A stretch of DNA of 64,000 bases, taken from Trinickia sp. (GTDB taxonomy: Bacteria; Pseudomonadota; Gammaproteobacteria; Burkholderiales; Burkholderiaceae). Both the position numbers and the translations under genes were made by a program. The stretch is from the NCBI RefSeq assembly GCF_051953405.1, contig NZ_JBQCIV010000136.1:1-64000 (forward strand). Reading direction: 5' to 3'. Under the pieces are notes generated by a model, which did not search any database, had not been told where the DNA came from, and worked only from the letters and a program-made list of their open reading frames with translations. Numbering within the stretch: the stretch's first letter is position 1; every line of letters begins with the position of its first letter. Below, piece after piece: positions 1 through 64,000 of the stretch.

Positions 1-106
1 AATGGGGTGATTCGGAATGCCTTTGCGTGAAGTTCTCTTCGGTGCTTCTGTTGACACTGTGGTCCCCGCTACTCCGTTTGGTGGGGCCTACTCTGGCAAC
101 ATTCAT

Positions 107-1084
107 TCACACCGTCGAGACGGTACCGACGACACGCTTACTGATGGGACGCAGCGCCGCGTCGAGCAGCACGTACGCCGGCGGTGGCAGCGGAGGCTTC
201 CCCGGCCCGGCGGACACACTGGCTTGCGGTGCAACGCCTGCTTGGACAATCAAGCCACCATCGCCCAACGGCTGGCGTACGTACCAGTCCGGCGGCAGTG
301 TGAGCGAGTCGGTTCCTCCGGCGGCGCGCACGAGGTCCGCGTCCAGCGCGACGATCCAGTCCACCGTTTTGATCGCCCCTTCCAGCATTACGGTGCTGTA
401 ACCCATGGGGTCGCCGACGTCGATGCCCGGCCCGTAGCGACGGGCGTAAAAGTATTCGCTCGCCTCGTTCGCGTTAAGCTCCATTGGCGGAAGATTCACG
501 CCGTAGCCGGCGTGCCCATGAACGATGGGCAGTGCTTCGCACATCGCTACGAAAAATGCCTGGAACTTGCCCGGGCGCTGTTCCAGGAACGCTCGAGGAA
601 CGGTGAAAACGAGGGTATCGAGTCCGCGGTTATGCGTCGCCTTCCATTCTCCGAGCGCAAACACGGAAAACTCGTAAAACCCGGTCGCAAGTTTGTGGTC
701 GGCGCTGGTCATCGTCGCGACAAGCGATGTATCTCCAGGCGTTGATGTCGCTAGACGCTCGAACCCCGGGGCCTTCTCGTATGCCATCGGCTGCTTTCCC
801 TCCGTGTAAAACCATTGGAGGGGACCTTCTTTCGAGGGCTTTTGACCCGTCGCGACTTCAAGGGCATGGTGATACTCGTCCACCATCGCGGCGTACTGCT
901 CAAAGCATTGCACCAACGCTTTCCGGACAGCCGGTGTGTACCCGTTCCGGAAATACAGGACCCCGCGCACAACGAGCGCGGCGCCTGTGATGCCCTTTCT
1001 GTACGCGGGCTCAAACAGCCCGAATGGGAGTGTGTCCGCGCGGCGAGGATCTTTCGCCCATGCTGCGATTTCTTCATCCGTCAT
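107..1084 (-). CDS. putative T6SS immunity protein for the upstream nuclease toxin (possibly DUF3396-like family). Start taken at internal Met MTDEEIAAW; the track ORF extends to 1333 but that part overlaps the toxin gene
   Basis: Sits immediately downstream (10-nt spacer) of the toxin gene on the same strand, the classic effector-immunity order. About 325 aa, soluble. Family assignment is from memory of the motif pattern only. Confidence 0.5.
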   Translation of the reverse strand: MTDEEIAAWAKDPRRADTLPFGLFEPAYRKGITGAALVVRGVLYFRNGYTPAVRKALVQCFEQYAAMVDEYHHALEVATGQKPSKEGPLQWFYTEGKQPMAYEKAPGFERLATSTPGDTSLVATMTSADHKLATGFYEFSVFALGEWKATHNRGLDTLVFTVPRAFLEQRPGKFQAFFVAMCEALPIVHGHAGYGVNLPPMELNANEASEYFYARRYGPGIDVGDPMGYSTVMLEGAIKTVDWIVALDADLVRAAGGTDSLTLPPDWYVRQPLGDGGLIVQAGVAPQASVSAGPGKPPLPPPAYVLLDAALRPISKRVVGTVSTV

Positions 1085-1094
1085 GACAACGTGC

Positions 1095-1844
1095 TCACGG
1101 GAAAACGGGAAGGGGAGGCATCGGCGGAAGCGGCGGCGGTCCGCCGCCCATCGACGTGCTGCTGCCGCCGCCAAAGAGATCTTCGAGATCGGATTGTTTG
1201 GAGGCTTTCGACTGCGAGGATTTCGAGGTCTCAGTGTCCTCCTTTTCCTCCCCGCACTTGCATTCCGCCGGACCAATCCGCTCAAACTTGTTCGGCCCGC
1301 CTGCAATCCGAATGTAGTCCACCCGCTGCTCACGACTAAAATCGTCGGGTGGAAACTTCATTTCCACGCACATTTTAATGTTTGACTGAACGGGTGGCTG
1401 ATCGGGGTCGTTGACGACGATGACGTCTGGCCGACGAATCAAACCTTGCCCCGCCAACTTCTTGTACTCGGCGTAGCCGCCGGGCCAGTACTTGTTGAGC
1501 CAGTTGGGAAGGAATGGATGCGGCTGGAGAGGGTCTTGGGAACTCATGATCGGCGTTGGCACATCGGGACGCATGTCGTAGGCGACTTCGGGACGGTACA
1601 CCGTTCGCTGGCCGGTGGTGACCTGCGAAACCATGTCTTGGTAGTTCAGCCGTTGCATGACGCATCGTTGGCGCTGGATCTTGCCATCGACCGAGGCCAC
1701 GCCGATCCTTTTGCAGTTGCAAACGGTATCGCACAAGACTGCTCGGTCTTTTGGCGACAGCCCGCTCTGTAGACCGACCTGCGTGGTCCGACCGTCACCG
1801 GAGGCGGTGCCGCCCGTCGAGTAGCCGGAGCCGCAACCACTCAT
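1095..1844 (-). CDS. T6SS effector toxin domain with a PD-(D/E)xK restriction-endonuclease-fold nuclease (Tox-REase-like). Gly/Ser-rich N-terminal linker and Pro-rich C-terminus
   Basis: PD-(D/E)xK signature RPDVIVVN ... CVEMKF (D then ExK about 20 aa later). Begins MSGCGSGYSTGG. Its ATG overlaps the PAAR gene stop (ATGA at 1841-1844). Confidence 0.55.
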   Translation of the reverse strand: MSGCGSGYSTGGTASGDGRTTQVGLQSGLSPKDRAVLCDTVCNCKRIGVASVDGKIQRQRCVMQRLNYQDMVSQVTTGQRTVYRPEVAYDMRPDVPTPIMSSQDPLQPHPFLPNWLNKYWPGGYAEYKKLAGQGLIRRPDVIVVNDPDQPPVQSNIKMCVEMKFPPDDFSREQRVDYIRIAGGPNKFERIGPAECKCGEEKEDTETSKSSQSKASKQSDLEDLFGGGSSTSMGGGPPPLPPMPPLPVFP

Positions 1845-2254
1845 TCTGCGCTCTCGCTCCCCGGGTGGCTGAACATCAGCGACGAACCCTCGTCCCCCTC
1901 GAGCCATTCGGTGAACCCGTTCGCGTCCGTCTTCCCCTGCAAGGTGCGTCCGTCCGACGATTTGATGGTGTAGGGGTGACCGGCGACCGGCCGGCGGGTG
2001 ACGTCGTCGAGCACCTGGAATCTGCCCCGATGGGGCGTTTGCGCGTTGGTATCCGACACAACGCTCTTTCCACCGCCGACAGCACCACCGGGACCGGACG
2101 TCGGCTCGGCGGTCGTGTTGTTCTGCGATGCGATAAGCGCGGCGCCGCAAGCGGTCGTGTCCCCTTCGGACGCGACGGGGCGACCGTCGAACGTCACGCC
2201 GAGATTTTTGATCCCGACGATCGGGTAAATCCCGCCGCACTTAGGGCATGACAC
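1841..2254 (-). CDS. PAAR-domain protein (T6SS spike tip)
   Basis: PKCGGIYPIVGIKNLGVTFDGRPVASEGDTTACGAALIAS is a PAAR-like Cys/Gly-rich motif pattern. 137 aa. Translationally coupled to the downstream toxin. Confidence 0.7.
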   Translation of the reverse strand: MSCPKCGGIYPIVGIKNLGVTFDGRPVASEGDTTACGAALIASQNNTTAEPTSGPGGAVGGGKSVVSDTNAQTPHRGRFQVLDDVTRRPVAGHPYTIKSSDGRTLQGKTDANGFTEWLEGDEGSSLMFSHPGSESAE

Positions 2255-2468
2255 CTTGTCGCCCAGGAGCGCGAGGGGGACACCGTCCGCTTGTTCTCTG
2301 GCGAACAGGCCAGCACGCGGCCGCCGTGGGATGTCGTATCGCCTTCGCGGATGAATGCAAAACCCATAATCTGTGCCCTCTCATTTTTTAGTCGGAGGAA
2401 TGTAGCACAGCGGGATTTCACAGAACTACCCTGTCAATGTTTGCAGTTTTCACGGAAGGGATTCAAGA

Positions 2469-3911
2469 CTAAGGACGAGCCCGTCTGGCCGTGGGTGCAA
2501 AGCGACGGATGCGTCGACTGCGATGTGCGGCCGTCAGCGTCCGAGCGAAAAGGCGCAGCACCTTTGCCATCAACAAAAACGAATTTGATGTTAGTTCACC
2601 GCTCGCCAAATCATTCCTGAAGTTTGCGCTCCTGATAAACGGGCGAAGCATATGTCGGTTCTCGGTCCATAGAGCGTGACGATGTGCGCTGCGAGCGCTG
2701 GGCGTATGATCGCGTGCGGCATTCGTAGCCACTCCTTCCTTTAACTGATCCAGGTAGTCTGCCCACGACTGCATCATGACGACACGGTCGTCGAGGAATT
2801 TAGTCCGGTTGTAGGCGGTCCCCAGATTGTCGGGAACCCTGTGTGCCAGTTGGAGCTCGATGACCTCGGCCGGAAACCGCAGGCGCTCATGCAAAATCGT
2901 TCGTGCCATAGCGCGGAAGCCGTGGCCGGTGATCTCGGTCTTCGTGTCAAAGCCGAGCCGTTGCAACGCCGCATTTATCGCGGCTCCGCTCATCGGCTTC
3001 CTGCGGTCGCGCCCGGGAAATACGAACTGCCAGCGTCCAGTAAGTGCGTGCAGTTCCTTCAGTATTTCGATCGCTTGATCGGCCAACGGAACAAGGTGTT
3101 CGGTCTTCGTCTTGGAAATGGTGTAGCGCCATTCTCTCCGGTCGAAGTCGACCTGTGACCATTCTGCCTGTCGTAGCTCGCCCGGGCGAACGAACAGCAT
3201 CGGTGCTAGCCGCAGTGCCGCGCCCACGACGAACGTGCCGGCGAAACCGTCTAAGGCGCGCAGCATTTCCCCAACTTTGCTTGGGTCCGTCAGGGATGCA
3301 AAGTGCGTGTGCCTATTAGGCCGCAATGCGCCGCGTAAATCGGAGGTAACGTCACGTAAGGCGCGTCCAGTTGCTACAGCGTAGCGGAAGACCTGCCCGC
3401 ACGTCTGATGGAGGCGGTGCGCGGTGTCATTCGCACCACGCGCCTCGGCCCGGCGCAACACGTCGAGCACTTCAGGTGCGGATATTTCCGAAATTGGGCG
3501 CGCGCCCAACACCGGGAATGCGTCTTTCTTGAGCCGCCCGATGATTTTGTCTCGGTGGCTGGCAGACCATACGGGGGTTTGCCGCTCCAACCACTCTAAC
3601 GCGACGACCCTGAACGTATTCGCGGTGCTAAGTTTGGAGAGTCGTTTCTTTTCTTTCTTGGCCTGGCTCGGATCGATGCCGTCCGCGAGCATGGCGCGCG
3701 CTTCGTCTCGCCTCCTACGGGCGTGGGCGAGTGTCACGTCAGGATAGACGCCGAGTGCGAGCCTCTTCTCTCGGGCGTTGAACCGGTATTTGAGCCGCCA
3801 GTATTTTCCACCTGACGGCGAGATCTCGAGATACATTCCGCGGCCATCCGAGATTCGGTACGTCTTTTCTCGCGGTACCGCCCGGCGAACTTCGAAGTCG
3901 GTAAGAGGCAT
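2469..3911 (-). CDS. int: P4-like tyrosine integrase (DUF4102 arm-binding N-terminus plus phage integrase catalytic domain) with an ~85-aa non-homologous C-terminal extension
   Basis: MPLTDFEVRRA...YRISDGRGMYLEISPSGGKYWRLKYR N-terminus; HGFRAMARTIL...LAHRV...AYNRT catalytic H/R/Y; WADYLD near the native end. GGAGG SD 6 nt upstream of ATG 3911. Confidence 0.85.
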   Translation of the reverse strand: MPLTDFEVRRAVPREKTYRISDGRGMYLEISPSGGKYWRLKYRFNAREKRLALGVYPDVTLAHARRRRDEARAMLADGIDPSQAKKEKKRLSKLSTANTFRVVALEWLERQTPVWSASHRDKIIGRLKKDAFPVLGARPISEISAPEVLDVLRRAEARGANDTAHRLHQTCGQVFRYAVATGRALRDVTSDLRGALRPNRHTHFASLTDPSKVGEMLRALDGFAGTFVVGAALRLAPMLFVRPGELRQAEWSQVDFDRREWRYTISKTKTEHLVPLADQAIEILKELHALTGRWQFVFPGRDRRKPMSGAAINAALQRLGFDTKTEITGHGFRAMARTILHERLRFPAEVIELQLAHRVPDNLGTAYNRTKFLDDRVVMMQSWADYLDQLKEGVATNAARDHTPSARSAHRHALWTENRHMLRPFIRSANFRNDLASGELTSNSFLLMAKVLRLFARTLTAAHRSRRIRRFAPTARRARP

Positions 3912-4001
3912 GAGGTACCTCCGTCTGTGCTGGACACCACGAAACTGCTCGACGGTGCCTCGCGCGATGTGACCGGGGCATTGCATCCCCCGATCATTGC
4001 T

Positions 4002-5360
4002 TCATGGTTCAAACTTGATCTTCGCTTGTTCAAGCATCCAAGCTTCAATTTTGTCGTGCCACGTACGTAACAGGTCGAGAGGGCGACGCCGGTAGTGTTT
4101 CTCAGCGATCGCGGATGGCTTATGCCCCTGGATTTGTGCGACGACACCTACCGGAACCTCGACCCACTCGGACAACGTTCCGAATGATCGGCGCAGACCA
4201 TGCAGTGAAATGTGCGGCAGCCCAGTCGGCCCTAGCGCTCGGTTGTGCGCGTGACGCGGTTCAGCAATTTTCCCGTCTGCTGCAGTCTTGCTGGTGAAGA
4301 CCCACTCGGACGGCTCCCACTGTTCGCCCCTTTGAGAGAGGCGGGCGGCTTGGCGCTTATTTGGGGGCATCTCGTTGAGACGTTGGAGAATCCGCAATAG
4401 GCTCGCCAAGTATGGAGTGAGCGGGATAGTTCGGCCGCCGGTGCCTTCAACCTTGTCGTTCATAGTCAAGCTTCGCCAGCGGAAGTCCACGTCTTCCCAA
4501 CGCAGTGCTGCTAGCTCTTCTCGACGGGCGCCGGTAATCAAGAGGCCTTGGAGATACGCGCTGATCACCGGATTGGCGATGCCACGTACCGCGCTGAACC
4601 AGACCGACAATTGCTCGCGCTGAAGACAGTCATCCTTCGCGGCGCTACGAGGGAGAATTCCTTTGACCTTTGGTGAAGCATAGGCTTCGTGCGGGATGAT
4701 GCTTGCATACGTCTCGTGAGTGTCACACCACCGGATGAACGCCTTGAAGAGACCGAACGCATGACCGGCATTCGTCGGCCCGCGAGGTATTTCGGCCTCG
4801 AGCCACTCGGACATGGATGCCGCGGTGATCTCGGTCAACTTGCGCGCCATGAGCGGAGCCAATGGGCCACGCACTTTTTCTTTGCCGCCGCGTTGTGCAA
4901 TCCCACCGCCGGGCGACGAGAGGTTGATATGGTCGAGGATGTATCGCTCAGACCGAGGCTTCTTTGTTTTCGGGGAAATTTTCGTCCGAAGGTGTTCAAG
5001 ATACTGTTCCCATGCTTCGCCGACTGTTACGTCCTGGCGCTTCTTGGCGGCCTGCCGTGCTTCGTGCGCCGCCTTCTGTTCGGCCTCACGCTCCCGTGGA
5101 TCGACGCCTTCGTCTATGAGCGTCTGGAGACTTCTCGCTCGCTCCTGCGCTTGATCGATGGTCCAGCTTCGTGGATCGCCAATGGTGATCCGCACTGTCG
5201 CGCCGTGAATTTTCCCTTGGAAGATGTACGCCTTGGCGCCTCCAGTAGTGGCGCGCAAACCAAGCCCCGGGGTCTTGCTGTCCCATAGGAACGACTGCGA
5301 CTTACCTTCGCTGCAGCGATGCCCTTCTACGCGAGCTGCCGTGAAATTTACCTTGGCCAT
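4002..5360 (-). CDS. second tyrosine recombinase/integrase (DUF4102-like N-terminus, different family from the first)
   Basis: FLWDSKTPGLGLRATTGGAKAYIFQ arm-type N-terminus; HGLRRSFGT...EKHYRRR catalytic region; GAGG SD upstream of ATG 5360. Confidence 0.85.
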   Translation of the reverse strand: MAKVNFTAARVEGHRCSEGKSQSFLWDSKTPGLGLRATTGGAKAYIFQGKIHGATVRITIGDPRSWTIDQAQERARSLQTLIDEGVDPREREAEQKAAHEARQAAKKRQDVTVGEAWEQYLEHLRTKISPKTKKPRSERYILDHINLSSPGGGIAQRGGKEKVRGPLAPLMARKLTEITAASMSEWLEAEIPRGPTNAGHAFGLFKAFIRWCDTHETYASIIPHEAYASPKVKGILPRSAAKDDCLQREQLSVWFSAVRGIANPVISAYLQGLLITGARREELAALRWEDVDFRWRSLTMNDKVEGTGGRTIPLTPYLASLLRILQRLNEMPPNKRQAARLSQRGEQWEPSEWVFTSKTAADGKIAEPRHAHNRALGPTGLPHISLHGLRRSFGTLSEWVEVPVGVVAQIQGHKPSAIAEKHYRRRPLDLLRTWHDKIEAWMLEQAKIKFEP

Positions 5361-5536
5361 CCAGCAACCTCATTCTTGGGTCTGCGATTCCGTGTAACCG
5401 CTGTGTAACCCGATTATGCGGCAGTGGAGGGATGTGGATCAACATCAATCGCGGGATGGATTGCGGATAGTCCTTCAAATACAATGACTTGATGAGGGCG
5501 ATCAAAGTCAATCTATCTCAAGAAATGTCGACTTGT

Positions 5537-5586
5537 TCGTATTCGCAATGCGAAGGTCGGGAGTTCGATCCTCCTCCGCTCCACCA
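5537..5586 (+). tRNA. partial tRNA-like sequence (anticodon stem-loop with loop TTCGCAA, variable loop AGGTC, T-arm GGGAG/TTCGATC/CTCCT, acceptor 3' strand CCGCTCC, discriminator A, CCA). The 5' acceptor strand is absent, so this is most likely a displaced tRNA 3' segment or att core
   Basis: Manual folding: anticodon stem TCGTA/TGCGA pairs, U33 and A37 present, T-arm canonical and ends in ACCA. No GGAGCGG acceptor partner upstream and the D-loop lacks GG. Confidence 0.5.
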
Positions 5587-5599
5587 ACGGGATTCGAAA

Positions 5600-5633
5600 G
5601 GGCTACAGGAAGGTTTTTCCTGTAGCCCTTTTT
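5600..5633 (+). terminator. rho-independent terminator (12-bp perfect stem GGGCTACAGGAA/TTCCTGTAGCCC, 5-nt loop, TTTTT tail) 14 nt after the tRNA-like CCA end
   Basis: Perfect inverted repeat followed by a T-run, read directly from the sequence. Confidence 0.8.
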
Positions 5634-5788
5634 CCTTGTGGGGGCCACGACTCGTTCGTTTTCGCAGGTAGGCTGCCCCGCCTGCCTCAGCCTCCGAAAC
5701 GCAGGTCATCGCACTCGGCTTCCCCGTGGTGAATCCGTCACGGAACTCCCCGAGGCGGAATGCGCCGCGAAGCGATCCGCTCTTCACC

Positions 5789-6088
5789 TCAATATTCCCC
5801 CGGCAACAGAATCGTGGTCGCGGAGCGATCCGATTCGGTGATTAGCCATACCGTCAGCGCCCCCGATAAGACGTAGCAGGACACGATGCGCCGATCGGTA
5901 GCTACGGAGCGTTCGTTCTGCTGGCGATCTGCCTCTGACAGGTCTCCCCAATCGCCGCGGACGTGTCGGCCCACCAGATCGTCGATGGAGATTCCGGTTC
6001 CCATTAGGGCATCGACAACAGCCGGGGTGGCGAAGATGCGGCCCGACGCAAAGCGAGGAAGCGGACGGGCGGTCGAAGCGAGACTCAT
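5789..6088 (-). CDS. conserved hypothetical small protein (about 99 aa; motifs GDWGDL and ITESDRSATTILLPGEY). Alternative upstream start at 6181
   Basis: GGAG SD 9 nt upstream of ATG 6088; coding-like codon usage. Family not recognised with certainty. Confidence 0.5.
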   Translation of the reverse strand: MSLASTARPLPRFASGRIFATPAVVDALMGTGISIDDLVGRHVRGDWGDLSEADRQQNERSVATDRRIVSCYVLSGALTVWLITESDRSATTILLPGEY

Positions 6089-6309
6089 GGTGGTTTTCTC
6101 CCAGGCGTGGTTAGCGCGGATTCCGACGGAGCCGGAAGCAAAGCCGTGGAGATGTTCTCGCGTAGCGGTCGGCGCGACCATTGACCGAACGGTCAGCGAA
6201 AAGGAGATGCGCTGCGCTTGCGTGGTGGAATTGTGTTGCGACTGTATTGCCCCGGCGCTGCTGGGGACCGCGCCTACACGGTTCCGGTTCGCCGCAGGGC
6301 GGCAGCGGC

Positions 6310-6384
6310 TTGAGTTAATGGTGGTTGAGGTTTACAATTGAGCTAATGTTTTGTGTTTTTGTAAACTCTTGCTGCGACCTCAAC
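6310..6384 (+). promoter_or_regulatory. sigma70-like promoter (TTGAGT-17-TACAAT) overlapped by nested inverted repeats (GGTTGAGGTTTACAA ... TTGTAAAC ... CCTCAAC), a putative autoregulatory operator of the Xre-ImmA gene
   Basis: Hexamers and inverted repeats read directly; lies 10-85 nt upstream of ATG 6395, which has a GAGGA SD. Confidence 0.4.
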
Positions 6385-6394
6385 GAGGACAACC

Positions 6395-7462
6395 ATGTTC
6401 AGCGTTCGACTTCACCGGGCCCGTAAGGCAGCTGGACTATCCCTGCGCGATCTGGGCGAACGCGTCGGCGTTTCCCATGCAGCCGTTAAGAAGTACGAGG
6501 ACGGCCTCGCTATGCCGTCCAGTGACGTTCTGCTGGGGCTATCGCGGGCGCTCAAGGTGCGTTCCGAATATTTCTTTCGCCCGGAACCCGTTGCGCTCGA
6601 GCGAATTGAATACCGCAAGCACAGCTCGTTGCCGAAGAAGCGGCTAGAAGCGATTACGCATGAAGTGATCGATCAAATCGAACGCCGCATCGAGCTGGAA
6701 AATCTCTTCCCTCAGTCGCCGGTGAAGGCTTTTGCTCCGGTTGATGGTTTGCCGGCGTGCATCGCCGCGTTGGAGCAGATCGAGGAAGTTGCCGAGCGTG
6801 TCCGCAATGCGTGGAACCTGGGCTTTCATCCGATTCCCGATCTAATCGACGCTCTCGAAACCAACGGTATCCGAGTTTTCATGATCGATGCGGACGGCGA
6901 GAACAAGTTCGATGGCCTTGCGGCGCGCGTGAATGGCATGCCGATTGTCGTCGTGGGTGGGCATTGGCCAGGGGATCGCCAGCGCTTCACGCTTGCGCAT
7001 GAACTTGGCCATTTGATGCTCGAGGGCCGTTTGCCGGCGGATATAGACGAGGAATTGGCTTGTAACCGTTTTGCAGGTGCTTTCCTGTTTCCGCGTGCTT
7101 CGGTACTTCAGGAGCTTGGACAGTTTCGAAATGCAATCGAACTGAAGGAACTCGGGCTACTGAAGGAGGAGTTCGGCCTATCGATGGGGGGGATCCTCTA
7201 CCGCGCCCGCGATCTCGGCGTCATATCGCCCGCCTACCGTGACGAGCAGGCCAAGCTTTTTCGCCTTAAGGGCTGGTATCAAAAGGAACCGGGGCGCGAG
7301 TTCCCACCGGAAAAGGCGCATCTGTTCGAGCAGTTGGTGTTTCACGCCCTGGCAGAGGAATACATCGGCGAATCGAAGGCCGCAGAACTCATGAATCTGT
7401 CTCTCGTGCAGTTCCGGCGTGTCCGCTCGATGGAGGGCGGCGATGCTGCTGTTGATCAGTGA
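6395..7462 (+). CDS. Xre-family HTH fused to an ImmA/IrrE (M78, COG2856) Zn-metallopeptidase domain
   Basis: N-terminal HTH (LSLRDLGERVGVSHAAVKKYEDG); HEXXH motif HELGHLML in the C-terminal domain. 355 aa. Confidence 0.85.
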   Translation: MFSVRLHRARKAAGLSLRDLGERVGVSHAAVKKYEDGLAMPSSDVLLGLSRALKVRSEYFFRPEPVALERIEYRKHSSLPKKRLEAITHEVIDQIERRIELENLFPQSPVKAFAPVDGLPACIAALEQIEEVAERVRNAWNLGFHPIPDLIDALETNGIRVFMIDADGENKFDGLAARVNGMPIVVVGGHWPGDRQRFTLAHELGHLMLEGRLPADIDEELACNRFAGAFLFPRASVLQELGQFRNAIELKELGLLKEEFGLSMGGILYRARDLGVISPAYRDEQAKLFRLKGWYQKEPGREFPPEKAHLFEQLVFHALAEEYIGESKAAELMNLSLVQFRRVRSMEGGDAAVDQ

Positions 7463-7946
7463 CGCGAACATTTTGATGGATGTGGAAGTGGGTGACCTCG
7501 TGGCGCCGATGTTCAGTCTCGGTTACCAGTTCGCGGTGCCCGACGTCCTGTATTACGAAGAGTTGGAGGAGCAGCACGCTCACTTGCTGGACATGGGTTT
7601 GCAACCTCGTTCGCTTTCGGCCAAGAGCGTTGAGCGGGTTCAGGCGTTGGCGCAGACGTATTCGAGACCGGGGCGTAATGACTTGTTCGCGCTCGCATTG
7701 GCGGAAGCCGAGGCATGCCCCTTGTTGACAGGCGATGCAGCGCTAAGGCAGGCCGCCGAGGCGGAGAAAGTCGAGGTTAAGGGTACGATTTGGCTCATCG
7801 GAGAGATGGTGAGGGAGCGACGCATCACGGTGGCGGTGGCCCGAGCTGCTCTGAATAAAATGCGTCTCAGAGGACGGCGATTGCCGTGGGACGCGGCTGA
7901 ACGAATGCTCGTGGCGCTTGATATGGCGCGGCCCCAAGGGGCTTGA
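7443..7946 (+). CDS. PIN-like DUF4411-family protein, overlapping the upstream Xre-ImmA gene by 20 nt
   Basis: MLLLISDANILMDVEVGDL PIN-like N-terminus; GGAGGG SD 5-6 nt upstream of ATG 7443; the ImmA plus DUF4411 pairing is a known conserved gene neighbourhood. Confidence 0.65.
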   Translation: MLLLISDANILMDVEVGDLVAPMFSLGYQFAVPDVLYYEELEEQHAHLLDMGLQPRSLSAKSVERVQALAQTYSRPGRNDLFALALAEAEACPLLTGDAALRQAAEAEKVEVKGTIWLIGEMVRERRITVAVARAALNKMRLRGRRLPWDAAERMLVALDMARPQGA

Positions 7947-8138
7947 AGAGGGAGAATGGCGAGGTTAGTCGAAATGGCAACGGATGTGCGTGCAGCCGAT
8001 GGCCTTGGTTAGGCGAATCGCCGGTACTTGCCGGATCGGAAACGGCGACATGAAATCAGTGTGAAACAGGCGAATCGCGCGTTCAGCGCGATAAAGAAAT
8101 AGCAAACGACAAATATAGATCGTGTTTAGGAACCCCCC

Positions 8139-10379
8139 ATGCAAAATGCAAACCACCAAAACCTAGTCGGATTCATCTGGAACATTGCCAATAAACTGCG
8201 CGGCCCGTACCGTCCGCCGCAGTACCGCCGCGTCATGTTGCCACTGATCGTTCTTCGTCGCTTCGACCTGGTGTTAGCCGAGAACAAGCAGAAGGTGCTG
8301 GACGAGAAGAAGCGTCTGGAAGCCAAGGGCATTACCGGCCATGCGTTGGAAAAAGCCCTCTCGCGTATCGCGGCTACGGGCCGCAAGCAGGAGCTATATA
8401 ACATCAGCGGCTTTACATTTGAAAAGCTGTTGGGCGACGCGCCTAACATCGCGGGCAACCTGATTTCCTACATTCGCGGCTTCTCGCCACGTGCTCGGGA
8501 CATTTTCGATAAGTTCGAATTTGAAACAGAAATCGCAAAGCTAGATGAAGCCAACCGCCTTTACCTGATCATCAAAGAGTTCTGCTCCGCGGACATCAAC
8601 CTCTCACCCAGGGTCATCAGCAATTTACAGATGGGCTACCTGTTTGAGGAACTGGTGCGCAAGTTTAACGAGCAAGCCAACGAAGAGGCCGGGGACCACT
8701 TCACACCGCGGGAAGTTATTCGCCTCATGGTGCAACTGCTGTTTACCGGCGAGGACGGCATCTATGAGAAGGGCATCTACCGCAGCGTGTACGATCCAAC
8801 TGCTGGCACGGGTGGCATGCTGTCCGAATCCGAAAAATTCATTTGTGGTGATGGCTTTACCACTGGGCTCAACCCAGACGCCAACATTGAACTGTTTGGC
8901 CAGGAATACAACCCGGAGTCTTATGCGATCTGTTGCTCTGACTTGCTGATCAAGGACGAGCCAATCAACAACCTGATTTACGGCGACACCCTCGGCATCA
9001 AGGACGCGAAAAACAAGACCAATGGCTTTGTGCCGCACGACGGACACCCGGACAAGAAATTCCACTACATGCTGGCCAACCCGCCGTTCGGCGTGGAGTG
9101 GAAGCCGGAAGAGGCCTTCGTGCGCGACGAATATGCAGATCAGGGCTTCTCTGGTCGCTTCGGCGCGGGGTTGCCCAGGATCAACGATGGCTCACTGCTC
9201 TTCCTGCAGCACATGATCTCGAAAATGCATCAGCCTCCCAAGTTGGTTGATGGAACGAACATGGGCGGTGACGGCTCGAAAATCGCCATTGTGTTTAACG
9301 GCTCTCCTCTGTTCACCGGCGATGCAGGATCAGGCGAGTCCAATATCCGTCGTTGGATTATTGAACGCGATATGCTCGATGCTGTCGTCGCTTTGCCGGA
9401 TCAGATGTTCTATAACACGGGCATCTACACCTATGTCTGGATCGTGACCAATAAGAAACCGATCCATCGCCGAGGTACGGTGCAACTGATCGACGGCACG
9501 CGCCATTTCAAAAAGATGGACAAGAGCCTAGGTAATAAGCGCAACGAGCTTTCTGATGAGCACATCAAAGAATTGGTGCGCCTATACGCCGAGCACCGAC
9601 ATGACGCCGTGAGCGATGCGCTAGCGGACGGCAAGCCCGAATCACGTGTTTGCAGCAAAATCTTCGAGAACCGGGACTTCGGCTACCTCAAGATCACGGT
9701 GGAGCGCCCCCTGCGTATGAACTTTCAGGCGAGCGCGGAGCGGATCGCTAAGCTGAATGATCAGGCTGCGTTCGTCAACCTAGCCAATAGCAAGAAGCGC
9801 AAGAGTGAAGCGGCTTATGCGGCCGAGGTTGCAGAGGGTAAAGAGACCCAAGCTGCCATTAAATCGGCCTTGGAGGGTATCGATGATGAAATGCTGTATC
9901 GCAACCGCCCTGAGTTCGAAGCGGAGATCGAACGAGCCCTGAAGCACGCGGGTCTTAAGGTGGCCGCTGCGGTCAAGAAGGCGATTCTGACGGCCCTGTC
10001 GGAGCGAGATCCAGGCGCCGAAATATGCTTGGATGCCAAAGGCAGGCCGGAGCCCGATCCTGAGCTGCGGGATACGGAAATCGTTGGCCTACCACAAGAT
10101 ATCGACCTGCCGCTGCCGTTGGGCTACGACAACGAAACCGGGCACGACAAGCTGTTGGCTCTGGTACGAGACCACTGTGAAGACTACCTGCGGGCCGAAG
10201 TCCTGCCGCACGTTGCGGATGCCTGGATCGATCATAGCAAGACCAAGGTTGGCTACGAAATCCCGCTCACGCGGCATTTCTACGTCTATGAGCCGCCGCG
10301 TCCGCTCGATGTGATAGCGGGCGAAATCAGTCAGTTGGAAAAAGAGATCATGGCCATGCTCAGTGAGGTGGTGCGATGA
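8139..10379 (+). CDS. hsdM: Type I restriction-modification DNA methyltransferase subunit HsdM (N6-adenine), long form of 746 aa
   Basis: NPPFG motif (MLANPPFGVEWKPEE); AdoMet-binding region; N-terminal HsdM domain; stop overlaps the hsdS start (ATGA). Confidence 0.95.
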   Translation: MQNANHQNLVGFIWNIANKLRGPYRPPQYRRVMLPLIVLRRFDLVLAENKQKVLDEKKRLEAKGITGHALEKALSRIAATGRKQELYNISGFTFEKLLGDAPNIAGNLISYIRGFSPRARDIFDKFEFETEIAKLDEANRLYLIIKEFCSADINLSPRVISNLQMGYLFEELVRKFNEQANEEAGDHFTPREVIRLMVQLLFTGEDGIYEKGIYRSVYDPTAGTGGMLSESEKFICGDGFTTGLNPDANIELFGQEYNPESYAICCSDLLIKDEPINNLIYGDTLGIKDAKNKTNGFVPHDGHPDKKFHYMLANPPFGVEWKPEEAFVRDEYADQGFSGRFGAGLPRINDGSLLFLQHMISKMHQPPKLVDGTNMGGDGSKIAIVFNGSPLFTGDAGSGESNIRRWIIERDMLDAVVALPDQMFYNTGIYTYVWIVTNKKPIHRRGTVQLIDGTRHFKKMDKSLGNKRNELSDEHIKELVRLYAEHRHDAVSDALADGKPESRVCSKIFENRDFGYLKITVERPLRMNFQASAERIAKLNDQAAFVNLANSKKRKSEAAYAAEVAEGKETQAAIKSALEGIDDEMLYRNRPEFEAEIERALKHAGLKVAAAVKKAILTALSERDPGAEICLDAKGRPEPDPELRDTEIVGLPQDIDLPLPLGYDNETGHDKLLALVRDHCEDYLRAEVLPHVADAWIDHSKTKVGYEIPLTRHFYVYEPPRPLDVIAGEISQLEKEIMAMLSEVVR

Positions 10380-11788
10380 GTCAACATCCTGCTTACCCGG
10401 AATATCAATTTACAGGATGCGATTGGTTTCCGGAAATCCCGTCACATTGGAAAATTGATCGGGCAAAATGGGCCATCTCTTCTTGTCAAAACGGTGTTTG
10501 GGGAACCGATCCGGATGGTGAGGACGACCTGGTTTGTGTTCGTGTTGCCGATTTCGATCGCCAGGCTCTACGTGTCTCCGCAGAAAAAGTTACGCTCCGG
10601 AGCATCGCAGAAAGAGAGAGCGCTGGCCGCTTGCTGCAAGCAGGCGATCTGCTGCTCGAAAAATCCGGGGGTGGTGAAAATCAATTGGTCGGGGCTGTTG
10701 TTGAATTCAATCAATCGTTTTCCGCTGTTACTTCAAATTTTGTTGCGAGATTGGCCGTTCGTGATGATGTAAACTCTCGTTTTCTCGTGTATGTGCATTC
10801 GCATCTGTATTCAGGGCGGGTCAATTTTAGATCAATTAAGCAAACGACAGGGATTCAAAATTTGGATGCCCGAGCGTATCTTGATGAGTTGATTGTATAT
10901 CCACCACTCTGTGAGCAAGACGCCATTGCTCGATTTCTTGATTTCAAAACGGCGCAAATCGATGCGCTGATCGCCAAGAAGAATGCGTTGCTAGCCAAGC
11001 TGGCAGAGAAGCGTATGGCGCTCATCAGCCATGTCGTCACCAAGGGGCTTGATCCGGCGACGCCGTTGGAAGAATCGGGGGTTGGCTGGTTGGGCGCGAT
11101 TCCTGTCGGCTGGACCACAAAGCGTATCCGATTCCTATTAACCATGAGCGGAGGGGTGACGCCAAGTACAGGTAACGCGGCGTACTGGGGCGGCGACATT
11201 CCGTGGATCACACCGAAAGATATGAAGCATGAGGCACTGTCAGGATCGATAGATACACTGACCGATGAGGCTATTAACGAAACAGGAATTACCCTACACC
11301 CATCAGGCCGGGTTTTGATTGTTGTCAGAGGAATGATCTTGGCGCATACTTTCCCTGTGGCTACGAATCTTGTGTCCGCAACAGTGAATCAAGATATGAA
11401 GGTTTTGAATACAGATATGAATAATCAATATTTGGCGTTGTTGCTGAAAGGGATTCAGCCGATCATTCTGAGTCTTGTGGAGGAGTCGGCGCATGGCACG
11501 AAGGTGCTGCGCACAGATGTTTTCAAAAATATCTATCTTCCTGTTCCCCCGGATAATGTTCAGGCGGAAATTGTAGGCCAAGTGCATCGTTGGCTGGCGG
11601 GGCTAGATGCTCAAGTTCGCAGTGTTGAATCAGTAATTGATCGTCTTCGAGAGTATCGTTCGGCGATAATAAGTAACGCTGTTACTGGAAAAATAGATGT
11701 TCGTGACTTTTTATTTCCTATGTCAAAAGACGTTAAGGGCGCGAGACGGGAGTGTCGGGATAGCCGAACCACTGAAGCGATTAACTGA
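10376..11788 (+). CDS. hsdS: Type I R-M specificity subunit HsdS (two target-recognition domains)
   Basis: Typical HsdS architecture with a central conserved coiled region (AQIDALIAKKNALLAKLAEKRMALISHVVTKGLDP) and visibly AT-richer TRD regions; translationally coupled to hsdM. Confidence 0.9.
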   Translation: MSQHPAYPEYQFTGCDWFPEIPSHWKIDRAKWAISSCQNGVWGTDPDGEDDLVCVRVADFDRQALRVSAEKVTLRSIAERESAGRLLQAGDLLLEKSGGGENQLVGAVVEFNQSFSAVTSNFVARLAVRDDVNSRFLVYVHSHLYSGRVNFRSIKQTTGIQNLDARAYLDELIVYPPLCEQDAIARFLDFKTAQIDALIAKKNALLAKLAEKRMALISHVVTKGLDPATPLEESGVGWLGAIPVGWTTKRIRFLLTMSGGVTPSTGNAAYWGGDIPWITPKDMKHEALSGSIDTLTDEAINETGITLHPSGRVLIVVRGMILAHTFPVATNLVSATVNQDMKVLNTDMNNQYLALLLKGIQPIILSLVEESAHGTKVLRTDVFKNIYLPVPPDNVQAEIVGQVHRWLAGLDAQVRSVESVIDRLREYRSAIISNAVTGKIDVRDFLFPMSKDVKGARRECRDSRTTEAIN

Positions 11789-11796
11789 ACGGCCGA

Positions 11797-14700
11797 ATGC
11801 CACGCATTGAGAGGGCGAGAAAAGTGCACAAAGAAATCGACTTCGAAAACGGCATGGAGGACGCGCTCGTCAGTATTGGCGGCTACGAGCAACGTGACTC
11901 GAACGGCTACGATCTGGAAACCGCGTTGTTCCCGGCTGATGTAGTCGCCTTTGTACAAAAAACGCAACCCAAAATCTGGAGCCGCCTGACTCAACTGGAT
12001 GCCGCCAAAGCATCCGCCATGCTGCTGGACAGCTTGGTGAAGGAGCTTGCTGCCAAGGGGGCGCTCGCGATTTTGCGTGAGGGTTTCAAGTGCGTGGGCA
12101 AGACGGTGCGGCTGGCTTACTTCGCGCCGAACACCGGGTTGGACCCGACAAGTACCGAACGGTACGGCGACAACCGCCTGATCATCGTACGACAGGTGAA
12201 GACGAAGAGCGGAGCCATCCCCGACGTAGTCTTGGCCATAAATGGATTGCCGATAGCGACGCTGGAGCTAAAGAACCCGATGTCGGCGACGCGCTGGAAC
12301 GTGGAGCACGCTAAACACCAGTACAAGTTCGAGCGAGATCCGAAGGAGTTGTTGTTCGCCTTCAAGCAGCGCTGCCTTGTGCACTTCGCGGTGGATACCG
12401 AGCAGGTCGCAATGACCACCAAGCTGGAGGGCAAGGACACCGTTTTCCTGCCGTTCAACCTCGGGCACAACCACGGGGCAGGTAATCCACCCGCGGCGGG
12501 TGATGTACGCACCACCTACCTTTGGAATAAGGTGCTAACCCGCGACAGTTTGATGGACATCCTGGCGCGCTTTATCCATTTGAATGTCGAGGAGAAGACT
12601 GTCGTCACCGAGAAGGGCATCAAGCGCCACCGCAAGGAGACAATGATTTTCCCGCGCTACCATCAACTCGATGCGGTGCGCGCGCTGACCGATCACGCCC
12701 AAGTACACGGTTCGGGTCACAACTACCTCATCCAGCATTCCGCCGGATCAGGGAAATCAAACTCGATCGCTTGGCTTGCGCACCGACTGTCGAGTCTGCA
12801 CGACGCTAACAACGAAAAGATCTTTCATTCCGTGGTGGTGATTACCGATCGGCGCGTGCTAGACCAGCAATTGCAAAACACCATCTTCCAGTTCGAGCAT
12901 AAGCTGGGCGTTGTGCAGAAGATCGATGAAAATACGCAACAATTGGCCAAGGCGTTGGCCAATGGCGTGCCGATCATCATCTCGACCATTCAGAAATTTC
13001 CGTTTATCACCCAGGCCATCCGAACAATGGAAGCCAACGGCAGGGGTGTCGCCATCTCGACCGCAGGCAAGCGCTTCGCCGTGATTGTGGATGAGGCCCA
13101 CAGTTCACAAAGTGGCGAAACCGCCATGGAGCTACGCAAGATTTTGAACAAGGACGGCATCGAATCTGCCATCGCCGAGCAGTTGCTCGACATAGACGAC
13201 GACGCTTTGAGCGACGAAGCAAAGAAGGAACTATTGCGCGAACAACTCAAGCGTGCCAAGCAGCCGAACTTGAGCTTCTTCGCCTTTACCGCAACACCAA
13301 AGTTCAAGACGCTGGCTGTCTTCAATGAACCGGGCCCCGATGGCAAAGCGCCGTTCCACCAGTACAGCATGCGCCAGGCCATTGAAGAAGGATTCATCCT
13401 TGATGTATTGGCGCACTACACCTGCTACAAGCGCTATTACCGGTTGATCCAGACGGCGGAGGCAGATCCCGAAGTGCCACGCCGGAAAGCTGCACGCGCT
13501 CTTGCTCGATTCGTTGAGTTTCACGACTACGAGATTGCCCAGAAGGTCGAGGTGATTGTCGAACATTTTCGCACTCATACCCGGCATAAGATCGGCGGAC
13601 GAGCCAAAGCTATGGTCGTGACGGGTTCGCGTGAGCACGCCGTGCGATACAAGCTCGGGTTCGACAAGTACCTCAAGGATAAGGGTTATACCGACGTGAA
13701 ATCGTTGGTCGCGTTTTCGGGCGAGATTACGCTTAAGGAGTTCGCCGACAAAAAATTCACCGAAGTAAGCATGAACAACGGCATCAAAGAATCCGAGCTA
13801 CCGGAAAAGTTCAACACTGAGGAGTATCAGGTTCTGCTTGTGGCCGAGAAATACCAGACTGGCTTTGACCAGCCGCTGTTGCACAGCATGTACGTCGACA
13901 AGCGTCTCGCTGGAATTCAGGCCGTGCAGACCCTGTCACGCTTGAACCGCACTACCCGCGGCAAGAACGACACCTTCGTACTCGACTTCGTCAACGAGCC
14001 TGGCGACATCCACACTGCGTTCAAGCCATACTACGAGGCGACGGATAAAGGGGACGACACTGATCCGCAGCAACTCAATACGCTGGAGCATTTGCTGGCA
14101 GGATGGAAGGTATTCACGCGTGAGGAAGTCGATGCCTGGTGCGAAATATGGTTCCGTAATCGCCTAAACCCGACGGGCGGCGAACATAAGAAGCTAAATG
14201 GCCTGCTTGACTTGGCGGTCGAGCGTTTCGCACAATTGGAAGAAGAGGATCAAAACCTCTTCAAAGGGCAACTGGTCAGCTTTCGCAATCTCTACGCCTT
14301 TGTCTCGCAAATCGTGCCGTACCAGGACTCGGATCACGAGAAGCTATACACCTACGCTCGCTTCCTCCTGACTAAGCTGCCGCGCACGACGGACAACCAG
14401 ACAGTCCAAGTCGACGATGAGGTTGAGCTTAAGTATTACCGGCTACAGAAGATCAGCGAGGGGGGCATCGACTTGAAAGCCGGTGAGGCTGACGAGTTGG
14501 GAGGGCCGACCGAGGTCGGTACCGGCCAAGCTGACGAAGAGGTTCAGCTTTCGACGTTGGTGGGCAGGCTCAATGAGCGCTTCGGCACAGAGTTCACCCC
14601 TGCGGATCAACTCTTTTTTGATCAGGTTCGTGAGACGGCCGTCGCCAATGAGCATTTGCGACATGCGGTCATGGCCAACAGCATCGAAAACTTCGAGCCT

Positions 14701-14856
14701 GTGTTCAACAAACAGCTCGAAAACCTGTTCATTGAGCGTATGGACGGCAACGAAGAAATCTTCATACGCCTGATGAACGATGAGGCGTTCAGGAATATCG
14801 CTGCCAGTCACCTCATGCGAGCCGTGTATAGTCAGATCAAGTCCGCTGGCGGCTGA
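11797..14856 (+). CDS. hsdR: Type I restriction enzyme endonuclease/helicase subunit HsdR
   Basis: SF2 helicase motifs (SGSGKSNS Walker A; VIVDEAHSSQ DEAH box); 1019 aa; directly follows hsdS. Confidence 0.95.
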   Translation: MPRIERARKVHKEIDFENGMEDALVSIGGYEQRDSNGYDLETALFPADVVAFVQKTQPKIWSRLTQLDAAKASAMLLDSLVKELAAKGALAILREGFKCVGKTVRLAYFAPNTGLDPTSTERYGDNRLIIVRQVKTKSGAIPDVVLAINGLPIATLELKNPMSATRWNVEHAKHQYKFERDPKELLFAFKQRCLVHFAVDTEQVAMTTKLEGKDTVFLPFNLGHNHGAGNPPAAGDVRTTYLWNKVLTRDSLMDILARFIHLNVEEKTVVTEKGIKRHRKETMIFPRYHQLDAVRALTDHAQVHGSGHNYLIQHSAGSGKSNSIAWLAHRLSSLHDANNEKIFHSVVVITDRRVLDQQLQNTIFQFEHKLGVVQKIDENTQQLAKALANGVPIIISTIQKFPFITQAIRTMEANGRGVAISTAGKRFAVIVDEAHSSQSGETAMELRKILNKDGIESAIAEQLLDIDDDALSDEAKKELLREQLKRAKQPNLSFFAFTATPKFKTLAVFNEPGPDGKAPFHQYSMRQAIEEGFILDVLAHYTCYKRYYRLIQTAEADPEVPRRKAARALARFVEFHDYEIAQKVEVIVEHFRTHTRHKIGGRAKAMVVTGSREHAVRYKLGFDKYLKDKGYTDVKSLVAFSGEITLKEFADKKFTEVSMNNGIKESELPEKFNTEEYQVLLVAEKYQTGFDQPLLHSMYVDKRLAGIQAVQTLSRLNRTTRGKNDTFVLDFVNEPGDIHTAFKPYYEATDKGDDTDPQQLNTLEHLLAGWKVFTREEVDAWCEIWFRNRLNPTGGEHKKLNGLLDLAVERFAQLEEEDQNLFKGQLVSFRNLYAFVSQIVPYQDSDHEKLYTYARFLLTKLPRTTDNQTVQVDDEVELKYYRLQKISEGGIDLKAGEADELGGPTEVGTGQADEEVQLSTLVGRLNERFGTEFTPADQLFFDQVRETAVANEHLRHAVMANSIENFEPVFNKQLENLFIERMDGNEEIFIRLMNDEAFRNIAASHLMRAVYSQIKSAGG

Positions 14857-14942
14857 TCTGGCATCGGGTGCGTTGACAGCCCTGCAGCAATGCCCGGAAG
14901 CGCGAACTACGGTCCGCGCCCCATGAGGTTTCGATGTCTCGG

Positions 14943-15884
14943 CTACAGTGCATCACCTTCGAAGTAGTCGGAGTCGATCTTCTTGATATAAAAAGTGCTA
15001 ACGGCCGAAACGCCGACATTGTGGTCCACCATCAACTGCACGAGTTGTTCCCCATCGACGAGGATGATCTTTGACGCAATGATGCCGGCGTATTCCTTCG
15101 CTTCCCGAGTGAACGAGGAGGTCGTAATAAAGACCCCCTTGTTGGCTCGTTGTCCCTGCAGCGCCCCGGCGAACTTCTGAATTTCAGGCCGGCCGACAGG
15201 TCCTTCCCACTTTTTTGCTTGCACGTAGATAACGTCCAGGCCCAGCTTGTCTTCCTTGATAGTGCCGTCGATTCCGCCGTCCCCGCTGCGCCCAATGACG
15301 CTCCCCGCGTCCTGCCGTGATCCGCCGTACCCCATCGCCACCAATAGGTCGATAACCAACCTTTCGAAGAAGCCAGGCGTAGAAGCCTTAACTTGATCCA
15401 GCAACTCGGTCTCCAGCCCATTCCGCAGCCGCTGGTACGCTTGCGCGAAGGACTCTTCCGGCGTTGCTTCATCGACCTCGCATAAAGGCAGCGCTCCCGG
15501 CGGCGAAGTCGAAACCTCACCGGCTTGTCCCTCATTGTTTCTCTTTCGCCGAAATGCGATGAACTCCGGATATTGCTCAAGAGTACCGTTGTCGATTCGG
15601 GCGGGGTGTTGCGCAAGTAAGGCGTTACCACGCTCGGTGATGTTGAAGTAGCCTCGCTTCCGCGATTCGACAACGCCAGCTTGTTTCAGGTACGTTCGCG
15701 CCCACCCCACCCTATTGTCGAATACCGGTGCTGTGCCACTCGGGAGAAGCGTGTTCCGCTCTTCGTCGGTAAGCTCACATTCGTCGGCGAGCGTATCGAC
15801 AACGCTGCGAAATCGATGTTCTTGTCCGTCGCCGACAGCACGCAATACGGGGAGCATCAGGGTTTGGTAGTCCGGGATCGGCAT
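14943..15884 (-). CDS. mrr: Mrr-family Type IV (modification-dependent) restriction endonuclease
   Basis: N-terminal winged-helix MPIPDYQTLMLPVLRAV plus C-terminal Mrr_cat PD-(D/E)xK region (GDGGIDG...VQAKKW). Confidence 0.9.
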   Translation of the reverse strand: MPIPDYQTLMLPVLRAVGDGQEHRFRSVVDTLADECELTDEERNTLLPSGTAPVFDNRVGWARTYLKQAGVVESRKRGYFNITERGNALLAQHPARIDNGTLEQYPEFIAFRRKRNNEGQAGEVSTSPPGALPLCEVDEATPEESFAQAYQRLRNGLETELLDQVKASTPGFFERLVIDLLVAMGYGGSRQDAGSVIGRSGDGGIDGTIKEDKLGLDVIYVQAKKWEGPVGRPEIQKFAGALQGQRANKGVFITTSSFTREAKEYAGIIASKIILVDGEQLVQLMVDHNVGVSAVSTFYIKKIDSDYFEGDAL

Positions 15885-16231
15885 GGCTCTGGTTGACGGT
15901 TCGAGACGACACCTGTCATGCTACCTGAGCGTGGACAAAATCTCACCTCGCGTGGCCAATCTGAAAAAATCTCGGCAGCGGCAGCTGTATCCAGGTACCG
16001 GGGGCGTTTCGTCCAAGTGGCGCAGACGTCCAGTCTCATATCGTGCCTGATAAATACCATAGGCCGAACGCAAACATTGCCCACTAACCCCGCGCCCCCA
16101 AATCCCAAACACCCCCAACCCCAAGCTTCTTTCCTCTACCATGGCACGCGTGCGCGACGCGCCATTCCACGCGCCGGCCTAGCCCGCACCACCGCAACGC
16201 TCGCGTCGACGAGGCCCTGCTCGAAATCGCA

Positions 16232-18178
16232 ATGGCAAAGATCGCCCCGCTCATGAATACGAACATGAACATCACACACGCCCCGCGAACAGCAACCGAT
16301 CCCCGACAAACCCTAGCGCTATCGCTCGCTGCGCTAGGTATTGTCTTCGGCGACCTAGGCACGAGCCCCTTGTACGCGCTACAGGCGTCGTTCAGCGGCG
16401 CACTCGGCGTGGCCCCGACGCCCGCCAACGTAATCGGCGTCGTCTCGCTCTTCATATGGTCGCTAATCCTAATGGTCAGCATCAAATACGTGCTTGTGCT
16501 GATGCAGGCAGACAACCGCGGCGAGGGCGGACTGTTAGCGCTATTGGCACTGTTGGTAGGCGAGCGCAGCGGGCGCGTCACCCGGCCGGGCGCCTTGCGC
16601 TGGGTGTTCTTGGCGATATTCGGCACAGCGATGCTCTACGGCGACGGCATCATCACCCCCGCCATTTCGGTGTTGAGCGCGATCGAGGGGATCGAGGTGG
16701 CGACGCCCGCTTTTGCGCACTACACCGTGCCGATCACCGTGGCCATCCTAGTCGTGCTGTTTGCGGTGCAGTCCCTGGGCTCCGGCCGCGTAGGTGTCGC
16801 CTTCGGCCCGATTCTCGCCGTGTGGTTTGTAGCGATCTTCACGCTCGGCCTCACGTCGCTCGTCAAAACGCCGGCCATCTTAGCTGCGTTCAACCCGATC
16901 AACGGTATCGCATTCTTCGCTCACAACGGCTTCAAAGGTTTCGTCGCGCTGGGCGCCGTGGTGCTATGTCTCACCGGCGGGGAGGCGCTTTACGCCGATA
17001 TGGGGCACTTCGGTGCGCGGCCGATTCGCCTCGCTTGGTACGGCTTGGCATTGCCGGCCCTGGCTGTCAACTACCTCGGGCAAGGCGCATTGATTCTGCG
17101 CGATGCGCATGCGGCGGCCCGCCCGTTCTACACGGGCGTGCCTTCCTGGGGCCTGTATCCGATGGTGGTTCTGGCCACGTTGGCAACGATCGTTGCATCG
17201 CAGGCCTTGATTTCCGCCGTGTTCTCGCTGACGCGGCAGGCGGCGCAATTGGGTCTTTCTCCTCGCGTGGCGGTCAAGCACACATCGTCCAGCACAGCCG
17301 GACAGATTTATTTACCCGGTCTGAACTGGGTACTGATGGCCGGTACCATCGCCGTGGTGCTGGGGTTCCGTACCTCGGACAGCCTCGCATCGGCTTTCGG
17401 GATCGCGGTTTCGACGACGATGGCGATCACCACCATGCTGTACGCCGCCTATGCGCGTGTGCGTCTCATGTGGCCGCTGTGGCGAATCGCGTTGGTCGCC
17501 GGGGTGTTCATGATCGTCGACCTGGCTTTCGTCGGGGCGAACGCCATGAAGTTTGCGGACGGCGGTTGGCTGCCCCTCACCATCGGCGGTATCACCTTCT
17601 TGATGTCGACGTCCTGGCTCCTTGGGCTGCGCGCCTTGCAACGCGCACGCAAGGACTCGGGCCTGCCGCTGGGCATGTTTATCTCGAGCATTGCCGCCGC
17701 GCCTCCACACCGCGTGAGCGGCACGGGCGTGTTTCTGATGGCGGCGGGAAACTCGGTGCCGATCACCTTGTTGCATCATCTGAAGCACAACCAGGTGCTC
17801 CACGAGCAGGTGGTTCTGCTGACGTTGCTGACCGAGGAAATCCCGCGCGTCGCTCCCGCGGAGCGATTCAAGGTGGAGCGTCTCGATCAGGGTTTTGTAC
17901 GGATCGTGGGGCGCTATGGGTACATGGAGATGCTCGATGTGCCGCAACTGCTCGAGCAAGCTTTGCCGAGTGCGAACTGTCCCTGCTATGACGCGATGAT
18001 GACCACGTTCTACCTGGGGCGCGAGTCGCTCGCGGTGCAGACGAAGCAGGGCCCCCTACGGCATATCCTCTTGAGTCTTTTTACCCGGCTGCGGAAGAAC
18101 GAGTTGGACGCGACCGCGCATCTGGGCTTGCCGCCGAATCGCGTGGTCGAGATGGGGGCGCGGCTCGATCTCGTCTAG
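16232..18178 (+). CDS. kup: KUP/HAK/KT family potassium uptake protein
   Basis: IVFGDLGTSPLYALQ N-terminal signature; 12 TM segments plus cytoplasmic C-terminal domain. Confidence 0.9.
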   Translation: MAKIAPLMNTNMNITHAPRTATDPRQTLALSLAALGIVFGDLGTSPLYALQASFSGALGVAPTPANVIGVVSLFIWSLILMVSIKYVLVLMQADNRGEGGLLALLALLVGERSGRVTRPGALRWVFLAIFGTAMLYGDGIITPAISVLSAIEGIEVATPAFAHYTVPITVAILVVLFAVQSLGSGRVGVAFGPILAVWFVAIFTLGLTSLVKTPAILAAFNPINGIAFFAHNGFKGFVALGAVVLCLTGGEALYADMGHFGARPIRLAWYGLALPALAVNYLGQGALILRDAHAAARPFYTGVPSWGLYPMVVLATLATIVASQALISAVFSLTRQAAQLGLSPRVAVKHTSSSTAGQIYLPGLNWVLMAGTIAVVLGFRTSDSLASAFGIAVSTTMAITTMLYAAYARVRLMWPLWRIALVAGVFMIVDLAFVGANAMKFADGGWLPLTIGGITFLMSTSWLLGLRALQRARKDSGLPLGMFISSIAAAPPHRVSGTGVFLMAAGNSVPITLLHHLKHNQVLHEQVVLLTLLTEEIPRVAPAERFKVERLDQGFVRIVGRYGYMEMLDVPQLLEQALPSANCPCYDAMMTTFYLGRESLAVQTKQGPLRHILLSLFTRLRKNELDATAHLGLPPNRVVEMGARLDLV

Positions 18179-18269
18179 GAATGAGGCGACACCCGTAGAC
18201 ATTGGTGCGATACCGACCAAGTGGCGCCGCGGCCTAAACGATGCACGTCTCGATCGTTTTCTCGCACGC

Positions 18270-19820
18270 CTATTCACCGACGAAATGCGCCTCTATCTTC
18301 ATCGGTTTCGTCAGCCACACGAGCGCGACGAGCGAAACGAACATCACCGACGACATCCAAAAGATATCGGTCACGCCCATCGTGCTCGCCTGCACCGTAA
18401 TCAAGCGCTCGATCATGGCGTACGCGCCGCCTTCGCTCATGCCTTGGCCGGTGAGCAGGTGGTCGAATTGATTGAATGCCGGGACATACGGCCCGGTATG
18501 TTCAGCAAGGCGCGCATGATGCAGCACGGTGCGGTTGTCCCAAAGCGTGGAGACGATGGAAGTGGCGAGTCCGCTGGACATCGTCCGCACGAATATGAAT
18601 AGCCCCGCAGCCGAAGCGACCTTCTCCGGGCGCAATCCGGAGAGGATGATGGAGTTCATCGGGGTAAAAAACATCGCCATCGCGGCCCCCTGTATCAGCG
18701 TCGGGATCGCCAGCGAGAAGGTGTCGACTTCGGCTGTGTACTCCGCCCGCAGATAAAACACGAGCGCGAACAACAACAACCCGCAACTCGCGAAAAGGCG
18801 CGCTTCAATCTTGGGCAGCAGATGCCCCACGATAGGCGTGAGTACCACCGCGGTCACGCCCACCGGCGCCATCACTCTGCCGGCTTCGGTGGCGGTGTAG
18901 CCGAGCTGGATCTGCAACCACAATGGAAACACCACTAGGTTCGCGAAGAACAGCGAGAACCCGATGGAGAGCGCAATTACGCCGCTCGTGAAATTGCGTC
19001 CTTTAAACACGGATAGATCGACAACCGGATGCGCTTCGAACAGTTCCCACACGAGGAAGTAGGCGAAGCTGACGAGAGCCACCAGTCCTAGCACGATGAT
19101 GACGGGCGAGCTAAACCAATCGAGTTCCTTGCCTTTGTCGAGCATCACCTGCAGCGAGCCTACCCACAACGCAAGCAGCACGAGGCCGACACCGTCGATG
19201 GGCAACTTGCGGGTGGCCGACGTGCGATGGCGGTAAATCCACCACGTGGCCCAGGCAGAGCCGATTCCAATCGGGATGTTGACGTAGAAAATCCAAGGCC
19301 AGCTATAGTTGTCCGATATCCAACCGCCAAGCAGCGGCCCGGTAATCGGTGCGACCAGCGTGGTCATCCCCCAGAAGGCGAGCGCCATGCCGATGCGCGC
19401 GCGTGGATAACTCGGCAGTAACAGTGCTTGCGACAACGGCACGATCGGTCCCGCCGCCACGCCTTGCAGCACGCGGGCCGCGATCAGCAATTCGAGGTTC
19501 GGCGCTAAGCCGCACAGCCAAGAGGCCACCACGAACAGTAGAGTCGAGCCGACGAACAATTGGACTTGACCGAAGCGCGTGGTCAGCCACCCCGTCAGAG
19601 GGATCGCAATAGCATTGGCGACCGTGAACGAGGTAATGACCCAGGTGCCTTGCTGCGGCGATACCCCAAGTTGGCCGGAGATCGTCCGAATGGACACGTT
19701 GGCCACGGAGGAGTCGAGGATGATCATGAACACCGCAATCGACAGTGCCAGCGTCCCGAAAAGCAACGTCGCGCCTTCGAGTGGCGGATGATCGGATTGG
19801 ATGAAGGAGGGGCCGGCCAT
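18270..19820 (-). CDS. MFS transporter, DHA2 (EmrB/QacA-like, 14-TMS) efflux family
   Basis: Hydrophobic 516-aa protein with MFS motifs (GWLTTRFG, LQGVAAGPIVP). Confidence 0.85.
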   Translation of the reverse strand: MAGPSFIQSDHPPLEGATLLFGTLALSIAVFMIILDSSVANVSIRTISGQLGVSPQQGTWVITSFTVANAIAIPLTGWLTTRFGQVQLFVGSTLLFVVASWLCGLAPNLELLIAARVLQGVAAGPIVPLSQALLLPSYPRARIGMALAFWGMTTLVAPITGPLLGGWISDNYSWPWIFYVNIPIGIGSAWATWWIYRHRTSATRKLPIDGVGLVLLALWVGSLQVMLDKGKELDWFSSPVIIVLGLVALVSFAYFLVWELFEAHPVVDLSVFKGRNFTSGVIALSIGFSLFFANLVVFPLWLQIQLGYTATEAGRVMAPVGVTAVVLTPIVGHLLPKIEARLFASCGLLLFALVFYLRAEYTAEVDTFSLAIPTLIQGAAMAMFFTPMNSIILSGLRPEKVASAAGLFIFVRTMSSGLATSIVSTLWDNRTVLHHARLAEHTGPYVPAFNQFDHLLTGQGMSEGGAYAMIERLITVQASTMGVTDIFWMSSVMFVSLVALVWLTKPMKIEAHFVGE

Positions 19821-20297
19821 GCTCAGCGCCGCCCGGCAGTGCCGGTTATTTCAATGAGTTTTTTCACCCGTCTTCCGGCCGTTACTATTTTTAGTTTTTC
19901 CAAAATCAAAACGACATCTATGCCATTCCGGCCGCGTGGCCCCTCTCTCCGGGAGTAAGACCAAATCAGACTGCGCAGGCTACACGTGTTCAAAATCGTC
20001 GTAAAGTGCGTCGATTACCGATTGCTAGCATTGCCATGAATTGCATGGAAGCGCTAAACCTCGAGAAAGTGGCGCAACAAGCAAACTGAAAACGTTTCCT
20101 GTTGAAGAAGGGCGAACGGGTGCTCAGTGCACGTGCGCAGATGCGGCTTGGCGTCCTCAACCCACGAATCCGAATTCGGCTTTACAATCCACCCCCCCGC
20201 GTCAATTGTCCGACAGGCCGTTCGGACGACGCGCGGCATCACGCAAACCGCCCGTCATTCGAGCGGTTTTCCGATAACGACATTGCCAGCAGCATCT

Positions 20298-20951
20298 ATG
20301 AAAAGAAGACAATTTCTCGCCCTTTCGATCGTGTCCGCCTCCGGCCTCGTAGCCGGGTGCAACGGCGGCGTCGGTCCCATTACCGACAAATGGCTCGCGG
20401 ATGGGCAATACGAAGAAACGCTAAAGGCGTTTCTGATTACGCAAGACGGCAAGAAACTGGTCGTCCTCGGCCAGCGCTATCACTACATCTTCGATCTGCC
20501 GCCCGCGCTGTACAAGGTCATGACCTCGTCGTATCGCCCGAAGCTGCACACGGAGTTCATCGATTTCGTCGCGCAGGGCGACAAGATCTCGGGCCGCTAT
20601 AAGTTGGAACTCGAGCACAAAGACGCACCGCCCAACAGCGATGTCCGCACCCAAGCATTGGCCGACGGCTTCAAGGACGACGAGGACTTCACGGAATCCG
20701 GGACGATCAGCGGGACACGCTACATGCCGAGACCGCTCGACGGCGCGACAATCCCTCAGGCGTTCAATGCGGCATACGAGGTGCACGTGACGGAAAAACC
20801 GACGCCGGCCGGCAAAGCCGTGAAGCTGGCGCTGTCTCCGATCACCGTCGCGGCGGATGGCGGCCTCTATTTGGTCGCGGCGGCGGGTGTGATCGCCATC
20901 GCGCCGATCGCGCTCGTCTTTGTGATTTTGATCATGAAGCACTATTCGTAG
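20298..20951 (+). CDS. hypothetical lipoprotein with C-terminal membrane anchor
   Basis: Signal peptide with lipobox LVAGC; C-terminal hydrophobic helix. Confidence 0.5.
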   Translation: MKRRQFLALSIVSASGLVAGCNGGVGPITDKWLADGQYEETLKAFLITQDGKKLVVLGQRYHYIFDLPPALYKVMTSSYRPKLHTEFIDFVAQGDKISGRYKLELEHKDAPPNSDVRTQALADGFKDDEDFTESGTISGTRYMPRPLDGATIPQAFNAAYEVHVTEKPTPAGKAVKLALSPITVAADGGLYLVAAAGVIAIAPIALVFVILIMKHYS

Positions 20952-21080
20952 CGCAGGAGCGGGGCCGGAGCGAGCCGGCGCTTGCAGGCCGCTCGCTCGA
21001 CGCACGCCGATATCGACATGGACCGTGAGTGAGGTCCGTCGCTCGATACGGCGTGCCGTCGCTAAGGACGCGACAGGGCG

Positions 21081-23183
21081 TTAAGCCGCGACGGGCGCGC
21101 TGTCTTCCTCGGCAGCCTGCCCGCCTGGTGCCGCTTGAATCGGCGCGTCGTCGGGCAGCCGCACGGCGGCCCCCACCCGCGCGTGATCGGCAATGGCCTC
21201 ATCCAGCGCCAGCGTCGCCTTGGCGCGGTCCGTCTCCGACAAATTCGGCAGCTTCATCGCGAGCACCGCGTTGATCGTCTGCAGGAGGCCATTGAATCCA
21301 TCGGCCCCATCCCCGCCGGCGATCAGCGTTTGCGGCACGATCGGCAACCGGCCTTTCTCGACCGCGTGAGCAAACTGCGAAGCGACCGTCGATATCAAGC
21401 CATACTCGACACCCCCGGCGGCTTTCATCTTAGCCGCCGTCGCTGCCGCTTCGCCGCGCCCGATCGACGCGAGCCGATCGCCTTCGCCCGCGCCCTCGAT
21501 ACTCGCTGCTTCGGATTTCGCCGCAGCCAGCAGCTTGATCTTAGCGGCCTCCTTCTGTGCGGTGCTCACGGAAGCGGCCCCTTCGTTCTCGGCCACTTGA
21601 ATGCTGATCCGCGATTGCGTCAACGCCGCCTGCGCCTCGGCCGCGGCCTGCGCGTCGTTCAGTTCGCGTTGTTTCTCGGCCGCCGATTTCTGCGCCTCGA
21701 ACGTCGCCAACTGCTCGGTCGCGATCTGCCGTTCGCGCAACTGATCGAGAATCGGCTCGATGCTTTGCCCCGTCGGCGTATACATCATCACGTCCACCAG
21801 CTCGAGATCGTAGTTGGCGAAGCGCTCGGCCATCACAGTCTTCGCTTGATCCTGAACGGCCTTGCGTTCCTGAATGAGTTCGATGACGGTCTTCGTTTGC
21901 GCGACGTCCTTGAACCAGCTCGAAACGAACGGATCGATCGTTTCGTTCACTAAGTGCCCGAGATCGCCAAAGCGCTGCACGACACGCGGGGCCTTCGTAG
22001 GATCAATGTGCAGCACACAACTGACGGGCAGTGTCGGCTCGAACGCATCCTTGGTAATGAGCGACACTTCCTTCAGGTTCGCATCGAGTTGGTGGGCAGA
22101 GGTCGTTCCTTCCCGCCATACCAGCACGAAGTTAGTCGTTTGAATTTGCACGATGCGGCCGGCATACGGGTTCCACGCGTACTTACCCGGCGAGAGCGCC
22201 TTGTCGCGTACGCCCTTATAGCCTTCGCCAACCAGCGCGCCGTGCTTCGTCCGCGAAAACCCGCTGGACTCCGCATTGCCGTCGATGCCGTCTTCCGTCA
22301 CGTCTTTCCCGACGAAGGAAATCACCACGCCCACCGAGCCGACAGGAATCACTTCTTTCGGATGGATCTCGACCGCGGCGAACAATCGGTTGATATAGAA
22401 CGAGCCTTCGGTCAGCACTTGCAGTTGGCGGCCACGCTGGCCACCCGCGCGCAGAAATGCCTCCGGGTCCTGAAACGCATGGTGGTACCGCGACGTATCG
22501 GCCGGATCCGTGCCGACGATCGGTTGGACGAATTGATCCTTTGGCGGAATCGGCCCGTCGTTGATCACCACCACACCGATCACGTCGGTGTCGCCTTTGA
22601 TAACGACCGGTTCGAACCCATTGATTTCCAGTAGCGCTTCCCGCTGCTTCTCGGCTTCGGCCGCTTCCTTGGCGTCGAGGCCGTGCGCATAAATGCGTTC
22701 CTTGGTCAGAATAATGAATTGCGCAAGGTTGATCGGATGCACGCCACCGCGCAGGATTTTGCGCTGCGGTCCTTTTTGTCCGCCGTTGGCGAGGAAGTGC
22801 GCCGCGTCTTCGAAGTTGTTCGCGACGTCGTTCGCGCCGAGCGTCTGCGACGGCAACAGCGTTTCGCCGCTGCGCGCATAGACATAGCCGATTTCGTTAT
22901 TGGCGATGGAGGGAATCGGCGTGCGCCAGAGTCGATAGGCGAACGGCTTGAAGAAGTGATAGCCGCCGCGCAGCACCTGGGGCAGATAGCCCGCTTCGCC
23001 GTTTAGCGCAATGACGCCGCTTTTGAGCGAGCCGGCGGGGCTCCATAGGCGCTCGACAATGGCGATCTGATCGTTGCGGACGTAGGTGATCATGCGCGAC
23101 GCTTTGATCAGCCATATGACGAGCACGACCGCAAGGAGATAGGCGAGTGCGCTCAGGTGGTCGGAGATGAACGCAAAGTTCAT
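21081..23183 (-). CDS. SPFH/Band-7 (flotillin-like, YqiK-type) membrane protein with long Ala/Gln-rich coiled-coil C-terminus
   Basis: N-terminal TM helix, SPFH domain, coiled-coil repeats (AEAEKQREAL..., AAAEAQAAL...). Confidence 0.8.
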   Translation of the reverse strand: MNFAFISDHLSALAYLLAVVLVIWLIKASRMITYVRNDQIAIVERLWSPAGSLKSGVIALNGEAGYLPQVLRGGYHFFKPFAYRLWRTPIPSIANNEIGYVYARSGETLLPSQTLGANDVANNFEDAAHFLANGGQKGPQRKILRGGVHPINLAQFIILTKERIYAHGLDAKEAAEAEKQREALLEINGFEPVVIKGDTDVIGVVVINDGPIPPKDQFVQPIVGTDPADTSRYHHAFQDPEAFLRAGGQRGRQLQVLTEGSFYINRLFAAVEIHPKEVIPVGSVGVVISFVGKDVTEDGIDGNAESSGFSRTKHGALVGEGYKGVRDKALSPGKYAWNPYAGRIVQIQTTNFVLVWREGTTSAHQLDANLKEVSLITKDAFEPTLPVSCVLHIDPTKAPRVVQRFGDLGHLVNETIDPFVSSWFKDVAQTKTVIELIQERKAVQDQAKTVMAERFANYDLELVDVMMYTPTGQSIEPILDQLRERQIATEQLATFEAQKSAAEKQRELNDAQAAAEAQAALTQSRISIQVAENEGAASVSTAQKEAAKIKLLAAAKSEAASIEGAGEGDRLASIGRGEAAATAAKMKAAGGVEYGLISTVASQFAHAVEKGRLPIVPQTLIAGGDGADGFNGLLQTINAVLAMKLPNLSETDRAKATLALDEAIADHARVGAAVRLPDDAPIQAAPGGQAAEEDSAPVAA

Positions 23184-23590
23184 TTTGTTTTCCTTATTCG
23201 ATTAAACGGCCATCCGGTCTCGAGTTGCCGGTCACGCGCGCAAACGCACGGTGCAACGCGCGCGATGCATCGGGGCGCGCTCCCGGCAACCGAATAGTGC
23301 GGGCCGAAGCGCGGCCAGTCGCCTCGATCCCGGCGACATTATCGTGTGAAACCCATTGGCGTTAAATGAAAATCGGAAGACGCGGCGCAATGCGCTTTCT
23401 GCGGAGCACCGCGGCCGCGCTGCAACCGAATCGGCGAGGGTCAAGGCATCGACTGTTCGCCTGCACGGAATAAATTGCATCGTTTCGCGCAAAACGGCGA
23501 ATATGTTTCGCGGGAAACCCTACTCCAGCAAAATCCACCTTGTCGCCTTCGACTACACTTAAGACCTTCAGCCGAAACGCGCGACCTCAC

Positions 23591-23860
23591 ATGGCGCACT
23601 TATTTTTCGCCGCTTCGATCCAACGACACATCGCGATGCCCGAACGCGATGTCTGCGCCCATTCGGTGGACGAGGCGCTCTCCGTTGTATTCGCCGAAGA
23701 GCCGCGGCTACGCGGCTATATCCTCGACGACCAAGGCGGCCTGCGCCGGCATCTTTCCGTTTTTGTCGACGGCAGGCCGCTGCGCGATCGCCGCCGTCTT
23801 TCGGACCCGGTCGATACGGACAGTCGCATTTACGTCGTGCAGGCACTCTCGGGCGGCTGA
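23591..23860 (+). CDS. MoaD/ThiS-like small ubiquitin-fold protein ending in Gly-Gly
   Basis: About 89 aa, C-terminal ...VVQALSGG; start ATG 23591. Confidence 0.5.
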   Translation: MAHLFFAASIQRHIAMPERDVCAHSVDEALSVVFAEEPRLRGYILDDQGGLRRHLSVFVDGRPLRDRRRLSDPVDTDSRIYVVQALSGG

Positions 23861-23903
23861 CGCCGCGCACGCAGCATCGCACCGATAACGATGGAGACAT
23901 ACC

Positions 23904-25058
23904 GTGAACGACGACCGTTTGATCGTGGGCACCCGTAAGGGGCTGTTCGTTTTCGAAGCGGACGATGCGGATCCGCGTCGCTGGAGGCAGACGGCGCTCC
24001 ATTTCATCGGCGAACCTGTTACGTCGGCGCTCGCCGATCCGCGCGACGGCACGCTCTACGCCGCGCTCAATCTCGGCCACTTCGGTGTAAAGCTGCATCG
24101 CATGCGCGCCGGCGCGAGCGAATGGGAGCCTTGCGCCGCGCCGGTGTACCCGCCCCAGCCCGAGGCCGAAGCGGCGGCCGCTATCCCCGGTACCGCCGCT
24201 ACCCCCGATCCGGCCGTCGCCGAGCCGGCACCCGAGCCTCTGTGGTCGCTCGAGCAGATCTGGACGCTCGAGCCCGGTGGGGCGGACGAACCCGGCACGC
24301 TATGGGCCGGCACGATTCCGGGCGGCCTGTTCCGCTCTGACGACCGCGGCGACACCTGGACATTGAATCGCTCGCTATGGGACCGCCCCGAGCGCCGCGA
24401 ATGGGGCGGCGGGGGCTACGACCATGCGGGCATTCACTCGGTGCTCGTCGATCCGCGCGACAGCCGCCACGTGACGATCGCCGTTTCGTCGGGCGGTGTG
24501 TGGCAAACCTTCGACGCAGGGGCGAGCTGGCGCCCGACGTCGCGGGGCATGCAAGCCGATTACATGCCGCCCGAGCGGCGCGAGGAGGAAAACGCGCAGG
24601 ATCCGCACCGCGTCGTTCAATGCATTGCCGCGCCGGACCAGCTTTGGACGCAGCATCATTGCGCGATCTTCCGTTCTGTCGACGGCGGCTTGCATTGGAC
24701 GCGCATCGAGGCCCAACCGTCGAATTTCGGTTTCGCTGTGGCCGTTCATCCGAACGACCCCGATACGGCGTGGTTCGTGCCCGCCGTCAAGGACGCATGC
24801 CGGATTCCTGTGGATGGCCAATTTGTCGTGACGCGCACGCGCGACGGCGGACGAACGTTCGAACGCTTCTCCGAAGGTCTGCCATCTGCCCCTGCTTACG
24901 ATCTGGTGTATCGACATGGGCTGGCCATCGATGCCACCGGCAACCGGCTCGCGATGGGGTCGACGACGGGCGGGCTTTGGACGTCGAACGACGGCGGCGA
25001 AAGCTGGCGCGAACTCTCGGCGCATCTTCCGCCGATCTATCACGTTAGTTTTGCTTGA
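23904..25058 (+). CDS. BNR/Asp-box repeat beta-propeller protein (sialidase-like / Ycf48-like fold)
   Basis: Repeated S-x-D-x-G-x-T-W motifs (SDDRGDTW, SVDGGLHW, TRDGGRTF, SNDGGESW); GTG start with GGAGA SD. Confidence 0.7.
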   Translation: MNDDRLIVGTRKGLFVFEADDADPRRWRQTALHFIGEPVTSALADPRDGTLYAALNLGHFGVKLHRMRAGASEWEPCAAPVYPPQPEAEAAAAIPGTAATPDPAVAEPAPEPLWSLEQIWTLEPGGADEPGTLWAGTIPGGLFRSDDRGDTWTLNRSLWDRPERREWGGGGYDHAGIHSVLVDPRDSRHVTIAVSSGGVWQTFDAGASWRPTSRGMQADYMPPERREEENAQDPHRVVQCIAAPDQLWTQHHCAIFRSVDGGLHWTRIEAQPSNFGFAVAVHPNDPDTAWFVPAVKDACRIPVDGQFVVTRTRDGGRTFERFSEGLPSAPAYDLVYRHGLAIDATGNRLAMGSTTGGLWTSNDGGESWRELSAHLPPIYHVSFA

Positions 25059-25119
25059 GCCATAGGCGGTGTTCGGCGCCGCTTCGTCGAGGGCGATCTC
25101 GCTATCGATAGCACGACCG

Positions 25120-26004
25120 CTACCGCGCCTTCAGTCTCCATAACGCGTCGAGCACGTGCTGGGTCGCGCGTTCGACTTGCCCCGCTCGGTGGGCAATCCC
25201 GAGTTCGCGCCAGAGCGCCGGACGCAGCGGACGCATGGCGACGCGCTCGTCCGCGTGCGGGGCGCCCGCCTCGTGCGGCAGCAGCGTCGCGCCATAGCCC
25301 GCGGCGACGAGGCTCTTGATGGCGTCGTTGAAGTTCAGCTCGATCCTTGCCGTCGGACGGTGACCGCCGAGCGCGAACCATTCCGACGTGAGCCGCGATA
25401 GGCGCGTATTGGCATCGTTCAGAATCAACGGTTGCGCGGCGAGCCAGGCCGGCGTGACGCGTGCCGGCGCTTGCCAATCGGCGGGCAGGAAGGCAACAAC
25501 CGGATCCCGACGCCACGGCCGGATCTCGAGGCCTGTTGCCGGCGCTTGAGGCAGCGCCACGAGCCCCACATCCAGCGTGCCTTGCGCGAGCCGTGAAAGC
25601 GTGTCCTGCGACGTGAGCACGGCGATCTGCACGTCGATATCGGGGTGAAGATCGCGCAGTTGCGCAATGGCTTGCGGCAGCAAATGGGCGATCGCACCGG
25701 TGGATGCGCCCAGCCGAACGCGCCCGGTCAATCCTTGCACTTGCCGGCTGACGTCTTCCAGCGTCGACTCCACTTCCGCCAGTAGGCGCCGCGCGCGGGC
25801 GATCAAGGCTTCTCCGATCGGCGACGGCCGCACGTTGCCGCGCGTGCGCGAGAGCAACGGCGCGCCGATCCGGCTCTCGAGTTCGGCGATATGAAGGCTG
25901 ACGGTGGGCGGCGCGAGATGGAGCGACTGCGCCGCGGCCGCGAAGGACCCGCAATCGGCGATCGCCACGAGCGTGCGCAAACGGTCCAGGCTAATTTCTC
26001 GCAT
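25120..26004 (-). CDS. LysR-family transcriptional regulator
   Basis: N-terminal HTH LRTLVAIADCGSFAAAAQSLHLAPPTVSLHIAELE. Confidence 0.9.
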   Translation of the reverse strand: MREISLDRLRTLVAIADCGSFAAAAQSLHLAPPTVSLHIAELESRIGAPLLSRTRGNVRPSPIGEALIARARRLLAEVESTLEDVSRQVQGLTGRVRLGASTGAIAHLLPQAIAQLRDLHPDIDVQIAVLTSQDTLSRLAQGTLDVGLVALPQAPATGLEIRPWRRDPVVAFLPADWQAPARVTPAWLAAQPLILNDANTRLSRLTSEWFALGGHRPTARIELNFNDAIKSLVAAGYGATLLPHEAGAPHADERVAMRPLRPALWRELGIAHRAGQVERATQHVLDALWRLKAR

Positions 26005-26122
26005 CGCCGCACTCCGATTCAGGAAAAATGAATTGATCCATCATGAAATTCAACTTTTCCTATTCTACGGCGTGGGCGCACGATAGGGCCTTCACATTGA
26101 GCGATCGAATGGGAGAAGGACG

Positions 26123-27055
26123 ATGGCGATGCGCATGCCGACAGTATTTATCGACGGCGACCAAGGCACGACGGGCCTGCAGATTCACGAGCGTTTGCGC
26201 GGCAGGACCGATTTCGAACGCGTGACGCTGGCGGCGTCCGAGCGCAAGGACCCGCGGCGGCGAGCGCAGGCCATCAACGAGTGCGATATCGCGATACTGT
26301 GTTTGCCGGATGCGGCCGCGCGCGAGGCGGTCGGTTTCATCCGCAATCCCGATGTCCGCGTGATCGATGCGAGTTCGGCGCATCGTACGCAGCCGGAATG
26401 GGTCTATGGTTTTCCCGAGATGGGCGAGGGGCAGGCGCAGCGGATCGCGCGTGCCCGCCGTGTCACGAACCCGGGTTGCTACCCGACGGGCGCGATTGCT
26501 TTGCTGCGGCCGCTCATCGAAGCGGGTCTCATTCCGCACGACTTCCCGGCGGCGATCCATGCGGTATCGGGGTATTCGGGCGGCGGGCGCGCGGCGGTCG
26601 ACGAATACGAATCGCCCGACGGAGCGTGCGCGGCGCCGTTCAAGGTCTATGGGCTGGCCTTGGAGCACAAGCACACGCCCGAGATCCAACTGCATTCGGG
26701 TTTAGCGCATCGCCCGTTTTTCGTCCCGGCGTACGGGGCATATCGGCAAGGCATCGTGCTGACGGTGCCGCTCGAGCTGCGCCTGCTGGCCCCGGGCGTG
26801 AGCGGCGAACGGCTGCATGCGTGCCTGGATCGTCACTACGCGGGGGCGCGCTATGTCGAAGTGATGCCGCTCGCCGATGCACGGGAGACTGCGCATTTGG
26901 ACCCCCAGGCGCTGAACGGCACGAACGATTTGCGTCTCGCGGTGTTCGCCAACGCCGAACGCGGCCAGGTGCTGTTGTCGGCTGTCTTCGACAACCTGGG
27001 TAAAGGTGCGTCGGGCGCGGCGGTGCAGAACTTGGGGTTGATGCTCGCGGCTTGA
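26123..27055 (+). CDS. argC: N-acetyl-gamma-glutamyl-phosphate reductase (short, type-2 ArgC)
   Basis: Active-site region NPGCYPTG and overall ArgC2 pattern. Confidence 0.85.
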
Positions 27056-27192
27056 AAGTAGACGTTTTGTGCGGTCTAATGCCAAAAATAGATATTTTTT
27101 TAATCGCATAGACGCTCGCGTCCATCGACTGGCACGACATAGATGAAATCGACAGCACGCCGGACCTACTTGGGCCATGAAGCGCTGCAGTA

Positions 27193-27273
27193 GGCGGAAT
27201 CCTCATAGACGTCGAGAGATTCCGCCCGCACGGCGCATTTCCAATGAGCCTTTACCGCTTCGCAACGCGAAGC
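27193..27273. terminator. two hairpins (GGCGGAATC-16nt-GATTCCGCC and GCTTCGC-AAC-GCGAAGC) between convergent argC and MFS genes, candidate bidirectional terminators
   Basis: Inverted repeats read directly; no strong T-tract. Confidence 0.3.
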
Positions 27274-27289
27274 CCTAGTCGACGTGGCG

Positions 27290-28546
27290 TTACCGAGCCG
27301 CCCCCGCGAACTTCGCGTCGCCGAGCCCCGCATCCGATGCGCTGCCGTCGCCCGCATCCATCTGAACGCCGCGATGCTCGCCGCCTAGGCCGATCAGCAC
27401 GGAGATCACCACGGCCACGATCCCGGCCACGATTGCCATCGCCATGCCGTAGTTGTCGCCATGGCGGTGCGCGATGGTGGCCTGAATCGTCGCATTGGCC
27501 GAAGCCAGCAGGTTGCCGAGCTGATACACAAGCCCCGGGAACGTCGCCCGCACTTCGGGCGGCGACATTTCGTTCAGGTGAGCCGGAATCACACCCCAAG
27601 CGCCTTGCACCGAAATTTGCATGAGGAACGCACCGATCGCGAGCGCAATGCTGCCGCTGGCGAACGCCCACAGCGGCAACACGGGCAGCGCGAGCAGGGC
27701 CGCGATCGCAATCGCTTTGCGGCGTCCGATTTTTTCCGAAAGCGATCCGAAGAAGATCCCGCCGATGATGGCGCCGATGTTGTACGTGATCGCGATCGCG
27801 CTCACCGTATGCGTGGTGAACTTATGCTGCACCAGCAGGAACGTCGGATACATGTCCTGCGTGCCGTGGCTGAAGAAGTTGAAGGCCGTCATCAACACGA
27901 TCATGTAGAGGGCGAGCTTCCATTCGCGTGCGAGCACCGCGAGGATGCTCGGACGCACGCCGGCGCGTTGGCCGCGTTCCCAGCTAGGCGATTCGGGCAC
28001 GTTGCGGCGGATGAACAGCACGAGCAGCGCGGGCAGTATGCCGATCATGAACATACCGCGCCAGCCGATCGAATCGTGCAACAGGCCGAACACGACCGAG
28101 GCCAGCAAATAGCCCGACGGATAGCCGGCTTGCAGAATGCCCGACATGACGCCGCGCGATTTCGGCGGAATCGACTCCATCGTCAGCGCGGAGCCGACAC
28201 CCCATTCGCCGCCCATCGCCACGCCGAATAGGCTGCGCAGGACGAGCAACATCGTCAGACTCGTCGCGAAGCCCGAGGCCAAATCGAGCAGCGAAAAGAG
28301 GACGATGTTGAGCATGAGGACGGGACGGCGCCCGAACCGGTCGGCCAGCCGGCCGAAAATCAACGCACCGAGCGGGCGCAACGCGAGCGTCAGCGTAATC
28401 GCAATGGTCACGCTCGTGATTTCGGCACCGAAGGCTTTGGCGATGTCCTTGAGGACGAACACCATCAAAAAGAAGTCGAATGCGTCGAGTGTCCAGCCTA
28501 AATAGCTGGCGAGGGCGACGCTGCGCTGCTGCTTGGTCCAAGCCAT
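27290..28546 (-). CDS. MFS transporter (metabolite:H+ symporter-like, 12 TMS)
   Basis: MFS signature GRLADRFGRRPVLM and hydrophobicity pattern. Confidence 0.85.
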   Translation of the reverse strand: MAWTKQQRSVALASYLGWTLDAFDFFLMVFVLKDIAKAFGAEITSVTIAITLTLALRPLGALIFGRLADRFGRRPVLMLNIVLFSLLDLASGFATSLTMLLVLRSLFGVAMGGEWGVGSALTMESIPPKSRGVMSGILQAGYPSGYLLASVVFGLLHDSIGWRGMFMIGILPALLVLFIRRNVPESPSWERGQRAGVRPSILAVLAREWKLALYMIVLMTAFNFFSHGTQDMYPTFLLVQHKFTTHTVSAIAITYNIGAIIGGIFFGSLSEKIGRRKAIAIAALLALPVLPLWAFASGSIALAIGAFLMQISVQGAWGVIPAHLNEMSPPEVRATFPGLVYQLGNLLASANATIQATIAHRHGDNYGMAMAIVAGIVAVVISVLIGLGGEHRGVQMDAGDGSASDAGLGDAKFAGAAR

Positions 28547-28806
28547 GAATCTGTCTCCTGTGGTTTGTTCGTAGCGACCGATGATGGCGAGGCATGGCGC
28601 ACTCGCCGTGGCGCTGATATACGCAGGAGGTGTGCCAACGGCTTGGCTCAGCTAACGCATTGATTGGATAGGGCTATTGGCGAGGCAGGAAGAAAGGGCG
28701 CGCGGAAATCCGCCCGGCGAGGGCCGATTGCCGTGCGGAAATCGTGACGAATGGCGTGCGCGTAAACCCTGAACAACAAGGGTGAAGGGAGACGCCGCCC
28801 TATCGT

Positions 28807-30174
28807 TTACCGAAAATCGTCGGAAGCGATCCCGAGGCGGCGCATCTTGTCGTACAGCGTCTTCTTCGGCAGTCCTAAGCGTTCGCAGGCGAGCGACGCG
28901 CGTCCTTGGCAAGCGCGCAGCGCTTCTTCGATCAAATGCCGCTCGAATCGATTCACCTGCTCTTCGAGCGTGCGCGGCGCGCTAGCGCCGATCGAGTCGT
29001 CCGTATCGGTCACGTCGGCCAGCAGCCCCAGGGTGAAGCGCTCGGCGACGTTGCGCAGTTCGCGCACGTTGCCCGGCCAACTGCGCGACATCAGTGCCTG
29101 CATCTGCTCGGCGCTCGGCGCCTCGGGCACGGGGCGGCCGTAGCGCGCGGACGCTTGCAACACGAAGTGTTCGAACAGCAGCGGGATATCCTCGCGCCGC
29201 TCGCGAAGCGGCGGCACTTCGAGCACGACCACACCCAGGCGGTAGTAGAGATCGTCGCGAAAGCGCTGCTCGCGCGCCAGCGCCAGCAAGTCGGCTTTCG
29301 TGCCCGCTACGATTCGGCAGTTCATCGGCTGCAGCTCGTTCGAACCCACGCGCTCGAACGCACGCTCTTGCAGCACGCGCAGAAACTTCGCCTGCAACGA
29401 CATCTGCATCGTCTCGATTTCGTCGAGAAAGAGCGTGCCGCCGTCGGCGTATTCGACCTTGCCGATACGACGTTTCATGGCGCCCGTGAACGATCCCGCC
29501 TCGTGCCCGAACACTTCGCTCTCGAACAGCATTTCGGGAATGCCGGCGCAGTTGATTGCGGCGAAGTTGGCGTTGCGGCGCACGCCCGCCTCGTGCAACG
29601 CGCGGGCGACGACTTCCTTGCCGGCGCCGGTTTCGCCCAGCACGAGCACGTTCGTGTCCGTATTCGCGAGGTCTAGCACGACGCGGCGCAGCCGCTCGAT
29701 CGCGGGCGATTGCCCCAGAATCTTCGCTTCGATGCGGTCGCGGCCGCTCACTTGCCGGCGCAGCGTGTCGAGTTCGAGCGTCAGATGACGCTTGTCGAGC
29801 GCGCGTTGCGCGACATCGGCGAGATGTTCGGAAGAAAACGGCTTTTCGATGAAATCGTAGGCACCGCGCTTCATGGCCTCGACGGCCATTGCGATGTCGC
29901 CGTGTCCGGTGACGAGGATGACGGGCAAATCCGCATCGATCGCGCGCACCTGCTCGAGCAAGGCAAACCCGTCGATGCCGGGCAACCGCACGTCGGTCAC
30001 GACGATCCCGGCGAACCCGAGCCGAATGTGCCGCAGCGCTTGTTCGGCCCGCTCGAACGCTTGCACCTCGATGCCGCGCAATTGCAAAGCTTGAACGCCG
30101 CCCAGCCTGACGGCCGGCTCGTCTTCGACGAACAATACTTTGAGCCCTTCGTGTTCGCTGCGCGCTTCCGTCAT
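28807..30174 (-). CDS. dctD: sigma-54-dependent Fis-family response regulator (DctD-like)
   Basis: REC domain, AAA+ sigma-54 activator domain ([14 protein letters not shown]-like GSFTGA, ESELFGHE), C-terminal Fis HTH; paired with a DctB-like kinase. Confidence 0.85.
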
Positions 30175-32213
30175 CGTGGTTCCTTGTCCGCATCGTCCGT
30201 GCCGGTGCGGTTCGTATCGGTCGGCCTGGGGCCTGTCGTTTCGTCGGTTCGGCCGGGTTCGGTCGCACGGCGCAAGCGCAGCGTGAACGAAGCGCCGCCT
30301 GCCGGGGAAGGCGCATCGGCCTTTAACGTTCCGCCGAGTTCGCGCACGATGCCCGCCGAAATCGCGAGGCCGAGCCCGAGCCCGGCGCCCGGCGGTTTCG
30401 TCGTAAAAAACGGTTCGAACAGCCGAGCACGTACCGCATCGGAAATGCCCGGCCCCGTATCGGCAACGACGATGTCGACGAATGCGTCGTCCGCGTCGTC
30501 GGTACGCATCGTAATCGAGAGCTGTCGGACCGGGCTCTCGAGCATCGCATCGAGTGCGTTCGCGAAGAGGTTGACGAGCACTTGTTCGAGCCGGTTAGCA
30601 TCGGCCAGCACGAACCATTCGGAATACGCGGAAGGCGGCTCGGGCGCGTGTCGAACGACTTCGACGTTTTCCTTGCGTAACCGCAATTCGACGAGAAAGA
30701 GCGCGTTGGCCAGCGCGCGCTCGACCGCGACGGGCGCCAGCTCGGCCGGTGCCTTGCGCGAGAAGCGGCGCAACTGGGCCGTGATCTTGCCCATCCGCTC
30801 GATGAGCCCGCCGATGACGCGCAGATTGTTCTCGGCCTCTTCGGGACGCCCGCGTTGGAGGAACAGCAAGGCGTTGTCGGACAGCGTGCGCAGCGCCGCG
30901 AGCGGTTGATTGAGTTCGTGCGTGATGCCGGCCGACATCTGGCCGATGAGCGCCATTTTGCCCGCTTGCACGAGTTCTTCGAGCGTCGACTTGAGCGTCG
31001 CTTCGGTGCGTTTGTGCTCGGCGATCTCGCTGCGCAAGCTGTTGTTGGCGCGGGCGAGCGCGCCGGTGCGCCGCGTGACCTTGCGTTCGAGTTCGTCGTT
31101 CATGCGCTCGAGCGTTTCGCGCATGGCTAAACGCTGCGCGATGACCTTACGGCGCTGAACGAGATAGAGCGTGCCGATCGTCGCAAGCGAGAGGGCCAAT
31201 GCCGCGACGAGCGCCGCGTAGCGCGCGCTCTTGCGCGCGGGGGCGATCTCGGTCATCGACATGATCCGCCAATCGGTGCCCGATACCCGGCGGCTGACGA
31301 CGACGAAATCGGTTCGGCGCTCGATCCCGTTGCGGCCCGGGCTCGCGGCAAGGGGATTGGGCGCCGATACCGCATCGATCTCGGCGTTCGGCGCGAGCAA
31401 GCGCCTTCGGACGAGGCCGATCGCTTCGAGCGCGCCGGGCCCCTGGTACTGGCGCTTCGTGTCGATGCGCGCACGGGCGGCGGCGGACAGCGGGTGCAGC
31501 GTGCGGTATTTCCAGCCGGGGAACGAGGTGAGGAACACCACGCCGTTTGCGTCGGCGACGAGCACTGTTTCATCGCCGCGTTTCCATAGCGCTTCGATGG
31601 GATCCAGGCTGATTTTGGTGGCGACGACACCGAGTACGCGTCCGCCTTCACCGATGCGCGCGGCGTAGAAGTAGCCGGGCAGGCGGCTGGTCGATCCCAG
31701 GCCGTAAAAGCGCCCGGTACCGCTGTGCAGCGCGTCGATGAAATATGGGCGGTACGAAAAATTCTGGCCGACGAAGCTGACGCTCTGGTTCCAATTGCTG
31801 GCCGCGAGCGTCGTGCCGCTCAAGTCGAGAACGTAGATGGCCGCTGCCTGCGAATCGGTCGTGACGTCGGCGAGATAGCGATTGACGCGCGAGATCAGAG
31901 CCGGATCAGTGGGATGCCGCAGCAGTTCGGCGATGTCGGGGTTCAGGCTCAGCAGGGCCGGCAGGTAGTCGTAACGTGTGAGTTCGCCCTTGAGCGTGCT
32001 CTCGTCGACGTCGAGCCGATGCGCGGCGCGCTCGATGATCGCGCTCGTTTCGGCGCGTTCGGCATAGCGATAAGCGGTCCACGCCCCGGCGGCGACGAGG
32101 GCGACGAATGCGAGCGCTTTCGCCGTTTGCGACGCGCTAGGAAGGCGCGCGGCGATGCGCGCGGGCCAACGCGGCGGGCGCGGCGAGGGCACGCTGGGCC
32201 GGAGTGAATTCAT
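30171..32213 (-). CDS. dctB: C4-dicarboxylate sensor histidine kinase (DctB-like)
   Basis: Periplasmic sensor between two TM segments, H-box GITHELNQPL, HATPase_c; stop overlaps the dctD start (ATGA). Confidence 0.85.
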   Translation of the reverse strand: MNSLRPSVPSPRPPRWPARIAARLPSASQTAKALAFVALVAAGAWTAYRYAERAETSAIIERAAHRLDVDESTLKGELTRYDYLPALLSLNPDIAELLRHPTDPALISRVNRYLADVTTDSQAAAIYVLDLSGTTLAASNWNQSVSFVGQNFSYRPYFIDALHSGTGRFYGLGSTSRLPGYFYAARIGEGGRVLGVVATKISLDPIEALWKRGDETVLVADANGVVFLTSFPGWKYRTLHPLSAAARARIDTKRQYQGPGALEAIGLVRRRLLAPNAEIDAVSAPNPLAASPGRNGIERRTDFVVVSRRVSGTDWRIMSMTEIAPARKSARYAALVAALALSLATIGTLYLVQRRKVIAQRLAMRETLERMNDELERKVTRRTGALARANNSLRSEIAEHKRTEATLKSTLEELVQAGKMALIGQMSAGITHELNQPLAALRTLSDNALLFLQRGRPEEAENNLRVIGGLIERMGKITAQLRRFSRKAPAELAPVAVERALANALFLVELRLRKENVEVVRHAPEPPSAYSEWFVLADANRLEQVLVNLFANALDAMLESPVRQLSITMRTDDADDAFVDIVVADTGPGISDAVRARLFEPFFTTKPPGAGLGLGLAISAGIVRELGGTLKADAPSPAGGASFTLRLRRATEPGRTDETTGPRPTDTNRTGTDDADKEPR

Positions 32214-32488
32214 TGAGGAACGCTTAAAGCTTGCCGGCCGGTGCCGGGAGCGCGCAGTTTAACGAATCTGGCGCGAAGCGGGGATCGGGGGAAATCGGGG
32301 GGCGAAGGTTAGCCGTTTGGCTATCAGTCGACGCCGTTCATGCGTGGGACACTCTGTCTCGTGGAGGCGTCGACAGTCAGCGGTCGACAAACTGGACGTA
32401 CAGGCCGCCGAGCGCGGGGAAAGGGTTGGGAGAGCTTATGGGAGTGGTTAAAATGGCGCCATTCGCGACTGAGCTTAGAGGCCGAAAG

Positions 32489-32920
32489 ATGGGAACGAGC
32501 TACGAGAAGGACGTGGTGGCATGGGCCATCGAACAGGCAGCGTTGTTGCGCGCCGGCGATTTCTCGGCGCTGGACATTGAGCACATCGCGGAGGAAATCG
32601 AGGACGTGGGTAAGAGCGAACAGCGTGAACTGGCGAGCCGCATGGCCGTGCTACTAGCCCACTTATTGAAGTGGCAATACCAGCCTGACCGTCGCGGTTC
32701 GAGCTGGCGGCGGACGCTCAAAGAACAGCGGCGGGCTCTTGCGGAACATATTGCGGAAACGCCGAGCCTAAAGCGCTCCTTACTCGACGAACACTGGATA
32801 CGTAAGACCTGGGCCGATGCGGTGGCCAAAGCGGTCGAAGAAACAGATCTCGTGGTGTTCCCTGAGACCTGCCCATGGTCCATGGAGCAGGCGATGGATG
32901 CGGATTTTCTGCCGGAGTGA
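32489..32920 (+). CDS. DUF29-family protein
   Basis: YEKDVVAWAIEQAALLRAGDF...LDIEHIAEEIEDVGKSEQREL...LLKWQYQP is characteristic DUF29; GAGG SD before ATG 32489. Confidence 0.7.
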   Translation: MGTSYEKDVVAWAIEQAALLRAGDFSALDIEHIAEEIEDVGKSEQRELASRMAVLLAHLLKWQYQPDRRGSSWRRTLKEQRRALAEHIAETPSLKRSLLDEHWIRKTWADAVAKAVEETDLVVFPETCPWSMEQAMDADFLPE

Positions 32921-33189
32921 GCACGGCGTTATCCGATCACCCACAGCCGATCCGTCCCGTACATCTCACACATCTCATACATCCGACAGAACCCATCGCC
33001 AGCCGCGCTCCGTTGAATCATTACCTCCGAGCGTAAGGGCGCGGGCCGGATTCGGCATGGTTTTTTCCGTCCGCCTAAACCTAGCACCCTAGCGTTGCCG
33101 CCGCTATTCGGCAGACACGTACCGCGCACTGCGCATTGTCGCCTCGTTTGTTTCGCTCGACGTTCATTATCGGCACCGCCGCGCCGACG

Positions 33190-33220
33190 TTGACAACATA
33201 TGTTGTTGCGAAGTATAAAT
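33190..33220 (+). promoter_or_regulatory. sigma70-like promoter TTGACA-18-TATAAAT with a perfect 14-bp palindrome ACAACATATGTTGT (33193-33206) in the spacer
   Basis: Read directly; 80 nt upstream of the aminotransferase ATG. Confidence 0.35.
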
Positions 33221-33299
33221 AAGCATCAATTGTTTGGTCGATGCCGATGCGTTCGTCGGTTGCCGGCGCGGCCTTCCCATCTTCGTTTTCGAGGTCCCC

Positions 33300-34652
33300 A
33301 TGTCCTACGTATTTCATCGGATGCCGAACAAGCCGCTGCCCGTGGCGGTGGCCGGAGACGGTATCGAAGTCATCGATTCGGCCGGCAAGCGTTACATCGA
33401 CGCGAGCGGCGGCGCGGCGGTGTCGTGCCTTGGCCATAGTCATCGGCGCGTGACCGACGCCATCGAACGGCAGGCGCGCCAGCTTGCCTACGCGCACACG
33501 TCGTTTTTCACTACGCAGGCGGCCGAGGCGTTGGCCGAGCGGCTCGTGGTGACGGCGCCGGCCGGCATCGGCCATGCCTATTTCGTGTCGGGCGGTTCCG
33601 AGGCGGTCGAGGCTGCGCTCAAGCTCGCGCGTCAGTACTTCGTCGAAATCGGCCAGCCCGAGCGTCGGCATTTCATCGCGCGCCGGCAGAGCTACCACGG
33701 CAATACGCTCGGCGCGCTGGCCATCGGCGGCAACGCGTGGCGCCGCGAGCCGTTTCTGCCGCTGCTGATCGAAGCGAACCACGTGAGCCCCTGTTATGCC
33801 TATCGTGGCCGGTTGTCCGGCGAATCCGACGAGGCCTACGCGCAGCGCCTCGCCGACGAACTCGAACAAAAGATTCTCGAACTGGGCCCCGATACGGTGG
33901 CGGCCTTCGTGGCCGAGACGGTGGTCGGCGCGACGATGGGCGCCGTGCCGCCTGTGCGCGGCTATTTCCGCAAGATGCGCGAGGTGTGCGACAAGTACGG
34001 CGTCCTGTTGATTCTCGACGAAGTGATGTGCGGCATGGGGCGCACGGGTTACCTCTACGCGTGCGAGGAAGAGGGCATCGCCCCCGATTTGCTGACGATC
34101 GCCAAGGGGCTCGGCGCCGGCTATCAGCCGATCGGTGCCACGCTCGTCGGCAATCGCATTTACGATGCGATCGTCGAGGGCTCGGGCTTCTTCCAGCACG
34201 GCCACACGTACATGGGTCACGCAACCGCCTGCGCCGCTGCGCTCGAAGTGCAGAACGTCATTGCAGACGAGGATTTGTTGCCGAACGTCAGGGCGCGCGG
34301 CGAGCAACTGCGCGCGACCTTGCGCGATCGGTTGGGCGACCATCCGTATATCGGGGACATTCGAGGCCGAGGCTTGTTCGTCGGCGTCGAATTCGTGCGC
34401 GACCGCGAGCGCAAGACACCGTTCGATCCCGCCTGCAAGCTCAACGCAGTCATCAAGCGCGAAGCGATGGCGCGCGGCCTCATGGTCTATCCGATGGGCG
34501 GTACCATCGACGGCAAGCAAGGCGATCACGTTTTGCTAGCGCCGCCGTTTATCTGTACGCCTAACGATATCGAACGCATTGCGGAGCGCTTGCACGATGC
34601 CGTGAGCGCTGCGCTGGCCGACGCCGGGGCATCGACGGAGGCCAGCCGTTGA
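33300..34652 (+). CDS. class III (omega) aminotransferase, PLP-dependent
   Basis: LILDEVMCGMGRTG PLP-lysine region; overall AT-III pattern. Confidence 0.9.
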   Translation: MSYVFHRMPNKPLPVAVAGDGIEVIDSAGKRYIDASGGAAVSCLGHSHRRVTDAIERQARQLAYAHTSFFTTQAAEALAERLVVTAPAGIGHAYFVSGGSEAVEAALKLARQYFVEIGQPERRHFIARRQSYHGNTLGALAIGGNAWRREPFLPLLIEANHVSPCYAYRGRLSGESDEAYAQRLADELEQKILELGPDTVAAFVAETVVGATMGAVPPVRGYFRKMREVCDKYGVLLILDEVMCGMGRTGYLYACEEEGIAPDLLTIAKGLGAGYQPIGATLVGNRIYDAIVEGSGFFQHGHTYMGHATACAAALEVQNVIADEDLLPNVRARGEQLRATLRDRLGDHPYIGDIRGRGLFVGVEFVRDRERKTPFDPACKLNAVIKREAMARGLMVYPMGGTIDGKQGDHVLLAPPFICTPNDIERIAERLHDAVSAALADAGASTEASR

Positions 34653-34690
34653 ACCATACTGCTGCCATGCGGCCCGAAGAAGGACACACG

Positions 34691-35263
34691 ATGAAGGCGA
34701 AAGGCACCACCGACGCACGGCTACCGGAGTTCGATCGCGCCGCCGCCAGCCCCGAGCAACTGGCCGTGTTGGACGAAATCCTATCGGGGCCGCGCGGCAA
34801 CCTCGCGGGTCCGTTCCTAGCGTGGATCGCCAGCCCGGATCTCGCCCAACACGCGCAGCGGCTCGGTGCATTCTGCCGGTATCGCACGGGGTTGCCGTTG
34901 CGGCTTTCCGAGTTGGCGATTTTGGTGACGGCGGTCAGGTGGCGCGCGCAAGCGGAGTGGCTGATTCACTATCCGATCGCGATCGAAGCGGGGGTGCCGG
35001 ATGCCGTCGCGCAGGCCCTGCTCCAGGGGCGACGCCCCGATTTCGACGATGCGGACGACGCGCTGATCTACACTTTCGCAACCGAACTCTACGACGCCAA
35101 GCGTGTGTCCGATCCGATCTTCCAGCAGGCCGTCCAGCGTTTCGGCCACGAAACCACCGTTAATCTGGTGGGCTTGCTCGGCTATTACGCTTTGGTTGCC
35201 ATGACGCTGAACGTATTCGCCATGCGCACTGAAAGCGACATGCCTTTGCCATTCGCGGAGTAA
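34691..35263 (+). CDS. carboxymuconolactone decarboxylase (AhpD-like) family protein
   Basis: CMD-family pattern; AAGGA SD before ATG 34691. Confidence 0.7.
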   Translation: MKAKGTTDARLPEFDRAAASPEQLAVLDEILSGPRGNLAGPFLAWIASPDLAQHAQRLGAFCRYRTGLPLRLSELAILVTAVRWRAQAEWLIHYPIAIEAGVPDAVAQALLQGRRPDFDDADDALIYTFATELYDAKRVSDPIFQQAVQRFGHETTVNLVGLLGYYALVAMTLNVFAMRTESDMPLPFAE

Positions 35264-35370
35264 GCGTGCGTGCCGTCGTCGGATCTGAAGGATGCACTGA
35301 GCGCCGACCGTGGGAGGCAGCCGTGCAGGCTGCGCGACCCAAAGCCCGATAACGTTCGGCACGCTCGCCA

Positions 35371-35447
35371 TGAGCCATGAGCCATGAGCCATGAGCCATG
35401 AGCCGTCAGGCATGAGCCGTCAGCCATGAGCCATGAGCCATGAGGCC
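35371..35447. repeat. heptanucleotide tandem repeat (TGAGCCA consensus, 11 units, some variants)
   Basis: Read directly; begins 1 nt beyond the stop codon of the DUF2182 gene, between convergent genes. Confidence 0.9.
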
Positions 35448-35448
35448 G

Positions 35449-36231
35449 CTAGGGGCGGCCGATTGCCTGCGCAGCTACGCACCCTCCGGTTATCACGACG
35501 GCGACGCCGATAGCGCGAGCCGTTTTGCCCCGCGCGGGGACGAAGCGCTCCAAGCTCATGGCCGCCGTGATCGCGGCCATCGCGAGCGGATCGATCACGC
35601 CGACGAGCAGCAGGACCATCATCCAATTCGCGCAGCAAAGACCGCCCTCGAACGCTAGCCGAAAGCCGAACCGACACGCCGTGCGCAAATCGATCGCTTC
35701 TCTGCGACTACGCATGCGCGGGTTTGCGCAGCGGGCGATTTGGCGTGCTTTCCATTCGGTGAATTGAACCGCGCCGGCGAGCGCGATCAGGAGCCCCGCC
35801 ACGAGCGGCACCGGGCGAGCGAGCGGGGCCGCGCTCGGCAAGATCGCCGCCAAGGCATCGCCGCCGACGAACACGACCGCACCGGCCGCGGCCCACGCGA
35901 GCGCATAGGCAACGAACGCCGCAAGCATGACGCTCGCCGCCATGGCGCACGGGGCGCCGCGCACGCGTTGCTGAAGCCACCCCCACTCCGGTAGCGACAT
36001 CGGCAGCATCATCGCCGCCATCATGGCGGTCCACATGCCGACGAACGATGTTGCGGCGCCAAGCCACGTCTGACCGCACATGGGTGTCCAGAGCGCCGAC
36101 ATCGACCATCCGCCCGGCATCGGCACCGCCCCCATCTCGGACATCGATCGGCATGCGCAAATAGAGACGGTGGCCCCGGCGATAGCGGCGAGCGCGATCA
36201 GCCAGCCGCGAGACCGGGGCGCGGCCGGCAT
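35449..36231 (-). CDS. DUF2182-family integral membrane protein (predicted metal-binding)
   Basis: Multi-TM, Met/Cys/Trp-rich pattern typical of DUF2182; conserved partner DUF899 gene upstream. Confidence 0.7.
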   Translation of the reverse strand: MPAAPRSRGWLIALAAIAGATVSICACRSMSEMGAVPMPGGWSMSALWTPMCGQTWLGAATSFVGMWTAMMAAMMLPMSLPEWGWLQQRVRGAPCAMAASVMLAAFVAYALAWAAAGAVVFVGGDALAAILPSAAPLARPVPLVAGLLIALAGAVQFTEWKARQIARCANPRMRSRREAIDLRTACRFGFRLAFEGGLCCANWMMVLLLVGVIDPLAMAAITAAMSLERFVPARGKTARAIGVAVVITGGCVAAQAIGRP

Positions 36232-36240
36232 GGCCGGAGA

Positions 36241-36350
36241 CGACCCCAGCGACGACCCCGGCGACGACCCCGGCTACGACACAATCGCCGAAGCGCTCGC
36301 CGAAGCGCCCGCCGAAGCGCTCGCCGAAGCGCTCGCCGCCCGAGCGCGCC
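36241..36350. repeat. two adjacent 12-mer tandem repeat arrays (GACGACCCCGGC x3; GCCGAAGCGCTC x4) in the region upstream of the DUF2182 gene
   Basis: Read directly. Confidence 0.85.
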
Positions 36351-36389
36351 CGTGCTCGAAGCAAATCTCGCAGCCGTCCACGATCGGCC

Positions 36390-37154
36390 TCACCGCTGCG
36401 CATACTCGTCGTGGCGCTTCCACCAGACGCCGGTTTCGTTGCGGCCGAGCGGCGCGCGATCGAGCAGCGCATACATGCCCCAGATCGCATCGACCCCGCG
36501 AGCATAGGTCGAATACGTGTGATAGACGACGCCATCCTCGAGTACGAACGCGCTCAGGCCCGGCCGATCGCGCGCGTAAGTTTTCGCATCGGTGCCGCAC
36601 GTGGCGGCAAACTGCCGGACGGGCTCGGGCGCCGGTTCGGCATCCATCGCATGGCGACCGCGGTGATAGTTGTACTCGATCTCGCCGTCGCGTTGCTGCA
36701 TCTCGGTGAAGGAGACGTTGAAGTCGAAGTTGAAATCGCTATCGCCCGAACTCGCCCAAGGAAACGACCATCCCATCCGCCGCTTGTACCCGAGCAGCTT
36801 GTCGATCGGCGCGCGCGACACGGCCGTCAGCGTGACGTCGTGTTCGGCGAGATGGGCGACCGAGCCGTTGAAGGAATCGGCGACGGCGGAGCAGGACGGA
36901 CATCCCGCCTTGTAGTCGGGGCCGAACATGAAGTGATAGACGAGCAGTTGCGAGCGCCCTTCGAACAGATCCGGCAGCGAGACGGCGCCGCGCTCGGTAT
37001 CGAAGCGGTACGCGCGTTCGACGCGTACCCAAGGCAATGCCTGCCGCTGGCGCGCGAGTTCGTCGCCGCGGCGCGTGAAAGCTTTCTCGGCCGCGAGCAG
37101 CTCGAGGCGGGCGGCCAGCCATTGGTCGCGTGTTCCGGTTGCATGAGTCGTCAT
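36390..37154 (-). CDS. DUF899-family thioredoxin-fold protein
   Basis: CPSC motif (KAGCPSCS) and family pattern; GGAG SD before ATG 37154. Confidence 0.75.
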   Translation of the reverse strand: MTTHATGTRDQWLAARLELLAAEKAFTRRGDELARQRQALPWVRVERAYRFDTERGAVSLPDLFEGRSQLLVYHFMFGPDYKAGCPSCSAVADSFNGSVAHLAEHDVTLTAVSRAPIDKLLGYKRRMGWSFPWASSGDSDFNFDFNVSFTEMQQRDGEIEYNYHRGRHAMDAEPAPEPVRQFAATCGTDAKTYARDRPGLSAFVLEDGVVYHTYSTYARGVDAIWGMYALLDRAPLGRNETGVWWKRHDEYAQR

Positions 37155-37330
37155 GGTTTGCTCCATTGGATGGTTCGGATGGGTGCTGAATCGTCAATCG
37201 CATGGCGCGGAGGCCGGCGATTGCCTGAGCCGGCCGCTTACGCGACGGCTGTCTACATGTCGCGACATGTCACGTGCTAGATTAGTGACCGCCATCGAAC
37301 GGAGGGAGTGACAAGTGTGGCGGGATTCGG

Positions 37331-38551
37331 ATGGACTCGCTGATCGCAGCGGCGGCCCGCGCACTCGCGGCCGGTGACGCGCTTGGTGCGCTCAATCGCG
37401 TCGCGTTGCGCGAGGACGCGTTCGCGCTCGCGCTACGCGGCATTGCCATGGCGCAGCTTGGCGATTTCGCAGATGCCAAGCGGTTGCTGCGCCGTGCGGC
37501 GCGCGCATTCGGATCCCAAGCGCCGCTGGCCCGCGCGCGATGCATCGTGGCCGAAGCCGAAGTGGCATTGGCCTCGCGCGACTTACGGTGGCCCGACCCG
37601 TCGTTCGATGCCGCGCGCGCCACGCTCGAAGCGCACGGCGATCGGCTCAATGCCGAGCATGCGCGCTGCCTCGAAGCGCGGCTATGGCTGCTCACGGGGC
37701 GCCCCGACGAAGCCGAGCGTGCGCTGGCGTCGTCGTCGCGCGGCCCGTTGCCTCAAGCATTGCGTGCGTCGCGTGCGTTGCTCGAAGCGGGCATCGCGAT
37801 GCGCCGGCTGCACGCTAGCGCCGCGCGCGCCGCGCTCGATCGTGCCGCGCATGCGGCGCGCGAGTCCGGCATTGCTGCGTTGATGGCGGAAGTGGAGGGC
37901 GCGCAGCGCTCGCTCGCCGCGCCCGTGGCCCGGCTGATCGCAGGAGGCCAAAGCCGGCCCGTGACGTTGGGCGAGGCGCAGGCGCTGTCGTCGCCGCAGC
38001 GGCTGATCGTCGATGCCTGCCGCTACGCCATCCGCGAAGCGGATGCGACGATTTCTCTTGCGACGCGCCCCGTGTTGTTCACCCTTGCGCGGATGCTGGG
38101 CGAAGCGTGGCCGGAGGATGTTCCGCGCGAGCGCTTGATCGCGCACGCCTTCCGAGCCCGGCATATCGACGAATCGCATCGTGCACGGCTGCGCGTGGAA
38201 ATGGGCAGACTGCGCGTGCTGCTACGCAAGGTGGCCGATATTGCGGCGACCCAACGCGGCTTCGCGCTGATGCCGACGAGGGCGCATGAGGTCGTCGTCC
38301 TGGCGCACCCCATCGAGCAAAAGCACGGCGCCGTGCTGGCTTTGCTGGCGGACGGCGAGTCGTGGTCGAGTTCCGCATTGGCGCTCGCGCTCGGCGCCAG
38401 CCAACGCTCGGTGCAGCGAGCGCTCGAAGCGTTAGCGGCGGCCGGCAAGATTCAATCGTTGGGCGAAGGGCGCGCGCGCCGATGGATGACGCCGCCCGTC
38501 ATCGGATTCGCGACGACTTTGTTACTCCCCTCTCCCTGGACGGACGATTAG
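37331..38551 (+). CDS. hypothetical regulator-like protein (Ala/Arg-rich helical N-terminal region, C-terminal winged-helix-like segment)
   Basis: ORF with coding-like composition; C-terminal SSALALALGASQRSVQRALEALAAAGKI resembles a wHTH. Confidence 0.45.
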   Translation: MDSLIAAAARALAAGDALGALNRVALREDAFALALRGIAMAQLGDFADAKRLLRRAARAFGSQAPLARARCIVAEAEVALASRDLRWPDPSFDAARATLEAHGDRLNAEHARCLEARLWLLTGRPDEAERALASSSRGPLPQALRASRALLEAGIAMRRLHASAARAALDRAAHAARESGIAALMAEVEGAQRSLAAPVARLIAGGQSRPVTLGEAQALSSPQRLIVDACRYAIREADATISLATRPVLFTLARMLGEAWPEDVPRERLIAHAFRARHIDESHRARLRVEMGRLRVLLRKVADIAATQRGFALMPTRAHEVVVLAHPIEQKHGAVLALLADGESWSSSALALALGASQRSVQRALEALAAAGKIQSLGEGRARRWMTPPVIGFATTLLLPSPWTDD

Positions 38552-38561
38552 GATCGGTGCC

Positions 38562-39245
38562 ATGAAACGATCGAATGCAGAAATTATTCGGGAATACGGC
38601 CCCCTGCCGGGGATCGATGCCGTACACGGTCTGACCTACGACGGCCGGAAAGTCTGGATTGCCGCCGGCGATAAGCTATGCGCGCTCGATCCGACGAGCG
38701 GCGAAATCGGGCGGCGCATCGACCTGCCGGCCGACGCGGGCACGGCGTTCGACGGCACGCACTTGTTCCAGATCGACGGCGACGTCATTCGCAAGATCGA
38801 CGCCGCCACCGGCCAGGTGCTCGCCATGATCGCCGTGCCGCCAGGCGGCGGCTGCTCGGGGCTCGCGTGGGCCGAGGGCTCGCTCTGGGTCGGCTGCTAT
38901 CCGGCGCGCAAGATCTATCGAGTCGATCCCGAAACCGGCGAGGTGCTGCGCACGATCGAATCGAACCGCTTCGTGACAGGCGTCACGTGGGTGGACGGCG
39001 AGCTTTGGCACGGCACGTGGGAGGGCGAGGACAGCGAGATTCGACACGTCGATCCGCAATCGGGCGAAGTGATCGAAGCGCTGGCGATGCCCGAGGGCAC
39101 GATGGTATCGGGCCTCGAATCGGACGGCGCCGACCGCTTCTTCTGCGGCGGCGGCAAGAGTGCAAAGGTGAGGGTGGTGCGACGCCCGAAACGCGGCGAG
39201 GCACCTGGCGGCCCGGCGATTGCCGCCGAGGGACCGAGCGAGTGA
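38562..39245 (+). CDS. hypothetical beta-propeller repeat protein
   Basis: Repeated G-x-L/WxG motifs (GRKVWIA, GTHLFQI, GSLWVG, GELWHG). Confidence 0.5.
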   Translation: MKRSNAEIIREYGPLPGIDAVHGLTYDGRKVWIAAGDKLCALDPTSGEIGRRIDLPADAGTAFDGTHLFQIDGDVIRKIDAATGQVLAMIAVPPGGGCSGLAWAEGSLWVGCYPARKIYRVDPETGEVLRTIESNRFVTGVTWVDGELWHGTWEGEDSEIRHVDPQSGEVIEALAMPEGTMVSGLESDGADRFFCGGGKSAKVRVVRRPKRGEAPGGPAIAAEGPSE

Positions 39246-39333
39246 GCGGCGTCGATACGGCTGAAAAGCGGCCTGAAACAAGGCTTAAAACAAGACTCAA
39301 AACAAGACCCGTTGCCCTCGCGCGCCGTTGCCG

Positions 39334-39747
39334 TCATTCCGATGGTGTTTTGTTCGGCAGCGAGCGCAGTTGCGCGTAATGCTTTTCCGCCCACAGCCAG
39401 ACGCCGCAAAAGGCGGCGCATAGGCTATGACCGAGTTCGGTCAATCCATACTCGACGCGCGGCGGGACCTCGGGATAGACGGTGCGGACGACGAACCCGT
39501 CTTCTTCTAGCTGCCGCAGTGTCTTGGTCAGCATGCGCTGACTGATGCCGCCCACGAGTTCGCCGATACGTGTGAAGCGCAACACGCCGTTTTGCGCGAG
39601 CACTTCGAGCACGCACATCGTCCATTTGTCGGCGATGCGGCCGATCACCTCCATCACCACATCGTCGAGTTCCGGGTTGGAGCGTTTCCCCGTGGGCGAT
39701 TCGAAGACGACGGCGCGCCCGGTGGGCTTTTTCTTACGCGTTGGCAT
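39334..39747 (-). CDS. HxlR-family winged-helix transcriptional regulator
   Basis: WTMCVLEVLAQNGVLRFTRIGELVGGISQRMLTKTLRQLEEDGFV is the HxlR signature; divergent from an SDR gene. Confidence 0.8.
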   Translation of the reverse strand: MPTRKKKPTGRAVVFESPTGKRSNPELDDVVMEVIGRIADKWTMCVLEVLAQNGVLRFTRIGELVGGISQRMLTKTLRQLEEDGFVVRTVYPEVPPRVEYGLTELGHSLCAAFCGVWLWAEKHYAQLRSLPNKTPSE

Positions 39748-39880
39748 GGCGACGACCTGAGCGGATCCTATTCCAATACTTACCAATGTGTTCGTACGGC
39801 ACATTCCGGTGCCTACTTCCTAAAAGAGAGTATTGGGTCTATTCTGCCCTTCGTCAACCACCCACCGAAGGAGCGGCATC

Positions 39881-40660
39881 ATGCAAATGACCGGAAACAC
39901 GATTCTCATCACGGGCGGAGGCTCGGGCATCGGGCGTGCATTGGCCGAGGCGTTCCAGCGGCGCGGCAACGAAGTGATCATCGCGGGCCGGCGCGAGGAC
40001 GCGTTGCGCAACGTGGCGGACGCGAACCCCGGGATGAAAACGGCCGTCCTCGACGTGCAGGATCCGACCAGTATCGAGCGATTCGCCGCGCGCATGGCGG
40101 AGGAATTTCCCGCGCTGAATGTCGTTGTTCACAACGCGGGCATCATGCAAATCGAAAACTGGCGAGCCGACGAAATCGACCTGTCGACCGCCGAGGCCAC
40201 GATCGCGACGAATCTGCTCGCGCCGATTCGCTTATCGGCCGCGTTGCTGCCGCAGCTCAAGCGTCAAACGAAGTCGACGATCGTCACCGTATCTTCGGGT
40301 TTGGCGTTTCTGACGCTGGCGCACACGCCCACCTACAGCGCGACCAAGGCGGCGATTCACGCGTTCAGCGATGCGCTGCGCTATCAGTTGCGCGACACGA
40401 GCGTCGATGTGATCGAGATCGCGCCGCCGTACGTGCAGACAGCGTTGATGGGCGATCAGCAAGCGAGCGATCCGCATGCGATGCCGCTCGCCGCGTTCAT
40501 CGATGAAGTCATGAGCCTGCTCGAGACGCGGCCGAACGCGCGGGAAGTGCTCGTGGAGCGCGTCTATCCTTTGCGGTTCGCGGCCGAGCAGGGGTACGAG
40601 AAGTACATGGAGCAGTTCGAAACCTTCAACGACCGGTTCGGCGCGGCGCTCGAAGGCTGA
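39881..40660 (+). CDS. short-chain dehydrogenase/reductase (SDR)
   Basis: TGGGSGIGRA Rossmann motif, YSATKAA catalytic motif; AAGGAG SD. Confidence 0.85.
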   Translation: MQMTGNTILITGGGSGIGRALAEAFQRRGNEVIIAGRREDALRNVADANPGMKTAVLDVQDPTSIERFAARMAEEFPALNVVVHNAGIMQIENWRADEIDLSTAEATIATNLLAPIRLSAALLPQLKRQTKSTIVTVSSGLAFLTLAHTPTYSATKAAIHAFSDALRYQLRDTSVDVIEIAPPYVQTALMGDQQASDPHAMPLAAFIDEVMSLLETRPNAREVLVERVYPLRFAAEQGYEKYMEQFETFNDRFGAALEG

Positions 40661-40738
40661 TCCGAGGGCGGCCGAGTCGAGTCGTGCGATGAGCGCCGCT
40701 CGCTGAAGGCTTGGCCTTCGCCATACGCGCCCATCGCC

Positions 40739-41509
40739 TCACGATGCGCACGCGTGTACGGCCTCGGCTTCGGTGTCGCTGCCCGATCGACGCTCATCGG
40801 TGCCCGCCCGCATGAGGGCAGCGACGTCGATGCCGAGCGTTTCCCTGAACGACGCCGCGCCATAAGGCGTCACCTGAACGGCGCGAGACGTTTTCGATCG
40901 AATCAGCCATCCGCGCTCGCACAGCGCGGTCAACAAACGCGTGCCGAGCGGGCCGGCAACATGATGTTCGCGTTCGGTCCAATCGAGGCACTGCCGCGCG
41001 AGGCCGCGCCGCGCTGGCTTGATCGAGTCGAGCGGCATCTCCATCCGCTCGCACCAAGCTGCCCCCTCGGCGGTAACCTCGTAACGCTTGTCGGCCGCCT
41101 CGGCGAGATAGCCGCGGGCGATGAGCGCTTGCGTCATCGCCACGCCAAGGCGGCCGGCCAAATGATCGTAGCAACAGCGCGCGAACAGCAGACGCTGCCC
41201 ATCGGCGCTCAAGGGACGGCGCCTGACCTGCTGCACGGGGCCGATCGATGCGAGCGTTTCGAGCGCGGCGGCCACGTGCGAGCCGGCCAATCGATAGTAG
41301 CGATGCCGGCCTTCGGTCTCGACCTTCAGCAAGCCACCGGCCAGCAGTTTCGCGAGATGCGAACTCGCCGTCTGCGCCGTGATGCCGGCAGCGAACGCGA
41401 GTTCGCCCGCGGGGCGCGCCCGTCCGTCGACGAGACACATGAGCATCGCGGAGCGTGCCGGGTCGGCGATCAGGAAGGCGGCGGACGAGAGGTTCGGCTG
41501 CAGCGGCAT
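40739..41509 (-). CDS. ArsR-family HTH regulator with C-terminal extension
   Basis: LIADPARSAMLMCLVDGRARPAGELAFAAGITAQTASSHLAKLLAGGLL HTH_20 pattern; GGAG SD. Confidence 0.7.
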   Translation of the reverse strand: MPLQPNLSSAAFLIADPARSAMLMCLVDGRARPAGELAFAAGITAQTASSHLAKLLAGGLLKVETEGRHRYYRLAGSHVAAALETLASIGPVQQVRRRPLSADGQRLLFARCCYDHLAGRLGVAMTQALIARGYLAEAADKRYEVTAEGAAWCERMEMPLDSIKPARRGLARQCLDWTEREHHVAGPLGTRLLTALCERGWLIRSKTSRAVQVTPYGAASFRETLGIDVAALMRAGTDERRSGSDTEAEAVHACAS

Positions 41510-41700
41510 GCGGCTGTCTCCATCGAGAACGAAAGCGGGCGAGGATGGAAGCACGATAGCAGCAATCGCGCGCGCATGATTCGATGCGCATCGAAGCATG
41601 AATGCGCCCCGCACGCATAGACTCGGCTCCCATGACCCACATCGAGGAGCCGAGCGGTGACCGATCCCAACAGCAACGAGCGAACGGCGGAGGGCCGTTC

Positions 41701-43098
41701 ATGAGTGCCGACCTTGCGTCGCAGAGCCGGCGCGTGCTGGCAGCAACCAGCGTCAGCTACTTCATCGTCATCCTGGATACGTCGATCGTCAACGTGGCGC
41801 TCGAACGGATCTCCCTCGCTTTGTCGATTCCCATTACCGGCCTGCAATGGGTGACGAACGCCTACACGCTGGTTTTCGCGGCACTGTTGCTCTCGGGCGG
41901 CACGCTTGGCGACCGGTTGGGGGCACGCAATGTGTATCTGGCAGGGCTCGCGCTGTTCACGCTGGCCTCGATGTCCTGCGCGCTCGCGGCCAATCTACCG
42001 ATACTCGTGGCCGCGCGCGTCGTGCAGGGCATCGGCGCGGCGCTGCTCGTGCCGTGCTCGCTCAAGCTCATCAATCAAGCGTGCCCGAGCACCGAGGCGC
42101 GCGCTCGCGCGATCGGCTTTTGGGTCGGCTGCGGCGGCGTGGCCATGGCGGCGGGGCCCGTGTTCGGCGGGATCCTCGTTCATCTCATGGACTGGCGCAG
42201 CATCTTCTTCGTCAACGTTCCCGTCGGTTTGGCCGGGATCGTCATGACTTGCCGCGTGGCCCGCGACGTCCCGAAGGGGCCGGCGCGCCGTCTCGACGTC
42301 GCGGGGCAAACGGCCGCGGTCGTCGCATTGGCTGCGCTGATCGCCGTCCTGATCGAGGGCGAGCCGCTCGGCTGGCGCTCGCCGATCGTCTTGGCGGGCA
42401 TGGTCGCGACCGTCTGCGCTTGGGCGCTATTTCTCGCGATCGAGTCGCGCACGCGCGATGCCATGCTGCCCCTGTCGCTGTTTCGAAATGGCGTGTTCTC
42501 GGGCTCGACGTTCGTGTCGATGGCGTCGGCCTTCGTCTTCTACGGCTTGTTGTTCGTGGCGAGTCTGTACTATCAACGCGTGCGCGCCTATTCGCCGCTC
42601 TCGACCGGCTTGGCGTTGCTGCCGATGACGACGATGGTGGCCGTCAGCGGTGTGTTGTCGAATCGCTTGTCGAAGGCGGGCGGATCGCGCGCATCGATGT
42701 GCACCGCGTTCGGTCTGTATGCGGCCGGCGCGCTGGCACTCATGGCGCTGGTGTCGGGGGCGCCGAATTGGACAGCCGTCGTGCCGCTCGTCGCCATCGG
42801 GCTTGCCGCCGGGTACGTCACGCCGGCAGCGACGGCCCCCGCGCTGGCGACAGTCGAGCATCGAGACGCGGGCATCGCGGCGGGCGCGTTGAACGCGGCG
42901 CGCCAGTCGGGGTCCGCGCTCGGCGTGGCCGTGTTCGGCTCCGTGCTCGGTGCGAACATGCCGTTCGTGATGGCTATGCGCGTCGTGCTGTGCGGTGCGG
43001 CGGTCATGGCGATCGCGGCGGCGCTGGTCTGGTGGAAGGCGACGGCGGTGCGCACCCCACGAGCCGCGCGCTCGCGCACCGATTCCTCGTACGGCTGA
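41701..43098 (+). CDS. MFS transporter, DHA2 (14-TMS) family; start uncertain (alternatives 41602 or 41632)
   Basis: MFS motifs (GTLGDRLGARNV), 14 hydrophobic segments. Confidence 0.8.
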   Translation: MSADLASQSRRVLAATSVSYFIVILDTSIVNVALERISLALSIPITGLQWVTNAYTLVFAALLLSGGTLGDRLGARNVYLAGLALFTLASMSCALAANLPILVAARVVQGIGAALLVPCSLKLINQACPSTEARARAIGFWVGCGGVAMAAGPVFGGILVHLMDWRSIFFVNVPVGLAGIVMTCRVARDVPKGPARRLDVAGQTAAVVALAALIAVLIEGEPLGWRSPIVLAGMVATVCAWALFLAIESRTRDAMLPLSLFRNGVFSGSTFVSMASAFVFYGLLFVASLYYQRVRAYSPLSTGLALLPMTTMVAVSGVLSNRLSKAGGSRASMCTAFGLYAAGALALMALVSGAPNWTAVVPLVAIGLAAGYVTPAATAPALATVEHRDAGIAAGALNAARQSGSALGVAVFGSVLGANMPFVMAMRVVLCGAAVMAIAAALVWWKATAVRTPRAARSRTDSSYG

Positions 43099-43203
43099 GG
43101 CAGGGCACGCTCGCCCGCATTGCGTCTCGCACGGAAGGACGGGGCGTGGCATAAGGCTTGCGCAGGTGCAGCGCAGTACACCTATGCGAGTACCGTTCCG
43201 TTC

Positions 43204-44478
43204 ATGCCCCGCTCCCGTCATCCGAATCGCGCGCCGCGACGTTCGCCACCGGCCGACGCCGAAGCGGATGCCGGCGAACGCGAGCCACGCCCCGCGCCGG
43301 CGGACCTACCGAACGATTTACGCTACGTCGACGACCGCGGCCCCGGCATCACGCGCAAACTCGTGCGCGGGAAATTCGCGTATTTCGATCCGGACGGCAA
43401 GCGGATCGACGACGAGGCCGAGCTTTCGCGCATCCGCGCACTCGCGGTGCCGCCCGCCTACACGGAGGTTTGGATTTGCCCCGACCCGCTCGGCCATTTG
43501 CAGGCGACGGGACGCGACGCGCGCCGGCGCAAGCAATATCGCTATCACGTGCGCTGGCGCGAACTTCGCGATGCGACGAAGTACGAGCGGATGGCCGCCT
43601 TCGGGCAGGCGTTGCCGAAGATTCGCGCGCGTGTCGCACGCGATCTGCGGCTACCGGACATGCCGTGGGAAAAGGTGGCGGCCACCGTCGTGCGCTTGCT
43701 CGATGTCACCTTGATACGCGTGGGCAGCGCCGAGTATGCGCGCGAGAATCGATCGTTCGGGCTCACCACGTTGCGCAAACGGCACGCCGCCGTGCGCGCG
43801 GGGCACCTGCGTTTCCGTTTTCGGGGCAAGAGCGGGATCGAGCATGACGTCGACGTGGACGACCCGCGCATTGCGCGCATCGTGCGACGGTGCATGGACT
43901 TGCCCGGGCGCGAACTGTTCCAGTACGTCGACGAGGACGGCACGCACCGGCCCGTCGGCTCGTCCGATATCAACGACTATTTGCGCGAGGCGAGCGGAGC
44001 GGACTTCACCGCCAAGGACTATCGAACCTGGGCCGGCAGCGTCTTCGCTTTGGCGGCGCTCAGGTGCATCGAACCGGGCAACGTCACGCATGTGCGCAAA
44101 CATCTGGCGGAAACGATCAAGCTCGTAGCGGCGACGTTGCGCAATACGCCGGCCGTGTGTCGTCGCTGCTACATTCATCCGGCTGTCGTCGAGGCGTTCG
44201 AAGCGGGCGAACTCAAAGGTTTGCCGAACGTGCGGACGCGCCGGGGATTGAGGGCCGACGAGGCGGCGTTCGCCGCCTTGCTCGCGCGCGCAGCAAGGCG
44301 TGCGAAGCGCGAGGCGAAGCAAAGCGAAGCGGCGGCGAAACGGCGGACGACGATCGAACGCACGAACGGCAAGCCGCACGCTCGCACACGCGTGTCCGAG
44401 GAATCGGGCACGCCCCGATGTCTTAACGCATGGCGCCGAACGTCTGCAGCACAAGCACGACGTTCAGCGCCACGATGA
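43204..44478 (+). CDS. bacterial type IB DNA topoisomerase (poxvirus-like TopIB)
   Basis: DLRYVDDRGPGITR N-terminus, KQYRYH, TAKDYRTWAGS and catalytic-Tyr context CRRCYIHPAV. Confidence 0.75.
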   Translation: MPRSRHPNRAPRRSPPADAEADAGEREPRPAPADLPNDLRYVDDRGPGITRKLVRGKFAYFDPDGKRIDDEAELSRIRALAVPPAYTEVWICPDPLGHLQATGRDARRRKQYRYHVRWRELRDATKYERMAAFGQALPKIRARVARDLRLPDMPWEKVAATVVRLLDVTLIRVGSAEYARENRSFGLTTLRKRHAAVRAGHLRFRFRGKSGIEHDVDVDDPRIARIVRRCMDLPGRELFQYVDEDGTHRPVGSSDINDYLREASGADFTAKDYRTWAGSVFALAALRCIEPGNVTHVRKHLAETIKLVAATLRNTPAVCRRCYIHPAVVEAFEAGELKGLPNVRTRRGLRADEAAFAALLARAARRAKREAKQSEAAAKRRTTIERTNGKPHARTRVSEESGTPRCLNAWRRTSAAQARRSAPR

Positions 44479-45730
44479 CCGCGGTCGCGGCGACGGCCGC
44501 CACCGTGACGCGCCGGCTGTTGACGAACGCGCCCATGAGGTCGCGCCGGCTCGTCACGATCACGAGCGCGATCATCGGCACGGGCAAGGCGAAGCTGAGC
44601 GCGACCTGGCTATAGAGCAACGCGTCGGTCGCATTCACGCCGAGTGCAACCACGACGAACGCAGGCGCCATCGTCAACAAGCGCCGCACGCCCACCGGAA
44701 TGCGAAAGCCGACGAACCCTTGCATCACCATCTGTCCCGCCATCGTCCCGACGACCGAACTCGAAATGCCCGAGGCCAGCAGCGACACAAGAAAGACGGC
44801 TGCCGCGCCGGCGCCGAGCAGCGGTGTCAGGCTGCGATAGGCGGTGTCGATCTCGGCGATGTCGGTGTGGCCGGCGTGGAATGCACCGGACGCCATGACG
44901 ACCATTGCCATGTTGACGAGTCCCGCCACCGACAGGGCGGCGACGACCTCGCGATTCGAAAAGCGCAGCAGCTTGCGGCGCGCGGCGTGGTTGCTCGCGG
45001 GCGCACGGTTTTGCGTGAGCCCCGAATGCAGATAGATCGCGTGCGGCATGACGGTCGCGCCGAGGATGCCGGCGGCGACCGACAGCGCGCCCGGCCCCTT
45101 CAATTGCGGCACGAATGCCCCTACCGCCGCCGCGTGCCAATCCACGTCGACCAGCATCAACTCGACGACGTAAGCGAGCGCGACGGTTCCGATCAGCGCG
45201 CCGACGATGAGTTCGAGCGGCCGGAACCCCTGACGTTCGGCGGCGAGAATCGCGTAGGTGACGATGCCGGTCAGGCCCATGCCGACGAGCAGGGGGACGT
45301 GCAAGAGCAGCGATAAGCCGAGCGCGCCGCCCAAAAACTCGGCGAGGTCGGTTGCCATCGCGGCGATTTCGCTGATGCCCCACATCGCATAGACGACCGG
45401 CACGGGAAAGTGCTCGCGGCTGATCTCGGCGAGATTGCGGTTCGTGACGATCCCGAGCTTGGCGGAAAGGCCTTGAAACAGCATTGCGATGACGTTGGCG
45501 GCGAGCACGACCCAAAGCAGGGAGTAGCCGTACTTGGCCCCGGCTTGGAGGTTCGTCGCGAAATTACCGGGATCGACATAGGCGATCGAGGCGACGACGG
45601 CCGGCCCGGCGAACAGCAGCGCCGAGCGTACGCGCGCGAGCGGGCTGCGCGAGCCGCGCCCCGCGAGGGCATCGCCGATCGCGAGCGTCGTTCGTTGGCT
45701 CATTCCCAGTTGCATCTGCGCAGTCGTCAT
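44423..45730 (-). CDS. mntH: Nramp-family divalent metal (Mn2+/Fe2+) transporter MntH
   Basis: AYVDPGNFATNLQAGAKYGY and MPH motif (GATVMPHAIYLHS); converges and overlaps TopIB 3' end. Confidence 0.85.
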   Translation of the reverse strand: MTTAQMQLGMSQRTTLAIGDALAGRGSRSPLARVRSALLFAGPAVVASIAYVDPGNFATNLQAGAKYGYSLLWVVLAANVIAMLFQGLSAKLGIVTNRNLAEISREHFPVPVVYAMWGISEIAAMATDLAEFLGGALGLSLLLHVPLLVGMGLTGIVTYAILAAERQGFRPLELIVGALIGTVALAYVVELMLVDVDWHAAAVGAFVPQLKGPGALSVAAGILGATVMPHAIYLHSGLTQNRAPASNHAARRKLLRFSNREVVAALSVAGLVNMAMVVMASGAFHAGHTDIAEIDTAYRSLTPLLGAGAAAVFLVSLLASGISSSVVGTMAGQMVMQGFVGFRIPVGVRRLLTMAPAFVVVALGVNATDALLYSQVALSFALPVPMIALVIVTSRRDLMGAFVNSRRVTVAAVAATAVIVALNVVLVLQTFGAMR

Positions 45731-45895
45731 GGCGCACCTCGTCAGTCTTGCTCTTGGTGCCAATGATAAAAGCTATCGAAAAACAAAATACAATTGTTTT
45801 TGTAAATCGACTCCATACCCGACGACGCTCGCACCTGTCGAGAGAACTCGTGCCACCCTCCCTTCCGCTTCCGTCGATGCGCGGCGGTGCGATGG

Positions 45896-46924
45896 CTACG
45901 ACGCCCGCGCCGCATTCATAAGTTTCCATTGCGGCGCATATTCCACCTCGGACCAGCTAAACGGCAACGCGCCGGGGCTGCGACGTATTTCGTCGACTTC
46001 GAACCGGATGAGCCGCTCGGCGCCGGGAAACGATTCGAGCGCCGCGCCTTCCCAGACGATCTGCGCACGCGCGGCGACATAGAGCAGGTCGCCCTGCTCG
46101 AAATCGATGAACAGCAGGCCGGCACGGGCATCGACCGCAAGATTGCCGAGCGTGTTGAAGAATTGATTGCCGCGATAGTCGGGGGCGACGAAGGTGCGCT
46201 CGTCGGCAAAGCGGACGAACCCCGGCTGTCCGCCGCGGTGCGAGACGTCCACGCCTTGCGACGGCGCGTCGTCCCGCAAGCTGCCGCGCGTGGCGATGAA
46301 GTACGTATCGCTGCGCTCGATCAACGCGCGATCGGCCGCATCGAGCGCGTTCGCTCGGTGTGCGCGTGCGCGCCCAGCGATAGGCGAGCCCGTTGCCGTC
46401 GAACCCGGCGTTTCGGTGCGCGTCGGCGTACGGCTCTGGATGTACTTCGCACAGTTGCCGAAGCTTTGGCTGACGCGAATCGTCAGCACATCGCCTTCGG
46501 CGGCGGTCACGGTTCCGTTGACGCGGTTGCGCCGCCGCGTGGGCAACTCGATGCCGAGTCCCCCAAGCGACGCCCCTTCGCGCCACCCTCCGGCGAGCGG
46601 ATCGCCGGCCGTCGCCTGCCCGCCGATGCGCAGCGTCGTGGCATCGGGCGAGGAGACGAAGCCCGGCTCGCCGATACGCAGCGTCGCCCAAGGCTGCCCC
46701 AGCGCGTCGATGCCGCCGAGCACGATAAACGGCAATTGCTCGAAGAACTGGCGATGCTGCTCGGGCAGATAGCGCCGAATGCTACGCCGGCCACCGATTT
46801 CAGCCTTCTCTCGCACGCCCGCGCGCATTTGCACGGCCACTTCGCCGGCATGGAACGGGGCTTCGTCGAGATCCCAGCCTGCTAGCGCGGTCGGGGCAAC
46901 GCGGGGGGCAGTCGTGGCGTTCAT
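45896..46924 (-). CDS. pyridoxamine-5'-phosphate-oxidase-like FMN-binding split-barrel protein
   Basis: Family-level pattern only. Confidence 0.55.
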   Translation of the reverse strand: MNATTAPRVAPTALAGWDLDEAPFHAGEVAVQMRAGVREKAEIGGRRSIRRYLPEQHRQFFEQLPFIVLGGIDALGQPWATLRIGEPGFVSSPDATTLRIGGQATAGDPLAGGWREGASLGGLGIELPTRRRNRVNGTVTAAEGDVLTIRVSQSFGNCAKYIQSRTPTRTETPGSTATGSPIAGRARAHRANALDAADRALIERSDTYFIATRGSLRDDAPSQGVDVSHRGGQPGFVRFADERTFVAPDYRGNQFFNTLGNLAVDARAGLLFIDFEQGDLLYVAARAQIVWEGAALESFPGAERLIRFEVDEIRRSPGALPFSWSEVEYAPQWKLMNAARAS

Positions 46925-46951
46925 GGCGCTCGAATCCTTTTCGACAGGACG

Positions 46952-47593
46952 TTATGCGGCGGTGGCGGGCAACGCGGACTTGGGCATCGCGACGAAGCCC
47001 GGCAATGCTTCGATTCGGGCGAGCCATGCGCGAATGTTCGGATACGGCTCCAGCGAAACGCCGCCTTCGGGCGCGTGCGCGATGTACGTATAGGCCGCGA
47101 CGTCGGCGATCGTCGGGTGCGTGCCGATGGCGAACGGCCGCGCTTCGAACTGAGGTTCGATCACAGCGAACAGCGCGTTCGAAATGCGCACGGCGCTAGC
47201 GTAGTCGAGCGGGTAGCCGAAAAGTTTGATCAACCGAGCGGCGCAGGGCCCGTAAGCGATTTGTCCCGCCGCCAGCGAAAGCCACTGGGCAACGTGCGCC
47301 GCGCCGACGGGATCGTCCGGCAACCACGACGCATCCCCGTAGCGCTTGGCCAGATAGACGAGGATCGCATTCGAATCGAAGATCGCCGTATCGCCGTCTT
47401 CGATAACGGGCACGTGACCGAACGGGCTCATCGCGAGGAATGCCGGCTGCCTTTGTTCGCCCGCCGCGAGATTGACCTCGACCGTTTCGAACGGCAAACC
47501 GAGCAGACTCAAGCAAAGTTTCGCGCGGTGCGCGTGACCCGAGAGACGCGCGGCGTGCAGGCGGATCGGTTGGTCGGGGCGGGCGAGCGGCAT
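46952..47593 (-). CDS. glutathione S-transferase
   Basis: GST N- and C-domain pattern (SGHAHRAKLCLSLLGLPFE...). Confidence 0.8.
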   Translation of the reverse strand: MPLARPDQPIRLHAARLSGHAHRAKLCLSLLGLPFETVEVNLAAGEQRQPAFLAMSPFGHVPVIEDGDTAIFDSNAILVYLAKRYGDASWLPDDPVGAAHVAQWLSLAAGQIAYGPCAARLIKLFGYPLDYASAVRISNALFAVIEPQFEARPFAIGTHPTIADVAAYTYIAHAPEGGVSLEPYPNIRAWLARIEALPGFVAMPKSALPATAA

Positions 47594-47789
47594 GGTCGAA
47601 TCCTCGTGGCGATGTGAACGATGTGAGCGATGGTGTAGGCAAGTCGCGAACGCGAAACGTGAATGCGAAACGCGAACACGAACGCGACGACGAACGCTAA
47701 CGTGATGGCGAGCAGACTATCGCACCGCGATTGATTGCATAAGATGGATAATGGTCGAATCACAATCCACTTATGATGGACAATCGACC

Positions 47790-48722
47790 ATGCCCGAATT
47801 GCGCGACGTCAACCTGAATCGGCTCGTCGTATTCGCCGCCGTGGTGGAAGCGGGGTCCTTGAGCGCGGCAGCCGAACGGCTGGGCTTGGCGAAGACGATG
47901 GTGAGTGCCCACATTCAACGGCTCGAAGCCGAGGTGGGCGCGACGTTGATCGTGCGCACCACGCGGCGGTCGAATTTGACCGAGGCTGGACAGACGCTCT
48001 ACGAGGCAAGCCGCGAATGTGTCCGAGCGGCGAGCGACGCGCTGGCCGCGATCTCGGACACGTCCGGGCCGCTGCGCGGCCTCGTGCGCGTGGCCTCGCC
48101 CATCGATTACGGCGAACTCGTTGTGACGCCGGCGCTGGCGGCGTTGCGGCGCGCGCATCCGGCGCTCGACGTCGAACTCATTTGCGGCGACAGCTATGCC
48201 GACCTGGTGGCCGAGCGGATTGACGTTGCGGTTCGATTGGGCAACTTGAAGGATTCGAGTTACCGCTCGGCGCGGCTGGGCCAATACCTTCGATGGATCG
48301 TCGCCAGCCCCGCGTTCCTCGCCGGCCGCCGGCTGCCCGAATCGCCGCTCGACCTAGGCACGTTGCCGTTCGTCGCCATGACGACGATGCCGCATCCGTA
48401 TTTGCTTTCGCTGTGCGATGCGAGCGGGCAGCGTGCGCGCGTGCGCTGCAAGCGCGCGTTCCTCGCGAACACGGCCAGTGCTTGCCGTGCCGCCACTCTA
48501 GCCGGAGCGGGATTCGCAATGCTGACGGATTTCTCGATCGGAGCAGATTTGGCCGCGGGGCGCCTCGTGCGCTTGTTGCCGCAATGGGCCGGCGAACCCG
48601 CGGCGATTCAAGCTGTCTTTCCTTCGACTCGGCAACCGTCGCCGAAGGTGGCCGCCGTGATCGATGCGTTGCGGGCGTACTTGGGCCAGGCGGATCAGCC
48701 GCGCACGAGCGCGCGCCGGTAA
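47790..48722 (+). CDS. LysR-family transcriptional regulator
   Basis: LNRLVVFAAVVEAGSLSAAAERLGLAKTMVSAHIQRLE. Confidence 0.85.
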   Translation: MPELRDVNLNRLVVFAAVVEAGSLSAAAERLGLAKTMVSAHIQRLEAEVGATLIVRTTRRSNLTEAGQTLYEASRECVRAASDALAAISDTSGPLRGLVRVASPIDYGELVVTPALAALRRAHPALDVELICGDSYADLVAERIDVAVRLGNLKDSSYRSARLGQYLRWIVASPAFLAGRRLPESPLDLGTLPFVAMTTMPHPYLLSLCDASGQRARVRCKRAFLANTASACRAATLAGAGFAMLTDFSIGADLAAGRLVRLLPQWAGEPAAIQAVFPSTRQPSPKVAAVIDALRAYLGQADQPRTSARR

Positions 48723-49561
48723 GCCAGCGGCGAGGCCCCGACGGCGGCTCGGAAACGATGGCCGAAGTGGCTCGCATTCGCATAGCCCGTGCGCGCGGCG
48801 ATTTCATCGACGGGCAGCGTCGTCGTGCGCAGCAGTGTCCGCGCGAGATCGGCCCGTCGCTCGGCGATCCACGCATTCGGCGGCATGCCGAACGAGGCGC
48901 GGAACATGCGCGATAGATGAAATTCGGACAAGCATGCGACATCCGATAGGTCGCCGAGGGTGACCTTGTCGGCCACATGCGCATCGATGTAATCGCGCAG
49001 CCGGCGCCTAACGGACGGCGCGAGCCCGCCCTTGACCGATGCGTCGTGGCGGCGCGTCGCCTGGCTGCGCAACAGCAAGCTCAGGATTTCGTGCGCGGTT
49101 TCGTTCGCCCGCAGGCGCTCGTCCGGCGCCTCCCACGGGTGGGCGGCCAACGAATGGCAGAGCGCAGCCATGTGCGCGTCTTCGAAGTAAGTGCGGTCCG
49201 CCAACGTCAGTTCGCGCGGTTCGCGATCGAGTTCGTGGACGGCGCGCCGCGTGAAATGCTCGGGCAGGAAATACAGATGCAGGAAGTGCATGTGGCCCCG
49301 CACCCACCAGCGCGATTCGTGATCGCCCGGCAGCGCGCACAGCCGCTGCGGCGCGCCGTATTGGCCCGGCAGCTTCTGACGCTCCGTGCGATAGCCGCCG
49401 TTCAGGTAGCAAGACAGCGTGTGATGGCCCGGTTGGTCGTAGGCGGTTTCGTCTTCGACGATATCGCGCCGCCAGATGGCTGCGGCCAGGCGGTCGCCAA
49501 GCCAAGCGAAGCGCTCCAGCGTCGCATTGGCGTTGGCCAGCGTCACGCCGACTGAATGCAT
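48695..49561 (-). CDS. AraC-family transcriptional regulator (start chosen at internal Met; track ORF extends to 49816)
   Basis: C-terminal AraC HTH (LSEFHLSRMFRASFGMPPNAWIAERR...ARTGYANASHFGHRFR). Confidence 0.75.
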   Translation of the reverse strand: MHSVGVTLANANATLERFAWLGDRLAAAIWRRDIVEDETAYDQPGHHTLSCYLNGGYRTERQKLPGQYGAPQRLCALPGDHESRWWVRGHMHFLHLYFLPEHFTRRAVHELDREPRELTLADRTYFEDAHMAALCHSLAAHPWEAPDERLRANETAHEILSLLLRSQATRRHDASVKGGLAPSVRRRLRDYIDAHVADKVTLGDLSDVACLSEFHLSRMFRASFGMPPNAWIAERRADLARTLLRTTTLPVDEIAARTGYANASHFGHRFRAAVGASPLAYRRALVRG

Positions 49562-49814
49562 CCCGAACGGGGCGGCATCGGCGCGCGCAGCGTCGGCGTT
49601 GGCGGGGGCAAAGGGGCTCGCGGTCACGGCGGCAGCGGGGCGAATCGGATCGAGAGGGAAATGAGCGAATGTGCCGAGTATAGAGAAAGCCGGCGCCGCT
49701 TGCCGGCCACCTCGAATAAAACCGCAAGGATAGACAACGCGACCCCCCATCCTCGATTGCATAGTGGAGGACCGGCGCGCGGGATCGGCTCGCGCAACGT
49801 CAGCGATATTTGCC

Positions 49815-50723
49815 ATGAACCTGCTGCTTTATCTGACTACCGTGCTCATTTGGGGCACGACCTGGATCGCCATCAAGTGGCAGACCGGTGTCGTCGCGCC
49901 CCCGGTCTCGATCGCGTTCCGGTTTATCTTGGCGTCCATCGTCATGCTCGCGATCGTGCGCCTCATGCGCCGTCCGCTGCGGCCGCCGCGCGCCGCTTGG
50001 CCGCTGCTGTTCGCGCAAGGGCTTGCGCTGTTTTGCTGCAATTTTTTGTGCTTTTACTACGCCGAGCAGATCGTGCCGAGCGGGCTCGTCGCCGTCGTGT
50101 TCTCCACGGCGCCGCTGTTCAACGCCATCAACGGACGCGTCTTCATGGGCCGCGCGCTGCAGCCCAGCGCGATTCTCGGCGCCGTCCTCGGGCTCGTCGG
50201 CATCTTGTGCTTGTTCGCGCCGCAGATGGCGGGGCATGCCGGCGATCGTACCCTGTGGCTCGGTTTGGGGGTGACGCTCGTCGGCACGATGTGTTTTTCG
50301 GCGGGCAACCTGCTGTCGAGCCGCATGCAATCGATGGGGCTGCATCCGACCGTGACGAACGGCTGGGCGATGCTGATCGGGGCGAGCATCTTGACGCTCG
50401 GCTCTCTGGCGGCGGGCTTCTCGTTTCAACCGGAGTGGACGCCGCGATACTTCGGCGCGCTGCTCTATTTGGCCGTGCCGGGTTCCGTGATCGGTTTTAC
50501 CACCTACCTGACGCTCGTGGGCCGCATCGGCCCCGAGCGCGCCGCCTACTGCACCGTGTTGTTCCCGTTCGTGGCGCTTGCCGTTTCGACCGTTTTCGAG
50601 GGCTATCGGTGGTCGGTGCCGGCCGCGGTAGGCTTGGCGCTCGTCGTGGTCGGCAACCTCGTTGCCTTCGGGATGTTCCGGGCGTGGCCGCTGTTTGGGC
50701 GGCGCGAGCGCGCGCTGAGATAG
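49815..50723 (+). CDS. EamA/DMT-family transporter
   Basis: 10-TMS duplicated EamA pattern. Confidence 0.8.
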   Translation: MNLLLYLTTVLIWGTTWIAIKWQTGVVAPPVSIAFRFILASIVMLAIVRLMRRPLRPPRAAWPLLFAQGLALFCCNFLCFYYAEQIVPSGLVAVVFSTAPLFNAINGRVFMGRALQPSAILGAVLGLVGILCLFAPQMAGHAGDRTLWLGLGVTLVGTMCFSAGNLLSSRMQSMGLHPTVTNGWAMLIGASILTLGSLAAGFSFQPEWTPRYFGALLYLAVPGSVIGFTTYLTLVGRIGPERAAYCTVLFPFVALAVSTVFEGYRWSVPAAVGLALVVVGNLVAFGMFRAWPLFGRRERALR

Positions 50724-50920
50724 TTTCGGTCCGGGTCGCGGGCCGGCTTGCGCGGTACGGCGGCCGGCTCGCGGTCCTTTTTTTTCGGACATGGCCGTCG
50801 CGGGGCCGATTGCGCGTTACCTTCGCCGATCGTTCGCGGTGTGCCTGCCGATTGTCTATTGCCGATCGTTGATCATCGATCGTCGATGGTCGGGTGCGCC
50901 GCCCGCACGGGAGGCCCGCC

Positions 50921-51658
50921 ATGCTCGATATCGAAGATTCAACCGAAACGGACGCATCGCCCGAAGGGCGGATTCTGATCGTCGACGACGATGCGCTCGC
51001 CCGTTTCATCCTCGCCGATCAACTGGACGCGCTGGGCTGTCGATGCGTCGATACTGCGGCCGACGGCATCGAGGCGCTCAGGCAGGCGCTCGTTCGTCCG
51101 TACGAACTCGTCATCACGGATTTGTGCATGCCCAACATGGGTGGCCAACGCTTGCTGGCCGCCTTGCGCACGCATGGCCTGCATATGCCGGTCGTCGCCG
51201 GCACCGCGTGGCGCGAGCCGGCAGCCGCGGGAACGAACGGCGCGCCGCCCGACGCGGCGTCGCTCGCCGGCTTTGCGGCGGTGCTGCGCAAGCCGATTTC
51301 GATCGCGCAATTGCAGCAATTGCTGCGCGCGCACCTCGGCGAGACGCGGTTCGGCCGAGATCGCACCGCGCCTGCGGCTGGCGCGCGCCGCGCGTTGCAG
51401 GCTGCGTTCTGCGCGGCGTGGCCCGAGGACGAGAAGGCGCTGCGGGCCGCATTGGCCGCGCTCGATACGCGCGCTATGCGCGAGCGACTTCATCGGCTTC
51501 ACGGGGCGCTGGCCGTTCTCGGCGAAGCGCGCGCCCGGCGCGCTTGCACGCAGTTGCAGCAGCGGATTGCGCGGGAAGGCCTCGAGCCGCATGTCGCCCG
51601 CATCGAACGCTTTATGCACCTGTGCGCGCGTATCGGTCGAGACTCGCCGCACGGTTGA
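50921..51658 (+). CDS. response regulator receiver protein with C-terminal helical (HPt-like) domain
   Basis: REC motifs (ILIVDDD, ITDLCMP, K at LRKP); GGGAGG SD. Confidence 0.65.
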   Translation: MLDIEDSTETDASPEGRILIVDDDALARFILADQLDALGCRCVDTAADGIEALRQALVRPYELVITDLCMPNMGGQRLLAALRTHGLHMPVVAGTAWREPAAAGTNGAPPDAASLAGFAAVLRKPISIAQLQQLLRAHLGETRFGRDRTAPAAGARRALQAAFCAAWPEDEKALRAALAALDTRAMRERLHRLHGALAVLGEARARRACTQLQQRIAREGLEPHVARIERFMHLCARIGRDSPHG

Positions 51659-51896
51659 CCGCTCGCGAGCGGCGGCGCGCCGAGCGAGCGGTCGGGACGG
51701 GCAGCGGGCAACGGGCAACGGGCAGCTCAGGGCGGGCACCGGATTTGCTCGCATGGGTTAGGGTCGGTTCACCCCTGCAAACGCGGTCGAACGCACATCG
51801 GCGGCTGGCGCGGCTAGGGCATGCCGCGCACACTGAGAGCCACGGCTGCGCGAATGTCCGCCGCGGTGCGCGAAGCCATTGCCTGAGGAGCAGACG

Positions 51897-52919
51897 ATGC
51901 AAAACGAGCGTGCATTGCAATCCACCATCGAAGCCATCGTGCAGGACGGCCGTGGCCTGCTCGCCGCGGACGAAAGCGGCCCCACGATCGCGAAGCGATT
52001 CAAGACGATCGACGTCGAATCGACCGAGGAAAACCGGCGCGCCTGGCGCACGCTGCTGCTGTCCACGCCGGGGCTCGGCCAATACGTGAGCGGCGTGATT
52101 CTCTATGAGGAAACGCTGGGCCAGAAGGCGGACGACGGCGAACCGCTGCCGAGCTTGGCGGCGCGCCAGGGCATTGTGCCGGGCATCAAAGTCGATACGG
52201 GCAAGATCGCGCTCGCGCACGCGAGCGGCGACGAAATCACCCAAGGACTCGATGGCCTCGCCGGGCGCCTCGAGCGGTACAAGGCGCAGGGCGCGCGCTT
52301 TGCGAAGTGGCGTGCCGTCTACAACGTGTCGGAGACGTTGCCGAGCCCGCTGGCGGTGGAGGCCAACGCCGAATCGCTCGCACGCTATGCCGCCATCTGC
52401 CAGGAAGCGGGCATCGTGCCGATCGTCGAGCCGGAGGTGTTGATGGACGGCGACCATTGCATCGATCGTTGTGCGCGGGTGACCGAAATCGTCTTGCACG
52501 CCGTGTTTCATGCCTTGCATCGGCATGCGGTCGTACTCGAACACATGCTGCTCAAGCCGAGCATGGTCGTTGCCGGAAAGGGGCATGCCCGCCAAGCGGC
52601 CATGGACGAGGTCGCCGCGCGTACCGTCGCCGTGCTCGGCCGCACGGTGCCGCCGGCTGTCGCGGGAATCTATTTCCTCTCGGGCGGGCAGACACCGGCG
52701 GAAGCGACCGCTCATCTGAATGCGATCAACCGCACGGGGCGGCGGCCTTGGCCGCTCAGTTTTTCTTATGGGCGCGCGCTGCAAGAGCCGCCGCTCGCGG
52801 CCTGGCGAGGCAAGCCCGAAAACGTCGAGGCGGCGCAGCAGGCGCTGCTCGTGCGCGCGCGGCTCAATAGCGCTGCCGCGCGTGGAAGCTATTCAGGCGA
52901 AGACCCATCGTCAGCGTGA
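51897..52919 (+). CDS. fructose-bisphosphate aldolase, class I
   Basis: GLLAADESGPTIAKRF and Schiff-base region; GAGGAG SD. Confidence 0.85.
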   Translation: MQNERALQSTIEAIVQDGRGLLAADESGPTIAKRFKTIDVESTEENRRAWRTLLLSTPGLGQYVSGVILYEETLGQKADDGEPLPSLAARQGIVPGIKVDTGKIALAHASGDEITQGLDGLAGRLERYKAQGARFAKWRAVYNVSETLPSPLAVEANAESLARYAAICQEAGIVPIVEPEVLMDGDHCIDRCARVTEIVLHAVFHALHRHAVVLEHMLLKPSMVVAGKGHARQAAMDEVAARTVAVLGRTVPPAVAGIYFLSGGQTPAEATAHLNAINRTGRRPWPLSFSYGRALQEPPLAAWRGKPENVEAAQQALLVRARLNSAAARGSYSGEDPSSA

Positions 52920-52969
52920 GGGAGCGGTGGCCGCGAGGCCATACTGCGCGCCGCGGCCACGTGCTCGCC

Positions 52970-54628
52970 TTAGTGCATCGCCATCTGCACGACCTTGACA
53001 ATCACGAGGCCGACGGCGATCACGAGATAGCCGCGCAATGCGCCCATCCACAACCGCGTGGCGAACGTGAGTTTCGGCTGTGCCAATTCGTCGAGCGGCG
53101 GCATACGCCACGTGTCGCGCAGCGCGCGATTGGCGGCACGCGTCGCGACCGGCTCGCGCTCGGCCGCCGCGGCGGAACCGTCGCGGCGGCGCGTGAATTC
53201 GACGCCGAGATAGCCGAGGGCGAACAGGGCAATCCCGCCGCCGAGAATCCAGAGGATCGCCTCGCCCGAGATGTCCGGGAACACCGTCGCGGCCGTGAGG
53301 ATGATCGAGAGGACGACAAGCACTGCGATCACCGCGCCCGTGAACAGGTTCAGGCGTTTCGAATTGACCCAAGGACCGAGCACGGCCTTATCGTTGCACA
53401 GCAGCAGCAAAAACACCGTGGCGCTCGGCAGCAGCACGCCCGCGAGCGTCTGCACCGCCTCGGTCAGCAGCCCGAGGGGGCTGCCGGGCATCAGCACGAG
53501 CGCGGCGGCGAGCGCCACGATGCCGAAGTAGACGAGGTAAAAGCCTTTGGCATCGAGCACGCTACGATGCAACGAATGGCGGATCTTGAAGACATCGCCG
53601 ATCGCATAAGCCGTCGACAACGAGACGGCCGCGGCGCCGATGATCGAGGCGTCGAGCAGTGCCACCGCGAAGATCGTGGCGGACGTTTCGCCGACGTACT
53701 TGTGCAGCCCGCCAATCACACCGCTCGCATCGGTGAACTGCCCGAACTCGGGCCGGCCGCCGAACAGCGCGGCGGTGAACGCCATCATCGCGACCGCACC
53801 GACGATCACGAATGCGATCCCGATCCACAAGTCGATCTTCTCGTACTTCATGAAGCGCGGCGTAATGCGCTTGTCGATGACGTAGCTCTGTTGGAAGAAC
53901 AATTGCCACGGTGCGACCGTTGTGCCGACGATGCCGATCACGAGCAGCATGACGTCGGACAGCTTCGACTGCTTCGGCCAGCTCGGCACGACGAAGTCGC
54001 GCGCGATGGTGCTCACCGGCGGATGGATCGAGACGAGGACCGGCACGAGCAGCAGGCTCAGCAAGCACAGCACGATAGCGAAACGCTCGAAGCGGCGGAA
54101 GTCGCCCGTGCTGACCGCGGCCATCGTCAACACCGCGGCGATGCATACGCCGAGCACTTTCGATACGCCCAGGAAATCGAGGGCGAAGGTGATGCCGATG
54201 AACTCGGTGACGATCGTCAGCGCGTTGAGCAGGAACAGATCGATGACGCTGAATGCGCCCCAGAACTTGCCGAAGCGCTGGAAGATGAGCCGTGCATGGC
54301 CGACGCCGGTCACGGCGCCTAACCGCAGCACCATTTCCTGATTGACGTAGAGCACGGGGATCAGCAACGCGAGCGTCCACAGCAGCGTGGTGCCGTAGTT
54401 CTGGCCGGCTTGCGTGTAGGTGCCGAATGCGCCGGCGTCGTTGTCGCCGACCATGACGATGAGCCCCGGGCCGAGGATGGCGAGTAGCGTGCGCAGGCGC
54501 GCGGCCCAGTTGCGGCGGGGCGCGGTGTCGTGATGGGCGATCGTGCCGAAGGCCCCTCTGATGTCGCCGGTGTGGGCGTCGTCGAGCACGGCGCTACGTG
54601 CGGACGAGACGTTGGCAGGCGTGGACAT
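52970..54628 (-). CDS. second Nramp-family divalent metal transporter with extended C-terminus
   Basis: Nramp TM pattern; paralog of mntH at 44423-45730. Confidence 0.75.
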   Translation of the reverse strand: MSTPANVSSARSAVLDDAHTGDIRGAFGTIAHHDTAPRRNWAARLRTLLAILGPGLIVMVGDNDAGAFGTYTQAGQNYGTTLLWTLALLIPVLYVNQEMVLRLGAVTGVGHARLIFQRFGKFWGAFSVIDLFLLNALTIVTEFIGITFALDFLGVSKVLGVCIAAVLTMAAVSTGDFRRFERFAIVLCLLSLLLVPVLVSIHPPVSTIARDFVVPSWPKQSKLSDVMLLVIGIVGTTVAPWQLFFQQSYVIDKRITPRFMKYEKIDLWIGIAFVIVGAVAMMAFTAALFGGRPEFGQFTDASGVIGGLHKYVGETSATIFAVALLDASIIGAAAVSLSTAYAIGDVFKIRHSLHRSVLDAKGFYLVYFGIVALAAALVLMPGSPLGLLTEAVQTLAGVLLPSATVFLLLLCNDKAVLGPWVNSKRLNLFTGAVIAVLVVLSIILTAATVFPDISGEAILWILGGGIALFALGYLGVEFTRRRDGSAAAAEREPVATRAANRALRDTWRMPPLDELAQPKLTFATRLWMGALRGYLVIAVGLVIVKVVQMAMH

Positions 54629-54736
54629 TTTCGTTTTCCTTGGGTGTTGCGTCGATGTTCTCGATGTTCTATTTGCTGTTCGATGCGGGCCGCCGAGCGT
54701 GTGTGAGGCGAAGTGGGGGCGGCCCGTCGCGCACCG

Positions 54737-54895
54737 TTAGCCGACGAGCCTCAGCCGTGCGGCGATGCCGGCGAGGCAGCGCGCGACCGTTTGTCGGACG
54801 CGGTGCAGTTGCGCGGCGCGAGCGAGAACGTCGGGATAGTTGCCGTACGAATCGGCGACGTGGGGCAGTTGCGAGACGAGAAGAGAGAAGTACAT
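54737..54895 (-). CDS. small hypothetical protein (52 aa, MYFSLLVSQLPHVADSYGNYPDVLARAAQLHRVRQTVARCLAGIAARLRLVG); not in the supplied ORF track because it is under 60 aa
   Basis: AAGGA SD 7 nt upstream of the ATG; high-GC3 codon usage consistent with the genome. Confidence 0.35.
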   Translation of the reverse strand: MYFSLLVSQLPHVADSYGNYPDVLARAAQLHRVRQTVARCLAGIAARLRLVG

Positions 54896-56219
54896 GGCAA
54901 TTCCTTCGAGATCGAATTCGTGAAACCGGGGTAGGGCCTGACTTTCAAGGCCCGTCGGTCTCGACTCGCTCGCGCCGCGATTAAGAGCGGCTCAAAGCGC
55001 GAAGGAACGCATGCGGCCTCGGTTCAGGCGATGCTGTCGGCGTTCGTGGGCGAACGCCTGGTCGAAGATCGACTAGGGTCGGGATCGGTCACGGCGGACT
55101 CCTTGTTCGCGAGGCACATACGCCAGGGGCGTACGTATCGGTTCATCGGCACGGAGGCTACTGCGCTTTAGATAAGCGCATTGCCGGCGCATACAGGCGT
55201 TGTCGCGAACGCACGCCGTTCGCGGCAACGCACCGCCCAGCGCCGCCAGTGCGAACGAACGCGAACGAAAGCGAACGAACGCAAAGCGGCGCCGAACGGC
55301 GTGTTGGCCATTCGAAATCGATGCGCGAAAAAGCTAGGAAGAGACTGCGATGCGCACCGTCTGCCTGTTGGCATGACGGCGGCTAAAAGAAGAATTCAGC
55401 GGGCGTCGTGCCGATCAGGCGGAAACACTGTTCGAAGGTCGACTACTACAACTGTCCAAGGCATATGCCCCATTTGTGGAATTGATTGAATTTTAGTTGT
55501 CGCGCGGAACCAGCGTCAACCCGGATTTTCGGTTGTGCTTAAAAAATCAATGGTTTTGCGTGCGCTGGCACGTGTTCGCTAGGCCAGGCTTGCGACCGCC
55601 TCGGAGGCGGTGAGCATCGACCGTCAGATGCGCGCAACACCAACCGTGCATGATGAAACTCGCCGTACGCGGTGGCGGGGGCGGTCAGCGCGATGTGCGC
55701 GGCCGACGATGCGCGGCTCCCGCTCGCCCACGAAAGATTGCACTTGCGTCATGAAAATAGGTGCGAATAGAATCCGCCCTGTTTTCGGTTTTGAGGAGAG
55801 TCCCTCGTGGACGCAGGTTCTAGTAGTCGATCTTGTTTGCCGGCCCAGCCGGCAGTTCGTTCGCAATAGCGTTTCAGCGACGCTGGACCTCCTTCGCCGC
55901 TGACTCGCTTTGTCGGGTCAGCGCGCTTCTTGCGGAACGTCGATTGCGTTCCGTTCTGTTGCTCGCTCCCATATTCACGGCCGTCCATCGCGTTCGTCTG
56001 AACGTATGCGGCGCTTCGTCCATGCCATTCGTTCGACTTCTCGCCGGACGAACGGGGAGCTTTTATGTACGTCGAACGTTTCTTGCGCATGTCGCGTGAC
56101 TATCTTTGCACGCCGCCGCTTTTGCCGATCCGGCCGCGTCGGCCGAGCGTCTGCCGGAGCCGTGCATATCCGGCCGCCCATATGTCAGCTACCGCCCCAT
56201 TTCCTTCGATAGCCAAGCA

Positions 56220-57776
56220 ATGAATATGATTCGCGCCTCGATTTTCGACATCCGATCCGTCCCAGCCGCCTGCGCGGCCCGTCGCACGCCCGCCCGCCTC
56301 GCGCCGGTTGCCGCGGCCACCCTTGTGCTGCTCGCCACGGTGAGCGGCGTCTCGACATCCGCTCGCGCGCAAACCGCTCCGGCCGCCACGGCGGCGGCCC
56401 CGTCCCCGGCGGCGCCGGAGGGCTCGACGCCGAATGCCGCATCGCCCGATGCGGCCAAAGGCACCCAAGCGGATGCGGCGCCCACTGGGCTGTGGGATCG
56501 CGCGACGCTATTCGGCGACATGGGGGGCGTGCGTACGCTGCTCGGCAATCGCGGTGTCACGTTGAGCTTGCAAGAGACGAGCGAGCTATTCGGCAACTTC
56601 TCCGGCGGCACGCGGCGCGGTCTCGCGTACGACGGTGCGACGCAGTTTGGGTTGAGCGTCGACACCGACAAGGCGATCGGCCTGAAGGGCGGCCAATTCT
56701 TCGTCGACGCGCTGCAAATTCATGGGCACGGCATCACGGCCTCGCATCTATCCACGCTGCAGAGCGTTAGCGGCGTCGAGGCCGAGCCGACGACACGCCT
56801 GTGGGAACTCTGGTATCAGCAGTCGTTCGGCGATGCGTTCGACGTCAAGATCGGCCAGCAAAGTCTCGATCAGGAATTCATCGTCAGTCAATACGGAAGC
56901 GCGTTCTTGAACGCGACGTTCGGCTGGCCCGTGTTGGCCGCCGCCGATATGCCTGCCGGCGGCCCAGCGTATCCGTTGTCGTCGCTGGGTGTCCGCGCGC
57001 GCTACAAGGTGAGCGATGCCGTCACCGTGCTCGGCGGCGTGTTCGACGGCAACCCGGCGCCTGGGATCGGCGACGCGCAAAAGCTCAACGGCAGCGGCAC
57101 GCGCTTTAACTTGCACGACGGGGCTTTGTTCATCGGCGAGCTGCAATACGCGATCGGCCAAGCGCCCGCGCCAGGCGCCGCACCCTCCTCGAACGCATTG
57201 CCCGGGACCTACAAGCTCGGCTTCTGGTACGACAACGCGCGCTTTGCCGATCCGCGTGAAGGAACGGACGGCCTCTCGCTCGCCAATCCCGCGTCGAACG
57301 GCCAGCCGCGGATGCGGCACGGCAACTTCAGCGTCTATGCGGTGGCGGATCAGATGGTATGGCGGCCGAGCCCCGACGCGGCGCGCTCGATCGGTGTCTT
57401 CGCGCGCGTCATGGGTGCGCCCGGCGATCGCAATGCCGTCGATTTCAGCGCCAATGCCGGCGTGGTCATGAAGGCGCCGTTCGCCGGCCGCGACAACGAC
57501 TCCGTCGGCCTGGCACTCGGCTATGCCGATACGGGCTCGCACGCCAGCGCGTTCGATCGCGACACGGGGGCTGCGACGACACCCGGCTATCCCGTGCGCA
57601 CGGCCGAGACGGTGGTGGAGGCGACCTACCAATACCAAGTCGCGCCTTGGTGGCTCGTGCAAGCCGACTTCCAATACTTCTTCCGCCCGGGCGGCGGCGT
57701 GCCCAATCCGAGCGCGGGCGGTGCCCGCATCGGCAACGAGGCGGTGGCGGGCGTCAGAACGGTACTGACGTTTTAA
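56220..57776 (+). CDS. oprB: carbohydrate-selective porin, OprB family
   Basis: Signal peptide, OprB-family beta-barrel pattern ending in an aromatic residue (…RTVLTF). Confidence 0.8.
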   Translation: MNMIRASIFDIRSVPAACAARRTPARLAPVAAATLVLLATVSGVSTSARAQTAPAATAAAPSPAAPEGSTPNAASPDAAKGTQADAAPTGLWDRATLFGDMGGVRTLLGNRGVTLSLQETSELFGNFSGGTRRGLAYDGATQFGLSVDTDKAIGLKGGQFFVDALQIHGHGITASHLSTLQSVSGVEAEPTTRLWELWYQQSFGDAFDVKIGQQSLDQEFIVSQYGSAFLNATFGWPVLAAADMPAGGPAYPLSSLGVRARYKVSDAVTVLGGVFDGNPAPGIGDAQKLNGSGTRFNLHDGALFIGELQYAIGQAPAPGAAPSSNALPGTYKLGFWYDNARFADPREGTDGLSLANPASNGQPRMRHGNFSVYAVADQMVWRPSPDAARSIGVFARVMGAPGDRNAVDFSANAGVVMKAPFAGRDNDSVGLALGYADTGSHASAFDRDTGAATTPGYPVRTAETVVEATYQYQVAPWWLVQADFQYFFRPGGGVPNPSAGGARIGNEAVAGVRTVLTF

Positions 57777-57924
57777 CGTTCGGACCATCGGACCATCGGA
57801 TCGTAGCCTCGGGGTCGATCGGCAGGACAATTCGGCCTGCCGAGCAAAGGGAGTTTGCAAAGCCGGCTCGGCGCACACTCGCCGCTTCGCTACCGAGGCC
57901 GATGTACCCGCCGATTGGCCAGCT

Positions 57925-58716
57925 TTACCCGGCCGCGCCGCGCTCCTGCGCCTCGTTCTCGGGCCGGCGCTGCTCGGGAACGAGCGAATCGATCAGGGTG
58001 CGCATGCGTTTCCAATGCGATCCTTCCCAGAACACGCGCCGGCACACGTCGCACGTCACGAACTGCGTGTGGCGCTCGAGCACGCCTTCGGGTGCGCGGC
58101 CTACCGCTTGGGCCTTATCGATTCGCCGCAGCGGCGCGTTGCACGATAGGCAAAGCCGGAACGCGCGCACGCTCCCGGCCAAGTCGAGCCGATCGACGAT
58201 TTCGCGCAGTTGCAGTTGGGGCTTGAGCGCCCTGACGTAACAGCCGTGCGTGATCGTCCGGCGCTTGAGCAGTTCGCGATCGCGCGTCAGCACGATGCGC
58301 GCTTGCTGCGTGGCCAGCGCTTCGATTTCGGCGTCGGCGAAATGATTGTCGTAGAGCGTGTCGAACCCGGCCAGCCGCAGCAATTGCGCGAGGCCGCCGA
58401 GATGCGCATCGGCGACGAACTTCACGGTGCGAAGGGGACGCTCGCGCACGCGCAGCAAGGGCGAGATGTCGAGCGCCTCGAACTTCGGATAAACGGCCAC
58501 GCGGTCGCCGTCTTCGAGCAGGCGATCGAAGCCGACCGATTCGCCGTTCACGACGATGAGTTCGACCTCGGTATGCGGAACGCCGAGCGCTTCGATCATG
58601 TGCTTCGTGGTGGCCGCATGGGCGCAGGCGCAACTGAATGCGCGAGCGCGAAGCGGCCGAGCGAGGAAATCGTTCAGCTCTTCGTAAAACCGGAACGTGG
58701 CGGTGACGGTCGGCAT
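57925..58716 (-). CDS. Mut7-C RNase-domain protein with N-terminal MoaD-like ubiquitin fold
   Basis: MPTVTATFRFYEELNDFL N-terminus and C-terminal Zn-ribbon (CxxC...CxxC). Confidence 0.65.
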   Translation of the reverse strand: MPTVTATFRFYEELNDFLARPLRARAFSCACAHAATTKHMIEALGVPHTEVELIVVNGESVGFDRLLEDGDRVAVYPKFEALDISPLLRVRERPLRTVKFVADAHLGGLAQLLRLAGFDTLYDNHFADAEIEALATQQARIVLTRDRELLKRRTITHGCYVRALKPQLQLREIVDRLDLAGSVRAFRLCLSCNAPLRRIDKAQAVGRAPEGVLERHTQFVTCDVCRRVFWEGSHWKRMRTLIDSLVPEQRRPENEAQERGAAG

Positions 58717-58829
58717 GGCACGAGTATGGCACCGACGGTGCGCACGTGTGTGTGCGCGTCCCCGGTGCATTTTCGGCAGATTTTCGGCAACCGTGCTCTA
58801 CTGCGAATCTTTGAGCGAAGGAGCGAACG

Positions 58830-59699
58830 ATGGACATCGGCTTTATCGGCCTCGGCAACATGGGGCACGCAATCGTCGAAAACATGTTGAAAGCGGGCCA
58901 CCGCGTGCGCGTCTGGAATCGCACGCGCGAACGTGCCGAACCGCTCGCGGCGCTCGGCGCGCATATCGTCGCCGAGCCGGCGCAGGCGTTCGCCGGCGAT
59001 GCGGTGTTTTCGATGCTCGCGGACGATGCGGCCATGACCGAAGTGATCGACGCGGCACTGCTCGAAGGCGCCGAGCGCGGTCTCGTGCACGTCAATATGG
59101 CGACCGTGTCGGTTGCCTTGGCCGAGGCGATGGCGCGCGAACACGCCGCCCGGGGCATCCATTATGTCGCCGCGCCGGTCATGGGGCGGCCCGACGTGGC
59201 CGCCGCGGGCAAGCTGACGATCATGGCGGCGGGCCCCGCCGAAGCCGTGGACCGCGTGCAGCCCATCTTCGATGTCATCGGCCAAAAGACGTGTCGCATC
59301 GGCTCGCTGCCGCAGCATGCCAACGTCATCAAGCTCGCGGCCAATTTTGCGCTGGCCTCGGCGATCGAAACGCTAGGAGAGGCCGCATCGCTGCTGGCCG
59401 GACACGGGGTGGCGATGACCGACTATCTCGACGTCATCACCGCTAGCGTTTTTCCCGGCCCCGTCTATGCCGGCTACGGCAAATTGATTGCCGAACAGCG
59501 TTACGAGCCCGCGATGTTCAAAGCCCGGCTCGGCCTGAAGGATGTACGGCTGGCGCTGGCGGCGGCCGAAGCGACGTCGACCCCCATGCCGCTCGCGAGC
59601 CTCCTACGCGACAACCTGCTCGAGGTCATGGCACGCGGCGAAGGCGAGAAGGATTTCGCCGTGCTCGGCGAAGTGGCGGCACGTCGCGCGGGACGCTAA
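58830..59699 (+). CDS. NAD(P)-dependent 3-hydroxyisobutyrate dehydrogenase-like oxidoreductase
   Basis: GFIGLGNMG Rossmann motif. Confidence 0.85.
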   Translation: MDIGFIGLGNMGHAIVENMLKAGHRVRVWNRTRERAEPLAALGAHIVAEPAQAFAGDAVFSMLADDAAMTEVIDAALLEGAERGLVHVNMATVSVALAEAMAREHAARGIHYVAAPVMGRPDVAAAGKLTIMAAGPAEAVDRVQPIFDVIGQKTCRIGSLPQHANVIKLAANFALASAIETLGEAASLLAGHGVAMTDYLDVITASVFPGPVYAGYGKLIAEQRYEPAMFKARLGLKDVRLALAAAEATSTPMPLASLLRDNLLEVMARGEGEKDFAVLGEVAARRAGR

Positions 59700-59904
59700 A
59701 CGCCGAATGCTGAATGCTGAATGCTGAATGGGCCACCTTGCAGGGCGGCGGCTCGCATGCCCGACTCGCAAGCGAGCGCGCCGCGAATTCGTAGACGAAT
59801 TTCCGTAGGCCCGGGTGCGTTGCGCGGCGATTCATGACGCATCCGTCGATGGCGGATCGAGCGCATAATCGCCGCTTCCCCCTGCTTATCGGAGCCTTAG
59901 CGTC

Positions 59905-60549
59905 ATGAGTTTGCATACGTGGTGGCTGTTCGTCGCGACCGTCTTCGTCATTTCCGCCATTCCCGGGCCCAATATGCTCGTCGTCATGACGACGAGCGCC
60001 CAGCACACGATCCGTCGCGCGACGGCAACCATGGCCGGTTGTTTGTCGGCGCTCGTGCTCATGTTGTCGATCTCGGCCGCCGGGCTGGGCGTCTTCCTCA
60101 AGGCGTGGCCCACGATGTTCGATGCGCTGCGCCTGATCGGCGCCGCGTACCTGATCTATCTCGGCGTGAAGTCCTGGCGCGCGAAAGTCGACACCGCCCC
60201 GAGCGCGGAAGCATTGGCGGAGCAAGACGGCGCCGCAAAACCGGTACGTTCGCTCGGCGCGCTTTATCGCAACGGCTTTCTCGTCGCGAGCAGCAACCCG
60301 AAGGCGATCTTGTTCGCCGCTGCGCTGCTGCCCCAATTCATCGATGCATCGAAGGCGACGCTGCCCCAGTTCTGCGTGCTCGTCGCCACGTTCGCGGTCA
60401 TCGAGGTGAGTTGGTACCTCGTCTATGCGCTGTGCGGTGCGCGGATCGGCTCGACGCTCAAGAGCGGACGCGTGGCGCGCGCATTCAACCGGCTCACCGG
60501 CGGCGTGTTCGTCGGTTTCGGCGCGATGATGGCGTTCGTACGGCACTGA
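59905..60549 (+). CDS. LysE/RhtB-family amino-acid exporter
   Basis: ISAIPGPNML motif, 6 TMS. Confidence 0.85.
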   Translation: MSLHTWWLFVATVFVISAIPGPNMLVVMTTSAQHTIRRATATMAGCLSALVLMLSISAAGLGVFLKAWPTMFDALRLIGAAYLIYLGVKSWRAKVDTAPSAEALAEQDGAAKPVRSLGALYRNGFLVASSNPKAILFAAALLPQFIDASKATLPQFCVLVATFAVIEVSWYLVYALCGARIGSTLKSGRVARAFNRLTGGVFVGFGAMMAFVRH

Positions 60550-60593
60550 TTGCGAAGGCGATGCCTTACGCCTTGTGCCTTACACCCTAGGCG

Positions 60594-61907
60594 CTATTCG
60601 TGCGCGCCGGGCATGAGTCCCAGCGCGAACGCCGTGGCGGCGAAGGCGAGTCCCACGATGCAGACACCGCTCCATCCGAGCCACGCCCAGGCTGCGCCGG
60701 CGGCCGATGCGCCGACCGCTCCGCCGATAAAGAAAATGCCTACGAAAAGGCCGTTAAGCCGGCCTCGCGCGGCGGGGTTCAGTAAATTGATCGCGCGGCG
60801 GCCGAGCGTCTGATCGGTGACGACGCCGGCATCGAGTGTCGCCGCGCCGATCACGAGACACGCGATCGCCAGGCCCCGGTGCGCGCTCGCATCGAAGCCG
60901 AACCACCCGGCCCCGGCGATCCCGCACGCCACGAGCGCCGTCAGCATGCTCGCATGGCCGAAAACGAGCGCGGCGCGGCCGAACCGTTTGTCTCCGGCCC
61001 ATCCCGCGAGCGGGGTTGCGACCACACCCGCCGCCCCGGCCAACGCGAACAGCGCGATGTCGTAGAAGCTGAAGCCGAACGGGCGCTGCGCGAGCCGCAG
61101 TCCGATCGCCGTCCAAAACGCGCTGAACGCGCCCATCGCCAACGCGGCCGATAGCGCGCGGCGCTGCAACACCCGTTCGCCTGCGAGCAGGGTCCACAGC
61201 GAACGCAGCAACGTCCCATAGCTTGTCGGCGCGAGCGGCATGCGGTGCGGCAGCCGCGTGGCCAGCACGAGTGCGAGCAGGGCGTCGGCGGCGGCCGCGA
61301 CGCCGTAGAAGGCGCGCCAGCCGATCGAGCCGGCAATGACGCTCGCGAGCGGGCGCGACAGCAAAATGCCGAGCATGAGCCCGCTCATCACGTTGCCGAC
61401 GGCGCGTCCGCGCCGCGCCTCGGCGGCCATCGACGCCGCCATCGGCACGAGCATCTGGATCACGCTCGAGGTTGCGCCGGCGAAGAGCAGCGCGGCGAGA
61501 AAGAGACGACCGTCGTGCGCGACCATGGCCAGCGCCAGGCATGCCGCGCACGCCCAGAGCGTGCGCACGATGAGCCGGCGGTTTTCGATGAGATCGGTGA
61601 GCGGCACCAGCAAGACGAGCCCGAGCGCGTAGCCGAGCTGGGGCAGCATCGCGATCGCGCCCGTCAGCGAGCGCGTCAGCCCGAGTGCATGTTGGATAGG
61701 TCCGGTCAGCGGCTGCGCGGCGAACAGATTCATGACGATGATGCCGGTTGCCGCGGCGAACAAGAACGTCAGCGGCATCGTCAGCGTGTCGGCACTTGGC
61801 GTGAGTGCGCCGGGATCGCCAGGCGCGGCGGCCGGCGGGTAGAACTCGGTGGAGTCTGCGGGGCGATTCATAGCGGAATTCGAGTGAGCAATGGATGGAA
61901 CGCTCAT
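60594..61907 (-). CDS. MFS transporter (start uncertain; alternative ATG at 61871)
   Basis: 12-TMS MFS pattern; divergent from a LysR gene. Confidence 0.75.
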   Translation of the reverse strand: MSVPSIAHSNSAMNRPADSTEFYPPAAAPGDPGALTPSADTLTMPLTFLFAAATGIIVMNLFAAQPLTGPIQHALGLTRSLTGAIAMLPQLGYALGLVLLVPLTDLIENRRLIVRTLWACAACLALAMVAHDGRLFLAALLFAGATSSVIQMLVPMAASMAAEARRGRAVGNVMSGLMLGILLSRPLASVIAGSIGWRAFYGVAAAADALLALVLATRLPHRMPLAPTSYGTLLRSLWTLLAGERVLQRRALSAALAMGAFSAFWTAIGLRLAQRPFGFSFYDIALFALAGAAGVVATPLAGWAGDKRFGRAALVFGHASMLTALVACGIAGAGWFGFDASAHRGLAIACLVIGAATLDAGVVTDQTLGRRAINLLNPAARGRLNGLFVGIFFIGGAVGASAAGAAWAWLGWSGVCIVGLAFAATAFALGLMPGAHE

Positions 61908-61969
61908 CGTAGGGGCTCGATCTTTATGCGACAATTGAAAGATGTCGATATTGATTATGCGGAGTTGTT

Positions 61970-62908
61970 TTGAATACGCGAGATCTACAGGCATTCGTGG
62001 AAGTCATCGACAGCGGCTCGATGGTGCGCGCCGCGGCGAAGTTGCACCTCACTCAGCCGGGGCTGACGCGGCGCGTGCAGAACCTCGAGACGACGCTGGG
62101 CGTGCCGCTGCTGGATCGGCAGAGTAAGCCGTTGAAGCCGACCGGCGCGGGCAAGGAAGTCTATGGGCTTGCCCGTGCGGTGCTGCGCAGCGTCGACGAT
62201 CTTCTGGCCGTCGCCGCGCCCGGCAGCGAGCCGGCCGGCGAGCTGAAAATCGGTGTGCCGCCGTTCCTGTCCGAGCTGGCGTTGGAGACGCCGATCGACC
62301 GGTTGCGCGCGGCGTTTCCGCGCCTCACGCTGCGGGTCACGGCGGCCTGGTCGCCCGCGTTGCTCGAACGTGCGATGCGAGCGGAGGTGGATGCGGCTGT
62401 CGTCATGACGCCGACGACCGTCGCGTTGCCGGAGACGGTCACGGCGACGCTGCTCGCGGTGCAACCGACGGTGATCGTCGCGGCGCGCACGCTCGAATTG
62501 CTGCGCAAGAGCGGGAATGCCGGCAAGGCGCGAGGGGTGCCGCGTTTCACGCTGGCGGAACTCGCCCGCTATCCGTGGGTGCTCAGTCAAGATGGTTGTG
62601 GCATGCGTACGGCGCTCGGCCGGGCGCTCGGCGCCGCTTCGTTGCGTTTCGAAATCGCTGTGGAGGCGTTCGGCTCCGAGCTGCAGCTCTCGCTGGTGGC
62701 GCGAGGCGTGGGCCTGGGCATCGTCACGCCGAAGCAGCTAGCCGCGAGCGCATACAAGGATGCGCTGCAGATCGTCGAGGCGCCCGAGTTTTCGGGCGGC
62801 TTGAACGTCTGGCTCGTCCACGGCACGCTGCCGGGCCGGCTCATGCGGCCGTTGGCGCTGTTGCGCGAAACGCTCGTCGACGCGCTCGCGCAAACCGACA
62901 ATCAATAG
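61970..62908 (+). CDS. LysR-family transcriptional regulator
   Basis: LQAFVEVIDSGSMVRAAAKLHLTQPGLTRRVQNLE. Confidence 0.85.
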   Translation: MNTRDLQAFVEVIDSGSMVRAAAKLHLTQPGLTRRVQNLETTLGVPLLDRQSKPLKPTGAGKEVYGLARAVLRSVDDLLAVAAPGSEPAGELKIGVPPFLSELALETPIDRLRAAFPRLTLRVTAAWSPALLERAMRAEVDAAVVMTPTTVALPETVTATLLAVQPTVIVAARTLELLRKSGNAGKARGVPRFTLAELARYPWVLSQDGCGMRTALGRALGAASLRFEIAVEAFGSELQLSLVARGVGLGIVTPKQLAASAYKDALQIVEAPEFSGGLNVWLVHGTLPGRLMRPLALLRETLVDALAQTDNQ

Positions 62909-64000
62909 GCGAAGTACGGTCCCGTGCCGCCGGGCGTCGGCGCCTGCTCGATGGCAGCGTACACGTTGCGGCCGTAGAAGAACGGCAGGCCCCAGTCGAA
63001 TACCTGCGAGCCTACGAACGCGGGACCGGCGAAGAGCGGCATCGCTGCCGCGCCGCCCGACGCTTGCCAGAGTTGCGCAGCATTGCCGACGCTGAACGTC
63101 ACCGAACTGGTGACGCCGTTCGCGCCGGTATTGACGGCGCTGAACTGCTCGGTGGCGCCGGGGCAGTAATACGCCTGATTCGGGTTGGCGCACGCGGTCA
63201 GTTGATTGGTCGAGAAGAACAGGCCCGTCGAGCCGCTGTCGATGATGCTGCCCGAGTACGTCGTGCCGTTTTCGGTGGTCGTGAACACGCCCCGCAACGG
63301 ATCGACGCCGATCACCTGCGCTTGCGCCAGGCCATTGTTGGTCTCGGTGCCGATCCCGAAAATGAGTTCCCCGCTCACGCTCGGCGCACTGCCGCTCGGT
63401 ACGGCGGGCAAACTCACGATGACGCCGTTGCCGTCGGTGCCGAAAAAGGGCACCGGGTTGGCCACTTGCAACGATTCGGCTACGGCGGTCGGCGTACAGC
63501 TCGTACCGGCGCACGCATAGTAAGTGCCGGACACCGCTTGGTTCGCGCACGCCGCGCCGCAGTCGTGCTTGAACACGCCGATGCCGAGAATCCCATTCGC
63601 GGCTAGTGCGCTCGGCGTATTGCGCGAGGCGCCCGTATTCGCACAACTGCTCGGCACCGCGGCATAGCTCGGATCGATGACTTGAATCGGCAACGAACGG
63701 GCGCGCTCGCCGCCGATTTGCACATCGGCATTGCGCACGGAGCCCCACGTATAGCCGTCGAAAAACTGCATGCATTCCGCGAGGGCGCCGCCGTTGCCGT
63801 TCGTTTGCTGGGGCAGCGAGACCGACGCCGGCAACTGAGAAGCGAACACGCGCAGCCCCCACGACCCTGTATCGACGAGCACATGGTCGATCGTTTGGCA
63901 GCTCGCGCCGCCGGGCGAGCAGACCGTCACGCTGACGAACGGCATATTGGGCACGCCGGCGATGCCGTGATCGACGCTGATCGCGGCGACATTGGCTGGC
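62902..64000 (-). CDS. 5'-truncated secreted protein with two pepsin/retropepsin-like active-site motifs (VLVDTGSWG and IIDSGSTGL). Putative two-lobed aspartic protease, DUF3443-like
   Basis: hhDTGS and hhDSGS motifs about 200 aa apart; the reading frame stays open upstream to the window edge, with no stop. Confidence 0.6.
   Translation of the reverse strand, partial: PANVAAISVDHGIAGVPNMPFVSVTVCSPGGASCQTIDHVLVDTGSWGLRVFASQLPASVSLPQQTNGNGGALAECMQFFDGYTWGSVRNADVQIGGERARSLPIQVIDPSYAAVPSSCANTGASRNTPSALAANGILGIGVFKHDCGAACANQAVSGTYYACAGTSCTPTAVAESLQVANPVPFFGTDGNGVIVSLPAVPSGSAPSVSGELIFGIGTETNNGLAQAQVIGVDPLRGVFTTTENGTTYSGSIIDSGSTGLFFSTNQLTACANPNQAYYCPGATEQFSAVNTGANGVTSSVTFSVGNAAQLWQASGGAAAMPLFAGPAFVGSQVFDWGLPFFYGRNVYAAIEQAPTPGGTGPYFAY

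Follow-up and report, generated by a model that had tools for sequence, protein, structure and literature searches.

What is the tRNA-like segment at 5537–5633 in this DNA of Trinickia sp., and what does it separate? The stretch that was analysed, hereafter called the window, comprises 64,000 nucleotides (contig NZ_JBQCIV010000136.1, positions 1 to 64,000) and contains two integrase genes directly to the left of the segment. The original prediction took it for the 3′ part of a tRNA that was displaced when an integrase inserted an island at a tRNA gene, followed by the terminator of that gene. This raises the questions whether the segment is a relic or a functional RNA gene, which tRNA gene was the target, which of the two integrases acted on it, and whether the DNA to its right is the ancestral chromosome.

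Identity of the tRNA fragment

The 45 nt at 5542–5586 (+ strand, TTCGCAATGCGAAGGTCGGGAGTTCGATCCTCCTCCGCTCCACCA) match positions 32–76 of intact tRNA-Ala(CGC), from T32 to CCA76, at all 45 positions. They comprise the anticodon loop TTCGCAA, the 3′ strand of the anticodon stem, the variable loop AGGTC, the T-arm, the acceptor strand CCGCTCC and ACCA. With the five preceding nucleotides the segment 5537–5586 (+) reads TCGTA-TTCGCAA-TGCGA-AGGTC-GGGAG-TTCGATC-CTCCT-CCGCTCC-A-CCA, and the anticodon is CGC. U70 of the alanine identity pair G3:U70 is kept. The 32-mer covering T-arm and acceptor did not occur in any of 100 shuffles of the window.

A scan of genome contigs with one genome per species detected the 45-mer in at least 120 loci of Beta- and Gammaproteobacteria. 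Among the matches listed, it is preceded by GGGGCGGTAGCTCAGCTGGGAGAGCGTCGCG in at least 114 loci, giving an intact tRNA-Ala(CGC), while six loci hold the fragment without the 5′ half. ARAGORN called tRNA-Ala(cgc) in 5 of 5 tested loci that have GGGGCGGTAGCTCAGCTGGGAGAGCGTCGCG together with the 45-mer. The window copy belongs to the fragments: the 5′ 31 nt of the tRNA are absent, and the 31 nt found upstream instead are unrelated to the tRNA-Ala(CGC) gene. Thus both the 3′ fragment and the lack of a 5′ acceptor strand were correctly predicted, although the missing strand is GGGGCGG in the intact gene and not GGAGCGG, as had been expected. At 5537–5541 the window has TCGTA in place of the gene's TCGCG, and TCGTA is still able to pair with TGCGA.

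A strong terminator stands after the fragment, and a permissive Rfam search within the tRNA/tmRNA clan gave a single match, to tmRNA, at 5453–5586 (13.6 bits, E = 0.0035). Both would suit a functional small RNA gene, be it an unusual tRNA, a tRNA-like RNA or a tmRNA (ssrA) of which this would be the 3′ end. The Rfam match, however, aligns the T-arm and the acceptor only, its score falls far short of the gathering score of 47, and at the gathering threshold the fragment had no Rfam match. ARAGORN reported 0 tRNAs and 0 tmRNAs in the whole 64-kb window, so that an intact tRNA, which would have made this a normal gene, is called here by neither program. Neither the full cloverleaf of a functional tRNA, with paired acceptor stem and D arm, nor the 5′ acceptor strand, tag frame and pseudoknots of a tmRNA are present. 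The anticodon arm, and indeed the entire 45-nt block, belongs to tRNA-Ala(CGC), the 50-nt fragment folds no better than shuffled sequences (z = −0.9), and the acceptor end is degenerate in other genomes (see below). A functional RNA gene is exceedingly improbable on these grounds. What remains is tRNA 3′ identity with the rest of the gene absent, as in a displaced fragment. The identification as tmRNA, resting on the weak 13.6-bit match, was rejected.

An 89-aa open reading frame without a family match (5518–5787, − strand) runs over the fragment and the terminator. It is probably spurious and carries a risk of mis-annotation.

The terminator hairpin

Downstream of the fragment, GGGCTACAGGAA (5600–5611) pairs perfectly with TTCCTGTAGCCC (5617–5628) in a 12-bp G+C-rich stem, which is lengthened to 16 bp by A–T pairs and followed by five T residues (5629–5633). 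The hairpin has a minimum free energy of −30.1 kcal/mol (z = −6.2), and none of 200 shuffled sequences was as stable. The element at 5596–5633 (+ strand) therefore has the G+C-rich hairpin and the T-run of an intrinsic terminator, as had been predicted, and because of the A-run on its left it may be bidirectional. A simple terminator-pattern scan did not list this hairpin; we take this to be due to the stem, which takes up part of the T-run.

The first ~60 nt past CCA align with the DNA downstream of intact tRNA-Ala(CGC) genes in Burkholderia spp. and Trinickia fusca. Window positions 5542–5646 are 84% identical to the tRNA and terminator of T. fusca (L079), in which the stem is formed by GGGTTACAGG...CCTGTAACC. 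The leader ACGGGATTCGAAAGGGCT matches five Burkholderia loci (L083, L008, L053, L070, L112) that have the form ACGG(A/G)ATTCGAAAGG(G)CT in common, and the native terminator sequence in the window includes GGGCTACAGG. In one further locus (L082) the Burkholderia version of the terminator stands after a displaced fragment and not after an intact gene. Occurrence both after intact genes and after a fragment is the behaviour expected of the native chromosomal flank (B′). Fold and homology (T. fusca L079; Burkholderia L083, L008 and L053; L082) thus support the view that 5596–5633 is the original terminator of the tRNA-Ala(CGC) gene, which is what the original prediction had assumed. Beyond the terminator the DNA is atypical.

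In some other genomes a different insertion was observed at this place: downstream of an intact tRNA-Ala(CGC), another element has entered the native terminator within its hairpin loop (L054, 3537–3640; also L097, L112 and L070). The insertion junction reads ...GGCTCGATCGCAA/TGAGACAGGGAGCATATTTTTGCCCCAAGTGCAAAGATATGC, with the slash marking the junction. In L054 the end of this element has a gene for a DUF4365-TPR protein but no integrase within 4.4 kb.

Linkage of the fragment to the integrase gene int1

The integrase gene next to the fragment, int1 (4002–5360, − strand), encodes an IntF-type tyrosine integrase of 452 aa with the Pfam domains Arm-DNA-bind_3 (PF13356, DUF4102) and Phage_integrase (PF00589). 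The protein is 52% identical to IntF of E. coli K-12 over its full length (E = 6e-162) and thus combines an N-terminal arm-binding domain with full-length similarity to IntF. Homologues with 83–94% identity are present in Paraburkholderia, Caballeronia and Burkholderia. As expected for an integrase gene inside an island near one of its ends, int1 begins (start codon at 5360) 181 nt from the fragment, which is on the opposite strand.

The same arrangement is found in eight other loci with int1 homologues: Paraburkholderia madseniana (L123, fragment at ~9776–9820), Paraburkholderia sp. D15 (L124), L125, P. silvatlantica (L129), B. gladioli (L131), Pararobbsia alpina (L136) and two metagenome contigs (L138 and L140). 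In all of them the fragment lies by the start codon of the integrase gene in the same orientation, with the left junction ACTTGTTCG(T/C)(A/T), and the spacing to the start codon was 172–183 nt in the five loci measured. None of the eight loci contains a callable tRNA, and 10 kb of island-side DNA next to each of eight int1 homologues showed no tRNA either. The displaced repeat postulated at the outset recurs beside the int1 homologue in every one of these loci. A B. arboris record, in which a 59%-identical int1 homologue lies in a 50-kb stretch, has neither tRNA nor fragment in that stretch and is therefore uninformative.

The boundary between island DNA and the tRNA identity block is at 5541/5542, since identity begins exactly at T32. 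The 11 nt on the island side, ACTTGTTCGTA (5531–5541, + strand), are invariant in the window, L123, L124, L125 and L138/L140 and carry one or two substitutions in L129, L131 and L136. The last five of them, TCGTA, stand for the 5′ anticodon-stem strand TCGCG, so that the dyad symmetry around the loop is kept. The junction sequence 5531–5541 is presumed to be a core-type half-site for integrase binding. The region between int1 and this half-site (5361–5530), which would be the P arm, contains direct repeats of GTGTAACC at 5392–5399 and 5403–5410, 11 nt apart, which are the only two copies in 64 kb and are candidate arm-type sites. The 19-mer with both repeats recurs unchanged in L123 and L124, and L125 has a near-identical version. 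The promoter scan gave a promoter-like site facing int1 on the − strand (5442–5413). The junction sequence had no match (0) in viral contigs.

We conclude that at 5531–5633 a genomic island of the IntF/CP4-6 type in tRNA-Ala(CGC) very probably has its attR junction (P-O-B′). Identity that begins with the anticodon loop, at T32, together with an island-derived pseudo-stem in front of it that keeps the dyad symmetry, places the site in the class of anticodon-centred att sites. Int1, the presumed recombinase, would have recombined an att site of the island, in which tRNA positions 32–76 are present as a copy, with the chromosomal tRNA-Ala(CGC) gene. Strand exchange would have been centred on the anticodon loop TTCGCAA, between the inverted repeat arms of the anticodon stem. 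The island's own copy of positions 32–76 would now complete the tRNA at its opposite, left end (attL), beyond the window, and the original chromosomal 3′ part with the native terminator would have been displaced to the right end, where the start codon of int1 is 181 nt away. DNA to the left of the crossover would accordingly belong to the island, and directly to its right would follow the 3′ part of the original tRNA gene together with the terminator. The island may still be able to excise.

One pattern counts against this reading in its simplest form, in which the fragment is a neutral relic. In all eight other loci T32 to C65 are invariant, whereas the last ~10 nt (3′ acceptor strand and ACCA) carry one to several changes, and among the int1-linked copies only that of the window is 45/45. 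Such constancy next to a changing acceptor end is not predicted by a neutral relic. It could mean that insertion was recent in the window and that decay has set in elsewhere, the conserved part being kept as a recombination site. In loci with a changed acceptor end, excision of the island would regenerate a defective tRNA. The constancy of T32–C65 might therefore reflect selection on attR, with excision leading to a defective tRNA and the island being locked in; the probability that we give to this goes with that of the dual-integrase module discussed below.

The second integrase gene

The int2 gene (2469–3911, − strand) encodes an unrelated, P4-like integrase of 480 aa, which has a Phage_int_M domain in addition to the two kinds of domain found in int1 (Pfam). 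It forms a tandem with int1, to which it shows ~21% identity. The int1-int2 tandem extends over 2469–5360 (−) in the window and occurs as well in P. silvatlantica (L129, 10001–12873; also in L130) and B. gladioli (L131, 6382–9334), with 70–100 nt between the two genes. Other int1 islands do not have int2.

The adjoining int2 counts against assigning attR to int1, because relatives of int2 also target tRNA-Ala(CGC). Homologues with 54–64% identity lie directly downstream of intact tRNA-Ala(CGC) in four loci (L077, L004, L103, L027), and a remnant of the int2 type follows a fragment in L101. Thus int2 might have created the junction, and int1 would be a passenger. In the four loci, however, the int2-type genes follow the intact tRNA gene and share its strand, a geometry opposite to that of the window, and in L123, L124, L125, L136 and L138 the fragment is present with int1 alone. 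Furthermore, it is to int1 that the spacing is constant and with int1 that the P arm is jointly conserved, and the 90-nt spacer between the two genes in the window contains no att-like DNA. We therefore rate an origin of the junction from int2 as highly improbable. The opposite geometry of the int2 relatives and the int1 islands without int2 point to int1 as the presumed cognate recombinase of the attR junction. The original prediction, which concluded from the two integrase genes that the segment probably marks the right boundary of the island, stands in so far as the island lies to the left and int1 is linked to the junction; int2 is not linked to it.

The tandem occurs in three Burkholderiaceae lineages. 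The int1 and int2 types of integrase, which are unrelated, are each independently tied to tRNA-Ala(CGC), though in opposite island geometries, so the tandem may be a functional dual-integrase module. Such a module might, for example, allow an island to enter or leave tRNA-Ala(CGC) arrays in either configuration. We give this idea, together with that of selection on attR, a low probability.

Island cargo and a probable second copy of the tRNA 3′ part

The visible cargo of the island spans 107–2197 (− strand), beside int2. It consists of a PAAR-like open reading frame (1841–2197, −, below the Pfam cutoff), a gene for a VRR-NUC nuclease (1095–1844, −) and a gene for a TsiV immunity protein (107–1333, −), the latter two assigned by Pfam; the cargo genes are also called on the Logan contig L121. 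The three genes resemble an orphan effector-immunity set of a T6SS. Structural genes for a T6SS are absent from the window, so what had been predicted as a T6SS cassette holds for this effector-immunity set and for nothing more within the window.

In the int1-type islands of other genomes (L123, L124, L125, L129, L131, L136, L138) the cargo varies and consists mostly of defence genes, including DUF4007, GmrSD, Dcm-Vsr, type I R-M, an N6/N4 methyltransferase with helicase, and an S8 peptidase with AAA ATPase. Such a change of mostly defensive cargo from genome to genome fits a family of mobile islands, and the prevalence of defence genes points to tRNA-Ala(CGC) as a possible hotspot of defence islands in the Burkholderiaceae.

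A second copy of the fragment, of another tRNA part or of the terminator was looked for in the window, and no match above 12 nt was obtained, all being at chance level. Neither the intact cognate tRNA nor the opposite end of the island is contained in the window, and no Paraburkholderia genome showed them either, which counts against the attR reading. Since the window holds no other copy, the intact gene, if present, lies to the left of coordinate 1. Contig breaks nevertheless point indirectly to its existence. The Logan contig L121 (SRR31762016) is 100% identical to the window and the only public contig with the exact int1; it ends at window position 5571, 30 nt into the identity block. The contigs L130, L137 and L139 also end exactly 30 nt into the block. 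Logan assembly uses k = 31. The base before T32 is G31 in the intact tRNA and A in the window. A break after 30 nt is what a graph with k = 31 gives where another sequence shares the block but is preceded by a different base.

DNA to the right of the terminator

To the right of the terminator two small open reading frames without family match are followed by genes for an HTH + ImmA/IrrE protein (6395–7462), a PIN/DUF3368 protein (7419–7946), a type I R-M system (hsdMSR, 8139–14856) and Mrr (14943–15884). This defence block (5.7–16 kb) has a GC content of 0.51–0.56 as compared to ~0.66 of the core, and is followed by ordinary-looking genes (~0.60–0.66). As the original prediction stated, the fragment separates the island from this block: the R-M genes are outside the int1 island, to the right of the native terminator. 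Nevertheless, low-GC, foreign-looking DNA on this side counts against a simple attR reading, and because of it the fragment is not a clean boundary between island and core.

The ancestral neighbours of tRNA-Ala(CGC) are found farther to the right. Genes for a class III aminotransferase, CMD, PpoB2 and DUF899 are located at 33234–39245, ~27–30 kb from the fragment. The class III aminotransferase gene neighbours the tRNA in L005, L011 and L056, and in T. fusca (L079) the order is tRNA, terminator, PpoB2 and DUF899, the last two corresponding to 35.4–39.2 kb of the window. Compared to those genomes the window thus has ~27 kb of extra DNA. For the Kup gene at 16.2 kb, a search for the empty site gave relatives that are not syntenic.

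The low GC content of the block with its type I R-M, Mrr and HTH-ImmA genes, and the ~27 kb in front of the ancestral neighbours at 33.2–39.2 kb, could be explained if the fragment marked a junction inside a tandem array of islands. The R-M block would then be a second island in tRNA-Ala(CGC) that has lost its own integrase and distal fragment. Tandem island arrays are recorded in Islander (PMC4383910), and in L123, L124 and L129 the fragment is indeed followed by P′-arm-like repeats and the terminator of another island. In the window, however, the ~60 nt past CCA share homology with the terminator found natively behind island-free genes and with no P′ arm of an island. Neither a second tRNA fragment of at least 12 nt nor an integrase-like sequence besides int1 and int2 was found in the window, and no repeats of at least 11 nt flank the low-GC block. 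A tandem array is therefore unlikely, and we retain the reading of the junction as the right end of the int1 island, followed by the native terminator.

Comparison with known systems

Displaced 3′ tRNA fragments are a standard signature of integrase-mediated islands, and for this reason no concept is changed by the present locus: it is a textbook island boundary and not a new type of element. The tRNA-Ala target, too, is already known in Burkholderia (GI11, PMC2612704). What is gained is one exact boundary of a mobile island (5541/5542), with its target, tRNA-Ala(CGC), and its presumed cognate integrase, the IntF-type int1. For annotation, this prevents a false pseudo-tRNA call for the fragment and sets the limit of the cargo with its T6SS effector-immunity genes. 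More generally, IntF-type islands that carry defence and toxin cargo are widespread at tRNA-Ala(CGC) in the Burkholderiaceae.

The junction agrees with the class of tDNA islands collected in Islander (Hudson, Lau and Williams 2015; PMC4383910), which show a displaced 3′ tDNA fragment at the island end, the integrase gene inside and identity from the anticodon loop. A 3′ tDNA fragment is present in 3760 of the 3919 islands of this collection, and the att site is anticodon-centred in 2083 of the 3919 (PMC4383910), so that the two features found here represent the most frequent case. As a difference, only the fragment end is visible in the window, and the end with the regenerated tDNA would be beyond it.

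In B. pseudomallei, tRNA-Ala is a known site of islands, namely GI11 and GI11.2 (PMC2612704). These share with the present island the family, the target, compared at the level of tRNA-Ala, and the direct repeat of the 3′ end (PMC2612704), but differ in cargo. A 'phage integrase' of B. pseudomallei (P0032) is 85% identical to int1. Canonical P4-like islands, as in L077, L004, L103 and L027, also have tRNA-Ala(CGC) as target and an integrase with an arm-binding domain. Their integrase gene follows the intact tRNA directly and on the strand of the latter, whereas that of the window lies by the fragment at the other end.

The same layout is seen in CP4-6 of E. coli K-12 MG1655, a cryptic prophage with the integrase IntF that is integrated in thrW, the gene for tRNA-Thr(CGU), and of which both ends can be seen. 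Intact thrW (262871–262946, +) is at the left end and intF (295696–297096, −) at the right end, and an exact 49-nt copy of thrW positions 28–76 follows at 297206–297254 (+), 109 nt beyond the start of intF. In MG1655 as in the window and its eight relatives, the integrase gene is distal to the tRNA, reads into the island and is divergent to the fragment, in which identity with the tRNA starts in the anticodon arm. The copy from anticodon arm to CCA thus lies beyond the integrase start on the opposite strand in both systems, with 49 nt at a distance of 109 nt in CP4-6 and 45 nt at 181 nt here, and the target anticodon arms are near-identical (TTCGTAATGCGAAGGTCG in thrW and TTCGCAATGCGAAGGTCG in the window). 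The window differs from CP4-6 in its target, tRNA-Ala(CGC), its host family, the Burkholderiaceae, its T6SS effector-immunity pair and its second, tandem integrase gene, and the two have no P-arm sequence in common.

Follow-up and report, generated by a model that had tools for sequence, protein, structure and literature searches.

A pair of overlapping genes stands at the head of a Type I restriction-modification (R-M) operon in the DNA analysed here, a 64,000-nucleotide stretch from Trinickia sp. (hereafter, the window), and its position raises the question of whether the two genes form a defence module of their own, a control element for the restriction genes behind them, or both. As an earlier sequence-only reading had proposed, the genes, which we call A and B, overlap by 20 nt and lie between a tRNA-like end with its terminator and hsdM; Pfam confirmed all four of the genes that it had placed downstream (hsdM, hsdS, hsdR and mrr). 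On balance, we consider it somewhat probable that A and B constitute a Rosmer-type toxin-antitoxin module and at the same time supply the hsdMSR operon with its regulated 5' leader. The block is composed as follows.

5559–5586, plus strand: tRNA- or tmRNA-like 3' end (ends ...CTCCACCA), left edge of the block
5596–5633, plus strand: strong intrinsic terminator, hairpin and T-run (z = -4.7)
6310–6338, plus strand: sigma-70-like promoter of the pair (-35 TTGAGT, 6310–6315; 17-nt spacer; -10 TACAAT, 6333–6338)
6324–6384, no strand assigned: putative operator, inner and outer inverted repeats
6395–7462, plus strand: gene A, 355 aa, predicted RmrA-like antitoxin and repressor
7432–7437, plus strand: Shine-Dalgarno sequence GGAGGG for B, 5 nt before its ATG and within the 3' end of A
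7443–7946, plus strand: gene B, 167 aa from the ATG, COG2405/DUF3368 PIN-fold protein, presumed RNase toxin
7947–8138, plus strand: 192-nt spacer between B and hsdM, decayed hsdM N-terminal extension
8139–10379, plus strand: hsdM, Type I methyltransferase subunit (Pfam HsdM_N, N6_Mtase)
10376–11788, plus strand: hsdS, specificity subunit (Pfam Methylase_S)
11797–14856, plus strand: hsdR, restriction/translocase subunit (Pfam HSDR_N, SWI2_SNF2, ResIII, T1R_D3-like)
14943–15884, minus strand: mrr, Type IV restriction endonuclease, convergent with the operon and closing the block (Pfam Mrr_N, Mrr_cat)

The att-like, tRNA-like fragment occurs once: the window holds neither a second copy of it nor, over its whole length, an intact tRNA or tmRNA, and an Rfam search of 5300–8200 gave only a chance-level match. 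The GC content of the pair (0.58–0.59) differs from that of hsdMSR (0.50–0.56), and the block is therefore a mosaic. An open reading frame at 5789–6181 (minus strand) was considered as a third component and rejected: it matched nothing in Pfam, NCBIfam or PHROGs, and no homologue of it adjoined the pair in loci L001–L024. The spacer between B and hsdM aligns with the first ~80 codons of the 826–835-aa HsdM proteins of two relatives (L038 and L040), which start 9–15 nt past the PIN stop, and it contains in-frame stops. We found no predicted terminator or promoter within its 192 nt, and its folding is unexceptional (z = +0.5). The gap to hsdM in the window is 192 nt, not the 9–20 nt seen in relatives, and an unrecognised promoter could possibly lie there.

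By homology, the product of A is an RmrA-class protein with an intact HExxH...E site. It comprises an Xre helix-turn-helix (HTH; aa 1–62), an M78/ImmA Zn-peptidase domain (approximately aa 126–275) and a C-terminal helical region of ~100 aa. The fusion of an Xre HTH to an M78 peptidase with an HELGH motif had been read from the sequence at the outset and was borne out by Pfam (HTH_3, aa 6–60, E = 1.8e-11; Peptidase_M78, aa 157–271, E = 1.1e-14). HELGH occupies aa 202–206 (nt 6998–7012), and residues H202, E203, H206 and E220 were invariant among 41 homologues. In PADLOC, 14 RmrA models matched A, the best at 5e-48 over aa 4–337, while the capP model matched aa 128–274 only (2.5e-13) and the capH model aa 3–96 only (7e-12); the RmrA models thus fit A far better than those of capP/capH (5e-48 vs 1e-13) and span the whole protein. 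A also matched the NCBIfam spr1629 antitoxin model (2e-28, under the model cut-off) and phrog_2439 of PHROGs (2e-65). In the AF2 model of A, which contains no GAF-sized domain, the HTH is confidently folded (pLDDT >90) and the C-terminal 100 residues are of low confidence. A fold search with this model returned HTH matches only, because the peptidase and C-terminal parts were modelled at low confidence; the HTH fold resembles those of P22 C2, ImmR, CapH, C.AhdI and C.BclI. A PDB sequence search likewise gave HTH domains only. We rejected the idea that A is an R-M controller (C) protein: those proteins are small, consist of an HTH only and serve Type II systems via C-boxes, whereas A, at 355 aa, includes a peptidase domain and adjoins a Type I system.

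The mechanically called frame of B opens earlier, at GTG 7419; we place its start at ATG 7443 because every B homologue begins MLLLISDANIL, and the GGAGGG Shine-Dalgarno sequence that the sequence-only reading had assigned to B stands before this codon. B had been described as a PIN-like DUF4411 protein. The PIN half of this description held: Pfam gave a PIN match (E = 6e-4), and the AlphaFold model (pLDDT 89.7) matched the PIN structures VapC, FitB, HARP and SSO1118 (2mdt) with a Foldseek probability of 1.0. The DUF4411 half did not, as PF14367 gave no match even at E <= 10, and with it the label of a COG2856 + DUF4411 pair falls away. DUF3368 matched aa 112–156 with 27.1 bits (gathering cut-off, 27.3), and precomputed annotation places PF11848 on every close B homologue. 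Residues D7, D13, D34, D80 and D98 were kept in 90–99% of 115 family representatives; D7, D13, E40, D80, D98 and E108 were invariant among close homologues. By homology, then, B is predicted to be a VapC-like protein of PIN fold in the COG2405/DUF3368 family. PADLOC gave no RmrT or other defence model for B at E <= 0.01 (PDC-S70 only, E = 0.019), and there was no match to B in NCBIfam, PHROGs or the GenBank phage collection and no relative in a PDB sequence search; IMG/VR yielded prophage contexts for its relatives. Pfam found no ATPase domain in it.

Both A and B are real genes, with hundreds of homologues at 50–99% identity, and the PIN-type Rosmer module is widespread: a single metagenome scan gave 471 relatives, and a protein-cluster search 618 clusters (50% identity, E <= 1e-10). 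The frame of B was interrupted in ~11 of ~125 loci, compared with 1–2 for A, though A is twice as long. Such preferential disruption of B with A intact is as expected for a toxic gene.

The closest named relative of the pair is RosmerTA (RmrT/RmrA), a validated defence system (Millman et al., 2022). Its antitoxin joins an Xre HTH, at the N terminus, to an M78/ImmA Zn-peptidase, an architecture matched by A over its full length; both systems are bicistronic operons found in defence islands and prophages, and the toxin partner of RosmerTA is variable, an association with PIN-like toxins having been noted (Ernits et al., 2023). RmrA serves as the antitoxin, and mutants lacking rmrA were unobtainable, possibly through toxicity (Millman et al., 2022). 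The RmrTA toxin of Gordonia phage Kita depolarises the membrane (Ernits et al., 2023); in the RipAB pair of S. pneumoniae (spr1630/spr1629), RipA targets DnaN and RipB neutralises RipA in trans. VapC-type PIN proteins cleave tRNA or rRNA (Ernits et al., 2023). The window pair differs from RosmerTA in that B, a COG2405/DUF3368 PIN protein, matches no catalogued RmrT model, that the antitoxin gene comes first, and that a leader position before other defence operons was not found described in the RosmerTA literature searched. Given the lack of an RmrT match for B, defence-finder tools would probably not call the pair RosmerTA.

A second likeness is to the three-component PIN toxin-antitoxin systems composed of COG2856/DUF955, Xre and PIN (Makarova et al., 2009; Matelska et al., 2017), which present the exact combination seen in the window and are bioinformatic predictions only. 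The latter study counts COG2405 with the PIN families that share a transcript with HTH and DUF955 genes, and it notes PIN toxin-antitoxin modules coupled to Type I R-M; the operator, strict pairing, cargo range and swapped-cargo remnants described below were not found reported in the literature on these systems. B also belongs to the toxin family of the VapBC-type COG2405 PIN + UPF0175 pairs, with a PIN fold and putative DUF3368 C-terminal helices; A differs from their partner in being an HTH-M78 fusion rather than UPF0175, a family described as exclusive to COG2405 contexts (Matelska et al., 2017). The suggestion of a toxin-antitoxin or abortive-infection module gains support from homology, namely the full-length RmrA match of A. 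That same homology to a named system reduces the novelty that the sequence-only reading had claimed for the pair, as it had itself foreseen, and its statement that no mechanism had been shown is outdated: RosmerTA is validated, CapH/CapP has a worked mechanism, and the pairing of COG2405 with HTH-DUF955 had been described (Matelska et al., 2017).

We found a putative operator at the promoter of the pair. Its inner repeat, GGTTTACAA (6329–6337) and TTGTAAAC (6359–6366), overlaps the -10 element and forms the palindrome GGTTTACAA-N21-TTGTAAAC (6329–6366); the outer repeat consists of GTTGAGGT (6324–6331) and ACCTCAAC (6377–6384). The palindrome occurs once in the 64-kb window, with 0 occurrences expected by chance. 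A CTTGA-N17-TACAAT arrangement was found again upstream of A in ~20 other loci, and promoter plus palindrome are kept in ~30. The half-site shifts in step with protein divergence, to GGTTTATA...TATAAACC in Vibrio and Shewanella relatives.

The pairing of the two genes is strict. Every informative locus with a relative of B has a relative of A directly upstream, overlapping by 17–20 nt. The rule covers identities of 50–99% in Alpha-, Beta-, Gamma- and Epsilonproteobacteria and extends to a cyanobacterial plasmid at 39%. What follows the pair varies. Among 16 informative species-level genome loci, the co-oriented next gene was hsdM in three, SMODS CBASS in three, and cas3-cse1 and zorABCD in one each. 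In ~62 informative metagenome loci, which are partly redundant, we found Type I R-M downstream in 22, CBASS in seven, csy1-csy2 in three, ThsB in two, and GmrSD, a DNA methylase, an SNF2 helicase and Fic in one each. The cargo therefore ranges over Type I R-M, CBASS types I and II, CRISPR-Cas I-E and I-F, Zorya, GmrSD, ThsB, an SNF2 helicase, and nothing at all. The neighbourhood survey that had been suggested thus shows the pair recurring upstream of hsdM, with Type I R-M as the commonest cargo (at least five lineages).

The association with Type I R-M spans pairs of 44–99% identity. Plasmids of Vibrio, Shewanella, Salinivibrio and Sulfuricurvum carry Type I R-M genes behind the pair in differing gene orders, and in Sulfuricurvum hsdS and hsdR flank it within the R-M operon. 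The HsdM proteins are mutually only 22–35% identical, and the association is therefore not that of one copied element. At 75–88% identity, the pair heads CBASS, CRISPR-Cas, Zorya, GmrSD or ThsB genes, or stands alone. Solitary pairs were found in Pseudomonadales MAGs, flanked by modABC and mnmE, and in P2-like prophages, where they occupy the gpA/portal cargo site; this indicates a self-sufficient module repeatedly joined to different defence cargo. No co-oriented defence gene follows in about one third of loci, so that cargo regulation cannot be the sole function of the pair. Truncated hsdM 5' ends remain behind it in L002, L005, L016, L006 and L058; we conclude that cargo has been swapped by recombination just downstream of the pair.

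The spacing of pair and cargo bears on transcription. Where SMODS, csy1 or hsdR follows, its start shares 4 nt with the PIN stop; where hsdM follows in relatives, the gap is 9–20 nt. Whatever the origin of these arrangements, such cargo must be co-transcribed from the promoter placed under the predicted control of A. The Zorya locus L014 has a 193-nt gap after the pair that holds a TTGACA-like element, and some cargo may thus have its own promoter. These data bear on a further proposal of the sequence-only reading, that of a proteolytic switch acting on the R-M genes. Comparative evidence lends it real support: the pair is a co-oriented leader of non-orthologous Type I R-M systems and of other defences, and the sole putative operator precedes A. 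We found no second operator before hsdM or elsewhere in the 64-kb window, which leaves a direct, separate action of A on hsdM without support.

Our results suggest the following model. Phylogenetic footprinting points to dimers of A binding GGTTTACAA-N21-TTGTAAAC over the -10 element, which would repress the sole promoter at 6310–6338. From the gene spacing in relatives, this promoter would transcribe A, B and the trailing defence operon, here hsdM-hsdS-hsdR. By analogy with RosmerTA/RipAB, CapH/CapP, ImmR/ImmA and DdrO/IrrE, A may also neutralise B. The peptidase of A would be activated by stress or infection, the likeliest cue being ssDNA or DNA damage, and would then remove or destroy the HTH repressor, derepressing the operon and freeing the RNase; the predicted outcome is more restriction enzyme, with RNA-cleaving growth arrest as backup. 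An ssDNA trigger is the weakest step of this model, because A has no GAF domain and its C-terminal 100 residues are modelled at low confidence.

Precedents for such a switch exist. CapP cleaves CapH on ssDNA, thereby derepressing immune operons (Lau et al., 2022; Calloji et al., 2026). CapH-CapP fusions are also known, one of them adjoining a vapC-like gene upstream of DISARM. Like CapH/CapP, and like ImmR/ImmA and DdrO/IrrE, A combines a (here predicted) HTH repressor with an M78 metallopeptidase; CapH/CapP promoters also contain a palindrome, which in the window is the putative operator over the -10 element, and their association with diverse immune operons is shared by the A/B pair. The differences are several. 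CapH and CapP are as a rule separate polypeptides whose genes diverge from the operon (Lau et al., 2022), whereas A is a single fusion, encoded co-directionally and predicted to be co-transcribed with it; CapP is ordered peptidase-HTH-GAF, whereas A runs HTH-peptidase-short helical tail without a GAF; and the systems of Lau et al. (2022) have no toxin gene, whereas the window pair has B. In CapP and IrrE, the GAF domain, absent from A, forms half of the ssDNA groove. A further parallel is offered by CapK/CapS, DNA-damage-sensing regulators of adjacent immune operons with a toxin-antitoxin counterpart, VapKSC, built around a VapC-like PIN toxin (EMBO J, 2026). The proteins involved are unrelated, a GHKL kinase with a STAS protein in place of an HTH-peptidase, and they keep regulator and toxin-antitoxin separate, whereas the A/B module may do both jobs.

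Could the pair instead be purely autonomous, a Rosmer-type toxin-antitoxin, abortive-infection or selfish addiction module without any control over hsdMSR? Its siting before R-M and other genes would then reflect defence-island clustering and repeated recombination beside a conserved sequence. The solitary pairs among housekeeping genes and in the cargo site of P2 prophages agree with this, as do the GC mosaic of the block, the known clustering of toxin-antitoxin modules with R-M (Matelska et al., 2017), and the truncated hsdM 5' ends, since cargo swapping by downstream recombination would alone yield varied neighbours. Clustering, however, leaves the constant orientation, the 4-nt overlaps and the short hsdM gaps unexplained, and no terminator is predicted after B in the window; we regard full autonomy as unlikely, if a serious contender. 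A regulatory reading without toxicity deserves less weight. Here A would be a fused CapH-CapP-type regulator of defence operons and B an accessory RNase or inactive PIN partner, for example processing the operon mRNA or modulating the peptidase. PADLOC capP and capH models do match A, fused CapH-CapP proteins are reported for 15 CBASS systems and for a group of DISARM systems, of which one has a vapC-like neighbour, and COG2405 PIN proteins are described with a variable number (2–5) of conserved acidic residues. Yet the five acidic positions of B are well kept, it is B that is preferentially disrupted, RmrA-class proteins are experimentally antitoxins, and RmrA models surpass capP/capH over the whole of A. 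Taken together, these points make a non-toxic B improbable.

The strength and age of the Type I R-M association, which extends to a position inside the operon in Sulfuricurvum, would also suit a guard of the Type I enzyme like PrrC or RloC, in which the R-M complex would keep the PIN RNase latent and release it once a phage anti-restriction protein inactivates that complex. PrrC cleaves tRNA, and VapC-type PIN proteins cleave tRNA or rRNA. We give this reading very little credence: B already has a dedicated partner in A, and the same pair, at 75–88% identity, heads other systems or stands alone and therefore cannot depend on Hsd proteins. Anticodon nucleases of the PrrC/RloC type unite an ABC-ATPase with a nuclease and are embedded in a Type I R-M locus on which they depend; B is not itself one of them, as it lacks an ATPase domain and its pair also occurs with other systems or alone.

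Returning to the leader function of the Rosmer-type module, the same pair fronts many defence operons and so may switch those defences on. Tentatively, and short of thinking it probable, we propose that A and B act as a leader cassette that is portable and responds to signals: an autorepressed promoter under a self-cleaving HTH-peptidase would drive any defence operon placed behind it, be it Type I R-M, CBASS, CRISPR-Cas, Zorya, GmrSD or Thoeris, the PIN RNase would serve as a suicide backup, and the conserved sequence would act as a recombination anchor for cargo exchange. Type I R-M is thought to be controlled mainly after translation. A repressor-protease heading many Type I operons would give them a transcriptional layer of control, possibly one responsive to damage or infection; in a 2025 EcoSal review of R-M biology, neither such a layer nor an Xre, ImmA or peptidase regulator was found. 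The pair heads at least eight kinds of defence system. To the known controllers of adjacent pathways (CapW/BrxR, CapH/CapP, CapK/CapS), an emerging theme, it would add a version that is fused, co-transcribed and equipped with a toxin. No experimental characterisation of a PIN-type Rosmer module was found in the literature searched. Judged from sequence, the pair falls in an already named family, and its recurrent leader role may be the interesting part. The conserved putative operator provides a testable handle.

Sequence comparisons place the pair formed by gene A (an Xre HTH fused to an M78/ImmA Zn-peptidase) and gene B (a PIN-fold protein) in the Rosmer toxin-antitoxin family, with a predicted PIN toxin of a type so far neither catalogued nor characterised. 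The A-B gene combination is already known as a bioinformatic prediction, COG2405 PIN with HTH-DUF955 (Makarova 2009; Matelska 2017), and the pair is not categorically new. The pair and its 5' flank comprise the following features.

4002-5360, minus strand: tyrosine integrase (Phage_integrase and Arm-DNA-bind_3)
5559-5586: 3' tRNA- or tmRNA-like fragment ending CTCCACCA, adjoining the integrase
5596-5633: strong terminator hairpin
5789-6181, minus strand: 130-aa ORF, probably with an internal Met start, divergent from the pair
6310-6338: predicted sigma-70-like promoter 5' of A, TTGAGT-17-TACAAT
6324-6331 and 6377-6384: outer repeat
6329-6337 and 6359-6366: inner inverted repeat, GGTTTACAA and TTGTAAAC, overlapping the predicted promoter
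6395-7462, plus strand: gene A, ORF of 355 aa
7432-7437: GGAGGG ahead of the B start codon
7443-7946, plus strand: gene B (mechanical ORF 7419-7946; ATG at 7443 taken as the start)

Pfam assigns HTH_3 to residues 6-60 of A and Peptidase_M78 to residues 157-271, with HELGH at 202-206, the architecture proposed in the sequence-only reading; H202, E203, H206 and E220 are invariant among 41 homologues. We found that 14 PADLOC models of RmrA, the antitoxin of RosmerTA, match full-length A (best 5e-48). The PADLOC models capP and capH (for the M78 peptidase CapP and the HTH repressor CapH) match A in parts only, and the NCBIfam spr1629 model matches it with a score under its cut-off. RosmerTA is a defence toxin-antitoxin system whose RmrA carries a Zn-peptidase (Millman 2022), and many toxins, PIN-like ones among them, are paired with ImmA/HTH antitoxins, which are described as a hub (Ernits 2023). 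Another Rosmer member is RipAB (spr1630/spr1629) of S. pneumoniae, whose antitoxin acts in trans. In the predicted structure, the C-terminal 100 residues of A are poorly modelled. One related locus, L018, carries a distant second HTH-M78 paralogue (6354-7304, 26% identity to A) on the same contig, 1.6 kb upstream of the pair.

Because all B homologues begin MLLLISDANIL, we set the start of B at ATG 7443, and A and B thus overlap by 20 nt; the overlap and the GGAGGG Shine-Dalgarno sequence noted earlier both hold. The earlier assignment of B to DUF4411 does not, as the PF14367 profile has no match to B even at E <= 10. In Pfam, B matches PIN and falls just short of the threshold for DUF3368 (27.1 bits; cut-off 27.3), while PF11848 is annotated on every B homologue. 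Its AlphaFold model (pLDDT 89.7) matches the PIN structures of VapC, FitB, HARP and SSO1118, and D7, D13, D34, D80 and D98 are 90-99% conserved in 115 representatives of 37-70% identity, in line with the PIN-like protein suggested before. On the basis of these family and structure matches and the conserved acidic residues, we classify B as a COG2405-type PIN. No PADLOC model of RmrT, the RosmerTA toxin, matches B.

A and B travel as a unit. Across 24 species-level genome loci, a relative of A lies 5' of a relative of B (72-88% identical) wherever there is room upstream, with an overlap of 17-20 nt. The pairing is kept in 78 metagenome loci (51-91% identity), in IMG/VR contigs and in plasmid copies (39-56% identity), and is missing only at contig edges or in fragments. 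Interruptions of the reading frame affect B in ~11 of ~125 loci, and A, twice as long, in 1-2. Premature stops or frameshifts in the PIN frame beside an intact A occur in L004, L011, L017, L020, L023, L074/L075, L106 and L121/L122, and some may be MAG assembly errors. Such a bias is the pattern expected of a putatively toxic gene beside a still-needed partner.

The promoter region is conserved as well. A CTTGA-N17-TACAAT promoter with GGTTTACAA...TTGTAAACC recurs 5' of A in ~20 loci; the half-site differs in more distant relatives: Vibrio, Shewanella and Salinivibrio have GGTTTATA...TATAAACC, and Sulfuricurvum has two copies. Only one copy of the palindrome is present in the 64-kb window, and none precedes hsdM. 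From this arrangement we infer a single promoter that would be autorepressed by A.

The gene directly 3' of the pair lies in the same orientation and, unexpectedly, its identity varies by locus.

Genes behind the pair at related loci
Genome loci L001, L003, L007: Type I R-M, directly 3' and co-oriented
Genome loci L004, L009, L019: SMODS and an effector of ~185 aa (CBASS), directly 3' and co-oriented
Genome locus L006: cas3-cse1, directly 3' and co-oriented
Genome locus L014: zorABCD (EH_Signature, SNF2-Mrr), directly 3' and co-oriented
B. pseudomallei-like and Ralstonia contigs: hsdM, 9-15 nt past the PIN stop
Metagenome loci (~62 informative): Type I R-M 22; CBASS 7 (one type II with ThiF); csy1-csy2 3; ThsB 2; GmrSD, DNA methylase, SNF2 helicase and Fic 1 each; unknown co-oriented genes ~10; nothing co-oriented 13
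IncC-type plasmids, V. cholerae and Shewanella: hsdM-hsdS-fic-hsdR
Salinivibrio plasmid: hsdR-AAA-hsdM-hsdS
Sulfuricurvum plasmid: pair flanked by hsdS and hsdR, with an overlap of PIN stop and hsdR start

The PIN stop overlaps the cargo start by 4 nt for SMODS, csy1 and hsdR, and a gap of 9-20 nt precedes hsdM; these distances imply that pair and cargo would be co-transcribed. In L093 and L094 (5483-7959), csy1-csy2, type I-F Cascade genes, begin 4 nt before the PIN stop, and in L107 a truncated csy1-like ORF (5549-6607) begins 62 nt past it; in these three loci, pair and csy1 are not separated by cas1 or cas2-3. Coupling of PIN toxin-antitoxin modules to Type I R-M was noted earlier (Matelska 2017). 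Since the HsdM proteins behind the pair are only 22-35% identical to that of the window, the associations with hsdM are independent or ancient. Some pair-headed Type I operons also contain Fic between hsdS and hsdR, or AAA_13 or other AAA ATPases (L043 10366-11367; L045 9440-10441; L007 14141-16432; L046 8813-10609), and several accessory effectors are stacked in these loci. The pair also stands alone, between modABC and mnmE in Pseudomonadales MAGs and, ~53% identical, between the replication gene gpA and portal/terminase genes in P2-like prophages (L049-L052, ~4945-6480), a site we take to be a known hotspot of defence cargo in such phages.

In the window, 192 nt (7947-8138) separate the B stop from the hsdM ATG at 8139. 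This spacer aligns with the first ~80 codons of the longer HsdM (826-835 aa) of L038 and L040 and contains in-frame stops (window MARLVEMATDVRAADGLG*...DRKRRHEISVKQANR against L038 MANIEMAMKMSADSG...SESGDMKSRAEKANR); it is therefore decayed coding sequence rather than a dedicated regulatory region, and the window hsdM, which has its own AGGAA ribosome-binding site, is an N-terminally shortened form. Terminator and promoter prediction returned nothing in the spacer, and its fold is unexceptional (z = +0.5). The simplest expectation is that transcription from the A promoter would read through into hsdMSR. Truncated hsdM 5' ends (ATGGCCAAC...AACGGCAACGGC...) remain directly behind the PIN stop at five other loci.

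L002, 10505-10730: SLATT_4-like ORF ~340 nt downstream
L005, 10505-10560: followed by unrelated DNA
L016, 10505-10600: followed by unrelated DNA
L006, 10520-10580: ahead of cas3
L058, 5505-5620: ahead of ThsB

These remnants suggest that pair-then-hsdM may be the older layout in this clade, with cargo exchanged by recombination just 3' of the pair.

In the mechanism that we propose, A would repress the promoter and neutralise B; a signal would activate the M78 peptidase and so remove the repressor, which would derepress the operon and free the RNase. The trigger is its least secure step: the groove in which CapP and IrrE sense ssDNA is formed by the peptidase and a GAF domain, and A has no GAF domain. 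The spacing to the cargo makes it less likely that the pair is purely a toxin-antitoxin module with no regulatory role, although in this window it may still be one; the opposite reading, a pure regulator with a non-toxic PIN, is argued against by the conserved acidic residues of B and by its selective decay. A role in guarding the Type I enzyme, as for PrrC, fits poorly with the presence of the pair in non-R-M and stand-alone contexts.

In the literature searched, we found no description of a co-transcribed leader role before many different defence operons, of a conserved operator of the pair, or of cargo-swapping remnants behind it.

Neither an intact tRNA nor another copy of the 5559-5586 fragment is present in the 64-kb window. 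The divergent ORF at 5789-6181 has no match in Pfam, NCBIfam, PADLOC or PHROGs, and no homologue beside the pair in L001-L024. GC content is 0.58-0.59 over the pair (6000-8000), 0.50-0.56 over hsdMSR (8000-15000) and 0.62 in kup at 16232; given these shifts, the defence block is a mosaic of different origins. In Shewanella/Salinivibrio plasmids, a short tyrosine recombinase of ~197 aa lies directly 5' of the pair on the same strand (L045 4146-4739; L046 4183-4773) and may mobilise or invert the cassette.
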